Below are positions 1-64,000 of a stretch of 64,000 nt of DNA, one piece after another. Origin of the DNA: an uncultured cyanobacterium (GTDB lineage Bacteria > Cyanobacteriota > Cyanobacteriia > Cyanobacteriales > Nostocaceae); NCBI GenBank assembly GCA_963706595.1, contig OY970166.1, positions 2,368,001 to 2,432,000 on the forward strand, read 5' to 3'. The notes beneath the pieces were generated by a model, which saw only the letters and a program-made list of their open reading frames with translations, was not told the DNA's origin and made no database searches. The translations under genes and the position numbers were made by a program. Numbering within the stretch: position 1 is the first letter of the stretch; the number at the start of each line of letters is the position of its first letter.

Positions 1-74
1 AGCATGACTGCTGAGAGCAAATACATATTGGTAAACATTCTGAGAGCATCTTCAAAAAACATATAGGTGGTCAT
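1..74 (-). CDS. Possible 5' end of a gene running off the left edge (MTTYMFFEDALRMFTNMYLLSAVM...)
   Basis: ATG at 74, open frame to the window edge, purine-rich GAAGGTGA upstream; too short to identify. Confidence 0.3.
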   Translation of the reverse strand, partial: MTTYMFFEDALRMFTNMYLLSAVM

Positions 75-644
75 TGCTTCACCTTCTCAACTTTACGCTG
101 CTAGTAGTTTTGGTTTTTCCACATGACTTAGTAGTTTTTGTAGAAAAATTTATATTAGTATCTTAACAAAACTTTAGCTAATACACGAGATCACTCGCAA
201 GTTTTTTTTTTAAGATTAGATGAACTTCATCAGCTTTCTGTCACAGAGAATACTGCAAAGGTTTCACTGTCATAATTATGGCTGAAAAAGTTTACGTAAA
301 TACTTCATTTAAGCAGAGACTTAAATTACAGAGCAAAAATAAATATTATGGAACCATCAAATTTACAAATATTTACGAAACGTTTGTCACTGCGTCTGAA
401 ATGGCTGGCATAGAAAGAAAATATCTTGATGGAATTTACTGAATAAATTATCAGTTATATGTATTTAAATTTACTTCAAAAATTTCTGAAGTTGAATTAT
501 TTATAAATATAGCAACCGCCAAGGAGGTGAGGACATTGTTGATTACTGAAAGCCTTGAAGCAACTTGGTTTTTACGGGCTAACGCCCCGCTTCGCTCTAA
601 ACGCAAGCCATACCCGCAGGGCTTTACAGCACTCAGCACTTTAC

Positions 645-855
645 TATCGCTCTTTTATGACTCTGAAAAAATAAAATATTCTTAGGTTGGGTTAAGCGCA
701 GCGCAACCCAACGAAACCAAGGATTGTTGGTGTTGGGTTACGCCTTCGGCAAACTACGTTAACGTTCCTCTACCCAACCTACGCCTAAATTCATCCAACT
801 CCTTGAAAATAAGGGTGAATGATTTTTATCCGACGAAAGTCATAAAAGAGCGCTA
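645..855. mobile_element. MITE-like element with terminal inverted repeats and a nested palindromic repeat
   Basis: tatcgctcttttatgact (645-662) vs agtcataaaagagcgcta (838-855), 17/18 inverted match; internal taggttggg...cccaacctac element also present at about 11525-11597. Confidence 0.6.
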
Positions 856-896
856 TGTAGGGGCGCAAGGCCTTGCGCCCCGACGAAAGATGTAGT

Positions 897-1832
897 TCAA
901 ATACATGAAAACTGATGTAAGCAGCGTTCAATTGTGGCTAAGACAGATTGGGAAAGTGATGGAAAATCATAACCACCTTCCAAACCAAAGATAATTTTAT
1001 GAGTTATTCCCAGACAAGCGTCTGTAAATAAAGCATAATTTTCTGGTTGTAAATTTGTATCAGCTAAAGGATCTGCCCTGTTACCATCATAACCAGCACT
1101 GACAATCAGTAAGTCTGCCTGAAAGTTAGCTAAAAACGGGATGGCTTTGTTTTCTAGTAGTGGCTGATATGTAGTGATATCACTACCAGGAGGTACAGGT
1201 AGGTTTAAAACATTGTCATAAAATCCAGGTTCAGTAGATTTCCCAGTTCCGGGATAAGACGGATATTGATGTAAAGAACAGTAGGCAATTTGGGGATGAG
1301 TTTCAACGATCGCCTGTGTACCATTACCATGATGCACATCCCAGTCTAAAATGGCGACACGGTTAACTCCTGGTTGTTCTAGGGCATATAAAGCTGCGAT
1401 CGCGGCATTGGAAAATAAGCAAAATCCCATCCCCGTATTACTTTCAGCATGGTGTCCTGGTGGACGTGTTAGGACAAAAGCCGGATTTTTTGTGGCGATT
1501 ACAGTATCAACTCCATCCATCCAAGCACTTACTGCTAACAACGCCACGTCATAACTGCGGGGGGAAACTGGTGTATCACCGTCTAAATAACCGCCACCAG
1601 TAGCAGCAATTTCTTTAACTTTATTGATATAGGTGGGAGTGTGCGCTTTTAATAGTGTAGACATCAGCGATCGCCTTTCTGATGCTGCGGTAGGCGATCG
1701 CCAAGTAATTTTTTCGGCAAAAGCGGCTGATTTCAGGGCATTAACTATAACTGTTAAGCGTTCTGGGCATTCTGGATGATATTTTCCAGTATTGTGATCC
1801 AGAAACTCGTGAGAATAAATGACTGGTAGCAT
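897..1832 (-). CDS. Histone deacetylase / acetoin-utilisation family deacetylase
   Basis: HPECPERL, RPPGHHA, GFCLFSN, DWDVHHGNGTQ, SAGYD and LEGGY motifs. Confidence 0.93.
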   Translation of the reverse strand: MLPVIYSHEFLDHNTGKYHPECPERLTVIVNALKSAAFAEKITWRSPTAASERRSLMSTLLKAHTPTYINKVKEIAATGGGYLDGDTPVSPRSYDVALLAVSAWMDGVDTVIATKNPAFVLTRPPGHHAESNTGMGFCLFSNAAIAALYALEQPGVNRVAILDWDVHHGNGTQAIVETHPQIAYCSLHQYPSYPGTGKSTEPGFYDNVLNLPVPPGSDITTYQPLLENKAIPFLANFQADLLIVSAGYDGNRADPLADTNLQPENYALFTDACLGITHKIIFGLEGGYDFPSLSQSVLATIERCLHQFSCI

Positions 1833-1871
1833 AAGGAGAAAAATATCAGCAATAAAATACTGAAATCATTT

Positions 1872-1981
1872 TATAGCAGTTATCGCTTGAGTGAGATACA
1901 AGAACCCCACCCCCAACCCCCTCCCCGCAAGCGAGGAGGGGGCTATGATGGATGTACTTCATTCAAGTGCATACCGCTATA
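1872..1981. repeat. Inverted-repeat-bounded element containing the GC-rich ccccctccccgcaagcgaggagggg repeat
   Basis: Imperfect ends tatagcagttatcgcttgagtga / tcattcaagtgcataccgctata; the core recurs at about 8720-8761 and 31735-31776. Confidence 0.6.
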
Positions 1982-1995
1982 TCCTGACTACTACC

Positions 1996-2214
1996 CTACT
2001 CTCGATCATCCATCAGTGTTTCATCAATTGGTTGCTCCAGCATTTCTGGGACTAAAGCGGGATTTCCCCGACGTTCCGCAGGCGATTGTCCTCTGATCAC
2101 ATCATCCATTTTGGGAGGATGTTTAATCATGTCCAGCACCTCTGGACTTAATTGAGATGCAGCATCTTCTGGATGAGTTTTTTCCCTGGGATTGGGAACT
2201 TTTTCCTGATTCAT
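1996..2214 (-). CDS. Small acidic hypothetical protein (72 aa)
   Basis: ORF with AGGAG ribosome-binding site upstream of the ATG. Confidence 0.7.
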   Translation of the reverse strand: MNQEKVPNPREKTHPEDAASQLSPEVLDMIKHPPKMDDVIRGQSPAERRGNPALVPEMLEQPIDETLMDDRE

Positions 2215-2376
2215 GGAAAACTCCTTTAACTGCTAGTCTTCACCTTAAGATATATTGTGGCGAGGCGGAAACTATCTTGAGACTTAAATTGCTATTTTTA
2301 AGCATCTCTCAACAGTAGCTATGGTGGGCTGCATTAAAGTGGTAATTTGTAAACATCCTCTAGATATAATAATGAT

Positions 2377-2504
2377 ATATAGGAGACGCGCTCAAATGAA
2401 ATATAGGAGACGCGATTAAATGAAATATAGAAGACGCGATTAAATGAAATATAGAAGACGCGATCAAATAAAATATAGAAGACGCGATCAATCGCGTCTC
2501 TACA
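2377..2504. repeat. 24-bp tandem repeat (4 full units plus a final unit ending in a palindrome)
   Basis: Units atatag(g/a)agacgcg(c/a)t(c/t)aaat(g/a)aa at 2377, 2401, 2425, 2449; a fifth at 2473 ends agacgcgatcaatcgcgtct. Confidence 0.9.
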
Positions 2505-2632
2505 AGAATAAATAATCAATTAACTACAGATAAATTACTAAATGCTATGGTTACGCGCATCTATGGCTAGGTCATACCAGCGATTATAGGGAATTGATAT
2601 GGCAATCCTAAATTAGTTATGAACCTAAAGAA

Positions 2633-2665
2633 AGATCACCAACTTCTTTAAGAAGTCGGGGATCT
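2633..2665. repeat. Dispersed palindrome agatccccgacttcttNNagaagtcggggatct
   Basis: Related copies at 19716-19750 and 33965-33997. Confidence 0.8.
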
Positions 2666-3012
2666 GAGTCAATTGGATCAGATTTTTTTGAGGAATAAAA
2701 TATTACTAATCAATTTATTTAGCTGATAAACTGCATTTATAATAAAGTCTTAAATAAGGATTTAATAGATTATTTCTTAGAAAAAAAATCACCTAAAAAG
2801 CAACTTGTAAAAAATTTCATATAGCAGCCTATAAAAAATTAACTTTTAAATTTTAACTTCTGATGTTGGAGCTAGTTCGTTTATCGGCAAAACACCAGTC
2901 TATGTGTTAGAATGTTAACAAAATATGGCAATTATTCAAGATTAATTGAGAATAATTTGACGCTTGCAAAAGCGTAAGGGCTAAAATCTACATTTTTGGA
3001 GTTTTTTAGGTT

Positions 3013-5653
3013 ATGACAACCTCACAGGAGAGGATTATCCCGACAGACTTGCGGAACGAAATGTCGCAGTCTTATCTGGAATACGCCATGAGTGTTATTG
3101 TGGGTCGGGCGCTCCCAGATGCCAGGGATGGTCTGAAACCTGTGCATCGTCGCATCCTCTACGCAATGCACGAGCTGGGTCTGATGCACGATCGCCCGTT
3201 TCGGAAATGCGCCCGTGTAGTCGGGGAAGTGTTGGGTAAATATCACCCCCACGGCGATACAGCAGTGTATGATGCTTTGGTGCGGATGGCACAGGATTTT
3301 TCCATGCGATCGCCCCTAATTAACGGGCATGGTAACTTTGGTTCAGTAGACAACGATCCGCCGGCGGCAATGCGGTACACAGAATGTCGTTTGCAAGCCT
3401 TAACTAATCTGTCTCTACTGCAAGACATTGAATCAGAAACCGTCGATTTCATCGATAACTTCGACGGTTCCCAACAAGAACCCACAGTATTACCATCACG
3501 CATCCCCCAATTATTGCTGAATGGTTCCTCCGGAATTGCCGTGGGGATGGCTACGAATATTCCTCCCCACAACTTGGGCGAATTGATTGATGGTTTGGTA
3601 GCCCTGATTCATAATCCAGAGATCACCGACCTGGAATTAATGGAGAACTATATTCAGGGGCCAGACTTTCCCACCGGGGCGCAGGTTTTAGGAACATCTG
3701 GGATTCGGGAAGCTTACACCACTGGACGGGGTTCCATTACCATGCGTGGTGTGGCTACCATTGAAACCGTCGAACAACGAGGACGGCAGGATCGGGAAGC
3801 AATTATTATCACCGAGTTGCCTTACCAAACCAACAAAGCGGCGTTGATTGAAAAAATCGCCGATATGGTGAATGAGAAGCGGTTAGAGGGAATTGCAGAC
3901 ATCCGGGACGAAAGCGATCGCGACGGGATGAGAATTGTAATTGAACTGAAACGCGATTCTTACCCCCGTGTAGTCCTCAATAATCTTTACAAGCAAACCC
4001 CACTCCAAGCCAACTTTGGGGCGAATATGCTGGCGTTGGTGAATGGTAAACCGGAAATCCTCAACCTCAAGAAGTTCTTAGAAGTCTTCTTAGATTTCCG
4101 CATCGAATCCATTACCAGACGCACCCGCTACGAACTGCGAAAAGCCGAAGCCCGTGATCATCTCTTACAAGGGTTATTAATTGCCTTATCGCAGTTAGAT
4201 GCAATTATCGTCTTAATTCGTCACGCACCCGACGCACCCACAGCCAAAGGAGAGTTAATTACAAACTACGGGCTGTCAGAAGTGCAAGCTGACGCTATTT
4301 TGCAGATGCAACTGCGGCGTTTGACTGCCTTAGAAGCAGATAAAATTCGTCAAGAACACGAAGACTTACAAACGCAGATTGCCGATTTGCAAGATATTTT
4401 GGCACGGCGAGAACGGATACTAGAAATCATTGAAACCGAAATCGCTCAGTTAAAAGAAAGCTTTTCTACACCCCGGCGCACAGTAATTTTACCTGGAGAA
4501 GGCGAAATAGATGAGCGTGATTTGATTGCCAATGAAAAAGCGATCATTCTCGTCACAGAGCAAGGTTACATCAAACGGATGCCTGTCAACACCTTTGAAG
4601 CTCAAAGCCGTGCTACCAGAGGTAAAGCTGCTGCTAAGGTCAAAGATGATGATACCATTGAGCATTTCTTGACTTGCTGCGACCATGACAGTATTTTATT
4701 CTTTAGCGATCGCGGTGTCGTCTACTGCTTAAAAGCTTATCAAATTCCCGTGAGTTCCCGTACCAGTCGCGGTACAGCCATTGTACAAATGCTGCCCATT
4801 CCCAGGGAAGAAAAAATCACCTCAATTGTCCCCGTAGACGAGTTTAGCCGGGAAGAATATCTAGTGATGCTCACCAAAGGCGGCAACATTAAGAAAACCG
4901 AACTAGCTGCATTTAGTAACATTAGGGCTAACGGCTTAATTGCCATTTCTCTGGAAGAAGGCGACCAACTGCGCTGGGTGAGACGGGCGCGAGTTGAGGA
5001 CAGCATCTTAGTTGGTTCTCGTCTAGGTATGGCCATTCACTTTAGATGTACCCATGAACAGTTGCGTCCTTTAAGTAGAGCAACTCGTGGAGTCAGAGCC
5101 ATGAAACTGAAGAAAGGGGATGAATTGGTAGGAATGGACATACTTCCAGCCGCCATTCTGGACACCTTAAATACAGATGAACCCGAAACCGCAGAAACCG
5201 AAGCAGTAGAAATCGAAGCAGCAGAAACCGAAGCCGTAGAAACCGAAAATCAGGAGGAAACCGCAGAAGTAGCAAGTACCGGCAGTATACGGCCCTTGGG
5301 TGTTGGTAATTACAATGGGCGGATATGGCAAACGCGTTCCCGTCGCCCAATTCCGACTACAAAACCGTGCTGGTCAGGGTTTAATGGCTACCAAATTCAA
5401 AAACCGTAAAGGCAAAGACAAATTAGCCACCTTACGCATTGTTAATAATGACGATGATGAAATCATGATGGTAACAAAGCGTGGTATTATTATCCGTCAA
5501 GCAGTGAATGCGATTTCCATACAATCGCGGTCAGCAACTGGCGTAAGAGTGCAGCGTCTCGATGAAGAAGATGCCATTAACGGTGTAGCCATAGTTCCTC
5601 CTGATGCAGTTGATGATGTTGACGTGGTGGATGTGCTGGAAGAAGCTGAGTAA
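3013..5653 (+). CDS. gyrA: DNA gyrase subunit A (one +1 frameshift near 5289; about 879 aa if restored)
   Basis: [28 protein letters not shown] (catalytic Tyr), GyrA-box-like QSRATRG; the C-terminal pinwheel continues in ORF 5300-5653. Confidence 0.95.
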
Positions 5654-5678
5654 AAAACACAGGGAGAAGCTAATTGTC

Positions 5679-5845
5679 TTAGAGGGTGTTTGAAAAGTTT
5701 TGGGCGAATATAATTCGCTACTACACAAGCAAAGTCCACCTCCGTGGACTAATGGAAAATTAAGGTTTTTAACCCGCGCAGGCGGGTTTAGCTTGTATAG
5801 CCGCGACTTCTAGTCGCCAGGATTGTTTTTCAAACAGCCTCTTAA
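5679..5845. repeat. Inverted-repeat-bounded intergenic element with internal hairpins
   Basis: ttagagggtgtttgaaaa ... ttttcaaacagcctcttaa; internal hairpins agtccac...gtggact and aacccgc...gcgggtt. Confidence 0.6.
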
Positions 5846-5959
5846 GACTTACGCAAGAACTCTCTAAAACTCTTATTTCTTCGTGTCCTTAGCGTTCTTC
5901 TCCCAAAGGGAGAGGCTAGTGCCAATGCGGTTCGTTTTTCCATGATTTTGCGTAAGTCT
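5845..5959. repeat. MITE-like element overlapping the lnt start codon
   Basis: Perfect inverted repeat agacttacgcaa (5845) / ttgcgtaagtct (to 5959); internal ttctcccaaagggagaggctag also present at about 22230. Confidence 0.6.
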
Positions 5960-7537
5960 CATACCTTACTCCCTTACTTAATCGCCTTAGCCAGTGGTGT
6001 ATTGATGGGGCTAACAGTAGCCCCAGTCGGTGCATGGTTTTTGGCATGGATTGCCCTAGCGCCCCTGTGGGTATTAGTTCTTACCTCTACCTCCTCTCCC
6101 CTCCTCCTAGCCCTAGCCTGGGGTGTGGGCTATCACGGAGTCGCCCTATCCTGGATTACCGGCATTCATCCAATGAATTGGTTGGGCGTTCCTTGGTTGC
6201 CGAGTTTAGCAATTACCTTGTTTTGTTGGTCATTTATCAGCCTCTACGGGGGTTCCCTCGTTACCCTCTGGGCAGCTGCTATGACTCGTTTCACTGTAAA
6301 AAACACTTGGCAGCGTGTTCTAATTGGTACAGCTATATGGTGTGCCTTAGAAAGCCTGTGGAGTGCAAGCCCCCTGTGGTGGAGTTCACTAGCTTATACC
6401 CAAAGTCCCCACAACCTAGTAATATTACACCTCGGTCAACTCTCCGGTGCGAACACAGTCACAGCCGTCATAGTTGCAGTCAATGGATTCATAGCCGAAG
6501 CCTGGATAAACCGCCCAGCAAAAACTTCCTCTGTGTCACGCCATTTGCTACAACGCGGGGAACCCGCGCAAAGCAATGGCTCCTCTGCGCCTCTGCGGTT
6601 GGTAAATAAAAACTTAGCCTCCGCCGCAGCAATATTAATTACCCTTCATCTTCTGGGTTTTTACTTGTATAGCCGTCCCCTAGCCCAACCACCAGAAGCC
6701 GCATTAAAAGTGGGAATTATCCAAGGTAATATTCCCAACGAAATTAAACTTATACCCCAAGGTTTGCGACAGGCGATCGCAGGTTACACCACTGGATATT
6801 ACAATCTAGTAGATCAAGGTGTAGATGCAGTCCTCACCCCAGAAACCGCCTTACCATATTTCCAGCGCGACTTACCCAACACCAGCTTAGTGCAAGCAGT
6901 GGCAGAAAAAGGCGTAGTTGCCTGGATTGGGGCATTTGGACAAAGGGAACGCAGTTATACAAATAGTTTATTTACCTTCACTGGTAACGGTGAAATTTTC
7001 AGCCGTTACGACAAAACCAAATTAGTCCCATTAGGCGAATATATCCCCTTTGAGGGCATTTTCGGCGGCATAATTCAGCGCTTATCACCTTTAAATGCCC
7101 ATCAAGTCCCAGGTTCCACAAATCAGATATTTGATACCCCCTTTGGTCGGGCAATAGTTGGTATTTGTTATGATTCCGCATTTCCCGAATTATTTCGCCG
7201 GCAAGCTGCTGCGGGTGGGCAATTTATTCTCAGTGCTTCTAACGACGCTCATTACACTGCATCTATGCCATTTCAGCATCACGCCTTAGATATGATGCGG
7301 GCGATTGAAACCGATAGATGGACAGTCAGGGCGACGAATACGGGATATTCAGCCTTTGTAGATCCTCATGGGAGAACCTTATGGATATCTAGATATAACA
7401 CATACCAAACTCATGCAGAAACCATATACAAACGACAAACTCAAACTTTGTATGTGCGTTGGGGCGATTGGTTGACAGTTTTGTTGTTGGGTTTGAGTGT
7501 CTTAGATTGGGTTACATCATACCTTTTGGCAAAATGA
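5942..7537 (+). CDS. lnt: Apolipoprotein N-acyltransferase
   Basis: Multi-TM N-terminus; IIQGNI, PETA, KLVPLGEYIP, ICYDS, SNDAHY, RAIETDR, ATNTGYS nitrilase-fold motifs. Confidence 0.93.
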   Translation: MILRKSHTLLPYLIALASGVLMGLTVAPVGAWFLAWIALAPLWVLVLTSTSSPLLLALAWGVGYHGVALSWITGIHPMNWLGVPWLPSLAITLFCWSFISLYGGSLVTLWAAAMTRFTVKNTWQRVLIGTAIWCALESLWSASPLWWSSLAYTQSPHNLVILHLGQLSGANTVTAVIVAVNGFIAEAWINRPAKTSSVSRHLLQRGEPAQSNGSSAPLRLVNKNLASAAAILITLHLLGFYLYSRPLAQPPEAALKVGIIQGNIPNEIKLIPQGLRQAIAGYTTGYYNLVDQGVDAVLTPETALPYFQRDLPNTSLVQAVAEKGVVAWIGAFGQRERSYTNSLFTFTGNGEIFSRYDKTKLVPLGEYIPFEGIFGGIIQRLSPLNAHQVPGSTNQIFDTPFGRAIVGICYDSAFPELFRRQAAAGGQFILSASNDAHYTASMPFQHHALDMMRAIETDRWTVRATNTGYSAFVDPHGRTLWISRYNTYQTHAETIYKRQTQTLYVRWGDWLTVLLLGLSVLDWVTSYLLAK

Positions 7538-7610
7538 TCACGTAGCAATTGAGAAAAATTATTATTGTACTTAACCCCAAAAGTAAGGTATATTTTAATT
7601 TAAAAGTTCC

Positions 7611-7645
7611 TAATTGAGAATTAGAGTAATTAATTATCTCAAATT
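7611..7645. promoter_or_regulatory. Putative Fur-type iron box upstream of the AraC gene
   Basis: AT-rich imperfect palindrome ttgagaatta...taattatctcaa just before an iron-uptake regulator; second half-site aattgagaaaaatt at about 7547. Confidence 0.5.
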
Positions 7646-7656
7646 GCTGTCAAAAT

Positions 7657-8670
7657 ATGATGGAAGTGATTACGGCAGAAAGGCTTGAGGAAATTGAACA
7701 AGAAAGCCTAGTGCAGTCCGAGACTGTAGAGAATAGCTTTAACGAAATCAAGAAATGGGACAGTATATTTAGTAACGGTTATTATCAGCTAGTTCAGCTG
7801 CGTCCAGGATTAAATTTGAGCATTACTGATGAAACTTATTATCAGGCAATTAATTGTCACAATAATCACTATGGATTTTATGAGCTAACGTCTAAATTTT
7901 ATCTTTCCGGGAATCATGGCGTAATTTGTCCCAGTATTGCCGGAGTTAAGGACAATTATCAAGAGATAGCGGGAAATAACTACTTATTTTATTTACCAGA
8001 TATTGAAGAAATTGAGCAAAATTTTTCAGGCGATCGCATCTATTTAATTAAAATTTGTTTAGAATTAGATTTATTGAAATCCTTCATTAATGGACAAGAC
8101 CAGATACCAAAACAATTACGTCCTTTTTTAGAAAGTGATTCTGCACCACGCTTTCATCAACCAGTTGGTAAAATCACCCGTTCCATGCAGACAGCGTTAC
8201 AACAAATTATTCATGTCCCGTTTGACGGGATGCTACAGCGCATCTATCTGGAAGGTAAGGTATTAGAGTTACTGGCTTTGCAATTTGCCCAACTCATAGA
8301 CACAGATCCAGTTAAAAAACCCTTAATTAACTTGAAATCAGCCGATATTGAGAAAATATATCAAGCACGGGATATCTTAACTCGTAACTACGAACATCCA
8401 CCCTCGCTGCTCGATTTAGCGCAACAAATCGGTATAAATGATAACAAATTAAAATATGGTTTTAAAGAACTGTTTGGTACTACAGTATTTGGATATTTGC
8501 GGGATTATCGCCTAGAAATAGCGCGAAAGCTGCTACAAGAACAAAAACAGAATGTCAGAACCGTAGTAAATACCATTGGTTACGCCAATCAAAGTCACTT
8601 CGCCGCCGCATTTAAGCGTAAATTTGGGATGACTCCCCAAGATTGCCGGTTAGGGAAAAAGGCTGTCTAA
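7657..8670 (+). CDS. AraC-family (PchR-like) transcriptional regulator
   Basis: C-terminal double HTH: PPSLLDLAQQIG...GFKELFGTTVFGY...GYANQSHFAAAFKRKFG. Confidence 0.92.
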   Translation: MMEVITAERLEEIEQESLVQSETVENSFNEIKKWDSIFSNGYYQLVQLRPGLNLSITDETYYQAINCHNNHYGFYELTSKFYLSGNHGVICPSIAGVKDNYQEIAGNNYLFYLPDIEEIEQNFSGDRIYLIKICLELDLLKSFINGQDQIPKQLRPFLESDSAPRFHQPVGKITRSMQTALQQIIHVPFDGMLQRIYLEGKVLELLALQFAQLIDTDPVKKPLINLKSADIEKIYQARDILTRNYEHPPSLLDLAQQIGINDNKLKYGFKELFGTTVFGYLRDYRLEIARKLLQEQKQNVRTVVNTIGYANQSHFAAAFKRKFGMTPQDCRLGKKAV

Positions 8671-8782
8671 ACCAAAGAGATTTTCCAGTCCTAACAAGAG
8701 AATTTAACTGTAAATCCAGTTCCCCTCCTCGCTTGCGGGGAGGGGCTAGGGGTGGGGTCTTCATGTCATAATTTACTCACAT

Positions 8783-8813
8783 TCTCCGTCTAGGGTTCAA
8801 AACTCTCCGTCTA
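8783..8813 (+). promoter_or_regulatory. Direct repeat tctccgtcta x2 with 21-bp period; candidate AraC operator
   Basis: Exact 10-mers at 8783 and 8804 upstream of the receptor gene; palindrome ttgctaattattagcaa at about 8863-8879 is Fur-box-like. Confidence 0.45.
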
Positions 8814-8900
8814 CTGTATAGACTTGACCTGTATAAATTACATAAACTCTTCCCACAGATAGTTGCTAATTATTAGCAATATTTAATTTGCATTTGTGGA

Positions 8901-11420
8901 GTGAGGAGTATGGGGTATCAGCAACCAAGAGAGATCATATCAGCAGGGATGGCGATCGCACTAACATCATTACTTGTACAGCCAGCTTTAGCTGAAACTA
9001 AAACGCATAATTTCACCAATACAGCAAAGTTACTATTAGCACAGCAATCTGTTGTCAAAATTACAGGTGTTCAAGTCAATGCTACAGATAAAGGGATTGA
9101 CGTAATTGTAGAAAGTGCAAACACAGAAGCACTTCAGCCTCTAAATAGAAGTACAGAAAATAATTACATTGCAGATATTCCCAACGCTGTTTTAGCATTA
9201 CCTGAACGTCAAAACTTTAACATTACTAATCCAGCCAGTGGGATTGTGTCTGTGAGTGTGACTCAAGCTGACCCTATTACTGTGCGGGTGACAGTTACAG
9301 GAGAGAAAGGTTTACCCACAGCACAGTTATTTGATAGTAATCAAGGTCTGATATTTGAATTTGCGCCCACTGTATCAGAAACACAACCACCAGAACAGCC
9401 GACAAGTGAAACCCCACCAGAAGCACCTATTGAATTACTTGTCACAGGTCAACAAGACAGCTACCGAGTTCCTAACGCCTCTACTGGGACAAAAACTGAC
9501 ACCCCAATCCGCGATATTCCTCAAGCAATTCAAGTCATCCCGAAGCAAGTTATTCAGGAACAGCAAGTGCAGCGTTTAAGTGACGCATTAAAAAATACTG
9601 CTGGTGTAATTACTAACACTTCAGACCGCAATATATTTGATGGCTTTGTAATTCGAGGATTCACCAATCGTACTATTATCCGTAATGGATTGAGAGATGA
9701 CACCAACACTACTGCTGGTTCTGGAATTGCCAACATTGAACAAATAGAAGTCCTCAGAGGGCCAGCTTCTGTTTTATTTGGTCAAGGTGGTGCTGGAGGT
9801 ACTGTCAATATTGTGACTAAAAAACCTCTTGAAACACCTTTTTATTCAATAGAAGGAACAATTGGCAGCTATGATTTATACAGTGGTGCAATTGATTTAA
9901 CAGGACCTCTGAATGAGAGTAAAACTCTGTTATATCGTCTTAATGCTTCTGCTTTTAGTTCGGGTTCCTTTGTCGATTTTGTAGACATTGAACGTTACTT
10001 AATAGCACCTGTTTTAACTTGGAAAATTGGTGAAAACACAGCATTAACTTTAGAAGCAGAGTATTTTGATACAAAACAACGTAACGACAGAGGTATCCCC
10101 GCATTAGGTACAGTCTTACCCAACCCTAACGGACAAATTCCTAGAAATAGGTTTACAAATGAGCCATCAATTGACAAAAATAATGGGCAAGTATGGCGAG
10201 TAGGCTATAATCTAGAGCATCGTTTCAATGAAGATTGGCAAATCCAAAATAGCTTACGTGGTTCATTTCAAAAAAGGCAACAAAATTCTGGTTTTCCCAC
10301 ATCTTTAGATGATGATGCTAGAACTTTAAACCGTGGTTTATTTATTAGTGAAGCTGCCGTAGATAGCTACATTTTAGATACCAATCTGGCTGGAAACTTT
10401 AATACTGGAAATATCAAACATAAACTGTTATTTGGGTTTGATTTATCTAGAGAAATATTTCAAGGTTCTAGTCAGCGTGTTGCAGTTAGTCCTCTAGATT
10501 TATTTAACCCAGTATACGGTTCACAAAACATTGGTGCTGTACTAGATGAATTTCCTAATGAGCCATTTACTCAACAAGGTTTAGGATTTTACTTACAAGA
10601 CCAAATTTCCCTAACAGATAACTTTAAATTAGTGATTGGGGGACGTTTGGATATTGTCAATCAAAAACAAGAAGATGCAGAAAGAAATGTTACTTCTTTT
10701 CAAGAAGACACAGCATTTAGTCCCCGCATTGGTATAGTTTATCAGCCAAGTCAATTAGTTTCACTTTATGCTAACTACAGCCGTTCATTTGAGCAGGTAA
10801 CAGGTACAACATTTGATACAGCTTTATTTAGACCAGAAAGAGGAACTCAATATGAAGTAGGAGCTAAGTTTGATTGGACAAATCAACTTTCATCAACTCT
10901 TTCTCTATATCAAATTACCCGTTCAAATGTGCTAACATCTGACCCGATAAACCCAGATTTTTCCATCCAAACAGGAGAACAAAGAAGTCGCGGTTTTGAA
11001 GTAGATATTGTGGGTGAAATATTACCTGGATGGAAAATTATTGGTGGTTATGCTTACACGGATGCTCAAATCACTCAAGATAATGATCTTCCTGTGGGTA
11101 ATCGAATTAATAATGTACCCAAAAATGCTTTAAGTTTATGGAACACTTACGAAATTCAACAAGGTAATTTACAAGGTTTAGGATTTGGTCTAGGTCTTTT
11201 TTATGTAGGAGAAAGAGAAGGGGATTTAAATAATACTTTCAGTTTACCCAGTTATTTACGTACAGATGCAGCATTATTTTATCGTAGAGATAACTTTCGA
11301 GCTGCTTTGAATGTGCAGAACTTGTTTGATACTGAGTATTTTCAATTAGCAGAAAACCGCTTACGTCTTTTTTACGGCGAACCACGCACTGTAAAATTCA
11401 CCTTGGGTTGGCAATTTTAA
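8901..11420 (+). CDS. TonB-dependent siderophore receptor with N-terminal AMIN-like domain (start may be ATG 8910)
   Basis: Signal peptide, TGTKTDTPIRDIPQAIQV plug, IEVLRGPASVLFG, C-terminal aromatic residue (WQF). Confidence 0.93.
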   Translation: MRSMGYQQPREIISAGMAIALTSLLVQPALAETKTHNFTNTAKLLLAQQSVVKITGVQVNATDKGIDVIVESANTEALQPLNRSTENNYIADIPNAVLALPERQNFNITNPASGIVSVSVTQADPITVRVTVTGEKGLPTAQLFDSNQGLIFEFAPTVSETQPPEQPTSETPPEAPIELLVTGQQDSYRVPNASTGTKTDTPIRDIPQAIQVIPKQVIQEQQVQRLSDALKNTAGVITNTSDRNIFDGFVIRGFTNRTIIRNGLRDDTNTTAGSGIANIEQIEVLRGPASVLFGQGGAGGTVNIVTKKPLETPFYSIEGTIGSYDLYSGAIDLTGPLNESKTLLYRLNASAFSSGSFVDFVDIERYLIAPVLTWKIGENTALTLEAEYFDTKQRNDRGIPALGTVLPNPNGQIPRNRFTNEPSIDKNNGQVWRVGYNLEHRFNEDWQIQNSLRGSFQKRQQNSGFPTSLDDDARTLNRGLFISEAAVDSYILDTNLAGNFNTGNIKHKLLFGFDLSREIFQGSSQRVAVSPLDLFNPVYGSQNIGAVLDEFPNEPFTQQGLGFYLQDQISLTDNFKLVIGGRLDIVNQKQEDAERNVTSFQEDTAFSPRIGIVYQPSQLVSLYANYSRSFEQVTGTTFDTALFRPERGTQYEVGAKFDWTNQLSSTLSLYQITRSNVLTSDPINPDFSIQTGEQRSRGFEVDIVGEILPGWKIIGGYAYTDAQITQDNDLPVGNRINNVPKNALSLWNTYEIQQGNLQGLGFGLGLFYVGEREGDLNNTFSLPSYLRTDAALFYRRDNFRAALNVQNLFDTEYFQLAENRLRLFYGEPRTVKFTLGWQF

Positions 11421-11445
11421 CTCATAAATTGCTCATAGGGTAGTT

Positions 11446-11668
11446 ATAGGACTCCTATTTGAGTTTTGTTGGCGTAGCTTATAAACACGTAGTTGACTGA
11501 CAGGCTTAAAATAGTTCATTAGACGTAGGTTGGGTTAAGCGCAGCGCCACCCAACGCGACCAATGATGTTGGGTTTCCTTACGTCAACCCAACCTACAAT
11601 TTTTTTGCAATATTTTAAGCTTGTCACGCCAATACTTATTTTTTTCATAAATCAAATCGGATTCCTAT
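11446..11668. mobile_element. Three nested inverted-repeat elements (MITE-like)
   Basis: Outer IR ataggactcctatttga/tcaaatcggattcctat (15/17); middle tgacaggcttaaaata/tattttaagcttgtca (15/16); inner gtaggttgggtt/aacccaacctac. Confidence 0.65.
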
Positions 11669-11731
11669 TACATATAGCCCTTGAATACTATCAGGGCTGT
11701 TTAATTACCAAATCCATCGCCAAAGCATTCA

Positions 11732-12712
11732 ATGATTAGAAAATGTTTGGATCACATCAAGCTATTTTTCATAGTAACCCTGGTTGCAATATTTTCCAAA
11801 GGATGTTATGATTTTTTCCCTGAAAATATCTCCTCGTCAAAAGCAAACTTAATCACATCAGAATGTCGAATCATTAAGCATGAGTTAGGAGAAAGCTGTA
11901 TTCCTAATAATCCTCAAAATATCATTGTGACTGACCAAGAAAGTTTAGAAATTTTAGTGGCTTTGGGTTTAAAACCAATAGCAGCAACTACAGCAAATCG
12001 GGTAGGGAATAAAGCACCTATATTGAAAGAAAAAATTGCTGGAATTATTGATTTAGGTAAAGAAGGTCAGCCTAATATTGAAAAAATTGTCAAATTACGT
12101 CCTGATTTGATTATAGGTTTTTTTATCACTCCTCAAAATTATCAAATTTTCTCCCAAATAGCTCCCACAGTTTCCATTGATGATTATACAGAAACTGGAT
12201 GGAAAAAAACTTTAATCCAGGTTGCTTATATAGTCGATAAAACTCCAGAAGCAGAACAACTATTAGAAAGATATCAACAAAGAATTGCAGATTTGAGACT
12301 CAAGTTTGATCAAAAATTACGAAATACTGAAATTACTATCATGCGATTTTACACAAATATTCAATTTACACAATTTTTGAATCAATCATCATTTCCTGTA
12401 AGTATTTTAGAAGAATTAAAACTATCTATACCCCTCGCACAACGTCAGCTTAGTAGAGGCGCAAATGTCAGTTATGAAAATGTTAGTTTAGAACGTGTAG
12501 ACTTGTTAGAGGCTGACGCAATGTTTATAGCACTAGACCCAGGTTCTGAAGAAAACTTGCAAAAATATCAGAATAATCCTCTATGGCAAAAGCTGAATGT
12601 AGTTAAAAACAATCGCGTATATACTGTTGATTCAGGTTACTGGATTTTTGGAAATATACTATCTGCTAATGCTATTTTAGATGACATTTATAAATATCTA
12701 TTAAATCAGTAA
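11732..12712 (+). CDS. Iron-siderophore ABC substrate-binding lipoprotein (FhuD/FecB-like)
   Basis: Lipobox-like SKGC, QPNIEKIVKLRPDLI, LWQKLNVVKNNRVY. Confidence 0.9.
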   Translation: MIRKCLDHIKLFFIVTLVAIFSKGCYDFFPENISSSKANLITSECRIIKHELGESCIPNNPQNIIVTDQESLEILVALGLKPIAATTANRVGNKAPILKEKIAGIIDLGKEGQPNIEKIVKLRPDLIIGFFITPQNYQIFSQIAPTVSIDDYTETGWKKTLIQVAYIVDKTPEAEQLLERYQQRIADLRLKFDQKLRNTEITIMRFYTNIQFTQFLNQSSFPVSILEELKLSIPLAQRQLSRGANVSYENVSLERVDLLEADAMFIALDPGSEENLQKYQNNPLWQKLNVVKNNRVYTVDSGYWIFGNILSANAILDDIYKYLLNQ

Positions 12713-12877
12713 TCCGTAGCATCTGTTCTAGCATTATTATCTGCGTTTATCTGCGTGCATCTGCGTTTAATTATTACTGCTTGTACCTTAATTAAATGAA
12801 GAATTGCTATATCGCATATCTTAACGCAATATTTGGAATTAGCGGCGCACATTATCCTTCTCCGAAATAACTAGATA

Positions 12878-13852
12878 ATGAAAAAATTATTAAGGCGTTA
12901 TTTTAATTTATTTTTTATCATGACTTTGACTATAATTTTAGTGCAAAGTTGTAATCAGCCTCAAAACACAGATTTATCTAAAGAAAATTTAGTCACATCT
13001 GAATGCAAATTAATCCAGCATCCTTTGGGAGAAACTTGTGTTCCCTTAAAACCTCAACGCATCATTGCTTTAGATGAAACCTCTATGGAAGCATTGCTGG
13101 CGCTCGACTTAAAACCAATAGCAACAGCACAGCCTAATATTGCAGGAAGCATCATACCAAAGTTGGGTAAAAAAGCTGAGGGAATAGTTTCTTTAGGAAA
13201 AGCTGAACAGCCAAATCTAGAAAAAATTGTGCAGTTAAATCCAGATTTAATTTTGGGTTTTTCTATTAGTGCAGAACAATATCAAATATTTTCACAAATA
13301 GCACCTACATTTACACTTGATTATGTACAATTTGGTTGGAAAGATGCTTTCTTAAGTATTGCTGAAACAACAGGTAAAACTGAAAAAGCACAAAAAATAC
13401 TTCAAGAATATCAACAAAGAGTTGAAAAATTACGCACATTTGTAAATGATAACCTCACAGAAAAAACTGTTTCCATTAGTCGCTTTTATGCTGGTAACAA
13501 CTTTACAGAATTTCGTACTAGATATTCATTTCCTGGGAGTATAGTGACAGAGGTGGGAATACCACTACCAGAAGTTCAAAATCAACTCACGACTAATGAA
13601 AATCAACCTCTATTTTCAGTTAGTTTAGAACGGATAGATTTAATAAATGCTGATATTTTATTTATAGTTTTAGACCCAGGTGCGGAAGAAAACTTTCAAA
13701 AATTTCAGAATAGTCCACTATGGCAAAATCTGAAAGCAGTTAAAAATCAACGAGTTTATACCGTTGACTCAAGTTATTGGATATTTGGAAATATTCTTTC
13801 AGCAAATGTTGTTTTAGATGATTTGTTTACATATTTAGTGAAACAACCATGA
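12878..13852 (+). CDS. Second iron-siderophore substrate-binding lipoprotein
   Basis: Lipobox VQSC, QPNLEKIVQLNPDLI, LWQNLKAVKNQRVY; paralogous to the upstream gene. Confidence 0.9.
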   Translation: MKKLLRRYFNLFFIMTLTIILVQSCNQPQNTDLSKENLVTSECKLIQHPLGETCVPLKPQRIIALDETSMEALLALDLKPIATAQPNIAGSIIPKLGKKAEGIVSLGKAEQPNLEKIVQLNPDLILGFSISAEQYQIFSQIAPTFTLDYVQFGWKDAFLSIAETTGKTEKAQKILQEYQQRVEKLRTFVNDNLTEKTVSISRFYAGNNFTEFRTRYSFPGSIVTEVGIPLPEVQNQLTTNENQPLFSVSLERIDLINADILFIVLDPGAEENFQKFQNSPLWQNLKAVKNQRVYTVDSSYWIFGNILSANVVLDDLFTYLVKQP

Positions 13853-14763
13853 TATTTGATTCTAAAAATCGAGAAATACTGCAAATATCTCCAGAATTAG
13901 CTAATAGTAATATACTGGGATTTTTAATAGAAATATTAAATCTTGCTCAAAGCAATTTAGATAGTTTTTATACTGAGGGCATTATTTTAACTCAGCTTCC
14001 TGATGATGTTGAGGTGATTTCACTTAATGATTATCTACAACCAGATAGACTTTTATCTGATTGGCAAACCAGCGAAATATACCCAAAAACTCAAGATATT
14101 CGCATTGCTGCATCTATTTGGAATAAAGTTTATAGCTGGACAACATTACCAGGTGTTTTAGCTTTGATGACTTGGGCGGGAGTAGGGTTAGATGCTTCTA
14201 TTGATAATGTGAGTTTTGTTTTGGAAGATGATAAACCCAAGGCGTTATGGTTTCATGACTTGAGTGGTACTGTCATTTATCCTCAAAGATTACCTGTAGC
14301 AATTCCCGAAAATTATCCAGGAAAAATAGTAAATAGCGTTGCGGACTTACATGAATTTGTTTTTAGCAACTTATTCCAGCGCAATTTTGCACCAATGATA
14401 GACAGAGTTCATGGTTTAACTAAACTCTCTAAAAAAACTATGTGGGGTAATGCTGTAAATGCTTCTGAAAGACAGTTTGCTGAATTGAGTAAATGTATTA
14501 ACTCAGAAGCAATAAAAATAGATTATTCCACCTTGTATGAACAACAATATAGTAGTGTCATGCCAGGACGCAATCCTCTTTACAACTTAGTACGTAGTGA
14601 ACAAATCAACGAACCGGGTTTACCAGCAAAAACCACAGTGAGACGCACCTGTTGCTTATATGCGTTTATTCCTCCAGGAGATGAAAAGTGTACAAATTGT
14701 CCTCTTCTCACACCTCAAGAACGTATCGCTCAAATGAAGCAATACATGACAGAAGATGAATAA
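13849..14763 (+). CDS. FhuF-like ferric-siderophore reductase (2Fe-2S)
   Basis: C-terminal RRTCC-x11-CxxCP motif, MWGN motif; overlaps both neighbours. Confidence 0.8.
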   Translation: MIFDSKNREILQISPELANSNILGFLIEILNLAQSNLDSFYTEGIILTQLPDDVEVISLNDYLQPDRLLSDWQTSEIYPKTQDIRIAASIWNKVYSWTTLPGVLALMTWAGVGLDASIDNVSFVLEDDKPKALWFHDLSGTVIYPQRLPVAIPENYPGKIVNSVADLHEFVFSNLFQRNFAPMIDRVHGLTKLSKKTMWGNAVNASERQFAELSKCINSEAIKIDYSTLYEQQYSSVMPGRNPLYNLVRSEQINEPGLPAKTTVRRTCCLYAFIPPGDEKCTNCPLLTPQERIAQMKQYMTEDE

Positions 14764-16078
14764 AATGTCACAACAACCAAATTCCGCCAGTATGCGTAAT
14801 TTTCTCATAGTCTGGCTGGGTCAGCTAGTTTCTGCTATGGGTAGCCAAATGACCGGCTTTGCTATTGAAATTTGGGCTTGGGAAATTACAGGTAAAGCCA
14901 CTACTTTGACTTTAGTGGGTTTTTTTAGTTTACTTCCCAGTATTATTATTACCCCGATTAGTGGTGTAATTGTAGACCGTTTTAATCGGAAATTATTAAT
15001 GATGGTAGGTGATACTGTCGCCGTTCTCAGCACAGTTATGATTTTGTGGCTGCATCTCACCAATAATTTGCAAATTTGGCACTTTTACCTCACAGGCGCA
15101 ATTGTTGGGACTTTTAACCAATTTCAATCTTTAGCTTATTCGGCTTCAGTCTCGCTGATGATTCCCAAACAACATTATACCCGCGCTAGTAGTCTGGGAT
15201 TTTTATCTAGTTACGGTAGCCAAATTCTTGCACCTGCTTTAGCTGGATTTCTTTACACAATAATTGGTTTTGTCGGAATTTGGTTGATTGATATTTTGAC
15301 TTTTACTATAGCAATTGGCAGTTTATTTATAGTCAAAATTCCTCAACCACCACCTACGAAAGAAACTGAAAATATAGCCAACATTTGGCAAGATTTAGGA
15401 TTTGGTTGGCGTTATATTGTTAATCAAAAAGGTTTGCTAGCACTATTGATAGTGAATATATTATTTTGGCTACCCCATGATATCGGTAATTCTTTATATA
15501 CACCAATGATTTTATCTAGAAGTAATAATAATACTTTAGTGTTAGGAAGTTTAGCTTCTGCGGCTGGTTTGGGTGGTGTCATGGGGGCAATTATGATTAG
15601 CACTTGGGGAGGATTTCAACGCAAAATCAAAGGTGTTTTATTGGGGATGATTGGTGCAGGTATCAGTAAAATTATCTTTGGTTTGGGTAGAAGTCCTTGG
15701 GTTTGGATTCCGGCTCAATTTTGTTCTTCTTTGAATTTTCCTTTGAATGGGAGTTCAGATAATGCGATTTGGTTGGCTAAAGTTGCGCCGAATTTGCAGG
15801 GAAGGGTTTTTGGGGCGCGATCGCTTGTCTTACAAATAGCTTCTGCTGTAGCCTATTTAATAGCCGGACCTTTGGCTGATAATATGTTTGCACCTGCTTT
15901 GAGTACAGATAGTAGTCTGTTTTGGGGAATATTTGGCACTGGTACTGGTGCGGGAATTGCGGTGTTGTATGTAATTTGTGCGTTGTGTATGTTGCTAGTG
16001 GGTTTAGTGGGGTTGACAGTCCCCTTAGTGCGGGATGTGGAAAAGACTGTCCCTGACCATGATCAGGTCATTTTGTAG
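14756..16078 (+). CDS. MFS transporter
   Basis: About 12 hydrophobic segments; motif A GVIVDRFNRK; QGRVFG. Confidence 0.9.
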   Translation: MNKMSQQPNSASMRNFLIVWLGQLVSAMGSQMTGFAIEIWAWEITGKATTLTLVGFFSLLPSIIITPISGVIVDRFNRKLLMMVGDTVAVLSTVMILWLHLTNNLQIWHFYLTGAIVGTFNQFQSLAYSASVSLMIPKQHYTRASSLGFLSSYGSQILAPALAGFLYTIIGFVGIWLIDILTFTIAIGSLFIVKIPQPPPTKETENIANIWQDLGFGWRYIVNQKGLLALLIVNILFWLPHDIGNSLYTPMILSRSNNNTLVLGSLASAAGLGGVMGAIMISTWGGFQRKIKGVLLGMIGAGISKIIFGLGRSPWVWIPAQFCSSLNFPLNGSSDNAIWLAKVAPNLQGRVFGARSLVLQIASAVAYLIAGPLADNMFAPALSTDSSLFWGIFGTGTGAGIAVLYVICALCMLLVGLVGLTVPLVRDVEKTVPDHDQVIL

Positions 16079-16129
16079 TGAACTACTCAGACTTGCCTGC
16101 GGCTGGAGTCTGAGCTTCCCAATTCATCG
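16078..16129 (-). mobile_element. Isolated IS200/IS605-like right-end fragment
   Basis: Minus strand reads gaagctcagact-ccagccgcaggca-agtctgagtagTTCAC: subterminal hairpin plus TCAC terminus. Confidence 0.45.
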
Positions 16130-16269
16130 TTAAAAATTGAAGGTGCGTTAGCCTACGGCATAACAGACCCTACGGGAGGGAGTAATTGAGAATGATAGCA
16201 ATTTACTATCTCGAATTTCTGTGAAGATTTAATGTTTTATCGAAAAATAGCACAAAGATCATATTTGTT

Positions 16270-17202
16270 CTACCCTTTTCCGTTGTCATTTGCTGCCATT
16301 GCGCCGGGGCTTTTCAACTGGTAAATTGCAAACACAACATAATAAGCCACAGTAAACATGATCCCAGAGAAGATTTGCCCTCCCCAAGGACCGTGCCAGA
16401 AGTCAAAGGTCGGTCTACCCCAGTAAAGCACCGCTAAGACTAACACTACTACTCGCGGAATATTGAACACAATCGCGATCGCTATCCCACTCACCATAGC
16501 CAGGCTAATACGCCACCAGACCTGCTTTAAAGTCAAACCTAACCAGAGACTCAGCCCGGTTAAAGAAATTACCATATCAAACCCGGTGCAGGCATAGCCC
16601 ACTCTGACAGATTCTTCTCCTACCAAAATGAGGTTTTTGGCGGCGATCGCTGGTTGCCCGATGACCTGGAGTGCTATACTACCTAGCCAAGCCGTGAAGT
16701 TTTCAGCCACTTCGGGTTCGATGATGCTGCTAAAGATGCGATCAGCCAAAAAAACAGTATTGGGATACATACTCACCAGAATCATCAAACAGGCCAGGGG
16801 ATAGCGCCAAAAGAGTCTAAATCCAAAGGAACTCCAGCCCACTCCCACGACTACGAGCAGCCAAATGAACGCCTGGACTGATACCGAGTCTCTACAGAAG
16901 GGGAGCCAAAATGCACTACCCATTATCAGCAGATGACCAATTAAGCGTTCATCGTGAGAGACTCGCATTTGCCGCAAGGTGTCTCGCTCAGTCCACAGCT
17001 TTTTTAGCCCGAAGTACAAAAAACCGCCATTGAACAACAGAGCGGCACTACCAAAGAGAATTGTAGACAGCAGGGTTCCTGCCCACACCGGGAAGTAAAA
17101 CAGCCCGGTTACGCCCGCCAGCGTTAACATCCGGCCATGATGAGTCTTGAGAGACTGCTGCCAAATATGAATTATCTGCCTGGGCTTGAGCTTTTTTAAC
17201 AT
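16270..17202 (-). CDS. crtC: Exosortase-family transpeptidase, cyanoexosortase C-like
   Basis: Multi-TM protein with Cys (YACTG), Arg (FNIPRV) and His (FWHGPWGGQIF) triad; adjacent to a PTPA-CTERM gene. Confidence 0.8.
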   Translation of the reverse strand: MLKKLKPRQIIHIWQQSLKTHHGRMLTLAGVTGLFYFPVWAGTLLSTILFGSAALLFNGGFLYFGLKKLWTERDTLRQMRVSHDERLIGHLLIMGSAFWLPFCRDSVSVQAFIWLLVVVGVGWSSFGFRLFWRYPLACLMILVSMYPNTVFLADRIFSSIIEPEVAENFTAWLGSIALQVIGQPAIAAKNLILVGEESVRVGYACTGFDMVISLTGLSLWLGLTLKQVWWRISLAMVSGIAIAIVFNIPRVVVLVLAVLYWGRPTFDFWHGPWGGQIFSGIMFTVAYYVVFAIYQLKSPGAMAANDNGKG

Positions 17203-17284
17203 CGCATCAATACATTAACTGACTGGGCTACTTTACCTGTTTGATCATCTGCACTGCCAAAGAACCGTCGCCCTGGTTCGGCAA

Positions 17285-17956
17285 TCAAATTAGGAGGGCA
17301 ATAGCAATAAGTGCGAATCCAGAGACCAGCAGGTTGCCTATAGCTACAGCTAAGAGCTTGTACAGCCTGTTTTGGGTATTGGTTTTCTGTTGCTGGGCCT
17401 GCTGCATCAACTGTTGAGAGACCTGCTCTAAACGTTCTGGGGTGATGTTAGGGTCTGGGGTCTCGGTGTTGGACTGAGCTATTTCTAACTGTTTTAAGGC
17501 TTGGGTTGATTGGTAATCAATATTCCCGATGGCCTGATCGCGAAGCTGAATGGTATCTCGAAATCCCAAAACCCCTGAGAGAATAAAGACCACGCCTAGC
17601 ACTAAGCAAAACCGGGTAACAATCCGTTTGAGGTAACGAGCGTCGAGCAAACCAAGACATAACAACGCCAGACCAGAGATCAGCACAATGCTGCGATCGC
17701 TAACCATGCGGAGGACACTAAATCGCCATTCCGCGGCCAGAAAATTCAGGGGTAACGCCACGCCAGTTAGGTCAACCAGAAACCCCGCAATGCAAGCCAA
17801 CCCCACAATTAGTGCCAGCTTATGCCCTACAGACTTGAAGCGCAATGGAAAACTGTTCAGCAGCTGTTTAGTATTCGTCCGCACCCATTTAGTCCATCCC
17901 AACTTAGGTAGTCTGATTGCTCCTAACTTAGGTCGTCTGATTGCTAGTAAACACAT
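17285..17956 (-). CDS. HpsJ-like membrane protein associated with cyanoexosortases (start uncertain)
   Basis: LPLNFLAAEWRF...SDRSIV, three TMs, Gln-rich coiled loop, terminal TM; context. Confidence 0.65.
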   Translation of the reverse strand: MCLLAIRRPKLGAIRLPKLGWTKWVRTNTKQLLNSFPLRFKSVGHKLALIVGLACIAGFLVDLTGVALPLNFLAAEWRFSVLRMVSDRSIVLISGLALLCLGLLDARYLKRIVTRFCLVLGVVFILSGVLGFRDTIQLRDQAIGNIDYQSTQALKQLEIAQSNTETPDPNITPERLEQVSQQLMQQAQQQKTNTQNRLYKLLAVAIGNLLVSGFALIAIALLI

Positions 17957-18199
17957 GATAATCTCATCAAAATCAACACTTGGGCAGGGGGAAGAGGTTC
18001 ATTTTCCCCAACCCTTGGTGGATGGGCATTTATAACTGTGCTATCGCGCGGCGGCGATAACACAGAGAATTTTCTCTTAAAATAGCCGTTAGCCATACAT
18101 CCCTGAAAAAACATAGGGTTTTGTGCTTTTCGTCCTAACTGATCAAATAATGCCTCCTGGCAAATTGCTAGGAAACAGAAACACAAGTTAAGTTTAGGT

Positions 18200-18820
18200 T
18201 TAAGACTCTTCTTTTGCTACTTCTTGCTGGCGTTTCTTACGCATTGCAGCTATCCACATACCTACTAGACCAGGTAACATCGCTGGAGTGGGAATTACGG
18301 GGTCGGGGGCGGGTACGAAGTCTAAGTTGAAGATTTCAGCTCTTGATCTAAGCCCCCCAGTACCGCCGCTTGTAAGAGTTGTGATGCGAAATCCGAAAAC
18401 ATCACCTGCGACAACATTTGCAGAGAATGGAAGAGTAGATTCACTGAGAATAGTTGCCAATGGAGTTAGTACATCATTCAACTGAAATTCAAGTTGAGAT
18501 GTGCCAGTCTGACGGGGTTGGAAGTTCCAATCAAAGTTGAAAGTGCCATCTGCTACACCTGTTATTAAGTAAGTACTAAAGGTATTAGGTGTAGTTAGAG
18601 GGCTACTACGAGAGGCGAACTCAATAAAATCAGGAGCGTTGCTCTCATCTAGAAATCCACTCGCATTTGGGCTATTGCTCAAAGTCCAATTGCTTGGATC
18701 GAAATCACCTTCAAAACCAGCAGCATAGCTGGGTGCAGCCATTACCAAACTGCCACAACATACAGAAGCAGTCGCTGCTGCAACTAAGAAACCACGATTC
18801 AGTGTGCTTTGCGCGAACAT
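18200..18820 (-). CDS. Secreted PTPA-CTERM sorting-domain surface protein
   Basis: RBS GAGGAG before ATG 18820; signal peptide ending APSYA; C-terminal IPTPAMLPGLVGMWIAAMRKKR (motif, TM, basic tail). Confidence 0.85.
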   Translation of the reverse strand: MFAQSTLNRGFLVAAATASVCCGSLVMAAPSYAAGFEGDFDPSNWTLSNSPNASGFLDESNAPDFIEFASRSSPLTTPNTFSTYLITGVADGTFNFDWNFQPRQTGTSQLEFQLNDVLTPLATILSESTLPFSANVVAGDVFGFRITTLTSGGTGGLRSRAEIFNLDFVPAPDPVIPTPAMLPGLVGMWIAAMRKKRQQEVAKEES

Positions 18821-19106
18821 AGAAATGTATCTCCTCACTTATTAATACGACGTTTTTACGTATAAATATCCATTTCCTGATGATTTATTGAAAATCTGAC
18901 CAGTTTTAAGTTGGATTTTCTCTTTTCATCTCAGTGAAATCGACTATGTACACAATATCATAGGTATATGGTAGTGCCAATAAACTTCATCAATATTTTG
19001 CAAAATTACTTTTAACATCATAATTCCGGATTATCACAGTCATAACTTGTAATTCTGACGACAGAGGCAAAATATACTGAAATTGTTTCATATAAATACT
19101 GATTGT

Positions 19107-19670
19107 TTAAGGTCTTGCACAAGCTGCTTCACCAGCAACAGGATCGGGATAAATAGCTAAAGTGTGATAATCAGGAGCAATATCTTCATATAATATTCTG
19201 AAAGTATACAGTTTACTTCTACTTTGCTCTTCAGTAATAACTGTTAAAAGTGTATTGTCTGTTTGAGGCAGTCCGGGAATATTCAGCCTTTCAATTCGCC
19301 GCAGTTGAATCACATTGGCTGACGATTTTGCACAATCTCCTGAAGTCAAATTACGTTCTGCACCAAACTGCATACACATCGGTCCATCAAAATCCATAGT
19401 TACCTGTGATGGGTCGTTTAACCACACTTTTTTAATGGTTTCGCCAGCTGGCAAAAAGCTTAAATTGGTTCCTTGCTGATAGGAAACTTTGATAGTAGGT
19501 ACGACTCCTCCTAAACCTTGTGCATGGCAAGAAAACATGGAACGGAGAACGGAATTATTAGCTAAAACTCGACCTGTAAATAATAATATAGCTGCGGAAA
19601 AAATCAGAGAAGTCAGAGACAATAAATTAGGATATTTTAATTTTTTTTCTATCAAGTTAATATGTTTCAT
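19107..19670 (-). CDS. Exported protein, candidate VirB9-like T4SS component
   Basis: Signal peptide; beta-rich segment GTNLSFLPAGETIKKVWLNDPS; last gene of the operon. Confidence 0.5.
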   Translation of the reverse strand: MKHINLIEKKLKYPNLLSLTSLIFSAAILLFTGRVLANNSVLRSMFSCHAQGLGGVVPTIKVSYQQGTNLSFLPAGETIKKVWLNDPSQVTMDFDGPMCMQFGAERNLTSGDCAKSSANVIQLRRIERLNIPGLPQTDNTLLTVITEEQSRSKLYTFRILYEDIAPDYHTLAIYPDPVAGEAACARP

Positions 19671-19766
19671 GGCTGCAAATATGGAAGTGAGTTGATGACA
19701 AACATAAAAGAGGTTTAGATACCCGACTTCTTAAAGAAGTCGGGTATCTATCTATTCAACTACGAA

Positions 19767-21311
19767 CTATAATTGCATGGTTCTATTGATGTATATTTCT
19801 ACTTCTTTACCAGCTGGCATAAACCAAACATTTGTTTGTTGCATCATGCGGGCGATCGCTTGTTGATTACGTTGTGAAATTTGGGGTACTACAGAGTTTA
19901 AACCACCTTCTAAAATTCCAGCCGGAATATTGCGTCTATTGTTATTGTTGGTGACGACGGTGCTACCATCCCCAACTGTGACTCTGGATTCAGTCCGATT
20001 AAATAACTCGGCTCCTTTACCAATTCCTCCCAAAACAAATAGCCCTAAATCCATTCCCGCTATCGATGTTCCTTGATTGGGATATTTATCTGCTACTAAA
20101 GGTTTCCCTTGGGGAGCGCGAACCATCATGGCATTACTGGGTAAGCTCTTTTCTCTGAGTTCGCCGTTATCTTCTGAAATCACTTTAACTACATTCAACC
20201 GCAGTAGCCCTTGTTCGGAAATAGAACTAATTTCAGCTAATAATTCCGTATTCACAGGTAAAGCGATCGCACCATCAACTGATTTTAGTGGATTTGTCAA
20301 ACGCAAAACAAATACATTACCGTCTTCATTACTTTCATTATTCTTTGACTTAGTAGTTTCTCCAAATACAGCTGTTGCTAAAACAGCTTTGACACTACTC
20401 CCAACTTTGATAGATTTCGAGCTTTGTGATGGTGCTTGGCTGACTAAATTATCTGGCTGTGGTGGCGTTGGTTCCGGGTTAGAATTGCTGACTTGGGCTG
20501 CTTGAGGATTAATTTTTGGTACAGATAAAGCTGTATCCACTCTCGATTGAGCAGTGGTATTCACCTGACCATAGCTACCTAACTTGGCTAACCTTGTCCA
20601 TTCCTCCAGGGGGTCTGGTGGAGATGGTGGAGTCTCTGGAGTTGCAACTGCTATCGGTGCGGGTAGAGGTGTAGGCGCTATAGCAACTGGCGCAGCAGCA
20701 GGCCTTTCCACAATTCGCTCCACAGTGACTATACGAGGTTGAGGTATAGAAGCCGTTTGCACAGGTTTAGGTATGCTTTCTCTCACCTGTGGAGTTTCCA
20801 CCCGCGCAGCTACTCTATTTCTGAGATTTTGTTGAGCTGCTGTCACTGTCTGTGCTTGTTCAGCTAGGGCTAATTTCGTTTTGAGAATCTCAACTTCCTG
20901 CTCTAAATTACGCTGCGGGGATTCACTGATTGTAGGTAATGGTGCTGTTGAGGAAACAGGATTATTTTTTGGCTGTTGATTGCTGGTATTCATTACCTGC
21001 GATAAAAATACCCCAGCAACTACCACTATAACCAAGGTAGCACTACCCACCAAAGCTAATTTAGCAAAGGGATTATCTGCAAGAGATTGCTCAGTTTGGA
21101 CTTCTTCTGGTTGAGACTGGGAAAGTTGCAAATTAGCTGAGTCTGTTTCTACTGTTTCAACGTTGACTTGTGGAGATTCTTCTTCAAAGCCAACCAATTT
21201 AGCCATTCTCGATTCCCAATCTGAAGAGTTTACTTCTGGTTCCTGCTGGTCTGGGATTGGTTTGACTAAATATTTTGCAGAAAGTTCGGGATGAATTGAA
21301 TAAGAAGTCAT
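19767..21311 (-). CDS. TrbI/VirB10-like protein
   Basis: Single TM, coiled coil, Pro-rich linker, C-terminal domain from IKVGSSVKAVL to MPAGKEVEIYIN. Confidence 0.75.
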   Translation of the reverse strand: MTSYSIHPELSAKYLVKPIPDQQEPEVNSSDWESRMAKLVGFEEESPQVNVETVETDSANLQLSQSQPEEVQTEQSLADNPFAKLALVGSATLVIVVVAGVFLSQVMNTSNQQPKNNPVSSTAPLPTISESPQRNLEQEVEILKTKLALAEQAQTVTAAQQNLRNRVAARVETPQVRESIPKPVQTASIPQPRIVTVERIVERPAAAPVAIAPTPLPAPIAVATPETPPSPPDPLEEWTRLAKLGSYGQVNTTAQSRVDTALSVPKINPQAAQVSNSNPEPTPPQPDNLVSQAPSQSSKSIKVGSSVKAVLATAVFGETTKSKNNESNEDGNVFVLRLTNPLKSVDGAIALPVNTELLAEISSISEQGLLRLNVVKVISEDNGELREKSLPSNAMMVRAPQGKPLVADKYPNQGTSIAGMDLGLFVLGGIGKGAELFNRTESRVTVGDGSTVVTNNNNRRNIPAGILEGGLNSVVPQISQRNQQAIARMMQQTNVWFMPAGKEVEIYINRTMQL

Positions 21312-21313
21312 AC

Positions 21314-21365
21314 AATTTTAGATTTTAGATTTTGGATTTTGGATTTTAGATTGCGGATTTTCGAT
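21314..21365. repeat. STRR-type heptamer tandem (atttt(a/g)g)n
   Basis: About 7 units; a second tract at 23133-23165. Confidence 0.8.
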
Positions 21366-21442
21366 TGATTCTACAGATAAATATGGCTGGGTGCTTGTAA
21401 AATTAAGGCGTATTGCTCATGGTGTATTAAATGGTAATAATG

Positions 21443-22123
21443 TCAAGAACAATTGTTGTCTTTGATATCACATATCTCATAAATTTCTAGCCTAGCTTCG
21501 CCCAAACGGTAAGCGGCTAAATGCCACGGTAATGGTTTGGCTGGGAGTGAAATTGCTGGTTCATCTATGGCGCGGACTAAAATTTTTTTATTGAACGCAG
21601 TTGATATTCCCAGATTATTAGAACCACTAAAATTTAATTGATTAGCCAATATTTCTATTTTCCATTCACCATCAGCTATTTTTGTGGGTTGAGAGACTTT
21701 TTCTACTATTAATATATATTCAGTTGCCTGATTAATATTGGCTAATTGTCCTGTAGGATTTAAGTTAGTAATTTCTGCCTGAAACTTGGGTTTCAAATTA
21801 GGCGCTAAGAGTTGTGAACTAATTTCCCATACTGTAACAGGTGGCTGTTTCTGTGACCAAGTAAGCATCAGAGTCATGGTTTCACCCACAAAGCGGCGGA
21901 TTGTTTCTGGATGTCTTTGATCAGTTTGTTGAGGATTTACAGTAATCGCCCGACCATCAACAAGTTGCACCAAGCTTTCGGGTGTTAACTGCCGTTTTAA
22001 ATCCTGAATCATAGAACCGTGGAACAAAAGTAATAGCAAGCTAAATAGATGTAAACCGAATGTTCCTACAGCTAATAATGGCAATATACTACTTTTTTTG
22101 TTTTCTGGCTTAACTAATTGCAT
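21443..22123 (-). CDS. Bitopic membrane protein, candidate VirB8-like
   Basis: N-terminal TM, LVQLVDG, PETIRRFVGETM...W, FNKKILVRAID; paralog of 22305-23129. Confidence 0.55.
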   Translation of the reverse strand: MQLVKPENKKSSILPLLAVGTFGLHLFSLLLLLFHGSMIQDLKRQLTPESLVQLVDGRAITVNPQQTDQRHPETIRRFVGETMTLMLTWSQKQPPVTVWEISSQLLAPNLKPKFQAEITNLNPTGQLANINQATEYILIVEKVSQPTKIADGEWKIEILANQLNFSGSNNLGISTAFNKKILVRAIDEPAISLPAKPLPWHLAAYRLGEARLEIYEICDIKDNNCS

Positions 22124-22304
22124 AAATACGCACCATATAAATTATCAATAAGAACATCTCAATTAAAAAAAACTGACGAAGACCGAACCAAAAAACCTAT
22201 CAAACCCTCTTTCCTTGGCGTTCTTTGCGTCTTCTCCCAAAGGGAGAGGCTAGCGCCAAGGCGGTTCGTTCTTCCATTACTCCCTTTAATTCATTAATAA
22301 AAAA

Positions 22305-23129
22305 CTATCTTGTAAAACTATCAGAACTTATTTGCCTACCACAAGGGTTTGATTTATCCTCACCGAGATTACTATAATTATCCAATAAACATAAATTCCG
22401 AATTTCGTAAATTTCTAATTTGTCAGCCCGATTGCTATAAATTGCTTTTTGAATGTCGGTAGTATTATTAGCTAGAGGATAGGGAAAATAATCTACTGCA
22501 CGCACCAGGAAGTCTTTATTAAAGGGTGTGACTATTTTTCGATCATCATCCTGTTTTTTTTGAATCAGGTCGGCTACCATACCGACGCGCCACTTACCAG
22601 GGGCTATTTGTTCGGGAGGATAAATTCGTTGGATAAGTAATTCTGCTGATATCACTTGACTAGGATTGTTAGAGAATACTTCTGGTGGTGTCATTTGCGC
22701 GATCGCACTTAAAAAACCTTTACGAAAATCTTCGGATAGTGCAAAACTCGCGACCCAACTGCTGGTAGTCACTTTTTGGCTACCACCTGCTAGGGTTCTC
22801 ACCTGGATTCCGGGATCTGGTTGGGGTTTTGCAGCTGCTTCTATAGTTTGTGGTGGTAGAGTTCCCGACCAGTTAAACATGGCTATCATGGTTTTACTGA
22901 TGAATTGGCGAATGGCTTCGGGGTCTCTGGCTAAATCATCAACAGCAGCGACGGGTTGACCATCGATCATTTGTACAAAGTTAGGCGGTTTTCTCAGGCT
23001 GAGTTGGCGAATATTCAACCCTTGCAAGATGAATAAAACTAACACTAATAGATGTAAACTAAAGGTGGCGATCGCAAAGATTTTTAAAACATCTCTGGTG
23101 GGTTTTCTTTTCTGAAGTAAATTGGTCAT
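22305..23129 (-). CDS. Bitopic membrane protein, candidate VirB8-like
   Basis: N-terminal TM, FVQMIDG, PEAIRQFISKTM...W, FNKDFLVRAVD. Confidence 0.55.
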   Translation of the reverse strand: MTNLLQKRKPTRDVLKIFAIATFSLHLLVLVLFILQGLNIRQLSLRKPPNFVQMIDGQPVAAVDDLARDPEAIRQFISKTMIAMFNWSGTLPPQTIEAAAKPQPDPGIQVRTLAGGSQKVTTSSWVASFALSEDFRKGFLSAIAQMTPPEVFSNNPSQVISAELLIQRIYPPEQIAPGKWRVGMVADLIQKKQDDDRKIVTPFNKDFLVRAVDYFPYPLANNTTDIQKAIYSNRADKLEIYEIRNLCLLDNYSNLGEDKSNPCGRQISSDSFTR

Positions 23130-23195
23130 ACAATTTTGGATTTTAGATTTTGGATTTTGGATTTACCCTACAGATATATCTAGAGGATTGAAAAT

Positions 23196-24245
23196 TTATA
23201 TCCTATCTTTGACCACAGCAGTGGTATTATTAATCGCACTAAAAACCGCAAATCCTCCAGCCCCAGCCACAGCTAAAGATAATAATGGGGCTAAAATTCC
23301 TAGAAAAATTATGAACCACATTAAGTCAGGATTAGCATTAGGATTTTCGGCTGGACCATTAATTACAACTGCGGCGGTGACAGCAGCAATTATATTAAAT
23401 GAAATCTTGGCAATTCCCGCCGAGAAAAAACCTGTCAGCCACGCATAAATCGGTTTACCAGCTACAGGTAGCAAAGATGCACCCACAGCCAACGGACCTA
23501 AAGCAGCTATCAGCAACATAGAAGCTTCTATTAAATTTTGAAAGGCATATTGCAAGGAAATTAAAAAGCTTTTAATACTGGTTTGGGCTGTATTACCCAA
23601 CAAAGAATTAAAGGTAGTATCTGATAAATTCTCTGTCCCAAATTTCAGCGAAATTACCTGATTTTCCAGTCTTTGAATCCAGATTCTATTCCCGTATAAA
23701 TTTCTATATTCTTGCCAAAGGTTATCTATTTGGTCGCTGGCTTGAGCAAAACATTGGGTTTGTTGTTCTCCTGTGAGTGATTGACAAGGACGTAGTAAAG
23801 AACCAGCCACTTCTTCAGCCAAACTCATATTTAGTGCTTGCTGATAAGTTTGTTCAGCATCTGCTGTAGTCACTACTTGCTGATTGACTGTATTAATAAA
23901 GTTTCTAACTTCCAAGGTCAAATTAGAAAGTATGCTACCATCTCCCCCATTACTTAATAACATGACTACGATAAAAGGCCAAATTAAACCCGTTATTGGG
24001 CGGGAATATTCACTGTATATAACATCTTTGAGCCATTGCATCATAAAAAATAATAGAGTTCCTACAGCAAAAAATACACCCAGATTTGTGAGCGCTCCAT
24101 ATAAATTGTTACTGGTATTATTTTGTAATAAATCTAGCCATTGATTATCCCAACTTTCAGCCATGCTTCTCGCCGTTACAGCACCACTATCGAAAGTTTC
24201 ATTGATACCAATTTCCGGGAATATTTGTAAAATATAAAGCTGCAT
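23196..24245 (-). CDS. Polytopic membrane protein, candidate VirB6/TrbL-like
   Basis: Two N-terminal TMs, large loop, C-terminal TMs with GPLAVGASLLP...W. Confidence 0.6.
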   Translation of the reverse strand: MQLYILQIFPEIGINETFDSGAVTARSMAESWDNQWLDLLQNNTSNNLYGALTNLGVFFAVGTLLFFMMQWLKDVIYSEYSRPITGLIWPFIVVMLLSNGGDGSILSNLTLEVRNFINTVNQQVVTTADAEQTYQQALNMSLAEEVAGSLLRPCQSLTGEQQTQCFAQASDQIDNLWQEYRNLYGNRIWIQRLENQVISLKFGTENLSDTTFNSLLGNTAQTSIKSFLISLQYAFQNLIEASMLLIAALGPLAVGASLLPVAGKPIYAWLTGFFSAGIAKISFNIIAAVTAAVVINGPAENPNANPDLMWFIIFLGILAPLLSLAVAGAGGFAVFSAINNTTAVVKDRI

Positions 24246-24261
24246 TTTAGTTCACAATTTC

Positions 24262-25047
24262 CTAATTCTCTTCTCTACCAAACAAATCGATTTGGGCTGT
24301 AGTCCGCATCAGTCTTGCAGTTTCCGTGGCTGAATCTACTCGACGCGAGCGATTCATCTCATCCATTTGCTGGGAAATACTTGCTAAATTTAAATTAGAG
24401 TATTGTAGAGATTGATTTGATTGCACTGTCTGAGCCAATGTTTCTCCAATAATTTTTGATTGCTCACTTTGAATCTTCAGAGTTTGTAATTGCAAATTAA
24501 TTTGACCAACATTTGTCTGTGCTGATAACTGTTGAGCCGCATCTTGAATTAGCGGAATTTTGCCCATAATTTCAGTGATTAAGTTTTGGTTATTTTGCTC
24601 TGCATTATTGGCAGTTTCTATAATCGTGATAATTGTGTTCTCAGTCTGATCTAACTTGTCTTTTAACCGTCGTTGTCCATCTCTACCCATGAGACTTTCT
24701 ACTGAACTGCGAGTAATTAGACGGTTCAGTTCATTACTTACCGCATTTGATTGCACAACCGGATTATTTTCAAATTTATCTGTTGTCGGGTTAAATAATA
24801 TATCCTGGCGAAAACTTTTCCCAGCCTCAATCGGATTAGGTAAATTCAATTCTCCTGTGGAATTATTTAGCGCGTTTTGACCTCTAACCTCTAAAGGTCT
24901 TAAGGTTTCGCTGAGATTATTTCTGAGATAATTTTGCATATCCACAGAGTAATATTGAAAGTCTGTCCAAACTCTGCCTAATTGTGCCATTGCTGGTAGC
25001 ACTAATAAGCCGGAAAGAGTTAGTGTCAAAAATGTAGTTTTTCGCAT
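24262..25047 (-). CDS. Exported helical Gln/Asn-rich protein, candidate VirB5/TrbJ-like
   Basis: Signal peptide MRKTTF...PAMA from ATG 25047; coiled-coil-like composition; lies between VirB4- and VirB6-like genes. Confidence 0.55.
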   Translation of the reverse strand: MRKTTFLTLTLSGLLVLPAMAQLGRVWTDFQYYSVDMQNYLRNNLSETLRPLEVRGQNALNNSTGELNLPNPIEAGKSFRQDILFNPTTDKFENNPVVQSNAVSNELNRLITRSSVESLMGRDGQRRLKDKLDQTENTIITIIETANNAEQNNQNLITEIMGKIPLIQDAAQQLSAQTNVGQINLQLQTLKIQSEQSKIIGETLAQTVQSNQSLQYSNLNLASISQQMDEMNRSRRVDSATETARLMRTTAQIDLFGREEN

Positions 25048-25189
25048 ATATTTTGAAGGGATGAGGGAGGAACGAACCGCCAAGTACGCCAAGTGCGCCA
25101 AGGAAAGAGGAAGGAAAGAGATTCGGTGCAGTTATTCAAATCCAAATTTAATTCTCTGCGCCTCTGCGCCTCTGCGTGAGATTCCTTTC

Positions 25190-27937
25190 TCAACTCCCCC
25201 GCAACGAAGCGATTAACTGGCGTGCAAATACAGAAATTGCTTCATATTTATCCCTGTGTTGTAGCATGGCTTTTTGACGTGCAGTTTGTTCATTGGGGTT
25301 GTTAGCAACTACTGCTAATTGCTCAAACCCTGGATAGTAACGACAGAATGTATAAATGCCGTTATCATCTAACAACCATTGACTATAAATACCTTCTTTA
25401 CGAGGAAAAAAGCTTTCTGTAGCATTACGCGCAATAATATCACGGGGATATTTTAAAATGTTCACAAAACTATCTACTGCTACTGGTTGAATTCTCCCAA
25501 TTAATCTGGTTGACAAGTTTTGTAAAATCTTTGATGCGGCTTTAGATTTGGCGATAGTATCAGGGTCTTGTGCTGATAAAATGACTCGAATCCCGGCTTT
25601 CGCACCGTTAGCGCAAATTCTGCCCACTAAATCAGCAATTTGATCAAATTCAAATAATATTGGGGCTTCGTCAATGAAGAAGATAGAAGCTGGACTACTT
25701 AACGCCCGTCGTAAAGCGGCGGAATAAGCACTTAAAGACAGTACGGCTGCGTCTTCGTTATCTGAGAGGTTCCGCAATGCAAATACTAAAAGTTGTGCGT
25801 CGGTGGGAAAGCTAGATGGTGCAGAAATAGACTGTCCGACGCGACTCGAAAGCCAAAACCGTAACCGCAGTTGAATTTGACTGAGTGCGTCATCTACGCG
25901 ACCACTCAGAGAATCTAATTGCAGATGTTCTGGGGAACAGAAACAGAGAAAGTCTTTTAAAGTGGGGGTTTTTTGCCAAGCTTCACTCCCAAATCCGCCG
26001 GCTATAGCTTGTTTATATCGTTCTTGAATCCCTGTATCTGCAAAGAAAGCGCTTAAAGCCAAGTTGAGTAGGGAACGCACGGTTTGGGACAACAGTTGGT
26101 TTTCGGTGGATGACCCTAAAACCATTGTCATTAATGCTGATTCTAAGAACCCAGTATAATCCAATAGGCGATCGCGTTGTATTTCTGGAGAGAGCGATCG
26201 CAAATCAGGCTGCTCAAATAAATTATTGGCTTGTTTAGAAATATCAAAATAGGCTCCATTCCCCTCCATAAATTCTGTATAGTCAGTAAAGGTAGATGAA
26301 CCATCAGGTTTAGGAAAATCCAAAGCCACCACAGGAATCCCATGCGCTAAAGCCTGAGTTAAAATTCCCGATACCAAAACCGATTTACCAGCACGAGTAG
26401 TAGCAAACAAAGCTAAATTTTTGTGTTGGTTAAACAAATCTAAATGTATGGGAGTTCCCCCTTCTTCAGCAATTAATTCAAAACCGTGACTATCTCCTGC
26501 TTTAGTTAACACTAAAGGCATTAATCCGGGAACTTCACTGGTTAAATATAACTGACGACGGTTGAAAGGTTTTACTAACAAACCCTCCCAAACTATGGGT
26601 AAAGATTGCAGCCAAATTTTCCAAGTATATTCTATTTCTCTAATGACTTGCGCTGGTCTTTGAAAACAGTTTTCTATATATCTTGTGGCTTCATCTAATT
26701 TGGCTACAGTGGGACGATGAACAAAAATAACTATGCTTGTGTATATCGGTACTGCTCCTTCATATAATTGTTCTTGGGCTGCTACCGATTTTTTTAATTT
26801 TAATTGAGCATTAACATCAATAGTTTTACTTTTTTCTTGAGCCATAAGTGCTGTCATATTCGACTGTTTCAGCACTCGTTGCAAAGTGTTTTTAACTATA
26901 GCTGGATTAGCGGCGGTTAACTCGCAAAATATTTCTGTATCTACTATTGTTTCTCTGGCTAATAATTCCCATAAATAACGCATCTGAGCAAATTTATTTG
27001 GCCAACCACCGGGCTTTTCTAGAAACGTTAATGCCCCAATATAGCGATTTTTGACATTTACCCAACGGCGGTCAGCACAGGGTACATTAGACTCCATCAA
27101 CAAAGTTGTACTGTGGATATTTTCGATCAGTAACTTGGTACTAGCTAAGTCTGAATTAACTTGCTCATGTAGTCCATTTTCATCTAACTGAATTAATTGA
27201 GGAATTTCTATCGGTTGTGTATCATTAAATTTTTTCCAGGCGTGTTCCCATAATTGTTCCGCATTTAAAGGTTTGACATCTAACCCCATTTTGTTAGATA
27301 AAAGCTGTTCCCAACGAGAAAATCCTTGTTGGTAAGCTTTAATAATCAGAGTTTCGATGCGCTGGTTTTGAACTTCTGCCAGTTCACCTTTAAATTTTAA
27401 CCACCATAATTCACCTTTGGATAAAAGTTTTTCAATCCAATCATCTGTATGTGTAGTATTCGGTTCAATAGTATAAGTCACATAAATTTGGAGAAATTTC
27501 GGTTTACGAATTCCAGATTTAGTAAGTTCTTGAATTCTAGCTCTTTCTGCTGTTAATAAGAATTTAATATCCCGTGATGGTGTCCGCTTGACTAAATCGG
27601 CTAGTTCTGTTTGTCGTTTGGTGTCAGAACTAAAAGACCCTATATGTAAAGTCATTTTTTCACCTTCAGGAATATCTTTTAAACCTGATTCGATATTATT
27701 AAAAATTGTGTCTATTTGTTCAGACCGTAAAGTAGTATGAATGCCTCGACACTCAAACCCAAACACAAAGCAAAACCGATCTTTTTGGGTTTCTTTGTTC
27801 AAAATGTAAGCGCCGATATCACGACCATCCAGGGAAATGCGTAACATTGTTGCCAAATGTAAAGCATCTTCAAATGGTGTTAATCTACTTTCTTTGCCGG
27901 CGATGCTTAGGCTTTGTTTTCCGATTTTTTGCTTCAT
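25190..27937 (-). CDS. VirB4-like type IV secretion ATPase (915 aa)
   Basis: Walker A ATTRAGKS, Walker B FFIDEAP, GAKAGIRVILSAQ; overlaps an upstream VirB3-like gene. Confidence 0.8.
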   Translation of the reverse strand: MKQKIGKQSLSIAGKESRLTPFEDALHLATMLRISLDGRDIGAYILNKETQKDRFCFVFGFECRGIHTTLRSEQIDTIFNNIESGLKDIPEGEKMTLHIGSFSSDTKRQTELADLVKRTPSRDIKFLLTAERARIQELTKSGIRKPKFLQIYVTYTIEPNTTHTDDWIEKLLSKGELWWLKFKGELAEVQNQRIETLIIKAYQQGFSRWEQLLSNKMGLDVKPLNAEQLWEHAWKKFNDTQPIEIPQLIQLDENGLHEQVNSDLASTKLLIENIHSTTLLMESNVPCADRRWVNVKNRYIGALTFLEKPGGWPNKFAQMRYLWELLARETIVDTEIFCELTAANPAIVKNTLQRVLKQSNMTALMAQEKSKTIDVNAQLKLKKSVAAQEQLYEGAVPIYTSIVIFVHRPTVAKLDEATRYIENCFQRPAQVIREIEYTWKIWLQSLPIVWEGLLVKPFNRRQLYLTSEVPGLMPLVLTKAGDSHGFELIAEEGGTPIHLDLFNQHKNLALFATTRAGKSVLVSGILTQALAHGIPVVALDFPKPDGSSTFTDYTEFMEGNGAYFDISKQANNLFEQPDLRSLSPEIQRDRLLDYTGFLESALMTMVLGSSTENQLLSQTVRSLLNLALSAFFADTGIQERYKQAIAGGFGSEAWQKTPTLKDFLCFCSPEHLQLDSLSGRVDDALSQIQLRLRFWLSSRVGQSISAPSSFPTDAQLLVFALRNLSDNEDAAVLSLSAYSAALRRALSSPASIFFIDEAPILFEFDQIADLVGRICANGAKAGIRVILSAQDPDTIAKSKAASKILQNLSTRLIGRIQPVAVDSFVNILKYPRDIIARNATESFFPRKEGIYSQWLLDDNGIYTFCRYYPGFEQLAVVANNPNEQTARQKAMLQHRDKYEAISVFARQLIASLRGS

Positions 27938-28262
27938 GGTTAACTTCTAACAAGCTTTGATAACGTGCAAAGCCTCTTGTCCAAGTGGGAACTCCCACGA
28001 ATTTGCTTAAAAAGCGCCAACTCCTACCACCACTTAAAATCCACCAAGTTGCTATTCCCCAACCGGCAATTAATACTGTCCATAACCATCTTTGGAAATC
28101 ATCTGCAAAAATCCCCCCAAAAACTCCATTAACTACAAAGTAAGCCGCTAAAATAATCACAATCCAAGGAAAGATTTGGTCAGCAGGAATTGGCCCTAAT
28201 GATGGTTGTGACCCTAGTATCTGATTGACTGGACGAAATTCTGGCTCTCTTTCTTGAGTCAT
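27885..28262 (-). CDS. Small two-TM protein, candidate VirB3-like
   Basis: Two hydrophobic segments and basic tail; overlaps the ATPase start. Confidence 0.6.
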   Translation of the reverse strand: MTQEREPEFRPVNQILGSQPSLGPIPADQIFPWIVIILAAYFVVNGVFGGIFADDFQRWLWTVLIAGWGIATWWILSGGRSWRFLSKFVGVPTWTRGFARYQSLLEVNHEAKNRKTKPKHRRQRK

Positions 28263-28337
28263 AAATTTTTAGTTCGTAATTCGTAATTACTATTGCATTG
28301 GGTTCTTAACCATTGAATATTTTAGTTAGGTACTTAT

Positions 28338-28954
28338 CTAATTACTACTATCACCAATTACAAAGCCTGTCAGGACATCAGCAACAGTGACAGCGACTAC
28401 TACTAATAAAGGAACTCTGGCGATACTCTGCCAATCTTCATCTTTACGCACTGCATTAATTACACCAATCAGAGAAACTGCAATATAGAGTAAATAAATT
28501 GCCCTTAACACATTGAATATTAAGCTGACGGCTGGTTGGCTATTGTTACTGTTTCCTGTCCCTTGAGTTAAAGTATTGCGGAAAAAATCTTCAGCTCTAC
28601 CAAAAAATTGTGCATATACAGGTGCAGCAAAATAGTCTAACCAGAATAAACACAGGATGATAGATCCTGCTAATATTTGTAATAGTATAAGCCATCGCTT
28701 TGGCAAATGCACTTGCTGTCCAACTTGTTGCATGACTATTGCGATTAAACTACCCGCTAGCAAACAAAAAAGCAGCATGGGACTTTTTAAGCTAATTACG
28801 CTTAAAAACACACGCACAAGCCATCAAAAATGGCACGGATTCAACTATGCTCAGATGCCATGATTCCCACAACCTTTGTCAATTTGTCAGATGTTTTCGT
28901 TGCACTAGCAGTTAAACCTTTGCTGAGTCTTCTCACACTGGATTTTCTAGACAT
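28338..28954 (-). CDS. Membrane protein with VirB2/TrbC pilin-like C-terminal part; probable true start 28954 with two +1 frameshifts
   Basis: ORF 28338-28817 has an APVYA|QFF cleavage-like site then two TMs; removing single bases at about 28879 and 28804-28808 gives a 204-aa ORF from ATG 28954. Confidence 0.55.
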
Positions 28955-29469
28955 TTACCAATTTCCCTGTTACGTATCACAAATATCAGTCGTATTCGTT
29001 CTTAAAATGTTTTACCATTTCACACAGCTAAGTTTCATACTTAAGTAATAAATTTATATCACCAAAATATAATATAGGTTCAACGTGTTACATTTTATTA
29101 AAGATGTATTAATCAATTCTTAAGATTTAGTTAAGTCAAATGATTTTCTTTAAAGTAATATATTATACCAAGTAGCTAAAAGCTTTATTTACTGATAGTA
29201 TATAAAGCTACTATAAAGAGGCTATGAGTTTATTGAAAGCTTATCACTATATCACGATCAGTAACAGCAATTATAAATTCAAAAAATCAAGATTTTGAAT
29301 TTAGCTTTTCTCAGGCTAAAGCAGTGCCTCTGAGCTTTTTAAGTCTTTTAAGTTTTGCCCGCAACAATGAAACTAGTTCCAGCGTTGGAAACACAAGTTG
29401 AACAGTTATTAACACCAGGGTCAATTCCAAGTGCTAGTTTTGAATTTAACTTGATAAAGTAACGCATTT

Positions 29470-29730
29470 TCCCTTGTCTGAAATATCACTTTGTCTTTAT
29501 CCCAAAATGCGAAAAAAGGTGTTAGTTGGTGCAATAGCCCAAATGTTGCAGCAAATTATTTGTGAGGTTTGCTCTAGAATTCATAGATGGCGACTTGTAG
29601 CTATGAAATTATGTCAGACCATTTGCATCTAGTTTCTAGAATGCATATAGCTTCTGAGCAGATTGACCCATCAAGCATTCATCAAATGGCATTAAAGACA
29701 GAGCATCACATCACTTAAGAAAAGAGGGTT
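29470..29730 (+). pseudogene. tnpA: Degraded IS200-type Y1 transposase
   Basis: Frameshifted fragments YHFVFIPK, RKKVLVGAIAQMLQQIICEVC, EIMSDHLHL (HUH motif), IKDRASHHLRKE. Confidence 0.75.
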
Positions 29731-30030
29731 ATAGTTACGGCTGAAATTTTATGCGGAGAATGGGGATAAATTTCTTTACCTGGGCATTTGGTCAGCTTGA
29801 AAAGACATAAGTACAGTAATTATGTCTAAAAATTATGCCTGAGAGGAGTTGATTTTTTTAGATAAGTTATTAACAATAAAGATAACCTCTAACAAGTTGT
29901 AGTCCATCTTGTTAAGAACCTAACCTTATCCAATTTTTCAAGTCCGCACCTGCGGACTTTATTTATTTGTTCGCAATGCTAGAGTTTGGCATCAGAAATT
30001 ATATCGAATTGCGATAATTTAGCTAATTGA

Positions 30031-31383
30031 TTAGAGAAATTCGGCACGAAACTGATTAACAACCCGATCTAGTCCCACGGAATGAGCAGCTTTGAATAAA
30101 ATGCGATCGCCTGTTTGCACAAATGTCTTTAATCGAGCTACCAAATCAGCATGAGTGGTAAAGCATTCTGATGGGATACCCTCTGCACTTTGAGCGATCG
30201 CTTCTGCATCTGTGCCATCCACTAAAACCAGCAAACCGTCTAATTGCAACCTCTGCACCGTTTCACCGACTCTTTGGTGCAATTGCAGCGATCGCTCTCC
30301 CAATTCTTTCATTGCACCTAATACCGCAATTTTGCGTTTTCCTGGTGTATCTGCCAATAATTGCAAAGCTGCTTCCATAGCTTCTGGTGCAGCATTATAA
30401 GTCTCATCTAAGAGAATAATATCATGAGGCAGGCTAAACTGTTGCGATCGCCCCGTAGGCATATTCACTTTCACACCATTTTGCAGCCTTGACCAGTGGA
30501 TTCCCAAAACCTGCGCCACAGCTAAAGCTGCTAAAAAATTACTGGCATTGTGACGACCAGGTAAAGGTAAAGGTAGCTGCATTCCCCCAACTTTGATCGT
30601 TTCGTTATCGATCAGCACTCCTTGGATATCGCCAGCAGACAAGCCATAACTCACAACTTCCCCAGACCAAACTTGCTGCGCTGTAGCCATTAACAGAGGA
30701 TTGTCATGATTGAGAATAGCTACACCATCTGCAGGCATTTCGGCTAATAATTCACATTTAGCCGAGCGATCGCTTCTTCAGAACCCAATAACTCAATATG
30801 TGCGGTTCCCACATTGGTAATCACCCCAATATTCGGAAGGGCTATTTGCGTCAGTTCAGCGATTTGTCCCTCACCCCGCATGGCCATTTCCACCACAGCA
30901 TAGTCATGTTCTGTACCCAGTTCTAACAAAGTTTTGGGAACGCCGATTTCGTTATTAAAATTGCCAAAAGTTTTGTGAACTCGTCCCTCAGTTGCTAATA
31001 CTGCGGCGATGAGTTCCTTAGTTGTGGTTTTACCTACAGAACCCGTCACCCCAATTACTGGAATATTCAAGCGATCGCGCCACCATCTGCGCCAGTTGCT
31101 GATATGCTGCTAAAGTGTTGTTAACTTGCAATACAGGTAAACCCGGATTTTCATAATCACCATCTACAATAGCCGCTATTGCACCTTGAGCGATCGCATG
31201 GGAAACGAAATCGTGTCCATCAAAATTTTCCCCTCGTAAAGCCAAAAATACTTCCCCAGGTTTGATCATCCGGGTATCTGTTTGGATACTGCTGCTGACT
31301 TGTGTTAAAGCAGCTTCAGATAAATTGATAGGTTGGGCGCACAGAACTGACAACAATTGGGAGATGCTAACAGACCAAGGCAT
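30031..31383 (-). CDS. murF: UDP-MurNAc-tripeptide:D-Ala-D-Ala ligase (two compensating frameshifts near 31088 and 30764; 450 aa if restored)
   Basis: LRGENFDGHDF, GVTGSVGKTTTKE, NFNNEIGVP, EMAMRG, DETYNAAPE, LGAMKELG across three ORFs. Confidence 0.92.
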
Positions 31384-31776
31384 AATTATGAACTTATTTT
31401 CAAAGTTAAATTAGCGAAACCCAAAGTATACAAATTTTCTGGTGCTTAGTCCCATCATTTCTGGGAGAAAAAATATATATAGCCACCCCATAGTCAACCG
31501 AAGCCCAAACTTCTCTATTATTGAGAAGAATGTGATATAATATTTTTACTGGAGAAAAGCCATATGAGTCCGACACGCCAACCCTGCGACCAACTAAACT
31601 AAACCGTTTAGTCTAGAACGAATAAAAATCTCTAATTCCTGCCTCCTCCAAACCACCCCCCAAGGCGTTTAGGACATAACAAAATTCCAAAGCCCAATCA
31701 CAGCAAGCATTTCAATTTTGACTTTTGCTCTGACTCCCCTCCTCGCTTGCGGGGAGGGGTTGGGGGTGGGGTTCTT

Positions 31777-33664
31777 CTATTTACTTTCCACAAAATCGGC
31801 ATCAATTACATCTTCACCTGTAGTGCGATCGCCTTCGCCTGTCCCTCTACCATCACCACCAGCTTGAGCATAAATAGCACTACCAACTTGCATCAAAGCT
31901 TGCTGTAACTCATTAGTCAGAGACTTCATGCGATCAAAATTATCTTGATTAATCGCCTCCCGTAAATCCTGTACTAACCCTTCAACTCGGCTGCGATCCT
32001 CAGCACTCACCTTGATCACCCAAATCTTGCAGTTGCTTCTGGGCTTGATAAGCCAAAGAATCCGCCATATTCTTCGTATCAATTTGTTCACGGCGTTTGC
32101 GGTCTGACTCAGCGTGGGATTCTGCATCCCGCACCATGTTTTCCACATCCCCCTTATCGAGGGTGGAAGCACCTGTGATCGAAATGGATTGCTGTTTACC
32201 TGTAGCTTTATCTTGAGCAGTCACAGAAAGAATACCGTTGGCATCAATATCAAAAGTCACCTCAATTTGTGGTACACCTCTAGGTGCTGGCGGAATCCCA
32301 TCCAGGCGGAAAGTTCCCAAACTCTTGTTATCTTTAGCGAATTCCCTCTCACCTTGGAGAGCATGAACTTCGACATTTGTTTGACCATCAGCCGCAGTTG
32401 AGAAGATTTCCGACTTTTTCACCGGGATAGTAGTATTACGGCTAATAATCTTCGTCATCACACCGCCAAGAGTTTCCACACCCAAAGACAAGGGAGTGAC
32501 ATCCAACAGCAGGATATCTTTCACCTCACCAGCTAACACACCCGCTTGAATAGCAGCACCAATCGCCACCACTTCATCAGGGTTCACACCTTGACAAGGA
32601 TCTTTACCAATCATTCGCCGCACTAATTCTTGCACAGCCGGAATCCGAGTTGAACCACCCACTAATACAACTTCATCAATTTCCGCATTACTCAGTTTGG
32701 CATCTTGCAACGCTTGCTGCACAGGTTTCCGACAACGGTCTAAAAGATCCGCCGTCATTTCCTCAAATTTAGCCCTTGTCAAAGTCGTATCTAGGTGTTG
32801 CGGTCCCGCTTGAGTCGCTGTAATAAAGGGGAGGTTAATATTGGTTTGAGTCGCACTGGAAAGTTCAATTTTGGCTTTTTCTGCGGCTTCTGTGAGTCTT
32901 TGTAAAGCTTGTTTATCTTTACGCAAGTCAATACCTTGATTACGCTGAAATTCAGTCGCCAACCAATCGACAATCTTTTTATCAAAATCGTCACCACCTA
33001 AATGGGTGTCCCCACTGGTAGATTTTACTTCAAATACACCGTCTCCTACTTCCAAAATGGAAACGTCAAAAGTCCCACCACCCAAGTCAAAGACTAAGAT
33101 AGTTTCGTTGGTCTTTTTATCTAAACCATAAGCCAGTGCTGCTGCTGTTGGTTCGTTGATAATCCGGAGAACTTCTAAACCTGCAATTTTACCCGCGTCT
33201 TTGGTCGCTTGGCGTTGGGAGTCGTTGAAGTAAGCTGGAACGGTGATTACAGCTTGGGTAACTTTGTCTCCTAGATATTTACTGCTATCGTCAACCAACT
33301 TCCGCAGAACTTGGGCGGAAACTTCTTCGGGTGCAAATTGCTTACCTGCTGCGGGACAGTCGAGTTTAACATTCCCGTCGCGATCGCGCACAACTTTGTA
33401 AGTCACCTCTGTAGCTTCATGGGTAATTTCTTCATGTTTGCGCCCAATGAAGCGTTTTACAGAATAGAAGGTGTTTTCTGGGTTCATCACCGCTTGTCGT
33501 CTGGCTATTTGACCTACTAAGCGTTCACCAGACTTAGTATAAGCCACCACCGACGGCGTGACGCGTTGTCCTTCAGCGTTAGCAATTACTAAAGGTTGTC
33601 CACCTTCCATGACCGCAGCACAAGAGTTTGTGGTTCCTAAATCAATTCCAATTACTTTCGGCAT
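31777..33664 (-). CDS. dnaK: Chaperone DnaK (one +1 frameshift near 32014; about 628 aa if restored)
   Basis: [41 protein letters not shown]-terminal EDVIDADF in the second frame. Confidence 0.95.
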
Positions 33665-34130
33665 ATAATCTTCCTCGTTAGCTTTCGTTTTGTGCAATTG
33701 TGGCGTTGAGGATAAGACACTGGGTATCGAAAATGGGGTATTATCTAGTGGATTTAGTCTTAGGAGGTTTAATCTCAAGCGTGCTAGCTTGCAGACAACC
33801 AGTATTTTTCCTCAATCAATCTATTAAGCTTCCTACTTCAAACATTAGACCAACTGATAATTGAGTGGGTTCGGTTTTATAGCAAGGTGCGATCGCAATA
33901 ACCGTACAACTTGTCATTTGAATAATTTCCGATAAGTAGCTCAAACTTAAAACACATAATACTCAGATCCCCGACTTCTTGGAGAAGTCGGGGATCTATA
34001 TCCTCAATGTTTTATGTTTAATTATGTTAACCTACTTAAAAACGACCATTAAGATGATGAGGAGTCTTGTATAAAGTTTTTAAGTTGACTTTACTGGATA
34101 AAACATCATAATTTCCCCATATTTTGATTT

Positions 34131-35468
34131 TTATTTAATTTTTTTTTCACCCCAAATCAATTCCAACCGTTCCTGAGCTTCGTTTAAAGCCGCCTCAGCC
34201 GAAGATTTACCTAATAATGTAGCTTCAATTGCTCTACCTAAAAGGTCAGCAATACGACTGTATCCAGCTATAGCAGGTAAAGAATGTGCTACAGGTAACT
34301 GCTCAAAAAATACTTTTAATAATGGGGTTTGCTCAATAAATTGCTGATAAATTGGACTACGAGCCGAGGAAAAAGTGACTGGTAAAAAATTCGTTTTCAT
34401 AGTCCATTCTGTTTGAAATTCCTCGCTTAAAACATACTCCAAAAATTTGAGTGCAGCTTCTTCTTTAGCTGTTGTAGTCTTCATCACAAACAAACTAGCA
34501 GTACCTGTGACTGTTGCAGGTCTTACTCCCGCAGGTACAGGAAACACTTGATGATCAACTGGAGACTTCATGATTAATGTCCAAGGTCCAGTAATCTGCA
34601 TGGCTACACGACCCTGAAGAAAAGCATTTTCTTCATAGCCTTGTTCGGGAGCAGAAAGCATGACTGAACCATCTTTGATCATATCTTGCCAAAAATCTAA
34701 AGCAGCGATCGCACCTACGTCAGTTAAATTCGGGTAATTATTTTGAATAATCTCTCCCTCAGCACCAAATAAAAACGGCAACCAACTAAAAACAGTCCAT
34801 CCTCCCTTTCCTAAAGGCAACAACATTCCATACTGTTCAGGACGATGATCTCCGTTTTTGTCTATCGTCAATTTTTTAGCAACTTCTCTCAACTCTTCCC
34901 AAGTTTTAGGTACTTCTGTAATTCCCGCAGATGCAAACAATGTAGGTCGGTAAAAAATCCCGATATTACTTGTGTGCATAGGAATAGACCAAACGTGACC
35001 ATCTATTTCCATTCCTTTCAATAGATTCGGTCTAATATCTGATTTGATTGCTGTTTCTTCTAACCAATCATCTAAAGGTCGAATGGCTCCTAGTTCTACA
35101 AATTGTCCCGTGTATTCTGGGTAAAAAAATAAAATCTCAGGAAAAGCATTACCAACAAATGCTGTTAATATTTTTGGCAACTGAGGTTCAGGTTGAAAGA
35201 TAGATTCAACTTGAATATTTGGATGCTTTTGATTAAACTTACTGACCAGTGTTTGAAATAAATCCCGGTTTTCTGGAGGATTGATTGACTGCCATAGTGT
35301 TAGTTTAATTACAGAATTTTCTTCAGGCTCTATTTGCTTACAACTCCATAAACCAAACAGACAAAAAAACACAATAATTCCTAAGAGCGAAATTTTTTTA
35401 ATTAATTTAAAAATTTCACATCCCGATAATATAAACTTGATTTTCATCTTGTTTATCCCTTTAATCAT
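34131..35468 (-). CDS. Carbohydrate ABC substrate-binding lipoprotein
   Basis: Lipobox LWSC, FNQKHPNIQVE, PKTWEEL, FLQGRVAMQITGPW. Confidence 0.85.
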   Translation of the reverse strand: MIKGINKMKIKFILSGCEIFKLIKKISLLGIIVFFCLFGLWSCKQIEPEENSVIKLTLWQSINPPENRDLFQTLVSKFNQKHPNIQVESIFQPEPQLPKILTAFVGNAFPEILFFYPEYTGQFVELGAIRPLDDWLEETAIKSDIRPNLLKGMEIDGHVWSIPMHTSNIGIFYRPTLFASAGITEVPKTWEELREVAKKLTIDKNGDHRPEQYGMLLPLGKGGWTVFSWLPFLFGAEGEIIQNNYPNLTDVGAIAALDFWQDMIKDGSVMLSAPEQGYEENAFLQGRVAMQITGPWTLIMKSPVDHQVFPVPAGVRPATVTGTASLFVMKTTTAKEEAALKFLEYVLSEEFQTEWTMKTNFLPVTFSSARSPIYQQFIEQTPLLKVFFEQLPVAHSLPAIAGYSRIADLLGRAIEATLLGKSSAEAALNEAQERLELIWGEKKIK

Positions 35469-36637
35469 ACTTGTTGAGCAAAAATTCTCTCAATTAACAT
35501 TTCTAAGTTATTAGCACAACTAGACTCACTAAATAATCGTTCTAGTTGCTCAGAACGGTTTAGTCTTTCTTGAGGACTTTCTACGTGATGAATTATTGAT
35601 TTCGCCAAAGCATCTACATCATTTGGTGGGACTAAAGTTCCACATTCTAATACTTCAGAAATTTCCCGTGGACCCACTGGACAATCACTAGCAATGAAGG
35701 TGACTCCACTAGCTACAGCTTCTACAAGCACCATCCCAAATCCTTCGTAATGAGAAGCAAGTATGACTGCCCTAGATAATGAAAAGTACGCTCTGGGATT
35801 AGTCACAGTTCCTGCAAAAAGTACAATATCACTAATTTTTAAATAACTTGCCAACTTTTGCATTTCTGTTTCTAAATTACCATCTCCTAGTAAAATTAAC
35901 CGGATATTAGAATGACGGTGATTAGCTTGAGCAAATGCTTTGAGTAAAGTTACATGATCTTTTTGATGATGAAATCTAGCAGCAGATACAAAAGTAATTA
36001 ATTCATGGTTTTTCAACCATGACTCAGCAGTAGAATTTAATGGCTGATTATTTATATCAGGTATAGCGGGATTATAGCATATTTCTATATTACGAGGATT
36101 TAAGCCCATATTTAAGAATCTTTCATACAGACTTTTACAAACAAATACTAATCCATTCGCTTGCTTAAGACTAAGCAAACTCACCCAATTGTCAATACGT
36201 ATAGATAAATTTTGCCATATTCCTATCAATGAGTTGATTGTGCTTTCAGCCTGTAATTCAGAAATAAAATCAGTATGAATATAGATAATATAGGGAGTTT
36301 TTACACCGCCCGGAATCATTTGTGAAAAATAAAAAAGTTTGCTGATAAATGCAGTATGGCAAATAATAATATCTGGTTTTAATTCAGCAATTACTTTACT
36401 TAACTGCATAGCTATCCATATTTGATGTATGGCTCCCCCGATATAAAATCCACTGCCCGCAACTTTCATAATTATGACTTTTTCAGCATCTTTAAAATCA
36501 ACTATCCACCCTGAGTCTAAATCTGTAAACACCACGGTAGAAACTTGATTACCTGCTTTTTTTTGAGAAGATATTAGCGAATTGGCAATTTTTGGCGCTC
36601 CACCAATATTACTTAAAATTAGATGACAAATATGCAT
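35465..36637 (-). CDS. Glycosyltransferase family 4
   Basis: GGA N-terminal loop, ARFHHQKDH, SHYEGFGMVLVEA, SDCPVGPREI. Confidence 0.9.
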   Translation of the reverse strand: MHICHLILSNIGGAPKIANSLISSQKKAGNQVSTVVFTDLDSGWIVDFKDAEKVIIMKVAGSGFYIGGAIHQIWIAMQLSKVIAELKPDIIICHTAFISKLFYFSQMIPGGVKTPYIIYIHTDFISELQAESTINSLIGIWQNLSIRIDNWVSLLSLKQANGLVFVCKSLYERFLNMGLNPRNIEICYNPAIPDINNQPLNSTAESWLKNHELITFVSAARFHHQKDHVTLLKAFAQANHRHSNIRLILLGDGNLETEMQKLASYLKISDIVLFAGTVTNPRAYFSLSRAVILASHYEGFGMVLVEAVASGVTFIASDCPVGPREISEVLECGTLVPPNDVDALAKSIIHHVESPQERLNRSEQLERLFSESSCANNLEMLIERIFAQQV

Positions 36638-36694
36638 ACAGTAGTCTGGTTTGATTTCTCATAGCTGGCGTGGCGATAGATATAATTTTATGAA

Positions 36695-36729
36695 TAACAA
36701 AACCCACAACTTTGTTATGGGTTTTGTTA
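36695..36729. terminator. Stem-loop between the GT2 and GT4 genes
   Basis: 12-bp perfect inverted repeat taacaaaaccca/tgggttttgtta. Confidence 0.45.
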
Positions 36730-36783
36730 AAAAAATAGCTAGTCCCACTCTAGTATAAATCGTTTAACATTCATACTAGAAAT

Positions 36784-37452
36784 TTACTTAGATGAGGACA
36801 TTTCTTCTAAAAAACTTTTAGTAACACTAGTTTCTGCCCTGGTGTAAAGATAAGTTTCTGGCGCGGTAAGTTTTTCAGTTTTAAAAATCTTTTCGGCTCT
36901 GCACCAAAACTCTGTATCTTCTACATAAGGAATATCATTAAATCCTTGTAATTCAAAAAATACATCCCTTTTACCAAAAAATGTAGGACCAACGACACAT
37001 TCTTTCAGATTTATAGTTTTATCTCGTTGAAAATAATCAACCACCCAAATTTCTCCTTCAGTCGCAAATCCTCCTTCTATTAAGTCCAAGTCTGGATGAG
37101 ATTGCATATATTCAATTCGGGATTCTAGATGATTATTTAAATATGCATCGTCGCTATCAATGAATGTGATATATTTCCCAAATGATGCTTGGATTCCGGC
37201 ATTTCTGGCATAACCTGCCTTTCTATTTTTATGCTTTAAATAACGTATTTGATTGAATTCTTGAACATATACATTGACAATATCAAAGGTATCGTCTTGG
37301 CTGCCATCATCAACTACAATCAACTCCCAATTCTGAAAAGTTTGATTAATAATACTATCAATGCACCTATTTAAGTATTTTTCTCTATTGTAGGTAGGTA
37401 AAATAATAGAGATTTCTGGAATTGGTTCAAACATTACACTGGTCATGATCAC
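36784..37452 (-). CDS. Glycosyltransferase family 2
   Basis: ISIILPTYNR, VVDDGSQD, ARNAGI, FIDSDD. Confidence 0.9.
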   Translation of the reverse strand: MIMTSVMFEPIPEISIILPTYNREKYLNRCIDSIINQTFQNWELIVVDDGSQDDTFDIVNVYVQEFNQIRYLKHKNRKAGYARNAGIQASFGKYITFIDSDDAYLNNHLESRIEYMQSHPDLDLIEGGFATEGEIWVVDYFQRDKTINLKECVVGPTFFGKRDVFFELQGFNDIPYVEDTEFWCRAEKIFKTEKLTAPETYLYTRAETSVTKSFLEEMSSSK

Positions 37453-37501
37453 AAATTACTGTAATTACAGTTGGAAAACAACAAAAATTAACTGGAAATT
37501 C

Positions 37502-38137
37502 TTACTCTATTCTAATACTTTCCCGTTCCCACAAAGCTAAGTGTCTGATGGGATAACCTTCGATCCAGTCTTCTATAAATGCAATGGGTTGGCCAAAGTT
37601 AAATGGGTCTTTCTGTAGATTAAGCAGACGAAATGACCCAGTGGTAATGTCTTGATTCTCGGAATTAGAATGAGTTGATGTGAGTAGATATTTAATACCA
37701 CTGCTTAAAAACTTATCAATCACCGATATAATATCCTTATTCGATAAGTGAAAAAGACAGTCTCTGCAAAGCCATATATCAGCTTGTGGTAGAGTGTCTT
37801 GAGTAATATCTAAATAGGTAAAGTGGCGATTATCATTACCATAAAGTAATTTGTTACGATTTATTAATGGCTCGACAATATCAGCACCGATGTATTGAAT
37901 TGGTTCTTGCCAAGAAATCATTCTGAACCAATTAAAATCTCCACAGGGAGCATCCAAAAACACTTTTATTCCTAAATTTTTCACTAATTTAGGTATTTCC
38001 TTCCGAATATTTTCTGTATATTGAATTGTTGATCCTGGACCAGAAACGCTTTCCTCGCTGCCCCATAAATTATTTGTGTAATGATCCTGGAATATTTCCT
38101 TGGCATTACCTATTATAGGATTATCTTTGTATTGCAT
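37502..38137 (-). CDS. Class I SAM-dependent methyltransferase
   Basis: SGPGS, LDAPCGD, YIGADIV, CRDCLFHL. Confidence 0.82.
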   Translation of the reverse strand: MQYKDNPIIGNAKEIFQDHYTNNLWGSEESVSGPGSTIQYTENIRKEIPKLVKNLGIKVFLDAPCGDFNWFRMISWQEPIQYIGADIVEPLINRNKLLYGNDNRHFTYLDITQDTLPQADIWLCRDCLFHLSNKDIISVIDKFLSSGIKYLLTSTHSNSENQDITTGSFRLLNLQKDPFNFGQPIAFIEDWIEGYPIRHLALWERESIRIE

Positions 38138-38301
38138 GAATTATGAAAATTAAGTTTTTACAAAACAATGTATTTGATCATGATCATATCATTTATATCA
38201 GCAAGTATTATATAATAGGATTACGTTTTTCTGTAAAAAATATTTTTATTTTGAGTATTGTTTTATAGACTACAATTGACTTATTACTAGAAATCATTTT
38301 T

Positions 38302-39045
38302 ATGGTTAAGGTTGCACTCCCAGATTTTTTAAGTGATTTTTCCGAAAATTCATTTCACTTAAAACAGCACTTGCAGGAATTTTTGCATTTAGATTCAACA
38401 ACTCTAGAGCAAAAGTTAGCTCAAGGTAAAGACAATTTAGCTAAATTGGGTAACAAAGATTTTGATTGGGATGCAGCAGCAGCCTTTTATCGTGACAAAG
38501 TTGGAGAGATTTATTTGTTTGAGTTGGGAGCATGGCATTTAGAATGTCCCGATAATATTGAAAATGCCTTATTTTTGATTGTCGATCATGCTCAAGGTCG
38601 GGTGTTAGATTTTGGCGGTGGAATTGGAACTCATGCAATTTGCGCTGCGCTGTGTCCTGAAGTCGAACAAGTTATTTATTGTGATATCAATCCTCTGAAC
38701 CGTGATTTTGTTTATCACCGTGCCGAACAGTTGGGGCTAAGTCACAAAATAGTTTTTTGTTCAGAAATGCCTCCAGAAGGTAGTTTTGATACAATCATGT
38801 CCTTTGATGTTTTAGAACATTTACCAGATCCTTGTGAGCAGTTGCTTGCGTTCTATCAAGCCTTAAGACCTGAAGGCAAAACAATTCTGAATTGGCATTT
38901 CTTTAAAGGCTTTAATCAAGAGTATCCTTTTCATTTGGATGATCCACAAGTAATAGAAGCCTTTTTCAAAACTGTTCAGAGTAAGTTTGTAGAAATTTTT
39001 CACCCTTACTATACCACGACTCGTTGCTACCGTAAGTGGGTTTGA
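38302..39045 (+). CDS. Class I SAM-dependent methyltransferase
   Basis: VLDFGGGIG, FDVLEHLPDP, LRPEG. Confidence 0.85.
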   Translation: MVKVALPDFLSDFSENSFHLKQHLQEFLHLDSTTLEQKLAQGKDNLAKLGNKDFDWDAAAAFYRDKVGEIYLFELGAWHLECPDNIENALFLIVDHAQGRVLDFGGGIGTHAICAALCPEVEQVIYCDINPLNRDFVYHRAEQLGLSHKIVFCSEMPPEGSFDTIMSFDVLEHLPDPCEQLLAFYQALRPEGKTILNWHFFKGFNQEYPFHLDDPQVIEAFFKTVQSKFVEIFHPYYTTTRCYRKWV

Positions 39046-39318
39046 AAGAAATTTCTCAAGAGGGCTGAATCTCCAGGGAAGAGGCAGGGGCGCAGGAGGG
39101 GGGAGCGAAGAAGAGGCAGAGGGGCGCAGGGTGCAGGGTGCAGGGTGCAGGGGGGAGTGAGAAATTACTTTAAATTTCCGGTTATTTAACAACCTTTCCT
39201 CTTCTCCCCTGCCTCCTGCCTGTTTTGACCACCAACCAGAACCAGGAAAAGGAAGGCGGTTATGCCTTGCTGCTGTTTTTTCTTCAACTGAAACTACTAC
39301 AATTACTATTGATGCTAG

Positions 39319-40729
39319 TTGACACTCTGCTGCCTAAAGGCGAGGAGATTCTACATTCACAGACTCGCCGTTAGACGACAGGCTTGAGCCAACCGCCCAA
39401 GAGGGCAAATCTCCTGTAGCGTAAGTTCCCGTATGCCCTACGGTACTTAATCCTAATTTAAGGATATTGATACTAGCGTTGACATCCCTATCTTCAACAA
39501 ACCCACAATGATGACAAACATGAGTTCTAGTAGATAGAGATTTTTGCACTTTCTGACCACAATTAGCGCAATTTTGGCTGGTATTATGGGGAGGAATAGC
39601 AACAGTTACCGAACCATATTTATGCCCAAAATATTCTAACCATTGCCTAAAAGTAGACCAACCAGCATCAGAAATTGATTTAGCTAGATGTCGGTTTTTT
39701 ACCATACCTTTAACATTCAAGTCTTCATAGGCTACCAAATCGTTAGATTGGATGACGGAGTACGCTAATCTCTTGCAATATTCTTTTCGCTGCCTACTTA
39801 CTCTTAAATGCTTACGGGCATACCTATTTCTAGCTTTGTGGTAGTTGTTAGATTGTCGTTGTTTGGCTTTTTTACGTTCTCTACTGAATTTCTGGGATTT
39901 TTTACGATTAGCTCAATTTAATTGTTTTTCTGACTTACGGTAAAACTTGGGAGATGGCTCTACATTGCCTTTAGAGTCAGCAATGAAGTAGTTTAAACCC
40001 AAATCCAAGCCTACTACTTGATGAGATGGTTGTGTCTGAATTCTAGTATTTACGTCAATCGCAAATTGAGCGTAGTACCCATCAGCACGACGTACTAAGC
40101 GGACACGTTTAATTTGCTTGATGTCATAATAGTTAAGGTCGTAGGTTCCCTTTAATTTCAGAGTTCCAATACCTTTCTTGTCTGAAAAAGTGATAGCTTT
40201 TCTAGTTTCTGAAAGCTTCCATCCGGTTGATTTATATTCAACAGAACGGCAGTTTTTCTTAAATCTTGGGAAACCTTTTTTACCTTTGACTTTTTTCTGG
40301 CAGTTGTCGTAAAACCGAGCTATTGCACTCCAAGCACGTTCAGCAGCAGATTGTCTAGCCATTGAATTAAGTTCATCAGCAAAAGGAAATTCAGCAGCAA
40401 GCACAGCGCAATATTTGTTGAGATCGTACTTGGTGACATTTTTATTGCCCATCCAATATCTTAAAGACTTGTTTTGGACGAATTGACTAGTACGAATAGC
40501 ATCATCTACTGCACGGTATTGTTTGTCCTTTCCTTTGACCTTGAACTCGTAAATTATCATCGGCTCGACCGAACCAACTACATATTTATGCTAGCATGAT
40601 TGGTATAAACTGACAACCAAACTAAAAATTTACAGAGTCCTAAAGGACTTAACCAGCTTTCATCCCTTGCCTGAAGTACGGGATACGCAACTACGTTGCT
40701 GTTCCTCAAGGGTTTTCAGCATTTCTCTT
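39319..40729 (-). mobile_element. Non-autonomous IS200/IS605-family (tnpB-only) element; boundaries inferred
   Basis: Right end ...gcagagtgTCAA at 39319 with a subterminal hairpin; left end inferred after TTAT (40733-40730) with an imperfect hairpin. Confidence 0.65.
39334..40560 (-). pseudogene. tnpB: TnpB RNA-guided nuclease with in-frame TGA at 39913-39915
   Basis: GLDLG, AYEDL, CxxC/CxxC, DRDVNA motifs; both ORFs lie in one frame (KQLN*ANRKKS). Confidence 0.9.
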
Positions 40730-40790
40730 ATAATGGGAAAGCTTTGAGATTTACTAGCCCATCTAGCCCGACAGAATAAAACTAACACTT

Positions 40791-42578
40791 ATGCGAACTC
40801 ACTATTGCGGCGAACTCCGAAAAGAAGATATTGGAGAAACTGTTACCTTATACGGTTGGGTAGACCGTCGCCGCGATCATGGGGGGGTGATATTCTTAGA
40901 TTTGCGCGATCGCTCAGGCATTGTTCAAATTGTCAGTGATCCGCAACGCACCCCAAATTCCTACGAACAGGCTAACAACCTGCGGAATGAATACGTTGTG
41001 GAAATCATCGGTAGAGTCACGCACCGTCCCGACGAATCTTTGAATCCCCGCCTCCCCACGGGCGAAGTTGAAATCTACGCCGACAAAATTAGACTGCTTA
41101 ACGGCGTTAGTAAACAGTTACCATTCCAAGTTTCCACTGCTGACACCGAAACTGTACGGGAAGACTTGCGGCTAAAGTATCGTTATTTAGATTTGCGACG
41201 AGAACGCATGGCGCAGAATATGCAATTGCGTCACCAAGTCGTCAAAGCCATGCGTCGGTTCTTAGAAGATTTGGAAGGTTTTATTGAAATCGAAACCCCA
41301 ATTCTTACCCGTTCTACACCAGAAGGTGCTAGAGATTATATCTTACCCAGTCGGGCAAATCCTGGTGAGTGGTTTGCTTTGCCGCAATCACCCCAGCTAT
41401 TCAAACAGATACTCATGGTATCGGGCATGGATAGATATTATCAACTTGCCCGTTGCTTCCGTGATGAAGATTTACGCGCTGACAGACAACCAGAATTTAC
41501 TCAGTTGGACATGGAAATGAGTTTCATGTCCCAAGAAGAAATTATCGCCCTGAATGAAAAGTTAGTGGCTCATATCTTTAAAACAGTTAAAGGTATCGAG
41601 TTAAATTTACCATTCCCCCGGCTGACCTACGCCGATGCGATGTCACGCTATGGTAGTGATAAACCAGATACCCGCTATGACTTAGAATTAGTCAATGTTG
41701 CCGATGTTTTGCAAGACTCTGGGTTTAAAGTTTTTCGGGATGCGATCGCTCATGGTGGTACTGTTAAAATTCTGCCCATTCCCAACGGTAACGATGCCAT
41801 TTCTAATGTCCGCATTAAACCAGGCGGTGACTTATTCAAGGAAGCCAGCGAAGCGGGTGCAAGAGGTTTAGCTTTCATCCGCGTGCGAGAAAATGGTGAA
41901 ATTGACACCATTGGCGCAATTAAAGACAACCTCAGCGCAGAGCAAAAACAGGAAATCTTACAACGTACAGGCGCAAAACCAGGACATTTGCTATTATTTG
42001 GGGCTGGTGACACAGCTACAGTTAATAAAACTTTAGACAGATTGCGGCAAGTTGTGGCTAGGGAATTTAAATTAATTAATCCCGAAAAAACCAACTTACT
42101 CTGGATTACAGATTTCCCGATGTTTGAGTGGAATGCTGACGAAAAACGCCTAGAAGCACTGCACCACCCCTTTACTGCACCGCATCCTGAAGATGTCAGT
42201 GATTTAAAAACTGCACGCGCCCAAGCTTACGATTTGGTGTTAAACGGTTTAGAAATTGGTGGCGGAAGTCTGCGGATTTATCAAGGAGATATTCAACAGC
42301 AGGTGTTTGAAGCCATTGGCTTGTCTCCTGAAGAAGCACAGAATAAATTTGGCTTTCTCTTAGATGCCTTTGAATATGGTACACCGCCCCATGGTGGCAT
42401 TGCCTATGGTTTGGACCGTTTGGTAATGTTGCTAGCTGGGGAAGAATCGATTCGGGATGTGATTGCTTTTCCCAAAACACAACAAGCCCGTTGTTTGCTC
42501 ACAGATGCACCTTCAGGGGTAGATGTCAAGCAATTGAAAGACTTACACGTTGCTTCGACTTACAAGCCCAAATCTTAA
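40791..42578 (+). CDS. aspS: Aspartate--tRNA ligase
   Basis: [54 protein letters not shown]. Confidence 0.97.
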
Positions 42579-42587
42579 CAATGTGAA

Positions 42588-42616
42588 TGTAGAGACGTTG
42601 CATGCAACGTCTCTAC
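42588..42616. repeat. Perfect-arm palindrome tgtagagacgttgcatgcaacgtctctaca, possibly also a terminator
   Basis: Lies between convergent aspS and the SLH gene. Confidence 0.7.
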
Positions 42617-42676
42617 ACAGGTGATGTCAGACGCATATTTGAATTTGGTTGATGTCTAATTGGTGAACTCTTGTAT

Positions 42677-43492
42677 TTATCGTGCAGCTTGGTTAACTTC
42701 CGGGCGCACAATATAGTTATAAGCTTCTACATTACTAGGCAGAGGTTCAATTCTGTCTTGAGCAACCAAAGTTTGGTGGATAAAAGCCGCCGCAGTTGCA
42801 CGTCTGAGAGGTTCGTTAGGTTCAAGCACTCTGGGATTAGGATGATTAACCACCAGATTTTGTTGTGTTGCTATGCCTATGTCATTAATAGCATAGGCAG
42901 GAATTTGTTGGGCATCAGTATAATAATCTTTTGCCAGTGCTGCTACAGGGGTAGTTGGCGCAGGTGCTGCTGCTACTAAAGGCTGCATTAAAGAAGTCAT
43001 TGCTAGTGGCAAATATACAGTCCTTTTCACCACTCGCCGAGTTTCTGGTGCTAAATTCAAGCCTCTAGTTAAGGTAACTAAGGCATCTACTCTAGAAACT
43101 GGCTGATTTGGACCAAACAAACCACCAGGATAACCACTCATAAATCCTTGTTGATAGGCTGACTCAATGGCCGGAGATGCCCAATATCCTTGAGGAACAT
43201 CGGCAAAAGCGCTAGCATCTTCTATTCGCCGTACTGGTTCTTGATCAAATGCTTGACGAAGCATGGCTGCAAATTCATCACGTTGTACAGCCTGTTCGGG
43301 TCGAAATGTGCCATCTGGATATCCCACAATAATATCTCTTGCGGCTAAACGCTCAATAAATGGTTTCGCCCAATAATCAGGGGGAACATCAGGAAAAGTA
43401 TTCTGTGATAAAGCTGGAGAAGTTAGACTTGCTGCTAGCCCTAGAGTTACCAAAGATGTACCTAATACAGATAAACGAGATAAGCTAGACAT
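42677..43492 (-). CDS. S-layer homology (SLH) domain protein
   Basis: Signal peptide; FPDVPPDYWA...GYPDGTFRP...RDEFA and two further SLH-like repeats. Confidence 0.9.
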   Translation of the reverse strand: MSSLSRLSVLGTSLVTLGLAASLTSPALSQNTFPDVPPDYWAKPFIERLAARDIIVGYPDGTFRPEQAVQRDEFAAMLRQAFDQEPVRRIEDASAFADVPQGYWASPAIESAYQQGFMSGYPGGLFGPNQPVSRVDALVTLTRGLNLAPETRRVVKRTVYLPLAMTSLMQPLVAAAPAPTTPVAALAKDYYTDAQQIPAYAINDIGIATQQNLVVNHPNPRVLEPNEPLRRATAAAFIHQTLVAQDRIEPLPSNVEAYNYIVRPEVNQAAR

Positions 43493-43964
43493 CCAAACAT
43501 ACCTCCATTAATTTAACTTAAATTCTTTATTTTTAAGCTTATTTATATATAATATTTTTTTAGGTTTAAATATTTATCTATCTGCCGATTCAAACAATTG
43601 TATCTAAAGTTATAAGTCAATATGCTTCATGCTTCGCAATCAGGATGATTAATCGGCAATAAACGCTGACAAAGGCTGATAAATCCAGGTTTTCTTGAAG
43701 TCTTGGCAGTGTTTTTTCCAGCTAATCGATTCCTGATTTAACCATCTTGAGTTATAAGTCAGACGTGCAGAATTATAATTAAGCTAATAAATAGATTTAT
43801 TCTATTTATTAATCGGAAAAAATATTTGTGGTTGAGGATTTTATGCAAGCGGTCTATCTACTATAAGTAGTAGATACCGAATTAACTAAATTCAATCGCT
43901 AGAAAGAAGTGGCGGCACAACATATCTTTTATGATCGGAGATGTAGCGTTGGGCAAATGTTTAT

Positions 43965-44894
43965 ATGGTTCTTTATAAGCTTCAAGATTTCGATGCTGAC
44001 TATAGAAATACTGATTTTGATAATTATGAAATCAGAGACTTTGATGTTTACTCAGACATCAATGATGAAAAAGTTGGCACAGTCAAAGATATTTTAGTGG
44101 ACGATACCGGACGTTTTCGTTACTTGGTTGTAGATACAGGCTTTTGGATTTTTGGTAAGCAAGTATTATTACCAGTTGGGCGTTCCCGCATTAGCTATGC
44201 TGACCAACGAGTTTACGCTACAGGACTTACCCAAGAACAGGTGGAAAGCTTACCTGAGTTTAACGACCTGGAACGAGTGGATTACGATTATGAAGAACGG
44301 GTACGCGGAGTTTATCGGACTCCGTTTGCAGAAACACCTTTAGAAACTTCTACACCTGTAGAGGCTACAGCACCTTTAGATACTCCATCAGCTTATTCCG
44401 AGACTACAGCCAGAGCCACTACACCTGCACCCAGGACTACTTATGATCGTGATACCTATACTTACGACCGGGAGCCGGATTTGTATAATACCAGCGATCG
44501 CAATCATCAAAACCTGAAACTTTACGAAGAACGGTTAATTGCTCATAAAACTCGCGCTAAAACAGGTGAGGTATCTGTTGGTAAGCACGTTGAAACTGAT
44601 AGAGCAAATGTTTCTGTACCAATTGAAAAAGAGCGTGTAGTGATTGAACGCACTACGCCCACTGATGCTGGAAGAACTGCTTCCCCTGGTGAAGTGAATT
44701 TCCGTGAGGGTGAAGTTGCACGTATGGATGTTTACGAAGAGACTCCTGATATTCGTAAGGAAGCTGTGGTGCGCGAAGAAGTAAAAGTGAAGAAGGTTGT
44801 AGAAACGGATACGGTTGAGGCTCAAGAAACCCTGCGTCGAGAAGAATTAGACATTAATAAAGATAGCGATCGCTCACGGAAAAGAAGTCGGTAA
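43965..44894 (+). CDS. PRC-barrel plus DUF2382 (YsnF/AvaK-like) protein
   Basis: KVGTVKDILVD...RYLVVDTGFW; LYEERL...GEVSVGKHVET...LRREELD. Confidence 0.85.
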   Translation: MVLYKLQDFDADYRNTDFDNYEIRDFDVYSDINDEKVGTVKDILVDDTGRFRYLVVDTGFWIFGKQVLLPVGRSRISYADQRVYATGLTQEQVESLPEFNDLERVDYDYEERVRGVYRTPFAETPLETSTPVEATAPLDTPSAYSETTARATTPAPRTTYDRDTYTYDREPDLYNTSDRNHQNLKLYEERLIAHKTRAKTGEVSVGKHVETDRANVSVPIEKERVVIERTTPTDAGRTASPGEVNFREGEVARMDVYEETPDIRKEAVVREEVKVKKVVETDTVEAQETLRREELDINKDSDRSRKRSR

Positions 44895-45451
44895 AATTCC
44901 GTTGGCAAGGGCTTGAGTGCATGAGGGTTGTTGGGGTGCGATCGCAGGTGGCTTTTCCACTCACCCCAAATCACCCAGTAGAGCCAAATAACTAGCGATC
45001 ACCTTGCCAAATCAATTTTATTGCTTCTAGGACTTACGCATTGACAATAAATAATAAATATGTGTGGCGCTAAAAAGCACATATTTCGTAGGGGTTTAGC
45101 ATTGCTAAACCCCTACCACGCGAGTATATTTAGTATCAAGATTTGTATAAAATTACTTACTTTGTATACTGGCTCATAGTTATAAACAATATAATTGTCT
45201 TTGATGATTATGAAGCTTGAACCGTTTCTATCTGCTGCTCTTGAAACTGAGCCAGATGAGGATATTGCTTCTGAAGTTCAATGTAATAATTGACCAATTT
45301 CTTGGGGTCGTGTTCATACTCTTCAGAAATTGTGTGGCGAATTTTTCGTATTTGGCTAATTGCCTCATCCTGCTTCATTATTTTGCGCTCCTATTACCTC
45401 TAATGGAGTGACTAGCATGGGGACGTACAACCCTAGCATAACGTTTACCCC

Positions 45452-45679
45452 TCAAAACTCAAGCAACGAGATAAATTCCTCAACGCTTAGTCCAGCATCT
45501 CGAATAATCGCCCGCAGTGTGCCTTTAGCTAACTCTTGGTGATCTGGAACAACAACTTGATTAAACGGCTTATCCCTTCGCATAATAATATGACTGCTCT
45601 CTCTACGTTTTTGATAGAAACCAATTTTTTCTAGCACCTTGATACAGTCTTTTCCCGAAATACTGGGTAACTTGCTCAC
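45452..45679 (-). CDS. hicA: HicA-family toxin
   Basis: LEKIGF..RRESSHIIM..VVVPDH.EL.KGTL.AI; 4-bp overlap with hicB. Confidence 0.85.
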   Translation of the reverse strand: MSKLPSISGKDCIKVLEKIGFYQKRRESSHIIMRRDKPFNQVVVPDHQELAKGTLRAIIRDAGLSVEEFISLLEF

Positions 45680-45894
45680 ACCACCACCAGGAATGTTTCA
45701 AACTTGTCTTCAGGCACAGATAAGCCATCTTCCTCTAAAGCAGTCACGTAGCCTATAATAGCTTCCTTGATATTGGATAAAGCCTCTTCTTTCGTTTTTC
45801 CTTGACTAATACATCCCTTTAAACTTGGACACTCTACAATCCAATAACCATCTTCATCCTTGTATAAAATTACTTGCCTTGTATGGTGGCTCAT
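45676..45894 (-). CDS. hicB: HicB-family antitoxin (short form)
   Basis: CPSLKGCISQGKTKEEALSNIKEAI. Confidence 0.87.
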   Translation of the reverse strand: MSHHTRQVILYKDEDGYWIVECPSLKGCISQGKTKEEALSNIKEAIIGYVTALEEDGLSVPEDKFETFLVVV

Positions 45895-45905
45895 ATTCCT
45901 ACTCC

Positions 45906-46484
45906 TTAAGTGGTCTGTATACTTTCAGCTTCATTCCCCTCATCCATGATTCTATAGAACGTCAGCGCAGTATTACCGTAAACCTTTTGGCGGCAAATTT
46001 CCCAAGTGGGTATGACTGGCGGTTTCCAACTGTGGGGATTGTGTTCTACGGCGATTTCACCGTGGATAGCTAACAAATCATGATGTGCGATCGCCTCTAA
46101 CACTGGCTGATATAATCCACTAGCATAAGGCGGATCAAAGTAAATCCTCTCAAACTGCTTTCCTGATAACTTTTTTAATTGCTGCATGACATCTCCTCGC
46201 AAGAGTTGCCATTTTTGCTCACCATGCGCCACCTGTTGCCAATTCTCTTGAATAATGGCACTAGCTTGGCTTGATTTTTCAATTCCTACTACTAAACTGG
46301 CTCCTCTACACAAAGCCTCTGCACCCATTGAACCAGTGCCGGTACACACATCTAGCCAGGAACAATCCACAATTGTTCCCTGCCAAATATTGAACACTGC
46401 TTCCCTTACCCGCGCACTGGTGGGTCTGGTAGCTTGCCCTGGTAAAGTTTTAATTTGGCGATTCCCGTAAATTCTCAGTGTCAT
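45906..46484 (-). CDS. rsmD: 16S rRNA m2G966 methyltransferase
   Basis: TRPTSARVREAVFN, GTGSMGAEALCRGA, FDPPY, YGNTAL. Confidence 0.92.
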   Translation of the reverse strand: MTLRIYGNRQIKTLPGQATRPTSARVREAVFNIWQGTIVDCSWLDVCTGTGSMGAEALCRGASLVVGIEKSSQASAIIQENWQQVAHGEQKWQLLRGDVMQQLKKLSGKQFERIYFDPPYASGLYQPVLEAIAHHDLLAIHGEIAVEHNPHSWKPPVIPTWEICRQKVYGNTALTFYRIMDEGNEAESIQTT

Positions 46485-46531
46485 TGGTCGCTAGTCATTG
46501 GTCATTAGTCATTGGTCATTAGTCATTAGTC
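46480..46531. repeat. STRR heptamer tandem (gtcatt(a/g))n
   Basis: About 7 units; complementary (ccaatga)6 at 53649-53690. Confidence 0.8.
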
Positions 46532-46592
46532 AGGGAAAAAACCACGACAAAGGACAAACAACAAACGACAAAATCTCAAGTTCAAAGTTGGA

Positions 46593-47228
46593 TTATGCAG
46601 CAATTTTTTCGCGGACTTGGGCAACAAAATTAGATAAGATTTGCAACCCGATGTTAGAAGATTTTTCTGGGTGGAACTGTACGGCGGTCAAGTTTTCACG
46701 CGCGATCGCAGCTGTGATAGTTTGAGAACCGTGGGTAACAGTTGCGGCTCGCACTTCAGGATCTGTTGGGTCAACATAGTAAGAATGTACAAAATATACC
46801 CAAGGTTCAGCCGGCAAATGCTCCCACAAAATGCTTTTTTGTTGCGTGAACTCTAGTTGATTCCATCCCATGTGGGGAATAGTAATGCCTGCTTCTGGTC
46901 GGAATCGGCGCACTTTTCCGGGGACAATTCCTAGCCCTGGTTGAGTTCCTTCGGCACTGGATTCAAACAAAATTTGCAATCCCAAACAGATGCCCAAGAA
47001 GGGTTTCCCCGATGCGATTGTATCTTTAATGGGTTGTTCTAAACCACGCGATCGCAGGTGTTGGACTGCGGGATCAAATGCTCCCACTCCTGGCAATACT
47101 ACCGCATCTGCCATCTCTAAATCCTTAGCAGAATGAGTAATGTGAGGAGTTGCTCCAGCTTTTTCTAAACCTTTGCAAACTGAGTGCAAATTTCCCATAT
47201 CGTAATCTACGACTGCAATGATTGGCAT
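46593..47228 (-). CDS. hisH: Imidazole glycerol phosphate synthase glutaminase subunit
   Basis: DYDMGNL, PGVGAF, GICLGLQ, PHMGWN, YFVHSY, QFHPEKS. Confidence 0.96.
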   Translation of the reverse strand: MPIIAVVDYDMGNLHSVCKGLEKAGATPHITHSAKDLEMADAVVLPGVGAFDPAVQHLRSRGLEQPIKDTIASGKPFLGICLGLQILFESSAEGTQPGLGIVPGKVRRFRPEAGITIPHMGWNQLEFTQQKSILWEHLPAEPWVYFVHSYYVDPTDPEVRAATVTHGSQTITAAIARENLTAVQFHPEKSSNIGLQILSNFVAQVREKIAA

Positions 47229-47286
47229 TGACCGGCTCCTTGTAAGTTTATTATGGAGGGTGTTTCTATTCTAAATAATATTTCCT

Positions 47287-47799
47287 ATGGCGAAAAGAAT
47301 ACTATTAACTTCTTTTGAAGTTTGGTTGAGCGATCAACTCTCAAATTCTTCTGATGATTTATTAGCGGAAGTGATTAAAGATGACTCGCTCCCTCATGAT
47401 TTAAAATTTTTGCGGCGTTTACCTGTGGATATCCATCTGGCTAGTTCACAGGTAATTCAAAAAATCTCTGAACTGCAACCTGATGATATTATTTGTTGTG
47501 GCATGGCTGCTAGCAGGACAAAACTTAGTCTGGAAGCGGTTGCTAGCTTCGAGTCAACTGTTTTGCCTACAACTGTTAATTTGGAAAAATTAGTATCAGG
47601 TGCAACAGCAATTGAGATTAGCCACGACTGCGGTAAATTTGTTTGTGAAGGCTTGTACTATGCAGTTTTAAATTACTTATACCAAAATCAATCCGCAGCA
47701 CGTTGTATTTTTGTCCATGTTCCAGTGTTAAATTCTGAAAATTTGCCCGTCGTTTTGGCTGATTTCTTATTAATTATTAACAATCTGGCACTTTCATAA
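47287..47799 (+). CDS. Pyroglutamyl-peptidase I (C15) family
   Basis: ILLTSF, SHDCGKFVCE, FVHVP. Confidence 0.85.
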   Translation: MAKRILLTSFEVWLSDQLSNSSDDLLAEVIKDDSLPHDLKFLRRLPVDIHLASSQVIQKISELQPDDIICCGMAASRTKLSLEAVASFESTVLPTTVNLEKLVSGATAIEISHDCGKFVCEGLYYAVLNYLYQNQSAARCIFVHVPVLNSENLPVVLADFLLIINNLALS

Positions 47800-47828
47800 A
47801 GTCGTCTGCGTCTGTTAGGTCAAGCCAT

Positions 47829-49199
47829 TTGCTCAGTATTATGTTGTCATTTTTACTAAATTTAACCCTCGCCCAATCAGCACCTGCTACGCCACCCCCG
47901 GAAGAAGTGGTAAAATCTCAAGAAGTTCGCCCTTTACCGGGACAACTGGATACTGTGCCTGTATTTAATAGCAATAGTCCAGAATTGGTCTTAAAAGAAG
48001 GAATTTTACTCTCTACTTTTCCCGCAAATGGCAAAACAGTCTCAGAGGCGCATTTGAATTATCCGTTTAACGGGCGATTTGATGTTTTTGCCCATCACAT
48101 TGCTAGGGCTGAACCACCGGAGGATTTAAGGTCGCTGCATCTAGGAATCATGCTGCATAATCCTGGCACGAAACCAGTAACGGTGAATATATTGCAAGCA
48201 GCAAGTTATTTAAGTCAACCAGATGCACCTTTTATTCAGTTACCAGCCAACAGTCAAAATATTTTAGGTAATATTTTTGCAGGGCCAGGCGATCGCGCTG
48301 TGTCTGATGTTTTAAGGGGAAGGCGACAAGAAAGTTTTCCCGCCCAAATAGTCATTCCCCCAGGGCAGAATCAGATGTTATTAAATCTGCCGATTCCTGT
48401 CAAAGAATTGACACCACCTTTAAATGGTCGCTCTACATTAATGCGGTTGCAGAGTAATGGTACTGTTTATGCCGCCAGTATGGCTTTATTTGCCCGTCAG
48501 AATGCCGATGGTAGTGAACGCGCCCCGACTTTAGCAGAATGGGAAAATTTACTCAAGACTGGTGAATTGTCCACTCCACGGGATAGAGTTCCCACACCTT
48601 TAGAAGCAACTAATCAAGGGAGAATTTATGGACGTGTCGCCGGAGTTGCTCAAGGTTCTCAGTGGAAATCCTTGGTTGTGGATAATCCCGCAGCCAGATA
48701 TTTAACAATTCCCCAAGCTGGTCAAGGCTTTTCTTATCCTTTAAGTAGTCTGCATGGTGGCACTTTAGGCACAAATCAAATTCAGACTGCACCCATGCTG
48801 GTACGTTATCCTGATACCGCTTATATGGCTCATGGCAACTATGGTATTGAATATAGTTTACAGTTGCCCTTACATAATAATACTGATAAAGCTCAAAGGG
48901 TGAGTGTATCTGTGCAAACGCCAATTAAAGAAGATAATTTGGTAAAACAAGGATTACGCTTTTTTACGAACACAGCACCGCAAGTATTTTTCCGGGGGTC
49001 AGTGCGGGTACGTTACAGAGATGACCGAGGTCAGGCCAAAACTCAGTTTACTCATTTAGTCCAACGGCGAGGTCAACAGGGAGAACCCTTAGTTTTATTA
49101 AATATGCCACCAGGCGATCGCAGATTAGTAGAAGTAGACTTTATCTATCCCCCAGATGCGACACCACCGCAGGTATTAACTGTATCAACTCAAGAGTAA
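47829..49199 (+). CDS. Cyanobacterial exported protein, DUF3370-like
   Basis: VRPLPGQLD.VPVFNSNSPE, AHGNYG, YPPDATPPQVLT. Confidence 0.75.
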   Translation: MLSIMLSFLLNLTLAQSAPATPPPEEVVKSQEVRPLPGQLDTVPVFNSNSPELVLKEGILLSTFPANGKTVSEAHLNYPFNGRFDVFAHHIARAEPPEDLRSLHLGIMLHNPGTKPVTVNILQAASYLSQPDAPFIQLPANSQNILGNIFAGPGDRAVSDVLRGRRQESFPAQIVIPPGQNQMLLNLPIPVKELTPPLNGRSTLMRLQSNGTVYAASMALFARQNADGSERAPTLAEWENLLKTGELSTPRDRVPTPLEATNQGRIYGRVAGVAQGSQWKSLVVDNPAARYLTIPQAGQGFSYPLSSLHGGTLGTNQIQTAPMLVRYPDTAYMAHGNYGIEYSLQLPLHNNTDKAQRVSVSVQTPIKEDNLVKQGLRFFTNTAPQVFFRGSVRVRYRDDRGQAKTQFTHLVQRRGQQGEPLVLLNMPPGDRRLVEVDFIYPPDATPPQVLTVSTQE

Positions 49200-49221
49200 A
49201 TATACAGATTTAGTAAAAACG

Positions 49222-49247
49222 CCCACAGCCTGATAAACTGTGGGTTT
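49222..49247. terminator. Putative terminator between convergent genes
   Basis: cccacag/ctgtggg stem flanked by A and T runs. Confidence 0.5.
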
Positions 49248-49293
49248 AACTACATCCATGACTTGGTTTTATTTTGCAGTCAAGTCCAAATTA

Positions 49294-49539
49294 TTACAAA
49301 TTCTCTAAAAGCTCTTCTACTGAAATATCCGCTTGATTTAAAATACTTTTGAGCGTTCCCACTGCTAGAGTTTTCTTATGTAATGGGACAACACAAACTA
49401 TTTCCGCGAAATTCTCATTTTCATCAACTAATTGCTTTTTTAAGATGACATGACTTCCTCGTTGTCTTGTTTGGACAAATCCTAAGCGTTCCAATGCACG
49501 AATCACTTCCGCCGCAGGTACTCGTGGTAGCTTAGGCAC
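49294..49539 (-). CDS. hicA: HicA-family toxin
   Basis: LERLGF..RQRGSHVIL..VVPLH..LAVGTLKSIL. Confidence 0.87.
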   Translation of the reverse strand: MPKLPRVPAAEVIRALERLGFVQTRQRGSHVILKKQLVDENENFAEIVCVVPLHKKTLAVGTLKSILNQADISVEELLENL

Positions 49540-49744
49540 TTATCACCTCAAATGTAGTTAATAAACGCGGATTTGTTTGAGGAAGGGAAACTTCTTCTAG
49601 GTAAAGTTCAGTGGCTTCTTTGAGATTAGCAAGAGCCTCTTCTATGGTTTCCCCTTGGCTAGCTGTTCCTACTTCTGGACATTCAGCTACATAAACATCT
49701 TCTTCCCAATACACAATTGCCGTAAATGTGCGATTCATAATCAA
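49532..49744 (-). CDS. hicB: HicB-family antitoxin (short form)
   Basis: CPEVGTASQGETIEEALANLKEA; overlaps hicA. Confidence 0.87.
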   Translation of the reverse strand: MIMNRTFTAIVYWEEDVYVAECPEVGTASQGETIEEALANLKEATELYLEEVSLPQTNPRLLTTFEVISA

Positions 49745-49924
49745 ATTTTATGGCGCGATAATCGCCCCAGGATGATCAACTCCATAATAGCAGCCACTTT
49801 CTCTATATTTGATTTATCAATTGCAGAGTTAATGAAAATAGTGGAATAGTCCACAATAATCCAACTTTATTCCTGAATATGGTAATATCCCAAAGGATTT
49901 TATTTTGATTAATGCAGGAAAAGG

Positions 49925-50791
49925 ATGGAAGGAAGTTTTCTCACGGCTGTTTTTTTGCCCTTGGCTCTATTTATAATCATGCTAGGCATGGGGTTATCCT
50001 TGACCCTAGACGACTATAAGGGAGTTTTAATATATCCCAAAGCGGTGGTGATTGGCTTGGTGTCGCAGTTAGTCATGTTACCAATTGTGGGCTTTGGCAT
50101 TGCGTCGATGTTTCCCCTCAACCCAGAATTAGCAGTAGGCGTGATGATTTTAGTCGCCTGTCCTGGTGGCGCAACTTCTAACATGATTACGTTTTTAGCT
50201 GAGGGAGATGTTGCTCTTTCTGTCACCCTCACAGCTATCAGCAGTTTAATTACAGTTTTTACCATTCCTCTGGTTGTCAATTTTGCCATGCAGACATTTT
50301 TGGGCGCAGGGACAACACTACAGTTACCTGTCTTAAATACAGTTGTGCAGATTGCGGTGATGACGCTTCTACCTTTAGCAATTGGAATGGTAGTTAATGG
50401 ATATGCTCCCGGAATAGCAGCAAAGGCAAATAAACCGATAAAGTGGCTATCTCTCTTTTTCCTGTCCGTGGTGATTACTGGGATAGTATTTCAAGAACGA
50501 GATAATTTTCTGCCTTCTGTGATGGCTGTGGGCTGGGTAACTCTGGTTTTAAATATGGCGACAATGACATTAGGTTTTGCGATCGCCACTTTAGCAAAAT
50601 TAGGAGAAAAACGCGCTAGGGCAATTACAGTAGAAGTAGGTATTCAAAATGGCACTCTAGCGATCGCGATCGCATCTTCCCCGACACTGCTAAATAATCC
50701 TACAATGGCTGTTCCCGCAGCTATTTATAGTCTGCTCATGTTTGTGACTGGAATTGGATTTGCATTTTTTGTCTCACGCATTCGCCGTTAG
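49925..50791 (+). CDS. Bile acid:sodium symporter family transporter
   Basis: MLGMGLSL, CPGGATSN, EVGIQNG. Confidence 0.9.
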   Translation: MEGSFLTAVFLPLALFIIMLGMGLSLTLDDYKGVLIYPKAVVIGLVSQLVMLPIVGFGIASMFPLNPELAVGVMILVACPGGATSNMITFLAEGDVALSVTLTAISSLITVFTIPLVVNFAMQTFLGAGTTLQLPVLNTVVQIAVMTLLPLAIGMVVNGYAPGIAAKANKPIKWLSLFFLSVVITGIVFQERDNFLPSVMAVGWVTLVLNMATMTLGFAIATLAKLGEKRARAITVEVGIQNGTLAIAIASSPTLLNNPTMAVPAAIYSLLMFVTGIGFAFFVSRIRR

Positions 50792-50874
50792 GCGTTCCCG
50801 CAGGGTAGGCGCAAAGGAATAAAGAATAATACAAGGAGTTGTAGGGAAGCAGCGCTCGATCAAAGGAAAATAAT

Positions 50875-51834
50875 ATGTCTTGGATAGAATTAAGTCTGGA
50901 TACAACCCATGAGGCTGTTGATTGGGTTTGTACTTTACTAGCTGAAACTATTGATATTAATGATATTTATATTACCGAATATGCAGAATCCAGTTCGGCT
51001 AATTCCGATTGGACATTTACGATGCGGTTATATTTACCCTACGATGTCAGCGCGCGGACAGGTATAGAAAAAATTGCCAGTCTGCTTTCGCCTTTGCATC
51101 GAACTGGAATGACAACAGCAATTCAGACAAATATTGTTGAAAATAAAATCGCAGATGCGCCGAAACCACTTGTGCATCCCATTGGGGAAAGATTTATTAT
51201 AGTCAATTCTGATACACCTGCTCAATCTGAAATAGCAGATAAAATTACTTTAAAACTCAAAAAAACTCTCGCCTTTGGTAGTGGGTTACATCCAGCCACC
51301 ATTGTCAGCCTTCGACTGCTGGAACGCTACATAACCCCTGAAATGCAGGTGCTGGACTTTGGCTCAGGTTCGGGGATTTTAAGTGTAGCGATCGCGAAGC
51401 TAGGGGCGAATGTCTTAGCTTTAGATAATGATAGTGTTGCTGTAGCCGCAACTCAGGAAACTGTATCTTTGAACAATGTCGAGTCGCAAGTACAGGTGAT
51501 CCAAGGTAGCCTGGGATGTGGCAGTGAACTGGGGCATTGGATGGGTGGAAACACTGTTAATCATGTGTCGAAAGTTGAAGCAAAAGCCACCTTTGATTTA
51601 ATTGTTGCCAATATATTTGCACGGGTGCATATTGCCCTCGCTGATGATTTTCGGGAAGCCTTGCGTCAAAATCAAGCACAACCGGGGCTATTAATTACAG
51701 CCGGATTCACCACAGATCATGAAGAAAGTGTCACCACCGCCTTGACAGAAGCTGGATTTGAGGTGATTGATTGTGAAAGATTCAACGAATGGGTAGCACT
51801 CGCGCATCGAGTATGTAATATTACGTCCGCCTAA
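50875..51834 (+). CDS. PrmA-like (ribosomal protein L11) methyltransferase
   Basis: MSWIEL, AFGSGLHPAT, VLDFGSGSGILS, FDLIVANI. Confidence 0.8.
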   Translation: MSWIELSLDTTHEAVDWVCTLLAETIDINDIYITEYAESSSANSDWTFTMRLYLPYDVSARTGIEKIASLLSPLHRTGMTTAIQTNIVENKIADAPKPLVHPIGERFIIVNSDTPAQSEIADKITLKLKKTLAFGSGLHPATIVSLRLLERYITPEMQVLDFGSGSGILSVAIAKLGANVLALDNDSVAVAATQETVSLNNVESQVQVIQGSLGCGSELGHWMGGNTVNHVSKVEAKATFDLIVANIFARVHIALADDFREALRQNQAQPGLLITAGFTTDHEESVTTALTEAGFEVIDCERFNEWVALAHRVCNITSA

Positions 51835-51982
51835 TTAGTTATCATTCTGTGCATCTGTAGAAAAACTGCAAAATTCTCTTTCCCCCTGCGCCCTGCTCCC
51901 CTGCGGCCTTCCCTTTCACCTTACTGATATAAGTAGGTATTTCTTGGAGACGTTCGGGCGGAACGTCTCTACTTAGGGAACC

Positions 51983-52987
51983 TCAAAGTTTGAACTGTTG
52001 TAAATGACTGCGAGGATTATAGGTACGTATAGCGCGAATTTTTTCATAATATTCCCGCTCCTGTGGGCTGAGGTCTTTTGGTGGAACGATCGCCACCTTT
52101 ACAAACTGGTCACTACGCCCACCCTTAGTTAAAGGCCAGCCCTTACCCCGCAACCGCAGGGATTGACCAGAACGCACACCCGCAGGTAGCTTCACATTCA
52201 CTGAACCATCCGGTGTGGGGACATCAATTGAGGCTCCCAAAGTGGCTTCATCTGGAGTGATAGGAACTTCACAGACGAGGTTATCACCCTCAAATTGGAA
52301 GAATGAGTGTGGCTGAAGTTCAATCTTTAAATATAAATCACCCCGTTGTTGAGTCATGGGGTTGAATTGACCTTTACCACGCACCCGCAGACGAGTACCA
52401 GTTTTAGCCCCAGATGGAATCCGAACTTCAATGGTTTCGTTACCTAAACTAAAGCGCTTTTGGACACCAGAAAACGCCTCACCAAAAGTTAAAGCGATCG
52501 CCGCTTCCGTGTCTGGAGTAGCACCCGTACCGACATCTTGAAAACCATAATCATTAAAGCCGCCATAACCACCGGGTCTAGCTGTAGAACTACGCTGATA
52601 AGAATAGCTTTGTCGTCCACCAGCACCACGAGGGCTAGGGCCACCAAAACGCCCTAATAACTCGTTGACAAATTCATCAAAACTGCCGTATTGGCTGAAG
52701 TCAAAGCCACCCATATCCGCACCAGCACCACCGGATGGGAAACCTTGTCCAGCTTGTTTCCAGTATTGACCAAATTGATCGTACTTCTTGCGCTTATCGA
52801 CATCTGACAAAACTTCGTAAGCTTCATTCACCTCTTTGAAGGTAGCCTCAGCTTGCTTGTTATTGGGGTTGACATCAGGGTGATACTTGCGGGCTTGTTT
52901 CCGAAAAGCTTGTTTAATTTCTTCTGGACTGGCAGTTTTACTGATTCCCAAAATTGCATAATAGTCTTTGAAGTCGGTTGCAGCCAT
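51983..52987 (-). CDS. Class B DnaJ / CbpA-like co-chaperone
   Basis: J-domain with HPD, G/F-rich region, C-terminal domain, no Zn finger. Confidence 0.92.
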
Positions 52988-53107
52988 CTACCAGCCTCCT
53001 ATAAAAATTTCTGTTATGTTTTTTCGTAAAGTGTGAGCTTGGTTTTATGCGCGGTCAAATCTCCAGCATAAAAACTCTGATTTTAAATTAACAGACATTA
53101 CAGCAAT

Positions 53108-53617
53108 TCAAGTGTGGTTCCCGCTTACTACACCAGCGCAATTTCCGTACTTTCTCCTCTCTGGATAACAATTCAGGTGGTCTATTCCTTCTTCTAGGCT
53201 AGGGGGAGCATCCCGGAGTTGACGATACATTCGCAAGATAATTTCTTGAGGAACTTGGCGCTGACGCTGTTGATTGCGAGCTAAACACAGCCAAACAGGC
53301 GTTCTCACCCATAACCCTGTAATGTCTGTAAAACCGACCTCACGGGCTAAGGCGATCATTTCACGGCGCTGGCTTCTTTGGGCGTTGGTAGCATCAAAAA
53401 TTGTGGTTTGGTCTGCCGCTACTGCTTGTCGAAATTGCCTTTCTATTTCTCGCCAAATCAGTGGCCAAGGTCCCTGAGTTGCTTCCGAACCAAAAAGCTG
53501 CCCCCGAATGGCATCTGTGGAAATTAGCTGCATCTGGGGGCATTCTGAGACTAATTGTTGCGCCAAAGTTGATTTACCGCTACCAGGAAGACCAATTAGT
53601 AACTGAAGTTTAGTCAT
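53108..53617 (-). CDS. P-loop kinase (AAA_33 / polynucleotide-kinase-like)
   Basis: GLPGSGKST, STDAIR, FDATN, R..QVP. Confidence 0.8.
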   Translation of the reverse strand: MTKLQLLIGLPGSGKSTLAQQLVSECPQMQLISTDAIRGQLFGSEATQGPWPLIWREIERQFRQAVAADQTTIFDATNAQRSQRREMIALAREVGFTDITGLWVRTPVWLCLARNQQRQRQVPQEIILRMYRQLRDAPPSLEEGIDHLNCYPERRKYGNCAGVVSGNHT

Positions 53618-53690
53618 CTGCCATCTGTCAGTTTTTAATGATTATTAACCAATGACCAATGACCAATGACCAATGATCAATGACCAATGA

Positions 53691-54980
53691 CTAAATTATA
53701 GTTCCGTCAGCAATTACCGCATTTTTCAGCACCACAACAATACCACTGCGGATGTAGAAGCCTTGACTTTCCCGTTCTGCTTCTTGGACGTTATCTTTAT
53801 TGATAATTTTCACATCATGACCGATGCAGGCATTCTTATCAATAATGGCACGGCGAATAATCGTATCCGTACCAATACCTACGGGAATGTCACCTTTTTC
53901 TAAGTTACATTGACGCTCCACAAATGGTTGATAAAAATCTGCCCCCATGAGTAGAGATTCTTCAATCACACAGCCAGCTTCAATGCGCGATCGCACTCCC
54001 AAAACCGAATGCTGAATCCGGCAATCTTTCAAAATACAACCTTCGCCAATCATCGATTCTGTGACGTGACAACTTAAAAGTTTACTCGGTGGTAAATAAC
54101 GCGCACGAGTATAAATTGGGGCTTTTTCATCGTAGAAACTAAAAGGAGGTAAAGGTTGTTTAGTTAAAGCTAAATTGGCATGATAAAAAGCTTCAATTGT
54201 CCCGATGTCTTCCCAGTAATCATCAAATAAGTAAGCTTGGACATTGTAATCCTTGCTTGCATCAGGAATAATTTCTTTACCAAAATCGGTACTTTCTAAA
54301 GACTCTTTCAACAATTTAATCAAAACATCTTTTTTAAAGACATAAATCCCCATCGAAGCGATGTAGGGCTGTAACTTCGCTTGTTCTGGCGATAATCCCA
54401 GCACACTAGTATCAACCTGCATCCGATCTAATTCATCGCCCTTGGGCTTTTCGCTAAAGTCAATCACCCTCCCAGACTGGTCTATTTTCATTAAACCAAA
54501 GTCCGAAGCCCGACTTTTATCGATGGGAATTACCGAAAGCGTAATATCAGCCCCTGTTTCCCGATGGCGCTGGATAAACTCGCGGTAATCCATGCGGTAT
54601 AAATGGTCTCCGGAGAGAATCAAATACTCATCCGCATCCCATTCGTTTAACAGCCAGAGGTACTGACGCACAGCATCAGCCGTACCTTGGAACCAATTGG
54701 GGTTTTCTGGCGTTTGCTGTGCCGCGAGAACTTCCACAAATCCCTCATTGAATCCGGTAAAATTATAGGTACGGGCGATATGGCGATTCAGGGACGCTGA
54801 GTTAAATTGTGTCAGGACATAGATTTTGAATATCTCTGAATTGATACAATTACTGACAGGAATATCTATCAAACGGTACTTACCAGCCACTGGTACAGCT
54901 GGTTTAGCACGCATTTTTGTAAGCGGATACAGACGAGTACCCGCGCCACCACCGAGAATGATTGCTAATACTTTTTTCAC
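53691..54980 (-). CDS. glgC: Glucose-1-phosphate adenylyltransferase
   Basis: [40 protein letters not shown]. Confidence 0.97.
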
Positions 54981-55956
54981 AAGATTTCTCCCAACTGCCT
55001 TTCAACTCTCACCTTCAGTTTAGGACTGTCTGAGACCACTGGTAAGGGGGGATCAGATATTAATAATTAGCCAAATTGACAGAATGCTCTTAGTAATGGA
55101 TGAATCCCTGTGATAAATGTAGCAAATTTAACTTTATAATCACTAGTTTTGACGCTAATGCGATGATTCATTACATACTCAAAACTGTTTAGACCAGGGT
55201 TGCTGACTATTTCTTGCGTCAAACTAGCTATAAGTAATTTTGGATACATTTAACAGATACGTCACTCAGGGTTAGACGTTGTTCAAATTCTGAAAGTACC
55301 CAGATTATTTGGCTGATTAACCAAACGCAATTTTTGTGACAGCCTCAGATACTTTACCCAAGGTGGCTCCGATATAGCACTACGCATACGCGTTAGCACT
55401 TTTGTGGAATGCAGCATCCACACAGTCACGAAATGTTTCAAATTCATTATACAAGTTCTGCTAACTTGCCGAATCTGCCTGCTGGTTGGTAAATTGCTGG
55501 TATGGCTTAGTTTTAATAGTTTGAGGGCTTTGCATGACCAGCATTGCCTCAATCGAGCCTAAAATATCTATCTTTAGATAGATGTTATGCCGTTAAAATT
55601 TGTTTGATACTCTTTTTATACATGATTGTAATCGCAGCGTAGTAGCAACATATCTAAATCACCTGTTTACAGTAATTACTTGTATAATTAAAATTAACAG
55701 GATGGTGTTCGTATATGCCCGCAACGCAATTTTGTGATGTCGGATTTGCCATCTCAATGACCAAGCCTTATTCGTAACAAATAGGGCTTGTGTTTTTGCT
55801 TGTTATATTTTCTCAGTAGCAACTCTGAGAATTTAGGTAGCTTATTTTGCTAATACAATTTTTAGCAGGTGAAAAAATTCTATTGCTACCTTTATATATT
55901 GATGTTTACACAGCACTTAGTCAACACCGGATCAAATTAACAATTAACTAAAAAAT

Positions 55957-58900
55957 ATGCCAAGCAATAATACACTCAATACAGCTTTCAATATTGGCAC
56001 TCTGACTGGTACTCGGACTTTCAATGATTTTGTCGGTGTTGTAGATCCATTTGATTATTATCGATTTACTCTGGCAGATACGAGTGCAATTAGTTTGCGG
56101 TTGAATCAATTAACTCAAAGTGGTGTTTACAGTCGGATTATTTACGACAAAAATAATAATGGATTAATTGATAGTGGAGAAACTCTCTACAGTGGGATTG
56201 CTTCCACTTTTTCTAATAGTAATAATTTGAATATTAATGCTACTTTGGGTGCTGGTAATTACTTTATCGAAGTTAAACCGAATAGCGCTAATGTCAATTC
56301 TAACTATGCTTTAGAGCTAACTGCTACACTCAGTCCTGCTTCTATTCCTTCAGATCCGGGAAATACCCTAAATACCGCTTACAATATTGGCAATCTGACT
56401 GCTACTAAGATTTTCAATGAGTTTGTGGGTGTTGTAGATCCATTTGATTATTATCGATTTACTCTGGCAGATACGAGTGCAATTAGTTTGCGGTTGAATC
56501 AATTAACTCAAAGTGGTGTTTACAGTCGGATTATTTACGACAAAAATAATAATGGATTAATTGATAGTGGAGAAACTCTCTACAGTGGCATTGCTTCCAC
56601 TTTTTCTAATAGTAATAATTTGAATATTAATGCTACTTTGGGTGCTGGTAATTACTTTATCGAAGTTAAACCGAATAGCGCTAATGTCAATTCTAACTAT
56701 GCTTTAGAGCTAACTGCTACACTCAGTCCTGCTTCTATTCCTTCAGATCCGGGAAATACCCTAAATACCGCTTACAATATTGGTAATCTGACTGCTACTA
56801 AGATTTTCAATGAGTTTGTGGGTGTTGTAGATCCATTTGATTATTATCGATTTACTCTGGCAGATACGAGTGCAATTAGTTTGCGGTTGAATCAATTAAC
56901 TCAAAGTGGTGTTTACAGTCGGATTATTTACGACAAAAATAATAATGGATTAATTGATAGCGGAGAAACTCTCTACAGTGGCATTGCTTCCCGTTTTTCT
57001 AATAGTAATAATTTGAATATTAATGCTACTTTGGGTGCTGGTACTTACTTTATCGAAGTTCAACCGAATAGCGCTGATGTCAATTCTAGCTATGCTTTAG
57101 AGTTAACTGCTACACTCAGTCCTGCTTCTATTCCTTCAGATCCGGGAAATACCCTAAATACCGCCTACAATATTGGCAATCTGACTGGCACTAATATTTT
57201 CAATGAGTTTGTCGGTGTTGTAGATCCAGTTGATTATTATCGATTTACTCTGGCAGCTACAAGTGCAATTAGTTTGCGGTTGAATGGATTAACTCAAAGT
57301 GGTGTTTACAGTCGGATTATTTACGACAAAAATAATAATGGATTAATTGATAGCGGAGAAACTCTCTACAGTGGCACTGCTTCCACTTTTTCTAATAGTA
57401 ATAATTTGAATATTAATGCTACTTTGGGCGCTGGTAATTACTTTATCGAAGTTAAACCGAATAGCGCTAATGTCAATTCTAACTATGCTTTAGAGCTAAC
57501 CGCTACACCCAGTCCTGCTTCTATTCCTTCAGATCCGGGAAATACCCTAAATACCGCCTACAATATTGGCAATCTGACTGGCACTAATATTTTCAATGAG
57601 TTTGTCGGTGTTGTAGATCCAGTTGATTATTATCGATTTACTCTGGCAGCTACAAGTGCAATTAGTTTGCGGTTGAATGGATTAACTCAAAGTGGTGTTT
57701 ACAGTCGGATTATTTACGACAAAAATAATAATGGATTAATTGATAGCGGAGAAACTCTCTACAGTGGCACTGCTTCCACTTTTTCTAATAGTAATAATTT
57801 GAATATTAATGCTACTTTGGGCGCTGGTAATTACTTTATCGAAGTTAAACCGAATAGCGCTAATGTCAATTCTAACTATGCTTTAGAGCTAACCGCTACA
57901 CCCAGTCCTGCTTCTATTCCTTCAGATCCGGGAAATACCCTAAATACCGCCTACAATATTGGCAATCTGACTGGCACTAATATTTTCAATGAGTTTGTCG
58001 GTGTTGTAGATCCAGTTGATTATTATCGATTTACTCTGGCAGCTACAAGTGCAATTAGTTTGCGGTTGAATGGATTAACTCAAAGTGGTGTTTACAGTCG
58101 GATTATTTACGACCAAAATAACAATGGATTAATTGATAGCGGAGAAACTCTCTACAGTGGCACTGCTTCCCGTTTTTCTAATAGTAATAATTTGAATATT
58201 AATGCTACTTTGGGCGCTGGTAATTACTTTATCGAAGTTAAACCGAATAGCGCTAATGTCAATTCTAGCTATGCTTTACAGCTAACTGCTCCAGATAACA
58301 ACCTAGATAACGTTGTCACAGGGACAGCAAATAACGAAAACTTCACCACCACATCTCAAAAAGATATCATAGACGCTCAAGGTGGAAACGACACCATCAC
58401 CAGCACCTTTGCCAATTTACAACAAAACGATACTTTGAACGGTGGTACAGGAATTGATACTTTGATTATTACCGGAGGAAGTAGTGCCAATGCCATTACT
58501 ATTAATACCAATAATACTAATCAATTTAATATTCCTGGTACAACCATCATCGGATTTGAACGCTTTGATTTAAGTGGATTTAGTGGTAAAGTCAGCTTTT
58601 TCGGTAATAGCGGTAATGATTGGATTAAAGCAGGTGCTGGAAATGACATCCTCAATGGTAAAGCAGGTGCAGATACCATGATTGGTGGTGCGGGTAATGA
58701 TTTCTACTATGTTGATCATGTGGGAGATACCATTATCGAAAATGTTGGTGAAGGAACTGATACGGTTTTCAGCACTATTAGTTACACATTAGGAAATCAC
58801 TTAGAAAACTTGACGTTACAAGGCACATCTGCCATTAACGGTACTGGTAACAACCTGAATAATCACATCAAAGGAAACGCAGACTGCTAATATTCTGACA

Positions 58901-61328
58901 GGTGGTGCGGGAAATGACATCCTTGATGGTAAAGCAGGTGCAGATACCATGATTGGTGGTACTGGTAATGATTCCTACTATGTTGATCATGTGGGAGATA
59001 TCATTATCGAAAATTCTGCTCAAGGAACTGATACGGTTTTCAGCACTATTAGTTACACATTAGGAAATCACCTAGAAAACTTGACTTTACAAGGCACATC
59101 TGCCATTAACGGTACTGGTAACACTTTAAATAATCGCATCAGAGGAAACAGTGGTAATAATGTCCTCAATGGTAAAGCAGGTGCAGATACCATGATTGGT
59201 GGTGCGGGTAATGATTTCTACTATGTTGATCATGTAGGAGATACCATTATCGAAAATTCTGGTCAAGGAACTGATACGGTTTTCAGCACTATTAGTTACA
59301 CATTAGGAAATCACTTAGAAAACTTGACGTTACAAGGCACATCTGCCATTAACGGTACTGGTAACAACCTGAATAATCACATCAAAGGAAACGCAGACTG
59401 CTAATATTCTCAGGGGTGGTGCGGGAAATGACATCCTTGATGGTAAAGCAGGTGCAGATACCATGATTGGTGGTACTGGTAATGATTCCTACTATGTTGA
59501 TCATGTGGGAGATATCATTATCGAAAATTCTGGTCAAGGAACTGATACTGTTTTCAGCACTATTAGTTACCAATTAGGCAATCACTTAGAAAACCTGACG
59601 TTACAAGGCACATCTGCTATCAACGGTACTGGTAACACTTTAAATAATCGCATCAGAGGAAACAGTGGTAATAATGTCCTCAATGGTAAAGCAGGTGCAG
59701 ATACCATGATTGGTGGTGCGGGTAATGATTTCTACTATGTTGATCATGTAGGAGATACCATTATCGAAAATTCTGGTCAAGGAACTGATACGGTTTTCAG
59801 CACTATTAGTTACACATTAGGAAATCACCTAGAAAACTTGACTTTACAAGGCACATCTGCTATCAACGGTACTGGTAATAGTTTAAATAATCGCATCAGA
59901 GGAAACAGTGGTAATAATGTCCTCAGAGGTGGTGCAGGAAATGACATCCTTGATGGTAAAGCAGGTGCAGATACCATGATTGGTGGTACTGGTAATGATT
60001 CCTACTATGTTGATCATGTGGGAGATATCATCACAGAAAATTCTGGTCAAGGAACTGATACTGTTTTCAGCACTATTAGTTACACATTAGGAAATAACTT
60101 AGAAAACCTGACGTTACAAGGCACATCTGCTATCAACGGTACTGGTAATAGTTTAAATAATCGCATCAGAGGAAACAGTGGTAATAATGTCCTCAATGGT
60201 AAAGCAGGTGCAGATAGAATGATTGGTGGTGCGGGTAATGATTTCTACTATGTTGATAATTTGGGAGATACCATTATCGAAAATGTTGGTGAAGGAACTG
60301 ATACTGTTTTCAGTACCATCACTTATACATTAGGAAATAACTTAGAAAACCTGACGTTACAAGGCACATCTGCTATCAACGGTACTGGTAATAGTTTAAA
60401 TAATCGCATCAGAGGAAACAGTGGTAATAATGTCCTCAGAGGTGGTGCAGGAAATGACATCCTTGATGGTAAAGCAGGTGCAGATACCATGATTGGTGGT
60501 ACTGGTAATGATTCCTACTATGTTGATCATGTGGGAGATATCATCACAGAAAATTCTGGTCAAGGAACTGATACTGTTTTCAGCACTATTAGTTACACAT
60601 TAGGAAATAACTTAGAAAACCTGACGTTACAAGGCACATCTGCTATCAACGGTACTGGTAATACTTTAAATAATCGCATCAGAGGAAACAGTGGTAATAA
60701 TGTCCTCAATGGTAAAGCAGGTGCAGATAGAATGATTGGTGGTGCGGGTAATGATTTCTACTATGTTGATCATGTGGGAGATACCATTGTCGAAAATGTT
60801 GGTCAAGGAACTGATACGGTTTTCAGCACTATTAGTTACACATTAGGAAATAACCTAGAAAACTTGACGTTACAAGGCACATCTGCCATTAACGGTACTG
60901 GTAACAACCTGAATAATCACATTAAAGGAAACGCATCTGCTAATATTCTCAGAGGTGGTGCAGGAAATGACATCCTTGATAGTAAAGCAGGTGCAGATAC
61001 CCTAATTGGTGGTACTGGTAATGATAAACTCTATCTAGGTGCTAACGATGGTGTTGTGGATATCGTTCACTATGCCTTTGGTAATGGTGCAGATACTGTT
61101 TATCAGTTTGTGCGTGGTGGAGGTGGTGATCAAATCCAATTTACAGGCATTACAAATATTGATGTGGTGACATCAGGTACTAATACTTTACTGCGTTTGG
61201 GTGATGGTACGACTGGTAACGCTGGTTTCGGTACAGGTGAGTTATTAGTTACTTTATCGGGTACATCTGGCTTTAGTGGTACTGATATAAATGTCAACCT
61301 GTTTGGTGCTAATTTTTTGTTCAGTTAA
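55957..61328 (+). CDS. Large secreted RTX/Ca-binding repeat protein with six PPC-like domains (+1 frameshifts at about 58883 and 59397; about 1789 aa if restored)
   Basis: Six 131-aa repeats (DYYRF...G.YFIEV), nine ENLTLQGTSAINGTGN units with GGxGND nonapeptides, no Sec signal. Confidence 0.85.
55969..58290 (+). repeat. Six near-identical 393-bp tandem units
   Basis: cagatccgggaaataccctaaataccgc at 56351, 56744, 57137, 57530, 57923. Confidence 0.92.
58630..61030 (+). repeat. Nine RTX-associated units alternating about 270 and 243 bp
   Basis: Recurrent ttacaaggcacatctgc and ggtaaagcaggtgcagata blocks. Confidence 0.88.
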
Positions 61329-61494
61329 AGTAATTTACGGAGGTTGGGAAACCATCGCCTGGGACGGGTTTCCCAACTTGTGGCAAACCTCTGTTGACGC
61401 AAGGAAACCTAACTTCTGATTGTATATCATCAGTGAGAGATGTAAATTAGCAAATATTTGCCACAATCACTGCTTAAGGGATAAAAATTAATTC

Positions 61495-62941
61495 ATGCAA
61501 ATCCAAACACCAGACTGGGTTAAACACGCTGTTTTCTACCAAATCTTCCCAGACCGCTTTGCCAGAAGCAAACAGCCTCACAAACAACTGTTACATGATG
61601 CGCGTTGGGAAGATTGGGACGCTACGCCCACACTCCAAGGTTACAAAGGCGGCGATTTATGGGGAATTATTGAGGAATTAGACTATATTCAGGGTTTAGG
61701 GATTAACGCTATTTACTTTACTCCCATTTTTCAATCGGCGAGTAATCACCGCTATCACACTCACGATTATTATCAGGTTGATCCGTTGTTGGGGGGTAAT
61801 GAGGCTTTTCGGGAATTCCTCGACGCAGCCCATGAACGGGATATCAAAGTTGTGCTGGATGGGGTGTTTAACCACGCCAGTCGAGGGATTTTCTTTTTTC
61901 ACGATGTGTTAGAAAATGGACCTCGTTCGCCTTGGGTGGACTGGTTCAAAATTACAGGTTGGCCGCTTGCGCCTTACACTGGGGAATTACCCGCAAATTA
62001 TGAAGGTTGGGCAGGAAATCGGGCTTTGCCAGTATTTAACCATGATAATCCCGAAGTGCGGGAATACATCATGGAAATTGGCGAATATTGGCTGAAATTC
62101 GGCATTGATGGTTGGCGGTTAGATGTACCATTTGAAGTCAAAACACCGGGCTTTTGGCAGGAATTTCGCGATCGCATCAAAGCCATTAACCCCGAAGCTT
62201 ATATAGTGGGGGAAGTTTGGGGAGATTCCCGTGAGTGGCTAGATGGTACGCAATTTGACGGCGTGATGAATTACTTATTTGCCGGGTTAACCATTGCCTT
62301 TACCGCAGGCGATCGCGTAGTCTTAGAACAAGTGCAAACCCGTGACTATCAACCCTACCCACCATTATTTGCGGCTGAATACGCGGTTAAAATCCAGGAA
62401 TTACTCGCACTTTACCCTTGGGAAATTCAATTAACGCAACTCAACTTACTCGCAAGTCACGACACAGACTCGATTAATTACCATTGCTGACGGCGATCAA
62501 CCTAGTGTAGAATTAGCAACTTTACTGTTACTCACCTTTCCCGGTGCGCCCAGTATCTACTATGGTGACGAAGTTGGTTTACCAGGGGCGATAGATCCCG
62601 ACTCCCGGCGTGGCTTTCCCACAGAAGCTAATTGGAATCAAGAAATCCTCAACATTCACCGCCAATTAATAGCTCTTCGCCACCAATACCCAGCTTTACG
62701 CGCAGGTGATTACAAAACTCTGTTCGCCCAGGGAGCATTGTATATTTTTACCCGAACGTTAGAAACTGATGAATTAATTATTGCCGTTAACGCTGGTACA
62801 GGAAAGACAACAGCAAATATAGACACAGCAGGTTTGCTGACTAAATCCCACAAGCTATTATATGGGACTGCGGAATTTGAGTGGCATGGTACGCAGCTTT
62901 CCTTAACTCTTCCCCCACGCACTGGTTGTATTCTCGGTTAG
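61495..62941 (+). CDS. GH13 neopullulanase / cyclomaltodextrinase-like (+1 frameshift at about 62468; about 481 aa if restored)
   Basis: FYQIFPDRF, LDGVFNH, GWRLDV, VGEVW, ASHDT; continues after the shift with PGAPSIYYGDEVG. Confidence 0.9.
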
Positions 62942-62945
62942 ATTT

Positions 62946-63365
62946 CTATCCTGTTGTAACCATTGCTGGCATTAATACCTGATCAATCGCATGAATTACG
63001 CCATTCTCGGCAATTATATCCGTTACGAGGACATGAGCATCATTCACCTTAATCACACCTTGATCAGAATCAATCGCCACGACTGATCCTTCCAGAGTTG
63101 GTGCTTCTGAAATCTGCTGCAAATCTTCAAACCTGACATCCCCAAAAGCGACATGATACATTAATATCTTTTGCAGCTTGGGGATGTCTTGCTGTAGTGA
63201 AGCTAAAATATTCTTTGGTAGTAGGGCAAAAGCATCGTCAGTCGGTGCAAAAAGTGTGAGAGAACCCGAACTTTTCAGAGTTTCGATGATTTCTGCGATC
63301 GTAGCAGCCTGAAGTAGAGTCTTAAAATTTCCGGCGTTAATAGCAGTTTCTACAATATCAGCCAT
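62946..63365 (-). CDS. Fasciclin (FAS1) domain protein
   Basis: TLFAPTDDAF, ILMYHV, NGVIHAIDQVL. Confidence 0.92.
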   Translation of the reverse strand: MADIVETAINAGNFKTLLQAATIAEIIETLKSSGSLTLFAPTDDAFALLPKNILASLQQDIPKLQKILMYHVAFGDVRFEDLQQISEAPTLEGSVVAIDSDQGVIKVNDAHVLVTDIIAENGVIHAIDQVLMPAMVTTG

Positions 63366-63512
63366 AAATTTGAGTTGATTTCTTAAATTTCCCTACACAA
63401 CACACTTATAAAGTCAAAAAAAACTGTTAGCCTCTATCAAGAGAGACAAAAATACCAAGCCATAAACTCTCAGTACTGCTAAACTGGGGAATGACCTCAT
63501 GAACCAGTGACT

Positions 63513-63752
63513 ATGCTAAAGCGTTCTAAGTTCGAGACGACTCAATCTCAAATCATGTACCGGGCTGAGGATTTGATTAGTGCAGCTTCAAATCGCTACC
63601 GCATTACCGTTCAAGTGGCTAACCGCGCCAAGCGTCGGCGTTATGAAGACTTTGATAATCCATCAGAAGATGTGATGATGAAGCCAGTGTTGAGGGCAAT
63701 TATCGAAATGTCCGATGAACTGACTCAACCCGAAATTATTGGCGAACTATAA
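63513..63752 (+). CDS. rpoZ: RNA polymerase omega subunit (cyanobacterial type)
   Basis: [33 protein letters not shown]. Confidence 0.9.
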
Positions 63753-63774
63753 TCAGACTTCTGCACAGGTGACG

Positions 63775-64000
63775 ATGAGCAAAAATTTATCGTTCATTCA
63801 ACCCCTACTCAAACCTTGGCAAACACTCACTGCTTGTATGGTGGTGGGTGTAGTTGTGTTGAGTTCAGGGGGAGATAAATTAATAACAACAAACTTATTT
63901 GGCATTCCCCCGGCGTTAGCGCAAAGAATTAGCCCTGGAGACGTTTGGCAGCAAGTATATCAGCAAATACCAGACCTGCCAAAAGAAAATCAGTATAACA
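63775..64000 (+). CDS. Partial exported hypothetical protein, truncated by the window end
   Basis: Open frame MSKNLSFIQP...PPALAQRISPGDVWQQVYQQIPDLPKENQY to the edge. Confidence 0.7.
   Translation, partial: MSKNLSFIQPLLKPWQTLTACMVVGVVVLSSGGDKLITTNLFGIPPALAQRISPGDVWQQVYQQIPDLPKENQYN

Follow-up and report, generated by a model that had tools for sequence, protein, structure and literature searches.

A chromosomal MPF_C-derived type IV secretion operon of heterocyst-forming cyanobacteria and its probable link to phosphate starvation

Among the described systems closest to the locus analysed here is the MPF_C type IV secretion system (T4SS) of plasmid pCC7120alpha (NC_003276.1; Guglielmini et al. 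2014, PMC4027160), in which the mating apparatus is accompanied by a type IV coupling protein (T4CP, or VirD4) and a MOB_V relaxase. T4SSs without a relaxase have been recorded in cyanobacteria in a survey of MOBless systems that suggested protein transport for them (PMC3158045, Guglielmini et al. 2011), and two-step export without VirD4 has precedent (PMC12857230). In cyanobacteria, the route of Sec and Tat substrates across the outer membrane is described as poorly known and a T2SS as absent in the available part of one account (PMC11424642). Here, we analysed a window (the whole 64-kb stretch of DNA) from a genome of 5.57 Mb in one contig, 94% complete (G000). ORF calls place nine co-oriented reading frames on the minus strand at 19107–28817, the first of which extends to an ATG at 28954. 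Both the nine co-oriented genes of the initial annotation and its boundary at 28954 hold, since all nine frames are called and are homologous in order to pCC7120alpha, and the lengths of gene 1 orthologues, between 184 and 249 aa with a median of 205 across 79 of 80 loci, agree with that start.

Eight consecutive pCC7120alpha genes, VirB4 and seven others, match the nine operon genes in the same order with 25–53% identity, and this collinear homology shows that the operon derives from the cyanobacterial MPF_C conjugation machine. Gene 3 (25190–27937, minus strand, as are all nine), present once in the genome, encodes a VirB4 ATPase of 915 aa with 53% identity to the plasmid VirB4 over 925 columns. 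Its Walker motifs, previously described as intact, are FATTRAGKSV (A) and IFFIDEAP (B), both invariant in 80 of 80 related loci, and the atypical Walker A is shared by several conjugative MPF_C copies. The protein matches VirB4/TraC models below their cut-offs (E 1e-15 and 4e-11) and a Pfam AAA model weakly, also below cut-off; a PDB sequence search returned two irrelevant designed proteins and nothing else. The frame of gene 2 (27885–28262) overlaps gene 3 and encodes a membrane protein with 41% identity to the second MPF_C gene; it is labelled VirB3-like by position, and a VirB3 homologue has been reported in this class (PMC4027160). Gene 5 (23196–24245; 32% identity to its counterpart) encodes a VirB6-like protein, polytopic by hydropathy. 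Genes 6 (22305–23129) and 7 (21443–22123) are indeed paralogues, as had been proposed, VirB8-like and 27–30% identical to each other. Gene 6 is 35% identical to the single plasmid VirB8-like gene, while gene 7, without an internal 28-aa segment, matches the PF04335 VirB8 cluster in the Atlas (score 0.93, 198 of 256 features). Gene 8 (19767–21311) encodes the expected VirB10/TrbI protein, above the Pfam TrbI cut-off (PF03743, 43.6 bits versus 35), and is the one gene named by Pfam, as gene 3 is the one named by NCBIfam. Gene 9 (19107–19670) encodes an exported VirB9-like protein, 44% identical to its counterpart, without the ~70-aa C-terminal helical domain of conjugative homologues; its Atlas leads are weak (TraK_N 0.82, CagX 0.79). 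For the VirB9-, VirB3- and VirB6-like genes, Pfam and NCBIfam gave no match and Atlas leads were below 0.9, their homology being to the plasmid genes; homologues of all three have been described for the class (PMC4027160). A perfect, terminator-like 17-bp inverted repeat (19716–19750, minus strand) lies between genes 8 and 9, and a sigma-70 scan was uninformative, with 20 sites versus 34.6 expected.

The two outer pieces of a putative pilus are less readily named. Gene 1 (28338–28954), a pilin-like candidate VirB2 with 40% identity to the first MPF_C gene, has in alignment a long hydrophobic leader, a conserved A-x-A|QFF site and a mature part of ~90 aa with three helices. This mature part gave no significant fold match, and neither Foldseek nor Pfam returned a pilin; its full-length matches to the R388, N-pilus and Pyrobaculum pilins are weak (69–74 residues, Z 5.3–5.8) and rank 12, 34 and 37 of 48161, below unrelated helical hairpins. 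Gene 4 (24262–25047; 25% identity to its counterpart) occupies the VirB5 position and encodes an exported all-helical protein. Its likely start is the ATG at 25047, the ORF opening at a TTG at 25101, and its model is a long helical hairpin with generic coiled-coil matches and no specific fold. The MPF_C origin of the proposed VirB2-3-4-5-6-8-10-9 core stands on homology in order, whereas the VirB2 and VirB5 identities are not established. These genes bear on the idea of an adhesive or contact pilus that does not translocate, akin to Trw, which phosphorus-starved filaments would extend to bind particles, other filaments or phosphorus-supplying bacteria, or to attack neighbours with proteins loaded in the periplasm. 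The operon retains both a pilin-like gene, whose processing site is conserved, and a gene at the VirB5 position, and VirB5 is kept in the VirD4-less Trw too according to the available account; gene 4 and VirB10 evolve fastest; and genomes without the operon are mostly smaller and also without treY, which suggests a free-floating lifestyle. Against this, pilin and tip genes are single copy, unlike those of Trw, the matches of genes 1 and 4 to VirB2 and VirB5 are weak or generic, and the neighbourhood of the operon shows no conserved effector or immunity genes. We regard such a pilus as unlikely, if a serious alternative.

Relative to the pCC7120alpha system, the operon is without the T4CP, the MOB_V relaxase and a counterpart of the gene before the T4CP; moreover, its VirB8 is duplicated, its VirB9-like protein shortened, its location chromosomal, its copy number one and its promoter Pho-box-like. 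In the VirB4 tree it forms one clade (support 1.000) nested inside conjugative MPF_C, and both VirB8 paralogues occur in 72 of the 73 loci holding either, so that the duplication marks the chromosomal clade. No counterpart of the periplasmic protein preceding the T4CP was found in 80 loci. Its profile has a weak match (E 0.0018) at 3109429 of G000. As stated earlier, the 64 kb hold no recognisable relaxase, VirD4, integrase or partition gene, none appearing among 42 ORFs searched with Pfam or 15 with NCBIfam. Likewise, the sequence retrieved around the ATPase gene, at most 10 kb on either side, contains no T4CP or MOB_V relaxase in any of 80 loci, and the genome-wide search for VirD4 and MOB relaxases proposed at the outset found neither in G000 with six Pfam families and plasmid-derived profiles. 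The search is informative for VirD4 in that PF02534, PF10412 and PF12696 do match the MPF_C T4CP itself; for relaxases it covered PF01076, PF03432, PF08751 and PF03389, with MOB_H, MOB_C and MOB_T outside its scope. The absence of VirB11 noted earlier carries little weight, since systems other than MPF_T seldom have this protein and the annotation of the pCC7120alpha stretch includes none.

With gene 5 as marker, the clade was counted in 246 of 300 family genomes. VirB4 dN/dS is 0.03–0.13 in eight pairs without a T4CP hit in either genome, 661 of the 663 genes have their full length, the exceptions being two at contig ends, and divergence exceeds that of housekeeping genes by a factor of only 1.2. 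With MPF_C origin, absence of transfer genes and purifying selection combined, the earlier view of a host-domesticated T4SS-derived machine is upheld, and we consider it highly likely that the operon is domesticated and non-conjugative. The suggested comparison of VirB4 and species trees gave a mixed answer: virB4 shares 13 and 12 of 25 splits with the references versus 16 of 25 for the control, in keeping with mostly vertical descent, yet virB4 rejects the combined rpoB+secA topology by 361 log-likelihood units, a wider margin than in the mutual rejection of rpoB and secA (119 and 190). Strict vertical descent is ruled out by the AU test. Judged from these trees, inheritance is mostly but not strictly vertical, and the operon itself has sometimes moved. 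Such movement would suit a resident helper mating apparatus, a phosphate-stress-induced DNA channel that borrows T4CP and relaxase from co-resident plasmids, and an MPF_C-type T4CP is indeed found somewhere in 41 of 64 carrier genomes. However, no T4CP was found in the other 23, including the single-contig G147 and G251, and purifying selection persists where none is found; the co-resident T4CPs fetched sit in their own complete systems; and the clade has lost the pre-VirD4 periplasmic protein and the VirB9 C-terminal domain, both kept in the conjugative loci examined. This reading is therefore improbable.

The surroundings of the operon bear on whether it is instead a decaying integrative conjugative element. 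Flanking genes vary between lineages, one copy is on a sequence record with plasmid in its title (L037) and another on an 879-kb non-mobilisable replicon, and in this assembly the gene 1 leader is split by two single-base insertions (near 28813 and 28870). murF (30031–31383, minus strand), initially given as the nearest intact upstream gene, is here in three ORFs with breaks near 30763 and 31091, and single-base indels also affect dnaK (near 32014) and gyrA (near 5290); relatives are without the indels in all four genes. Both murF and gyrA are essential genes, and the frameshifts in gene 1, murF, dnaK and gyrA are for this reason probably assembly errors. The expected murF synteny across Nostocales was not borne out, as only the Nodularia group has murF next to the operon on its upstream side (11 of 80 loci, and G512 in addition). 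Downstream, the old neighbours are lnt and a gyrA/parC-type gene (3013–7537, plus strand), here 11.6 kb distant from gene 9 owing to later insertions. Of the 67 loci holding gene 9, 9 (a Nodularia and Rivularia-group loci) have lnt after it, as does G455, with gyrA behind lnt wherever the locus reaches far enough; in G225 lnt comes after gene 8. This site is common to distant lineages. The window is free of tRNA genes, a tRNA gene is in range at just one of 57 loci, and a search of 7400–31500 found no pair of repeats on both sides of the operon. The patchy, att-flanked arrangement with a linked relaxase or T4CP that a decaying element would entail was not seen, and together with the intact, slowly diverging genes and the same kind of indel in nearby essential genes this leaves decay largely refuted and very improbable indeed.

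A feature missing from the initial annotation lies upstream of gene 1. A Pho-box-like array (29095–29135, minus strand) of four 8-bp repeats with perfect TTAA cores and an 11-bp period starts 181 nt before the gene 1 ATG. SphR boxes of the Pho regulon have at least three 8-bp repeats with 3-bp linkers (PMC1906773), and the array is built likewise, except that TTAA is kept in its repeats and the CCT tail is mostly absent. Four perfect TTAA cores, a pattern chosen after seeing the site, occur at only two loci in the 5.57-Mb genome, the other preceding pstS. Among related loci, 45 of 78 have three perfect cores at −161 to −197, as against none of 7 conjugative loci, and in a comparison with shuffled sequence 49 of 80 loci of the clade score better at p ≤ 0.05, again versus 0 of 7. 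Loci of the Rivularia and Tolypothrix groups have a weak array or none. The genome-wide rank of the site is only 1154 of 4325 with the plain CTTAACCT consensus, and 100 for three repeats or 43 for four with a matrix trained on the Pho genes of this genome. The prediction tables of Su et al. 2007 independently place boxes at this position, ranked 10 of 54 in one strain and 15 of 57 in another (PMC1906773), and these box sequences map before the gene 1 orthologues. The rows concerned call the units 'hypothetical protein' and make no link to type IV secretion. Overall, the array is a candidate SphR site, and the operon is very probably under Pho control.

Published RNA-seq tables for N. spumigena CCY9414 point the same way. 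With orthologues assigned by their order between murF and the TrbI gene, all nine rise under phosphate limitation (log2 0.8–2.4) with flat flanks, significantly for six of nine at day 7 and nine of nine at day 14. Six of the nine are among the 77 genes up at both time points. This modest induction, 2–5 fold against 30–200 fold for phosphatases and from one strain and one experiment, is unremarked in the available text of that Nodularia spumigena study. In ageing phosphate-replete cultures the operon did not rise while pstS did, and in standard phosphate-rich medium it is nearly silent. The supplement of a Nostoc PCC 7118 phosphate-starvation paper contained no matching terms, and no RNA run is listed for the window itself, which is uninformative on its expression. 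Nitrogen step-down, put forward earlier as a trigger, gave no coherent operon-wide response among the six of nine genes looked up: gene 1 changes 1.2–1.9 fold and virB4 5.6–5.9 fold, and the 7.7/10.6-fold rise of the gene 9 orthologue in a heterocyst core-gene table comes from 1 versus 8 and 11 reads. Phosphate limitation is the condition supported, and the phosphate link of the operon is new here. The same data, and the PhoX association below, apply equally to phosphate-induced import, in which a VirD4-less T4SS would take up extracellular DNA, or a different phosphorus-rich polymer, as far as the periplasm; PhoX and further phosphatases would there free phosphate for Pst, serving nutrition and not transformation. 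ComB is a known T4SS without VirD4 or VirB1 that imports DNA, and day 14 shows higher expression of two nucleoside hydrolases (log2 1.7 and 1.1). On the other hand, comEA, comEC and dprA show no induction (log2 −0.14 to 0.43), a keyword search of the rows retrieved gave no induced nuclease or nucleotidase, and ComB needs VirB11 and is without VirB5. Import is, like the adhesive pilus, a close rival of export that we rate as unlikely.

Phosphorus-scavenging genes (phoX, phoA or pstS-like) flank the promoter in at least five lineages, neighbours that may share just a Pho box with it. Of 30 carriers, 29 have PhoX, compared with 8 of 30 genomes without the operon, and in three within-genus contrasts its presence follows that of the operon, whereas that of treY and PhoD does not. 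As proof that PhoX is a substrate, this co-occurrence is weakened by treY, an unrelated control that splits 21 of 30 versus 0 of 30, with lifestyle as a confounder.

Taken together, we think it rather likely that the operon works in phosphorus acquisition. Within that role, our tentative preference, possible but below an even judgement, is a phosphate-starvation machine that moves cargo between periplasm and exterior, most plausibly exporting scavenging enzymes. An MPF_C T4SS would have been domesticated once, early in heterocyst-forming cyanobacteria, and wired to the phosphate-starvation response, with SphR (PhoB) binding the upstream array to activate one long transcript. VirB4 alone might power assembly of a VirB2-type pilus or piston through the VirB9/VirB10 core. 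Because no cytoplasmic substrate would be recruited without VirD4, cargo would be confined to the periplasm and exterior; the likeliest would be enzymes for phosphorus scavenging, PhoX among them, that are exported by Sec or Tat and would then pass through the outer membrane or be presented at the cell surface, on the model of Bordetella Ptl and its periplasmic substrate. Evenly balanced, in our judgement, is the broader claim of a dedicated phosphate-starvation T4SS, either as an outer-membrane route for folded phosphatases or as a second, independent DNA-importing T4SS used for feeding. N2-fixing cyanobacteria are often phosphorus-limited, and how proteins or polymers cross their outer membrane is, in the accounts available, largely unknown; an operon in half to four-fifths of sampled family genomes offers a concrete gene set (all0471–all0463 orthologues) and a condition. 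If the proposal is correct, it would be a nutrient-acquisition T4SS in free-living phototrophs.

Ptl of Bordetella pertussis is MPF_T-like and has VirB11. It is also VirD4-less and takes periplasmic cargo (PMC12857230), as proposed for the operon, and its cargo genes are known; the operon differs in belonging to MPF_C and in that its cargo is putative. The gene kept in the VirB5 position points towards a tipped pilus and against Ptl-like export, Ptl having no VirB5. Helicobacter pylori ComB resembles the operon in being chromosomal, domesticated and without VirD4 or VirB1 (PMC12857230), but is MPF_T, depends on a distant VirB11 and works with ComEC, whereas competence genes are not co-induced with the operon. 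Bartonella Trw forms VirD4-less adhesive pili and keeps VirB2 as well as VirB5 (PMC12857230); Trw multiplies its pilin and tip genes, where the operon has duplicated VirB8. For MOBless T4SSs, the available part of the survey names no cyanobacterial locus, clade, regulator or condition (PMC3158045), and the present operon is also without a coupling protein. It would add an environmental, nutrient-driven case to the coupling-protein-less T4SSs, whose members described in the available sources are in pathogens.

Nine ORFs, all in the same direction, occupy 19107-28817 on the minus strand, and in the 5.57-Mb source genome (one contig, 94% complete) each is single copy except the paralogous pair of genes 6 and 7. 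The closest VirB4 relatives are Nodularia records (92-98% identity). Eight consecutive genes of the pCC7120alpha conjugation locus, which we take to be alr7204-alr7213 (the record examined carries other tags), match genes 1-9 with order kept, at identities of 40% (gene 1), 41% (gene 2), 53% (gene 3, VirB4), 25% (gene 4), 32% (gene 5), 35 and 27% (genes 6 and 7, to a single counterpart), 26% (gene 8) and 44% (gene 9). For the cyanobacterial mating-pair-formation class MPF_C, of which pCC7120alpha is the model, homologues of VirB3, 6, 8, 9 and 10 are reported, and VirB2 is not, in the available part of PMC4027160. Gene 8 matches the Pfam TrbI family, gene 7 a VirB8 cluster, and gene 3 VirB4/TraC models below cut-off. 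In the gene 1 product a three-helix part of 90 residues comes after a conserved A-x-A|QFF site; three conjugative pilins align with it over nearly their full length, at Z of only 5.3-5.8 and amid unrelated hairpins, and a search for a specific structural match to gene 4 found none. The assignments of VirB2 (gene 1) and VirB5 (gene 4) are therefore guesses by position. Short tandem heptamer-type repeats occupy two intergenic spacers (21315-21382 and 23133-23179).

The true start of gene 1 lies at 28954 (orthologue median 205 aa), and two single-base insertions break its frame in the window. Compared with close relatives, single-base indels fall at 5290, 28813, 28870, 30763, 31091 and 32014, in gyrA, gene 1, murF and dnaK; murF, initially called intact, is thus disrupted in the window sequence. 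Because murF, dnaK and gyrA carry similar indels, those of gene 1 are, like the others, probably assembly errors; the assembly appears error-prone and its pseudogene calls unreliable.

VirB4 matches in 401 genomes of the phylum formed two groups: 26, from as many genomes, reach at least 74% identity, and the others do not exceed 64%. Among nine fetched loci of the lower group, a coupling protein (T4CP) gene adjoins in six (one split), one locus is incomplete and two divergent ones showed none; those having a VirB8-like gene have one copy each. In a tree of 30 sequences the upper group forms a single clade (support 1.000) within the conjugative copies. Three of its traits are derived: the two VirB8 paralogues occur together in 72 of the 73 loci with either; the VirB9-like protein is without the C-terminal helical domain; and T4CP, MOB_V relaxase and the periplasmic protein encoded before T4CP are absent from 80/80 loci (best 80 of 397 relatives). 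The assembled source genome, from which unassembled plasmids would escape, gave no match to the families searched (three of T4CP, four of relaxases) or to profiles built on fetched plasmid proteins. A T4CP match lies elsewhere in the genome in 41 of 64 carriers; the other 23 have none.

Several loci stand apart. The pre-T4CP protein, which the chromosomal clade has lost, forms a fusion with an M23 peptidoglycan endopeptidase in one conjugative locus (L087, 46-1203), a hint that its role concerns the cell wall. The source genome encodes a DUF3854-like protein such as MPF_C plasmids carry (L106, C1 about 4974950-4975810); the searches run found no transfer genes there. A divergent MPF_C locus (L097, G020:C2), of the group at 36-37% VirB4 identity with a 1070-1120-aa VirB4, shows no T4CP within the 20 kb fetched; similar ATPases recur in 9/19 genomes of genus g23 in family f3, which may reflect a second domestication or a family of plasmids.

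Gene 5, taken as clade marker (E ≤ 1e-90), occurs in 246/300 family genomes and 52/65 genera, nearly always singly; smaller samples had the operon clade in 24/46 and 16/34 family genomes, and 3/367 genomes outside the family match. Of 663 operon genes, 661 are full length, and VirB4 dN/dS is 0.03-0.13 in eight genome pairs without T4CP matches; one pair gave 0.77 (gene 4) and 0.86 (gene 8). Decay is, on these values, highly improbable. Comparison of the VirB4 tree with reference genes, as initially proposed, gave partial agreement: 13/25 splits are common with rpoB and 12/25 with secA (control 16/25), and the VirB4 tree has 1.2 times the length of the control trees (28 genomes; Snowella and one genome without a secA match left out). 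In an AU test, strict congruence failed by a wider margin than it did for the control pair, so some operon transfer occurred. The derived clade is also present, in rearranged form, outside the heterocyst formers, probably through transfer: L025, L032, L034, L036 and L187 come from records titled Snowella, Merismopediaceae and an 879-kb Gloeothece replicon. Another copy of the chromosomal clade (L037) is on a 170-kb record titled plasmid and has a GATase/SIS (glmS-like) gene close by; its genome gave no T4CP match, and the copy is possibly chromosome-derived or misassigned.

Downstream, lnt and gyrA are the neighbours that can be traced back furthest; they are common to one Nodularia locus, eight Rivularia-group loci and two further genomes (G225, G455). 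The murF synteny suggested initially proved narrow (murF upstream in 11/80 loci, best 80 of 397 relatives). The promoter is adjoined by phoX in L041 (with which L173 is counted), G251 and G455, by a metallophosphoesterase gene and then phoX in six Rivularia-group loci, and by an alkaline phosphatase gene in L040; a PstS-like binding protein is encoded beside it in 13 Nostoc loci, as first upstream gene in 12. Directly after gene 9, a small sorting cassette (16270-18838; cyanoexosortase C (CrtC), HpsJ-like C, PTPA-CTERM protein) is a separate insertion, since only 1/80 loci (best 80 of 397 relatives) has it there. A low-GC iron-siderophore uptake island (7657-16078; AraC regulator, TonB-dependent receptor, two periplasmic binding proteins, FhuF reductase, MFS transporter) is inserted between lnt and the operon. 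The window also holds an IS605/TnpB-like element in two pieces (39334-40560) and three consecutive RTX calcium-binding repeat ORFs (55957-61328), which may be a single large secreted protein broken up by indels.

Gene 1 is preceded, from 181 nt upstream, by four 8-bp repeats at an 11-bp period, each with a TTAA core; SphR binding takes three or more repeats of this kind (PMC1906773, in part). Eleven loci of the source genome have three perfect cores, and only the operon site and pstS have four. Three perfect cores occur at -161 to -197 in 45/78 clade loci versus 0/7 conjugative loci, and the array beats shuffles in 49/80 (best 80 of 397 relatives) versus 0/7; it is mostly missing from the Rivularia and Tolypothrix groups. 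Six other Pho genes of this genome (one training site poor) served to train a matrix, which ranks the operon site 100 or 43 of 4325; the plain consensus ranks it only 1154 or 777. In the supplement of Su et al., as far as available, boxes are predicted for 'hypothetical' units Ava_2887-2884 and all0471-0468 (PMC1906773); their sequences lie directly before gene 1 orthologues in G618 (exact), G059 (one mismatch) and G289 (three), and all0471-all0463 fit genes 1-9 in order and lengths.

In the available supplementary table for P-limited N. spumigena CCY9414 (PMC9846622), the orthologues, assigned by gene order, are nine consecutive genes below murF (NSP_RS02510 to RS02470, the eighth being TrbI), with log2 changes at days 7/14, from gene 1 to gene 9, of 2.35/2.27, 2.00/1.96, 1.70/2.04, 1.88/1.90, 1.92/1.48, 0.95/1.30, 1.52/1.54, 0.95/1.35 and 0.82/1.45, significant for six at day 7 and all nine at day 14. 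The flanks were flat (murF 0.07/0.31, lnt -0.38/-0.37, gyrA -0.10/0.38), and only 112 genes rose at day 7, 77 of them at both times. The changes are largest towards the 5' end, a gradient in keeping with a promoter at gene 1. The response was, however, weaker than that of the phosphatases, and the operon did not rise in ageing P-replete cultures; the nine genes pass unremarked in the available text. Nitrogen step-down, one of the conditions first suggested, brought no coherent change in the six operon genes checked in Anabaena PCC 7120, which were nearly silent (RPKM 0.09-6.8; PMC3141674, supplement rows); that medium was presumably phosphate-rich. One paper (PMC4365693, in part) places all0463, with its function given as unknown, among heterocyst-core genes.

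Among 30 hand-picked carriers and 30 non-carriers, PhoX occurred in 29 versus 8, PhoD in 28 versus 19 and treY, an unrelated control, in 21 versus 0; lifestyle thus accounts for much of the pattern. In three within-genus contrasts, one physically linked, PhoX tracks the operon and treY and PhoD do not; in two further mixed genera the non-carrier retains PhoX.

The MPF_C class is already described, and relaxase-less cyanobacterial T4SS have been noted in general terms (PMC3158045, in part); what is new is that this MPF_C-derived clade gains a testable link to phosphorus starvation. Titles and abstract openings on the locus, cyanobacterial T4SS and the phosphate link, covering few subscription journals, yielded no study of the clade's function. 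A T4SS without VirD4 does not recruit cytoplasmic substrates, and among known cases Ptl exports periplasmic cargo, ComB imports DNA and Trw makes adhesive pili (PMC12857230, PMC13395361, both in part). DNA import has the ComB precedent; comEA, comEC and dprA were not co-induced under P limitation, which speaks against competence, though not against the use of DNA as food, and we consider DNA import rather unlikely. A contact pilus, with Trw as precedent and the weak pilin matches of gene 1, is no likelier. Both rank above a helper mating channel, which is improbable, and decay, and below export or display of P-scavenging enzymes, which we favour only tentatively, from the VirD4-less precedents, the competence-gene data, and the lack of a T2SS in cyanobacteria, for which little is said to be known of how Sec/Tat substrates cross the outer membrane (PMC11424642, in part). 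Every step beyond transcription we infer. Like Ptl, ComB and Trw, the chromosomal-clade operon is VirD4-less.
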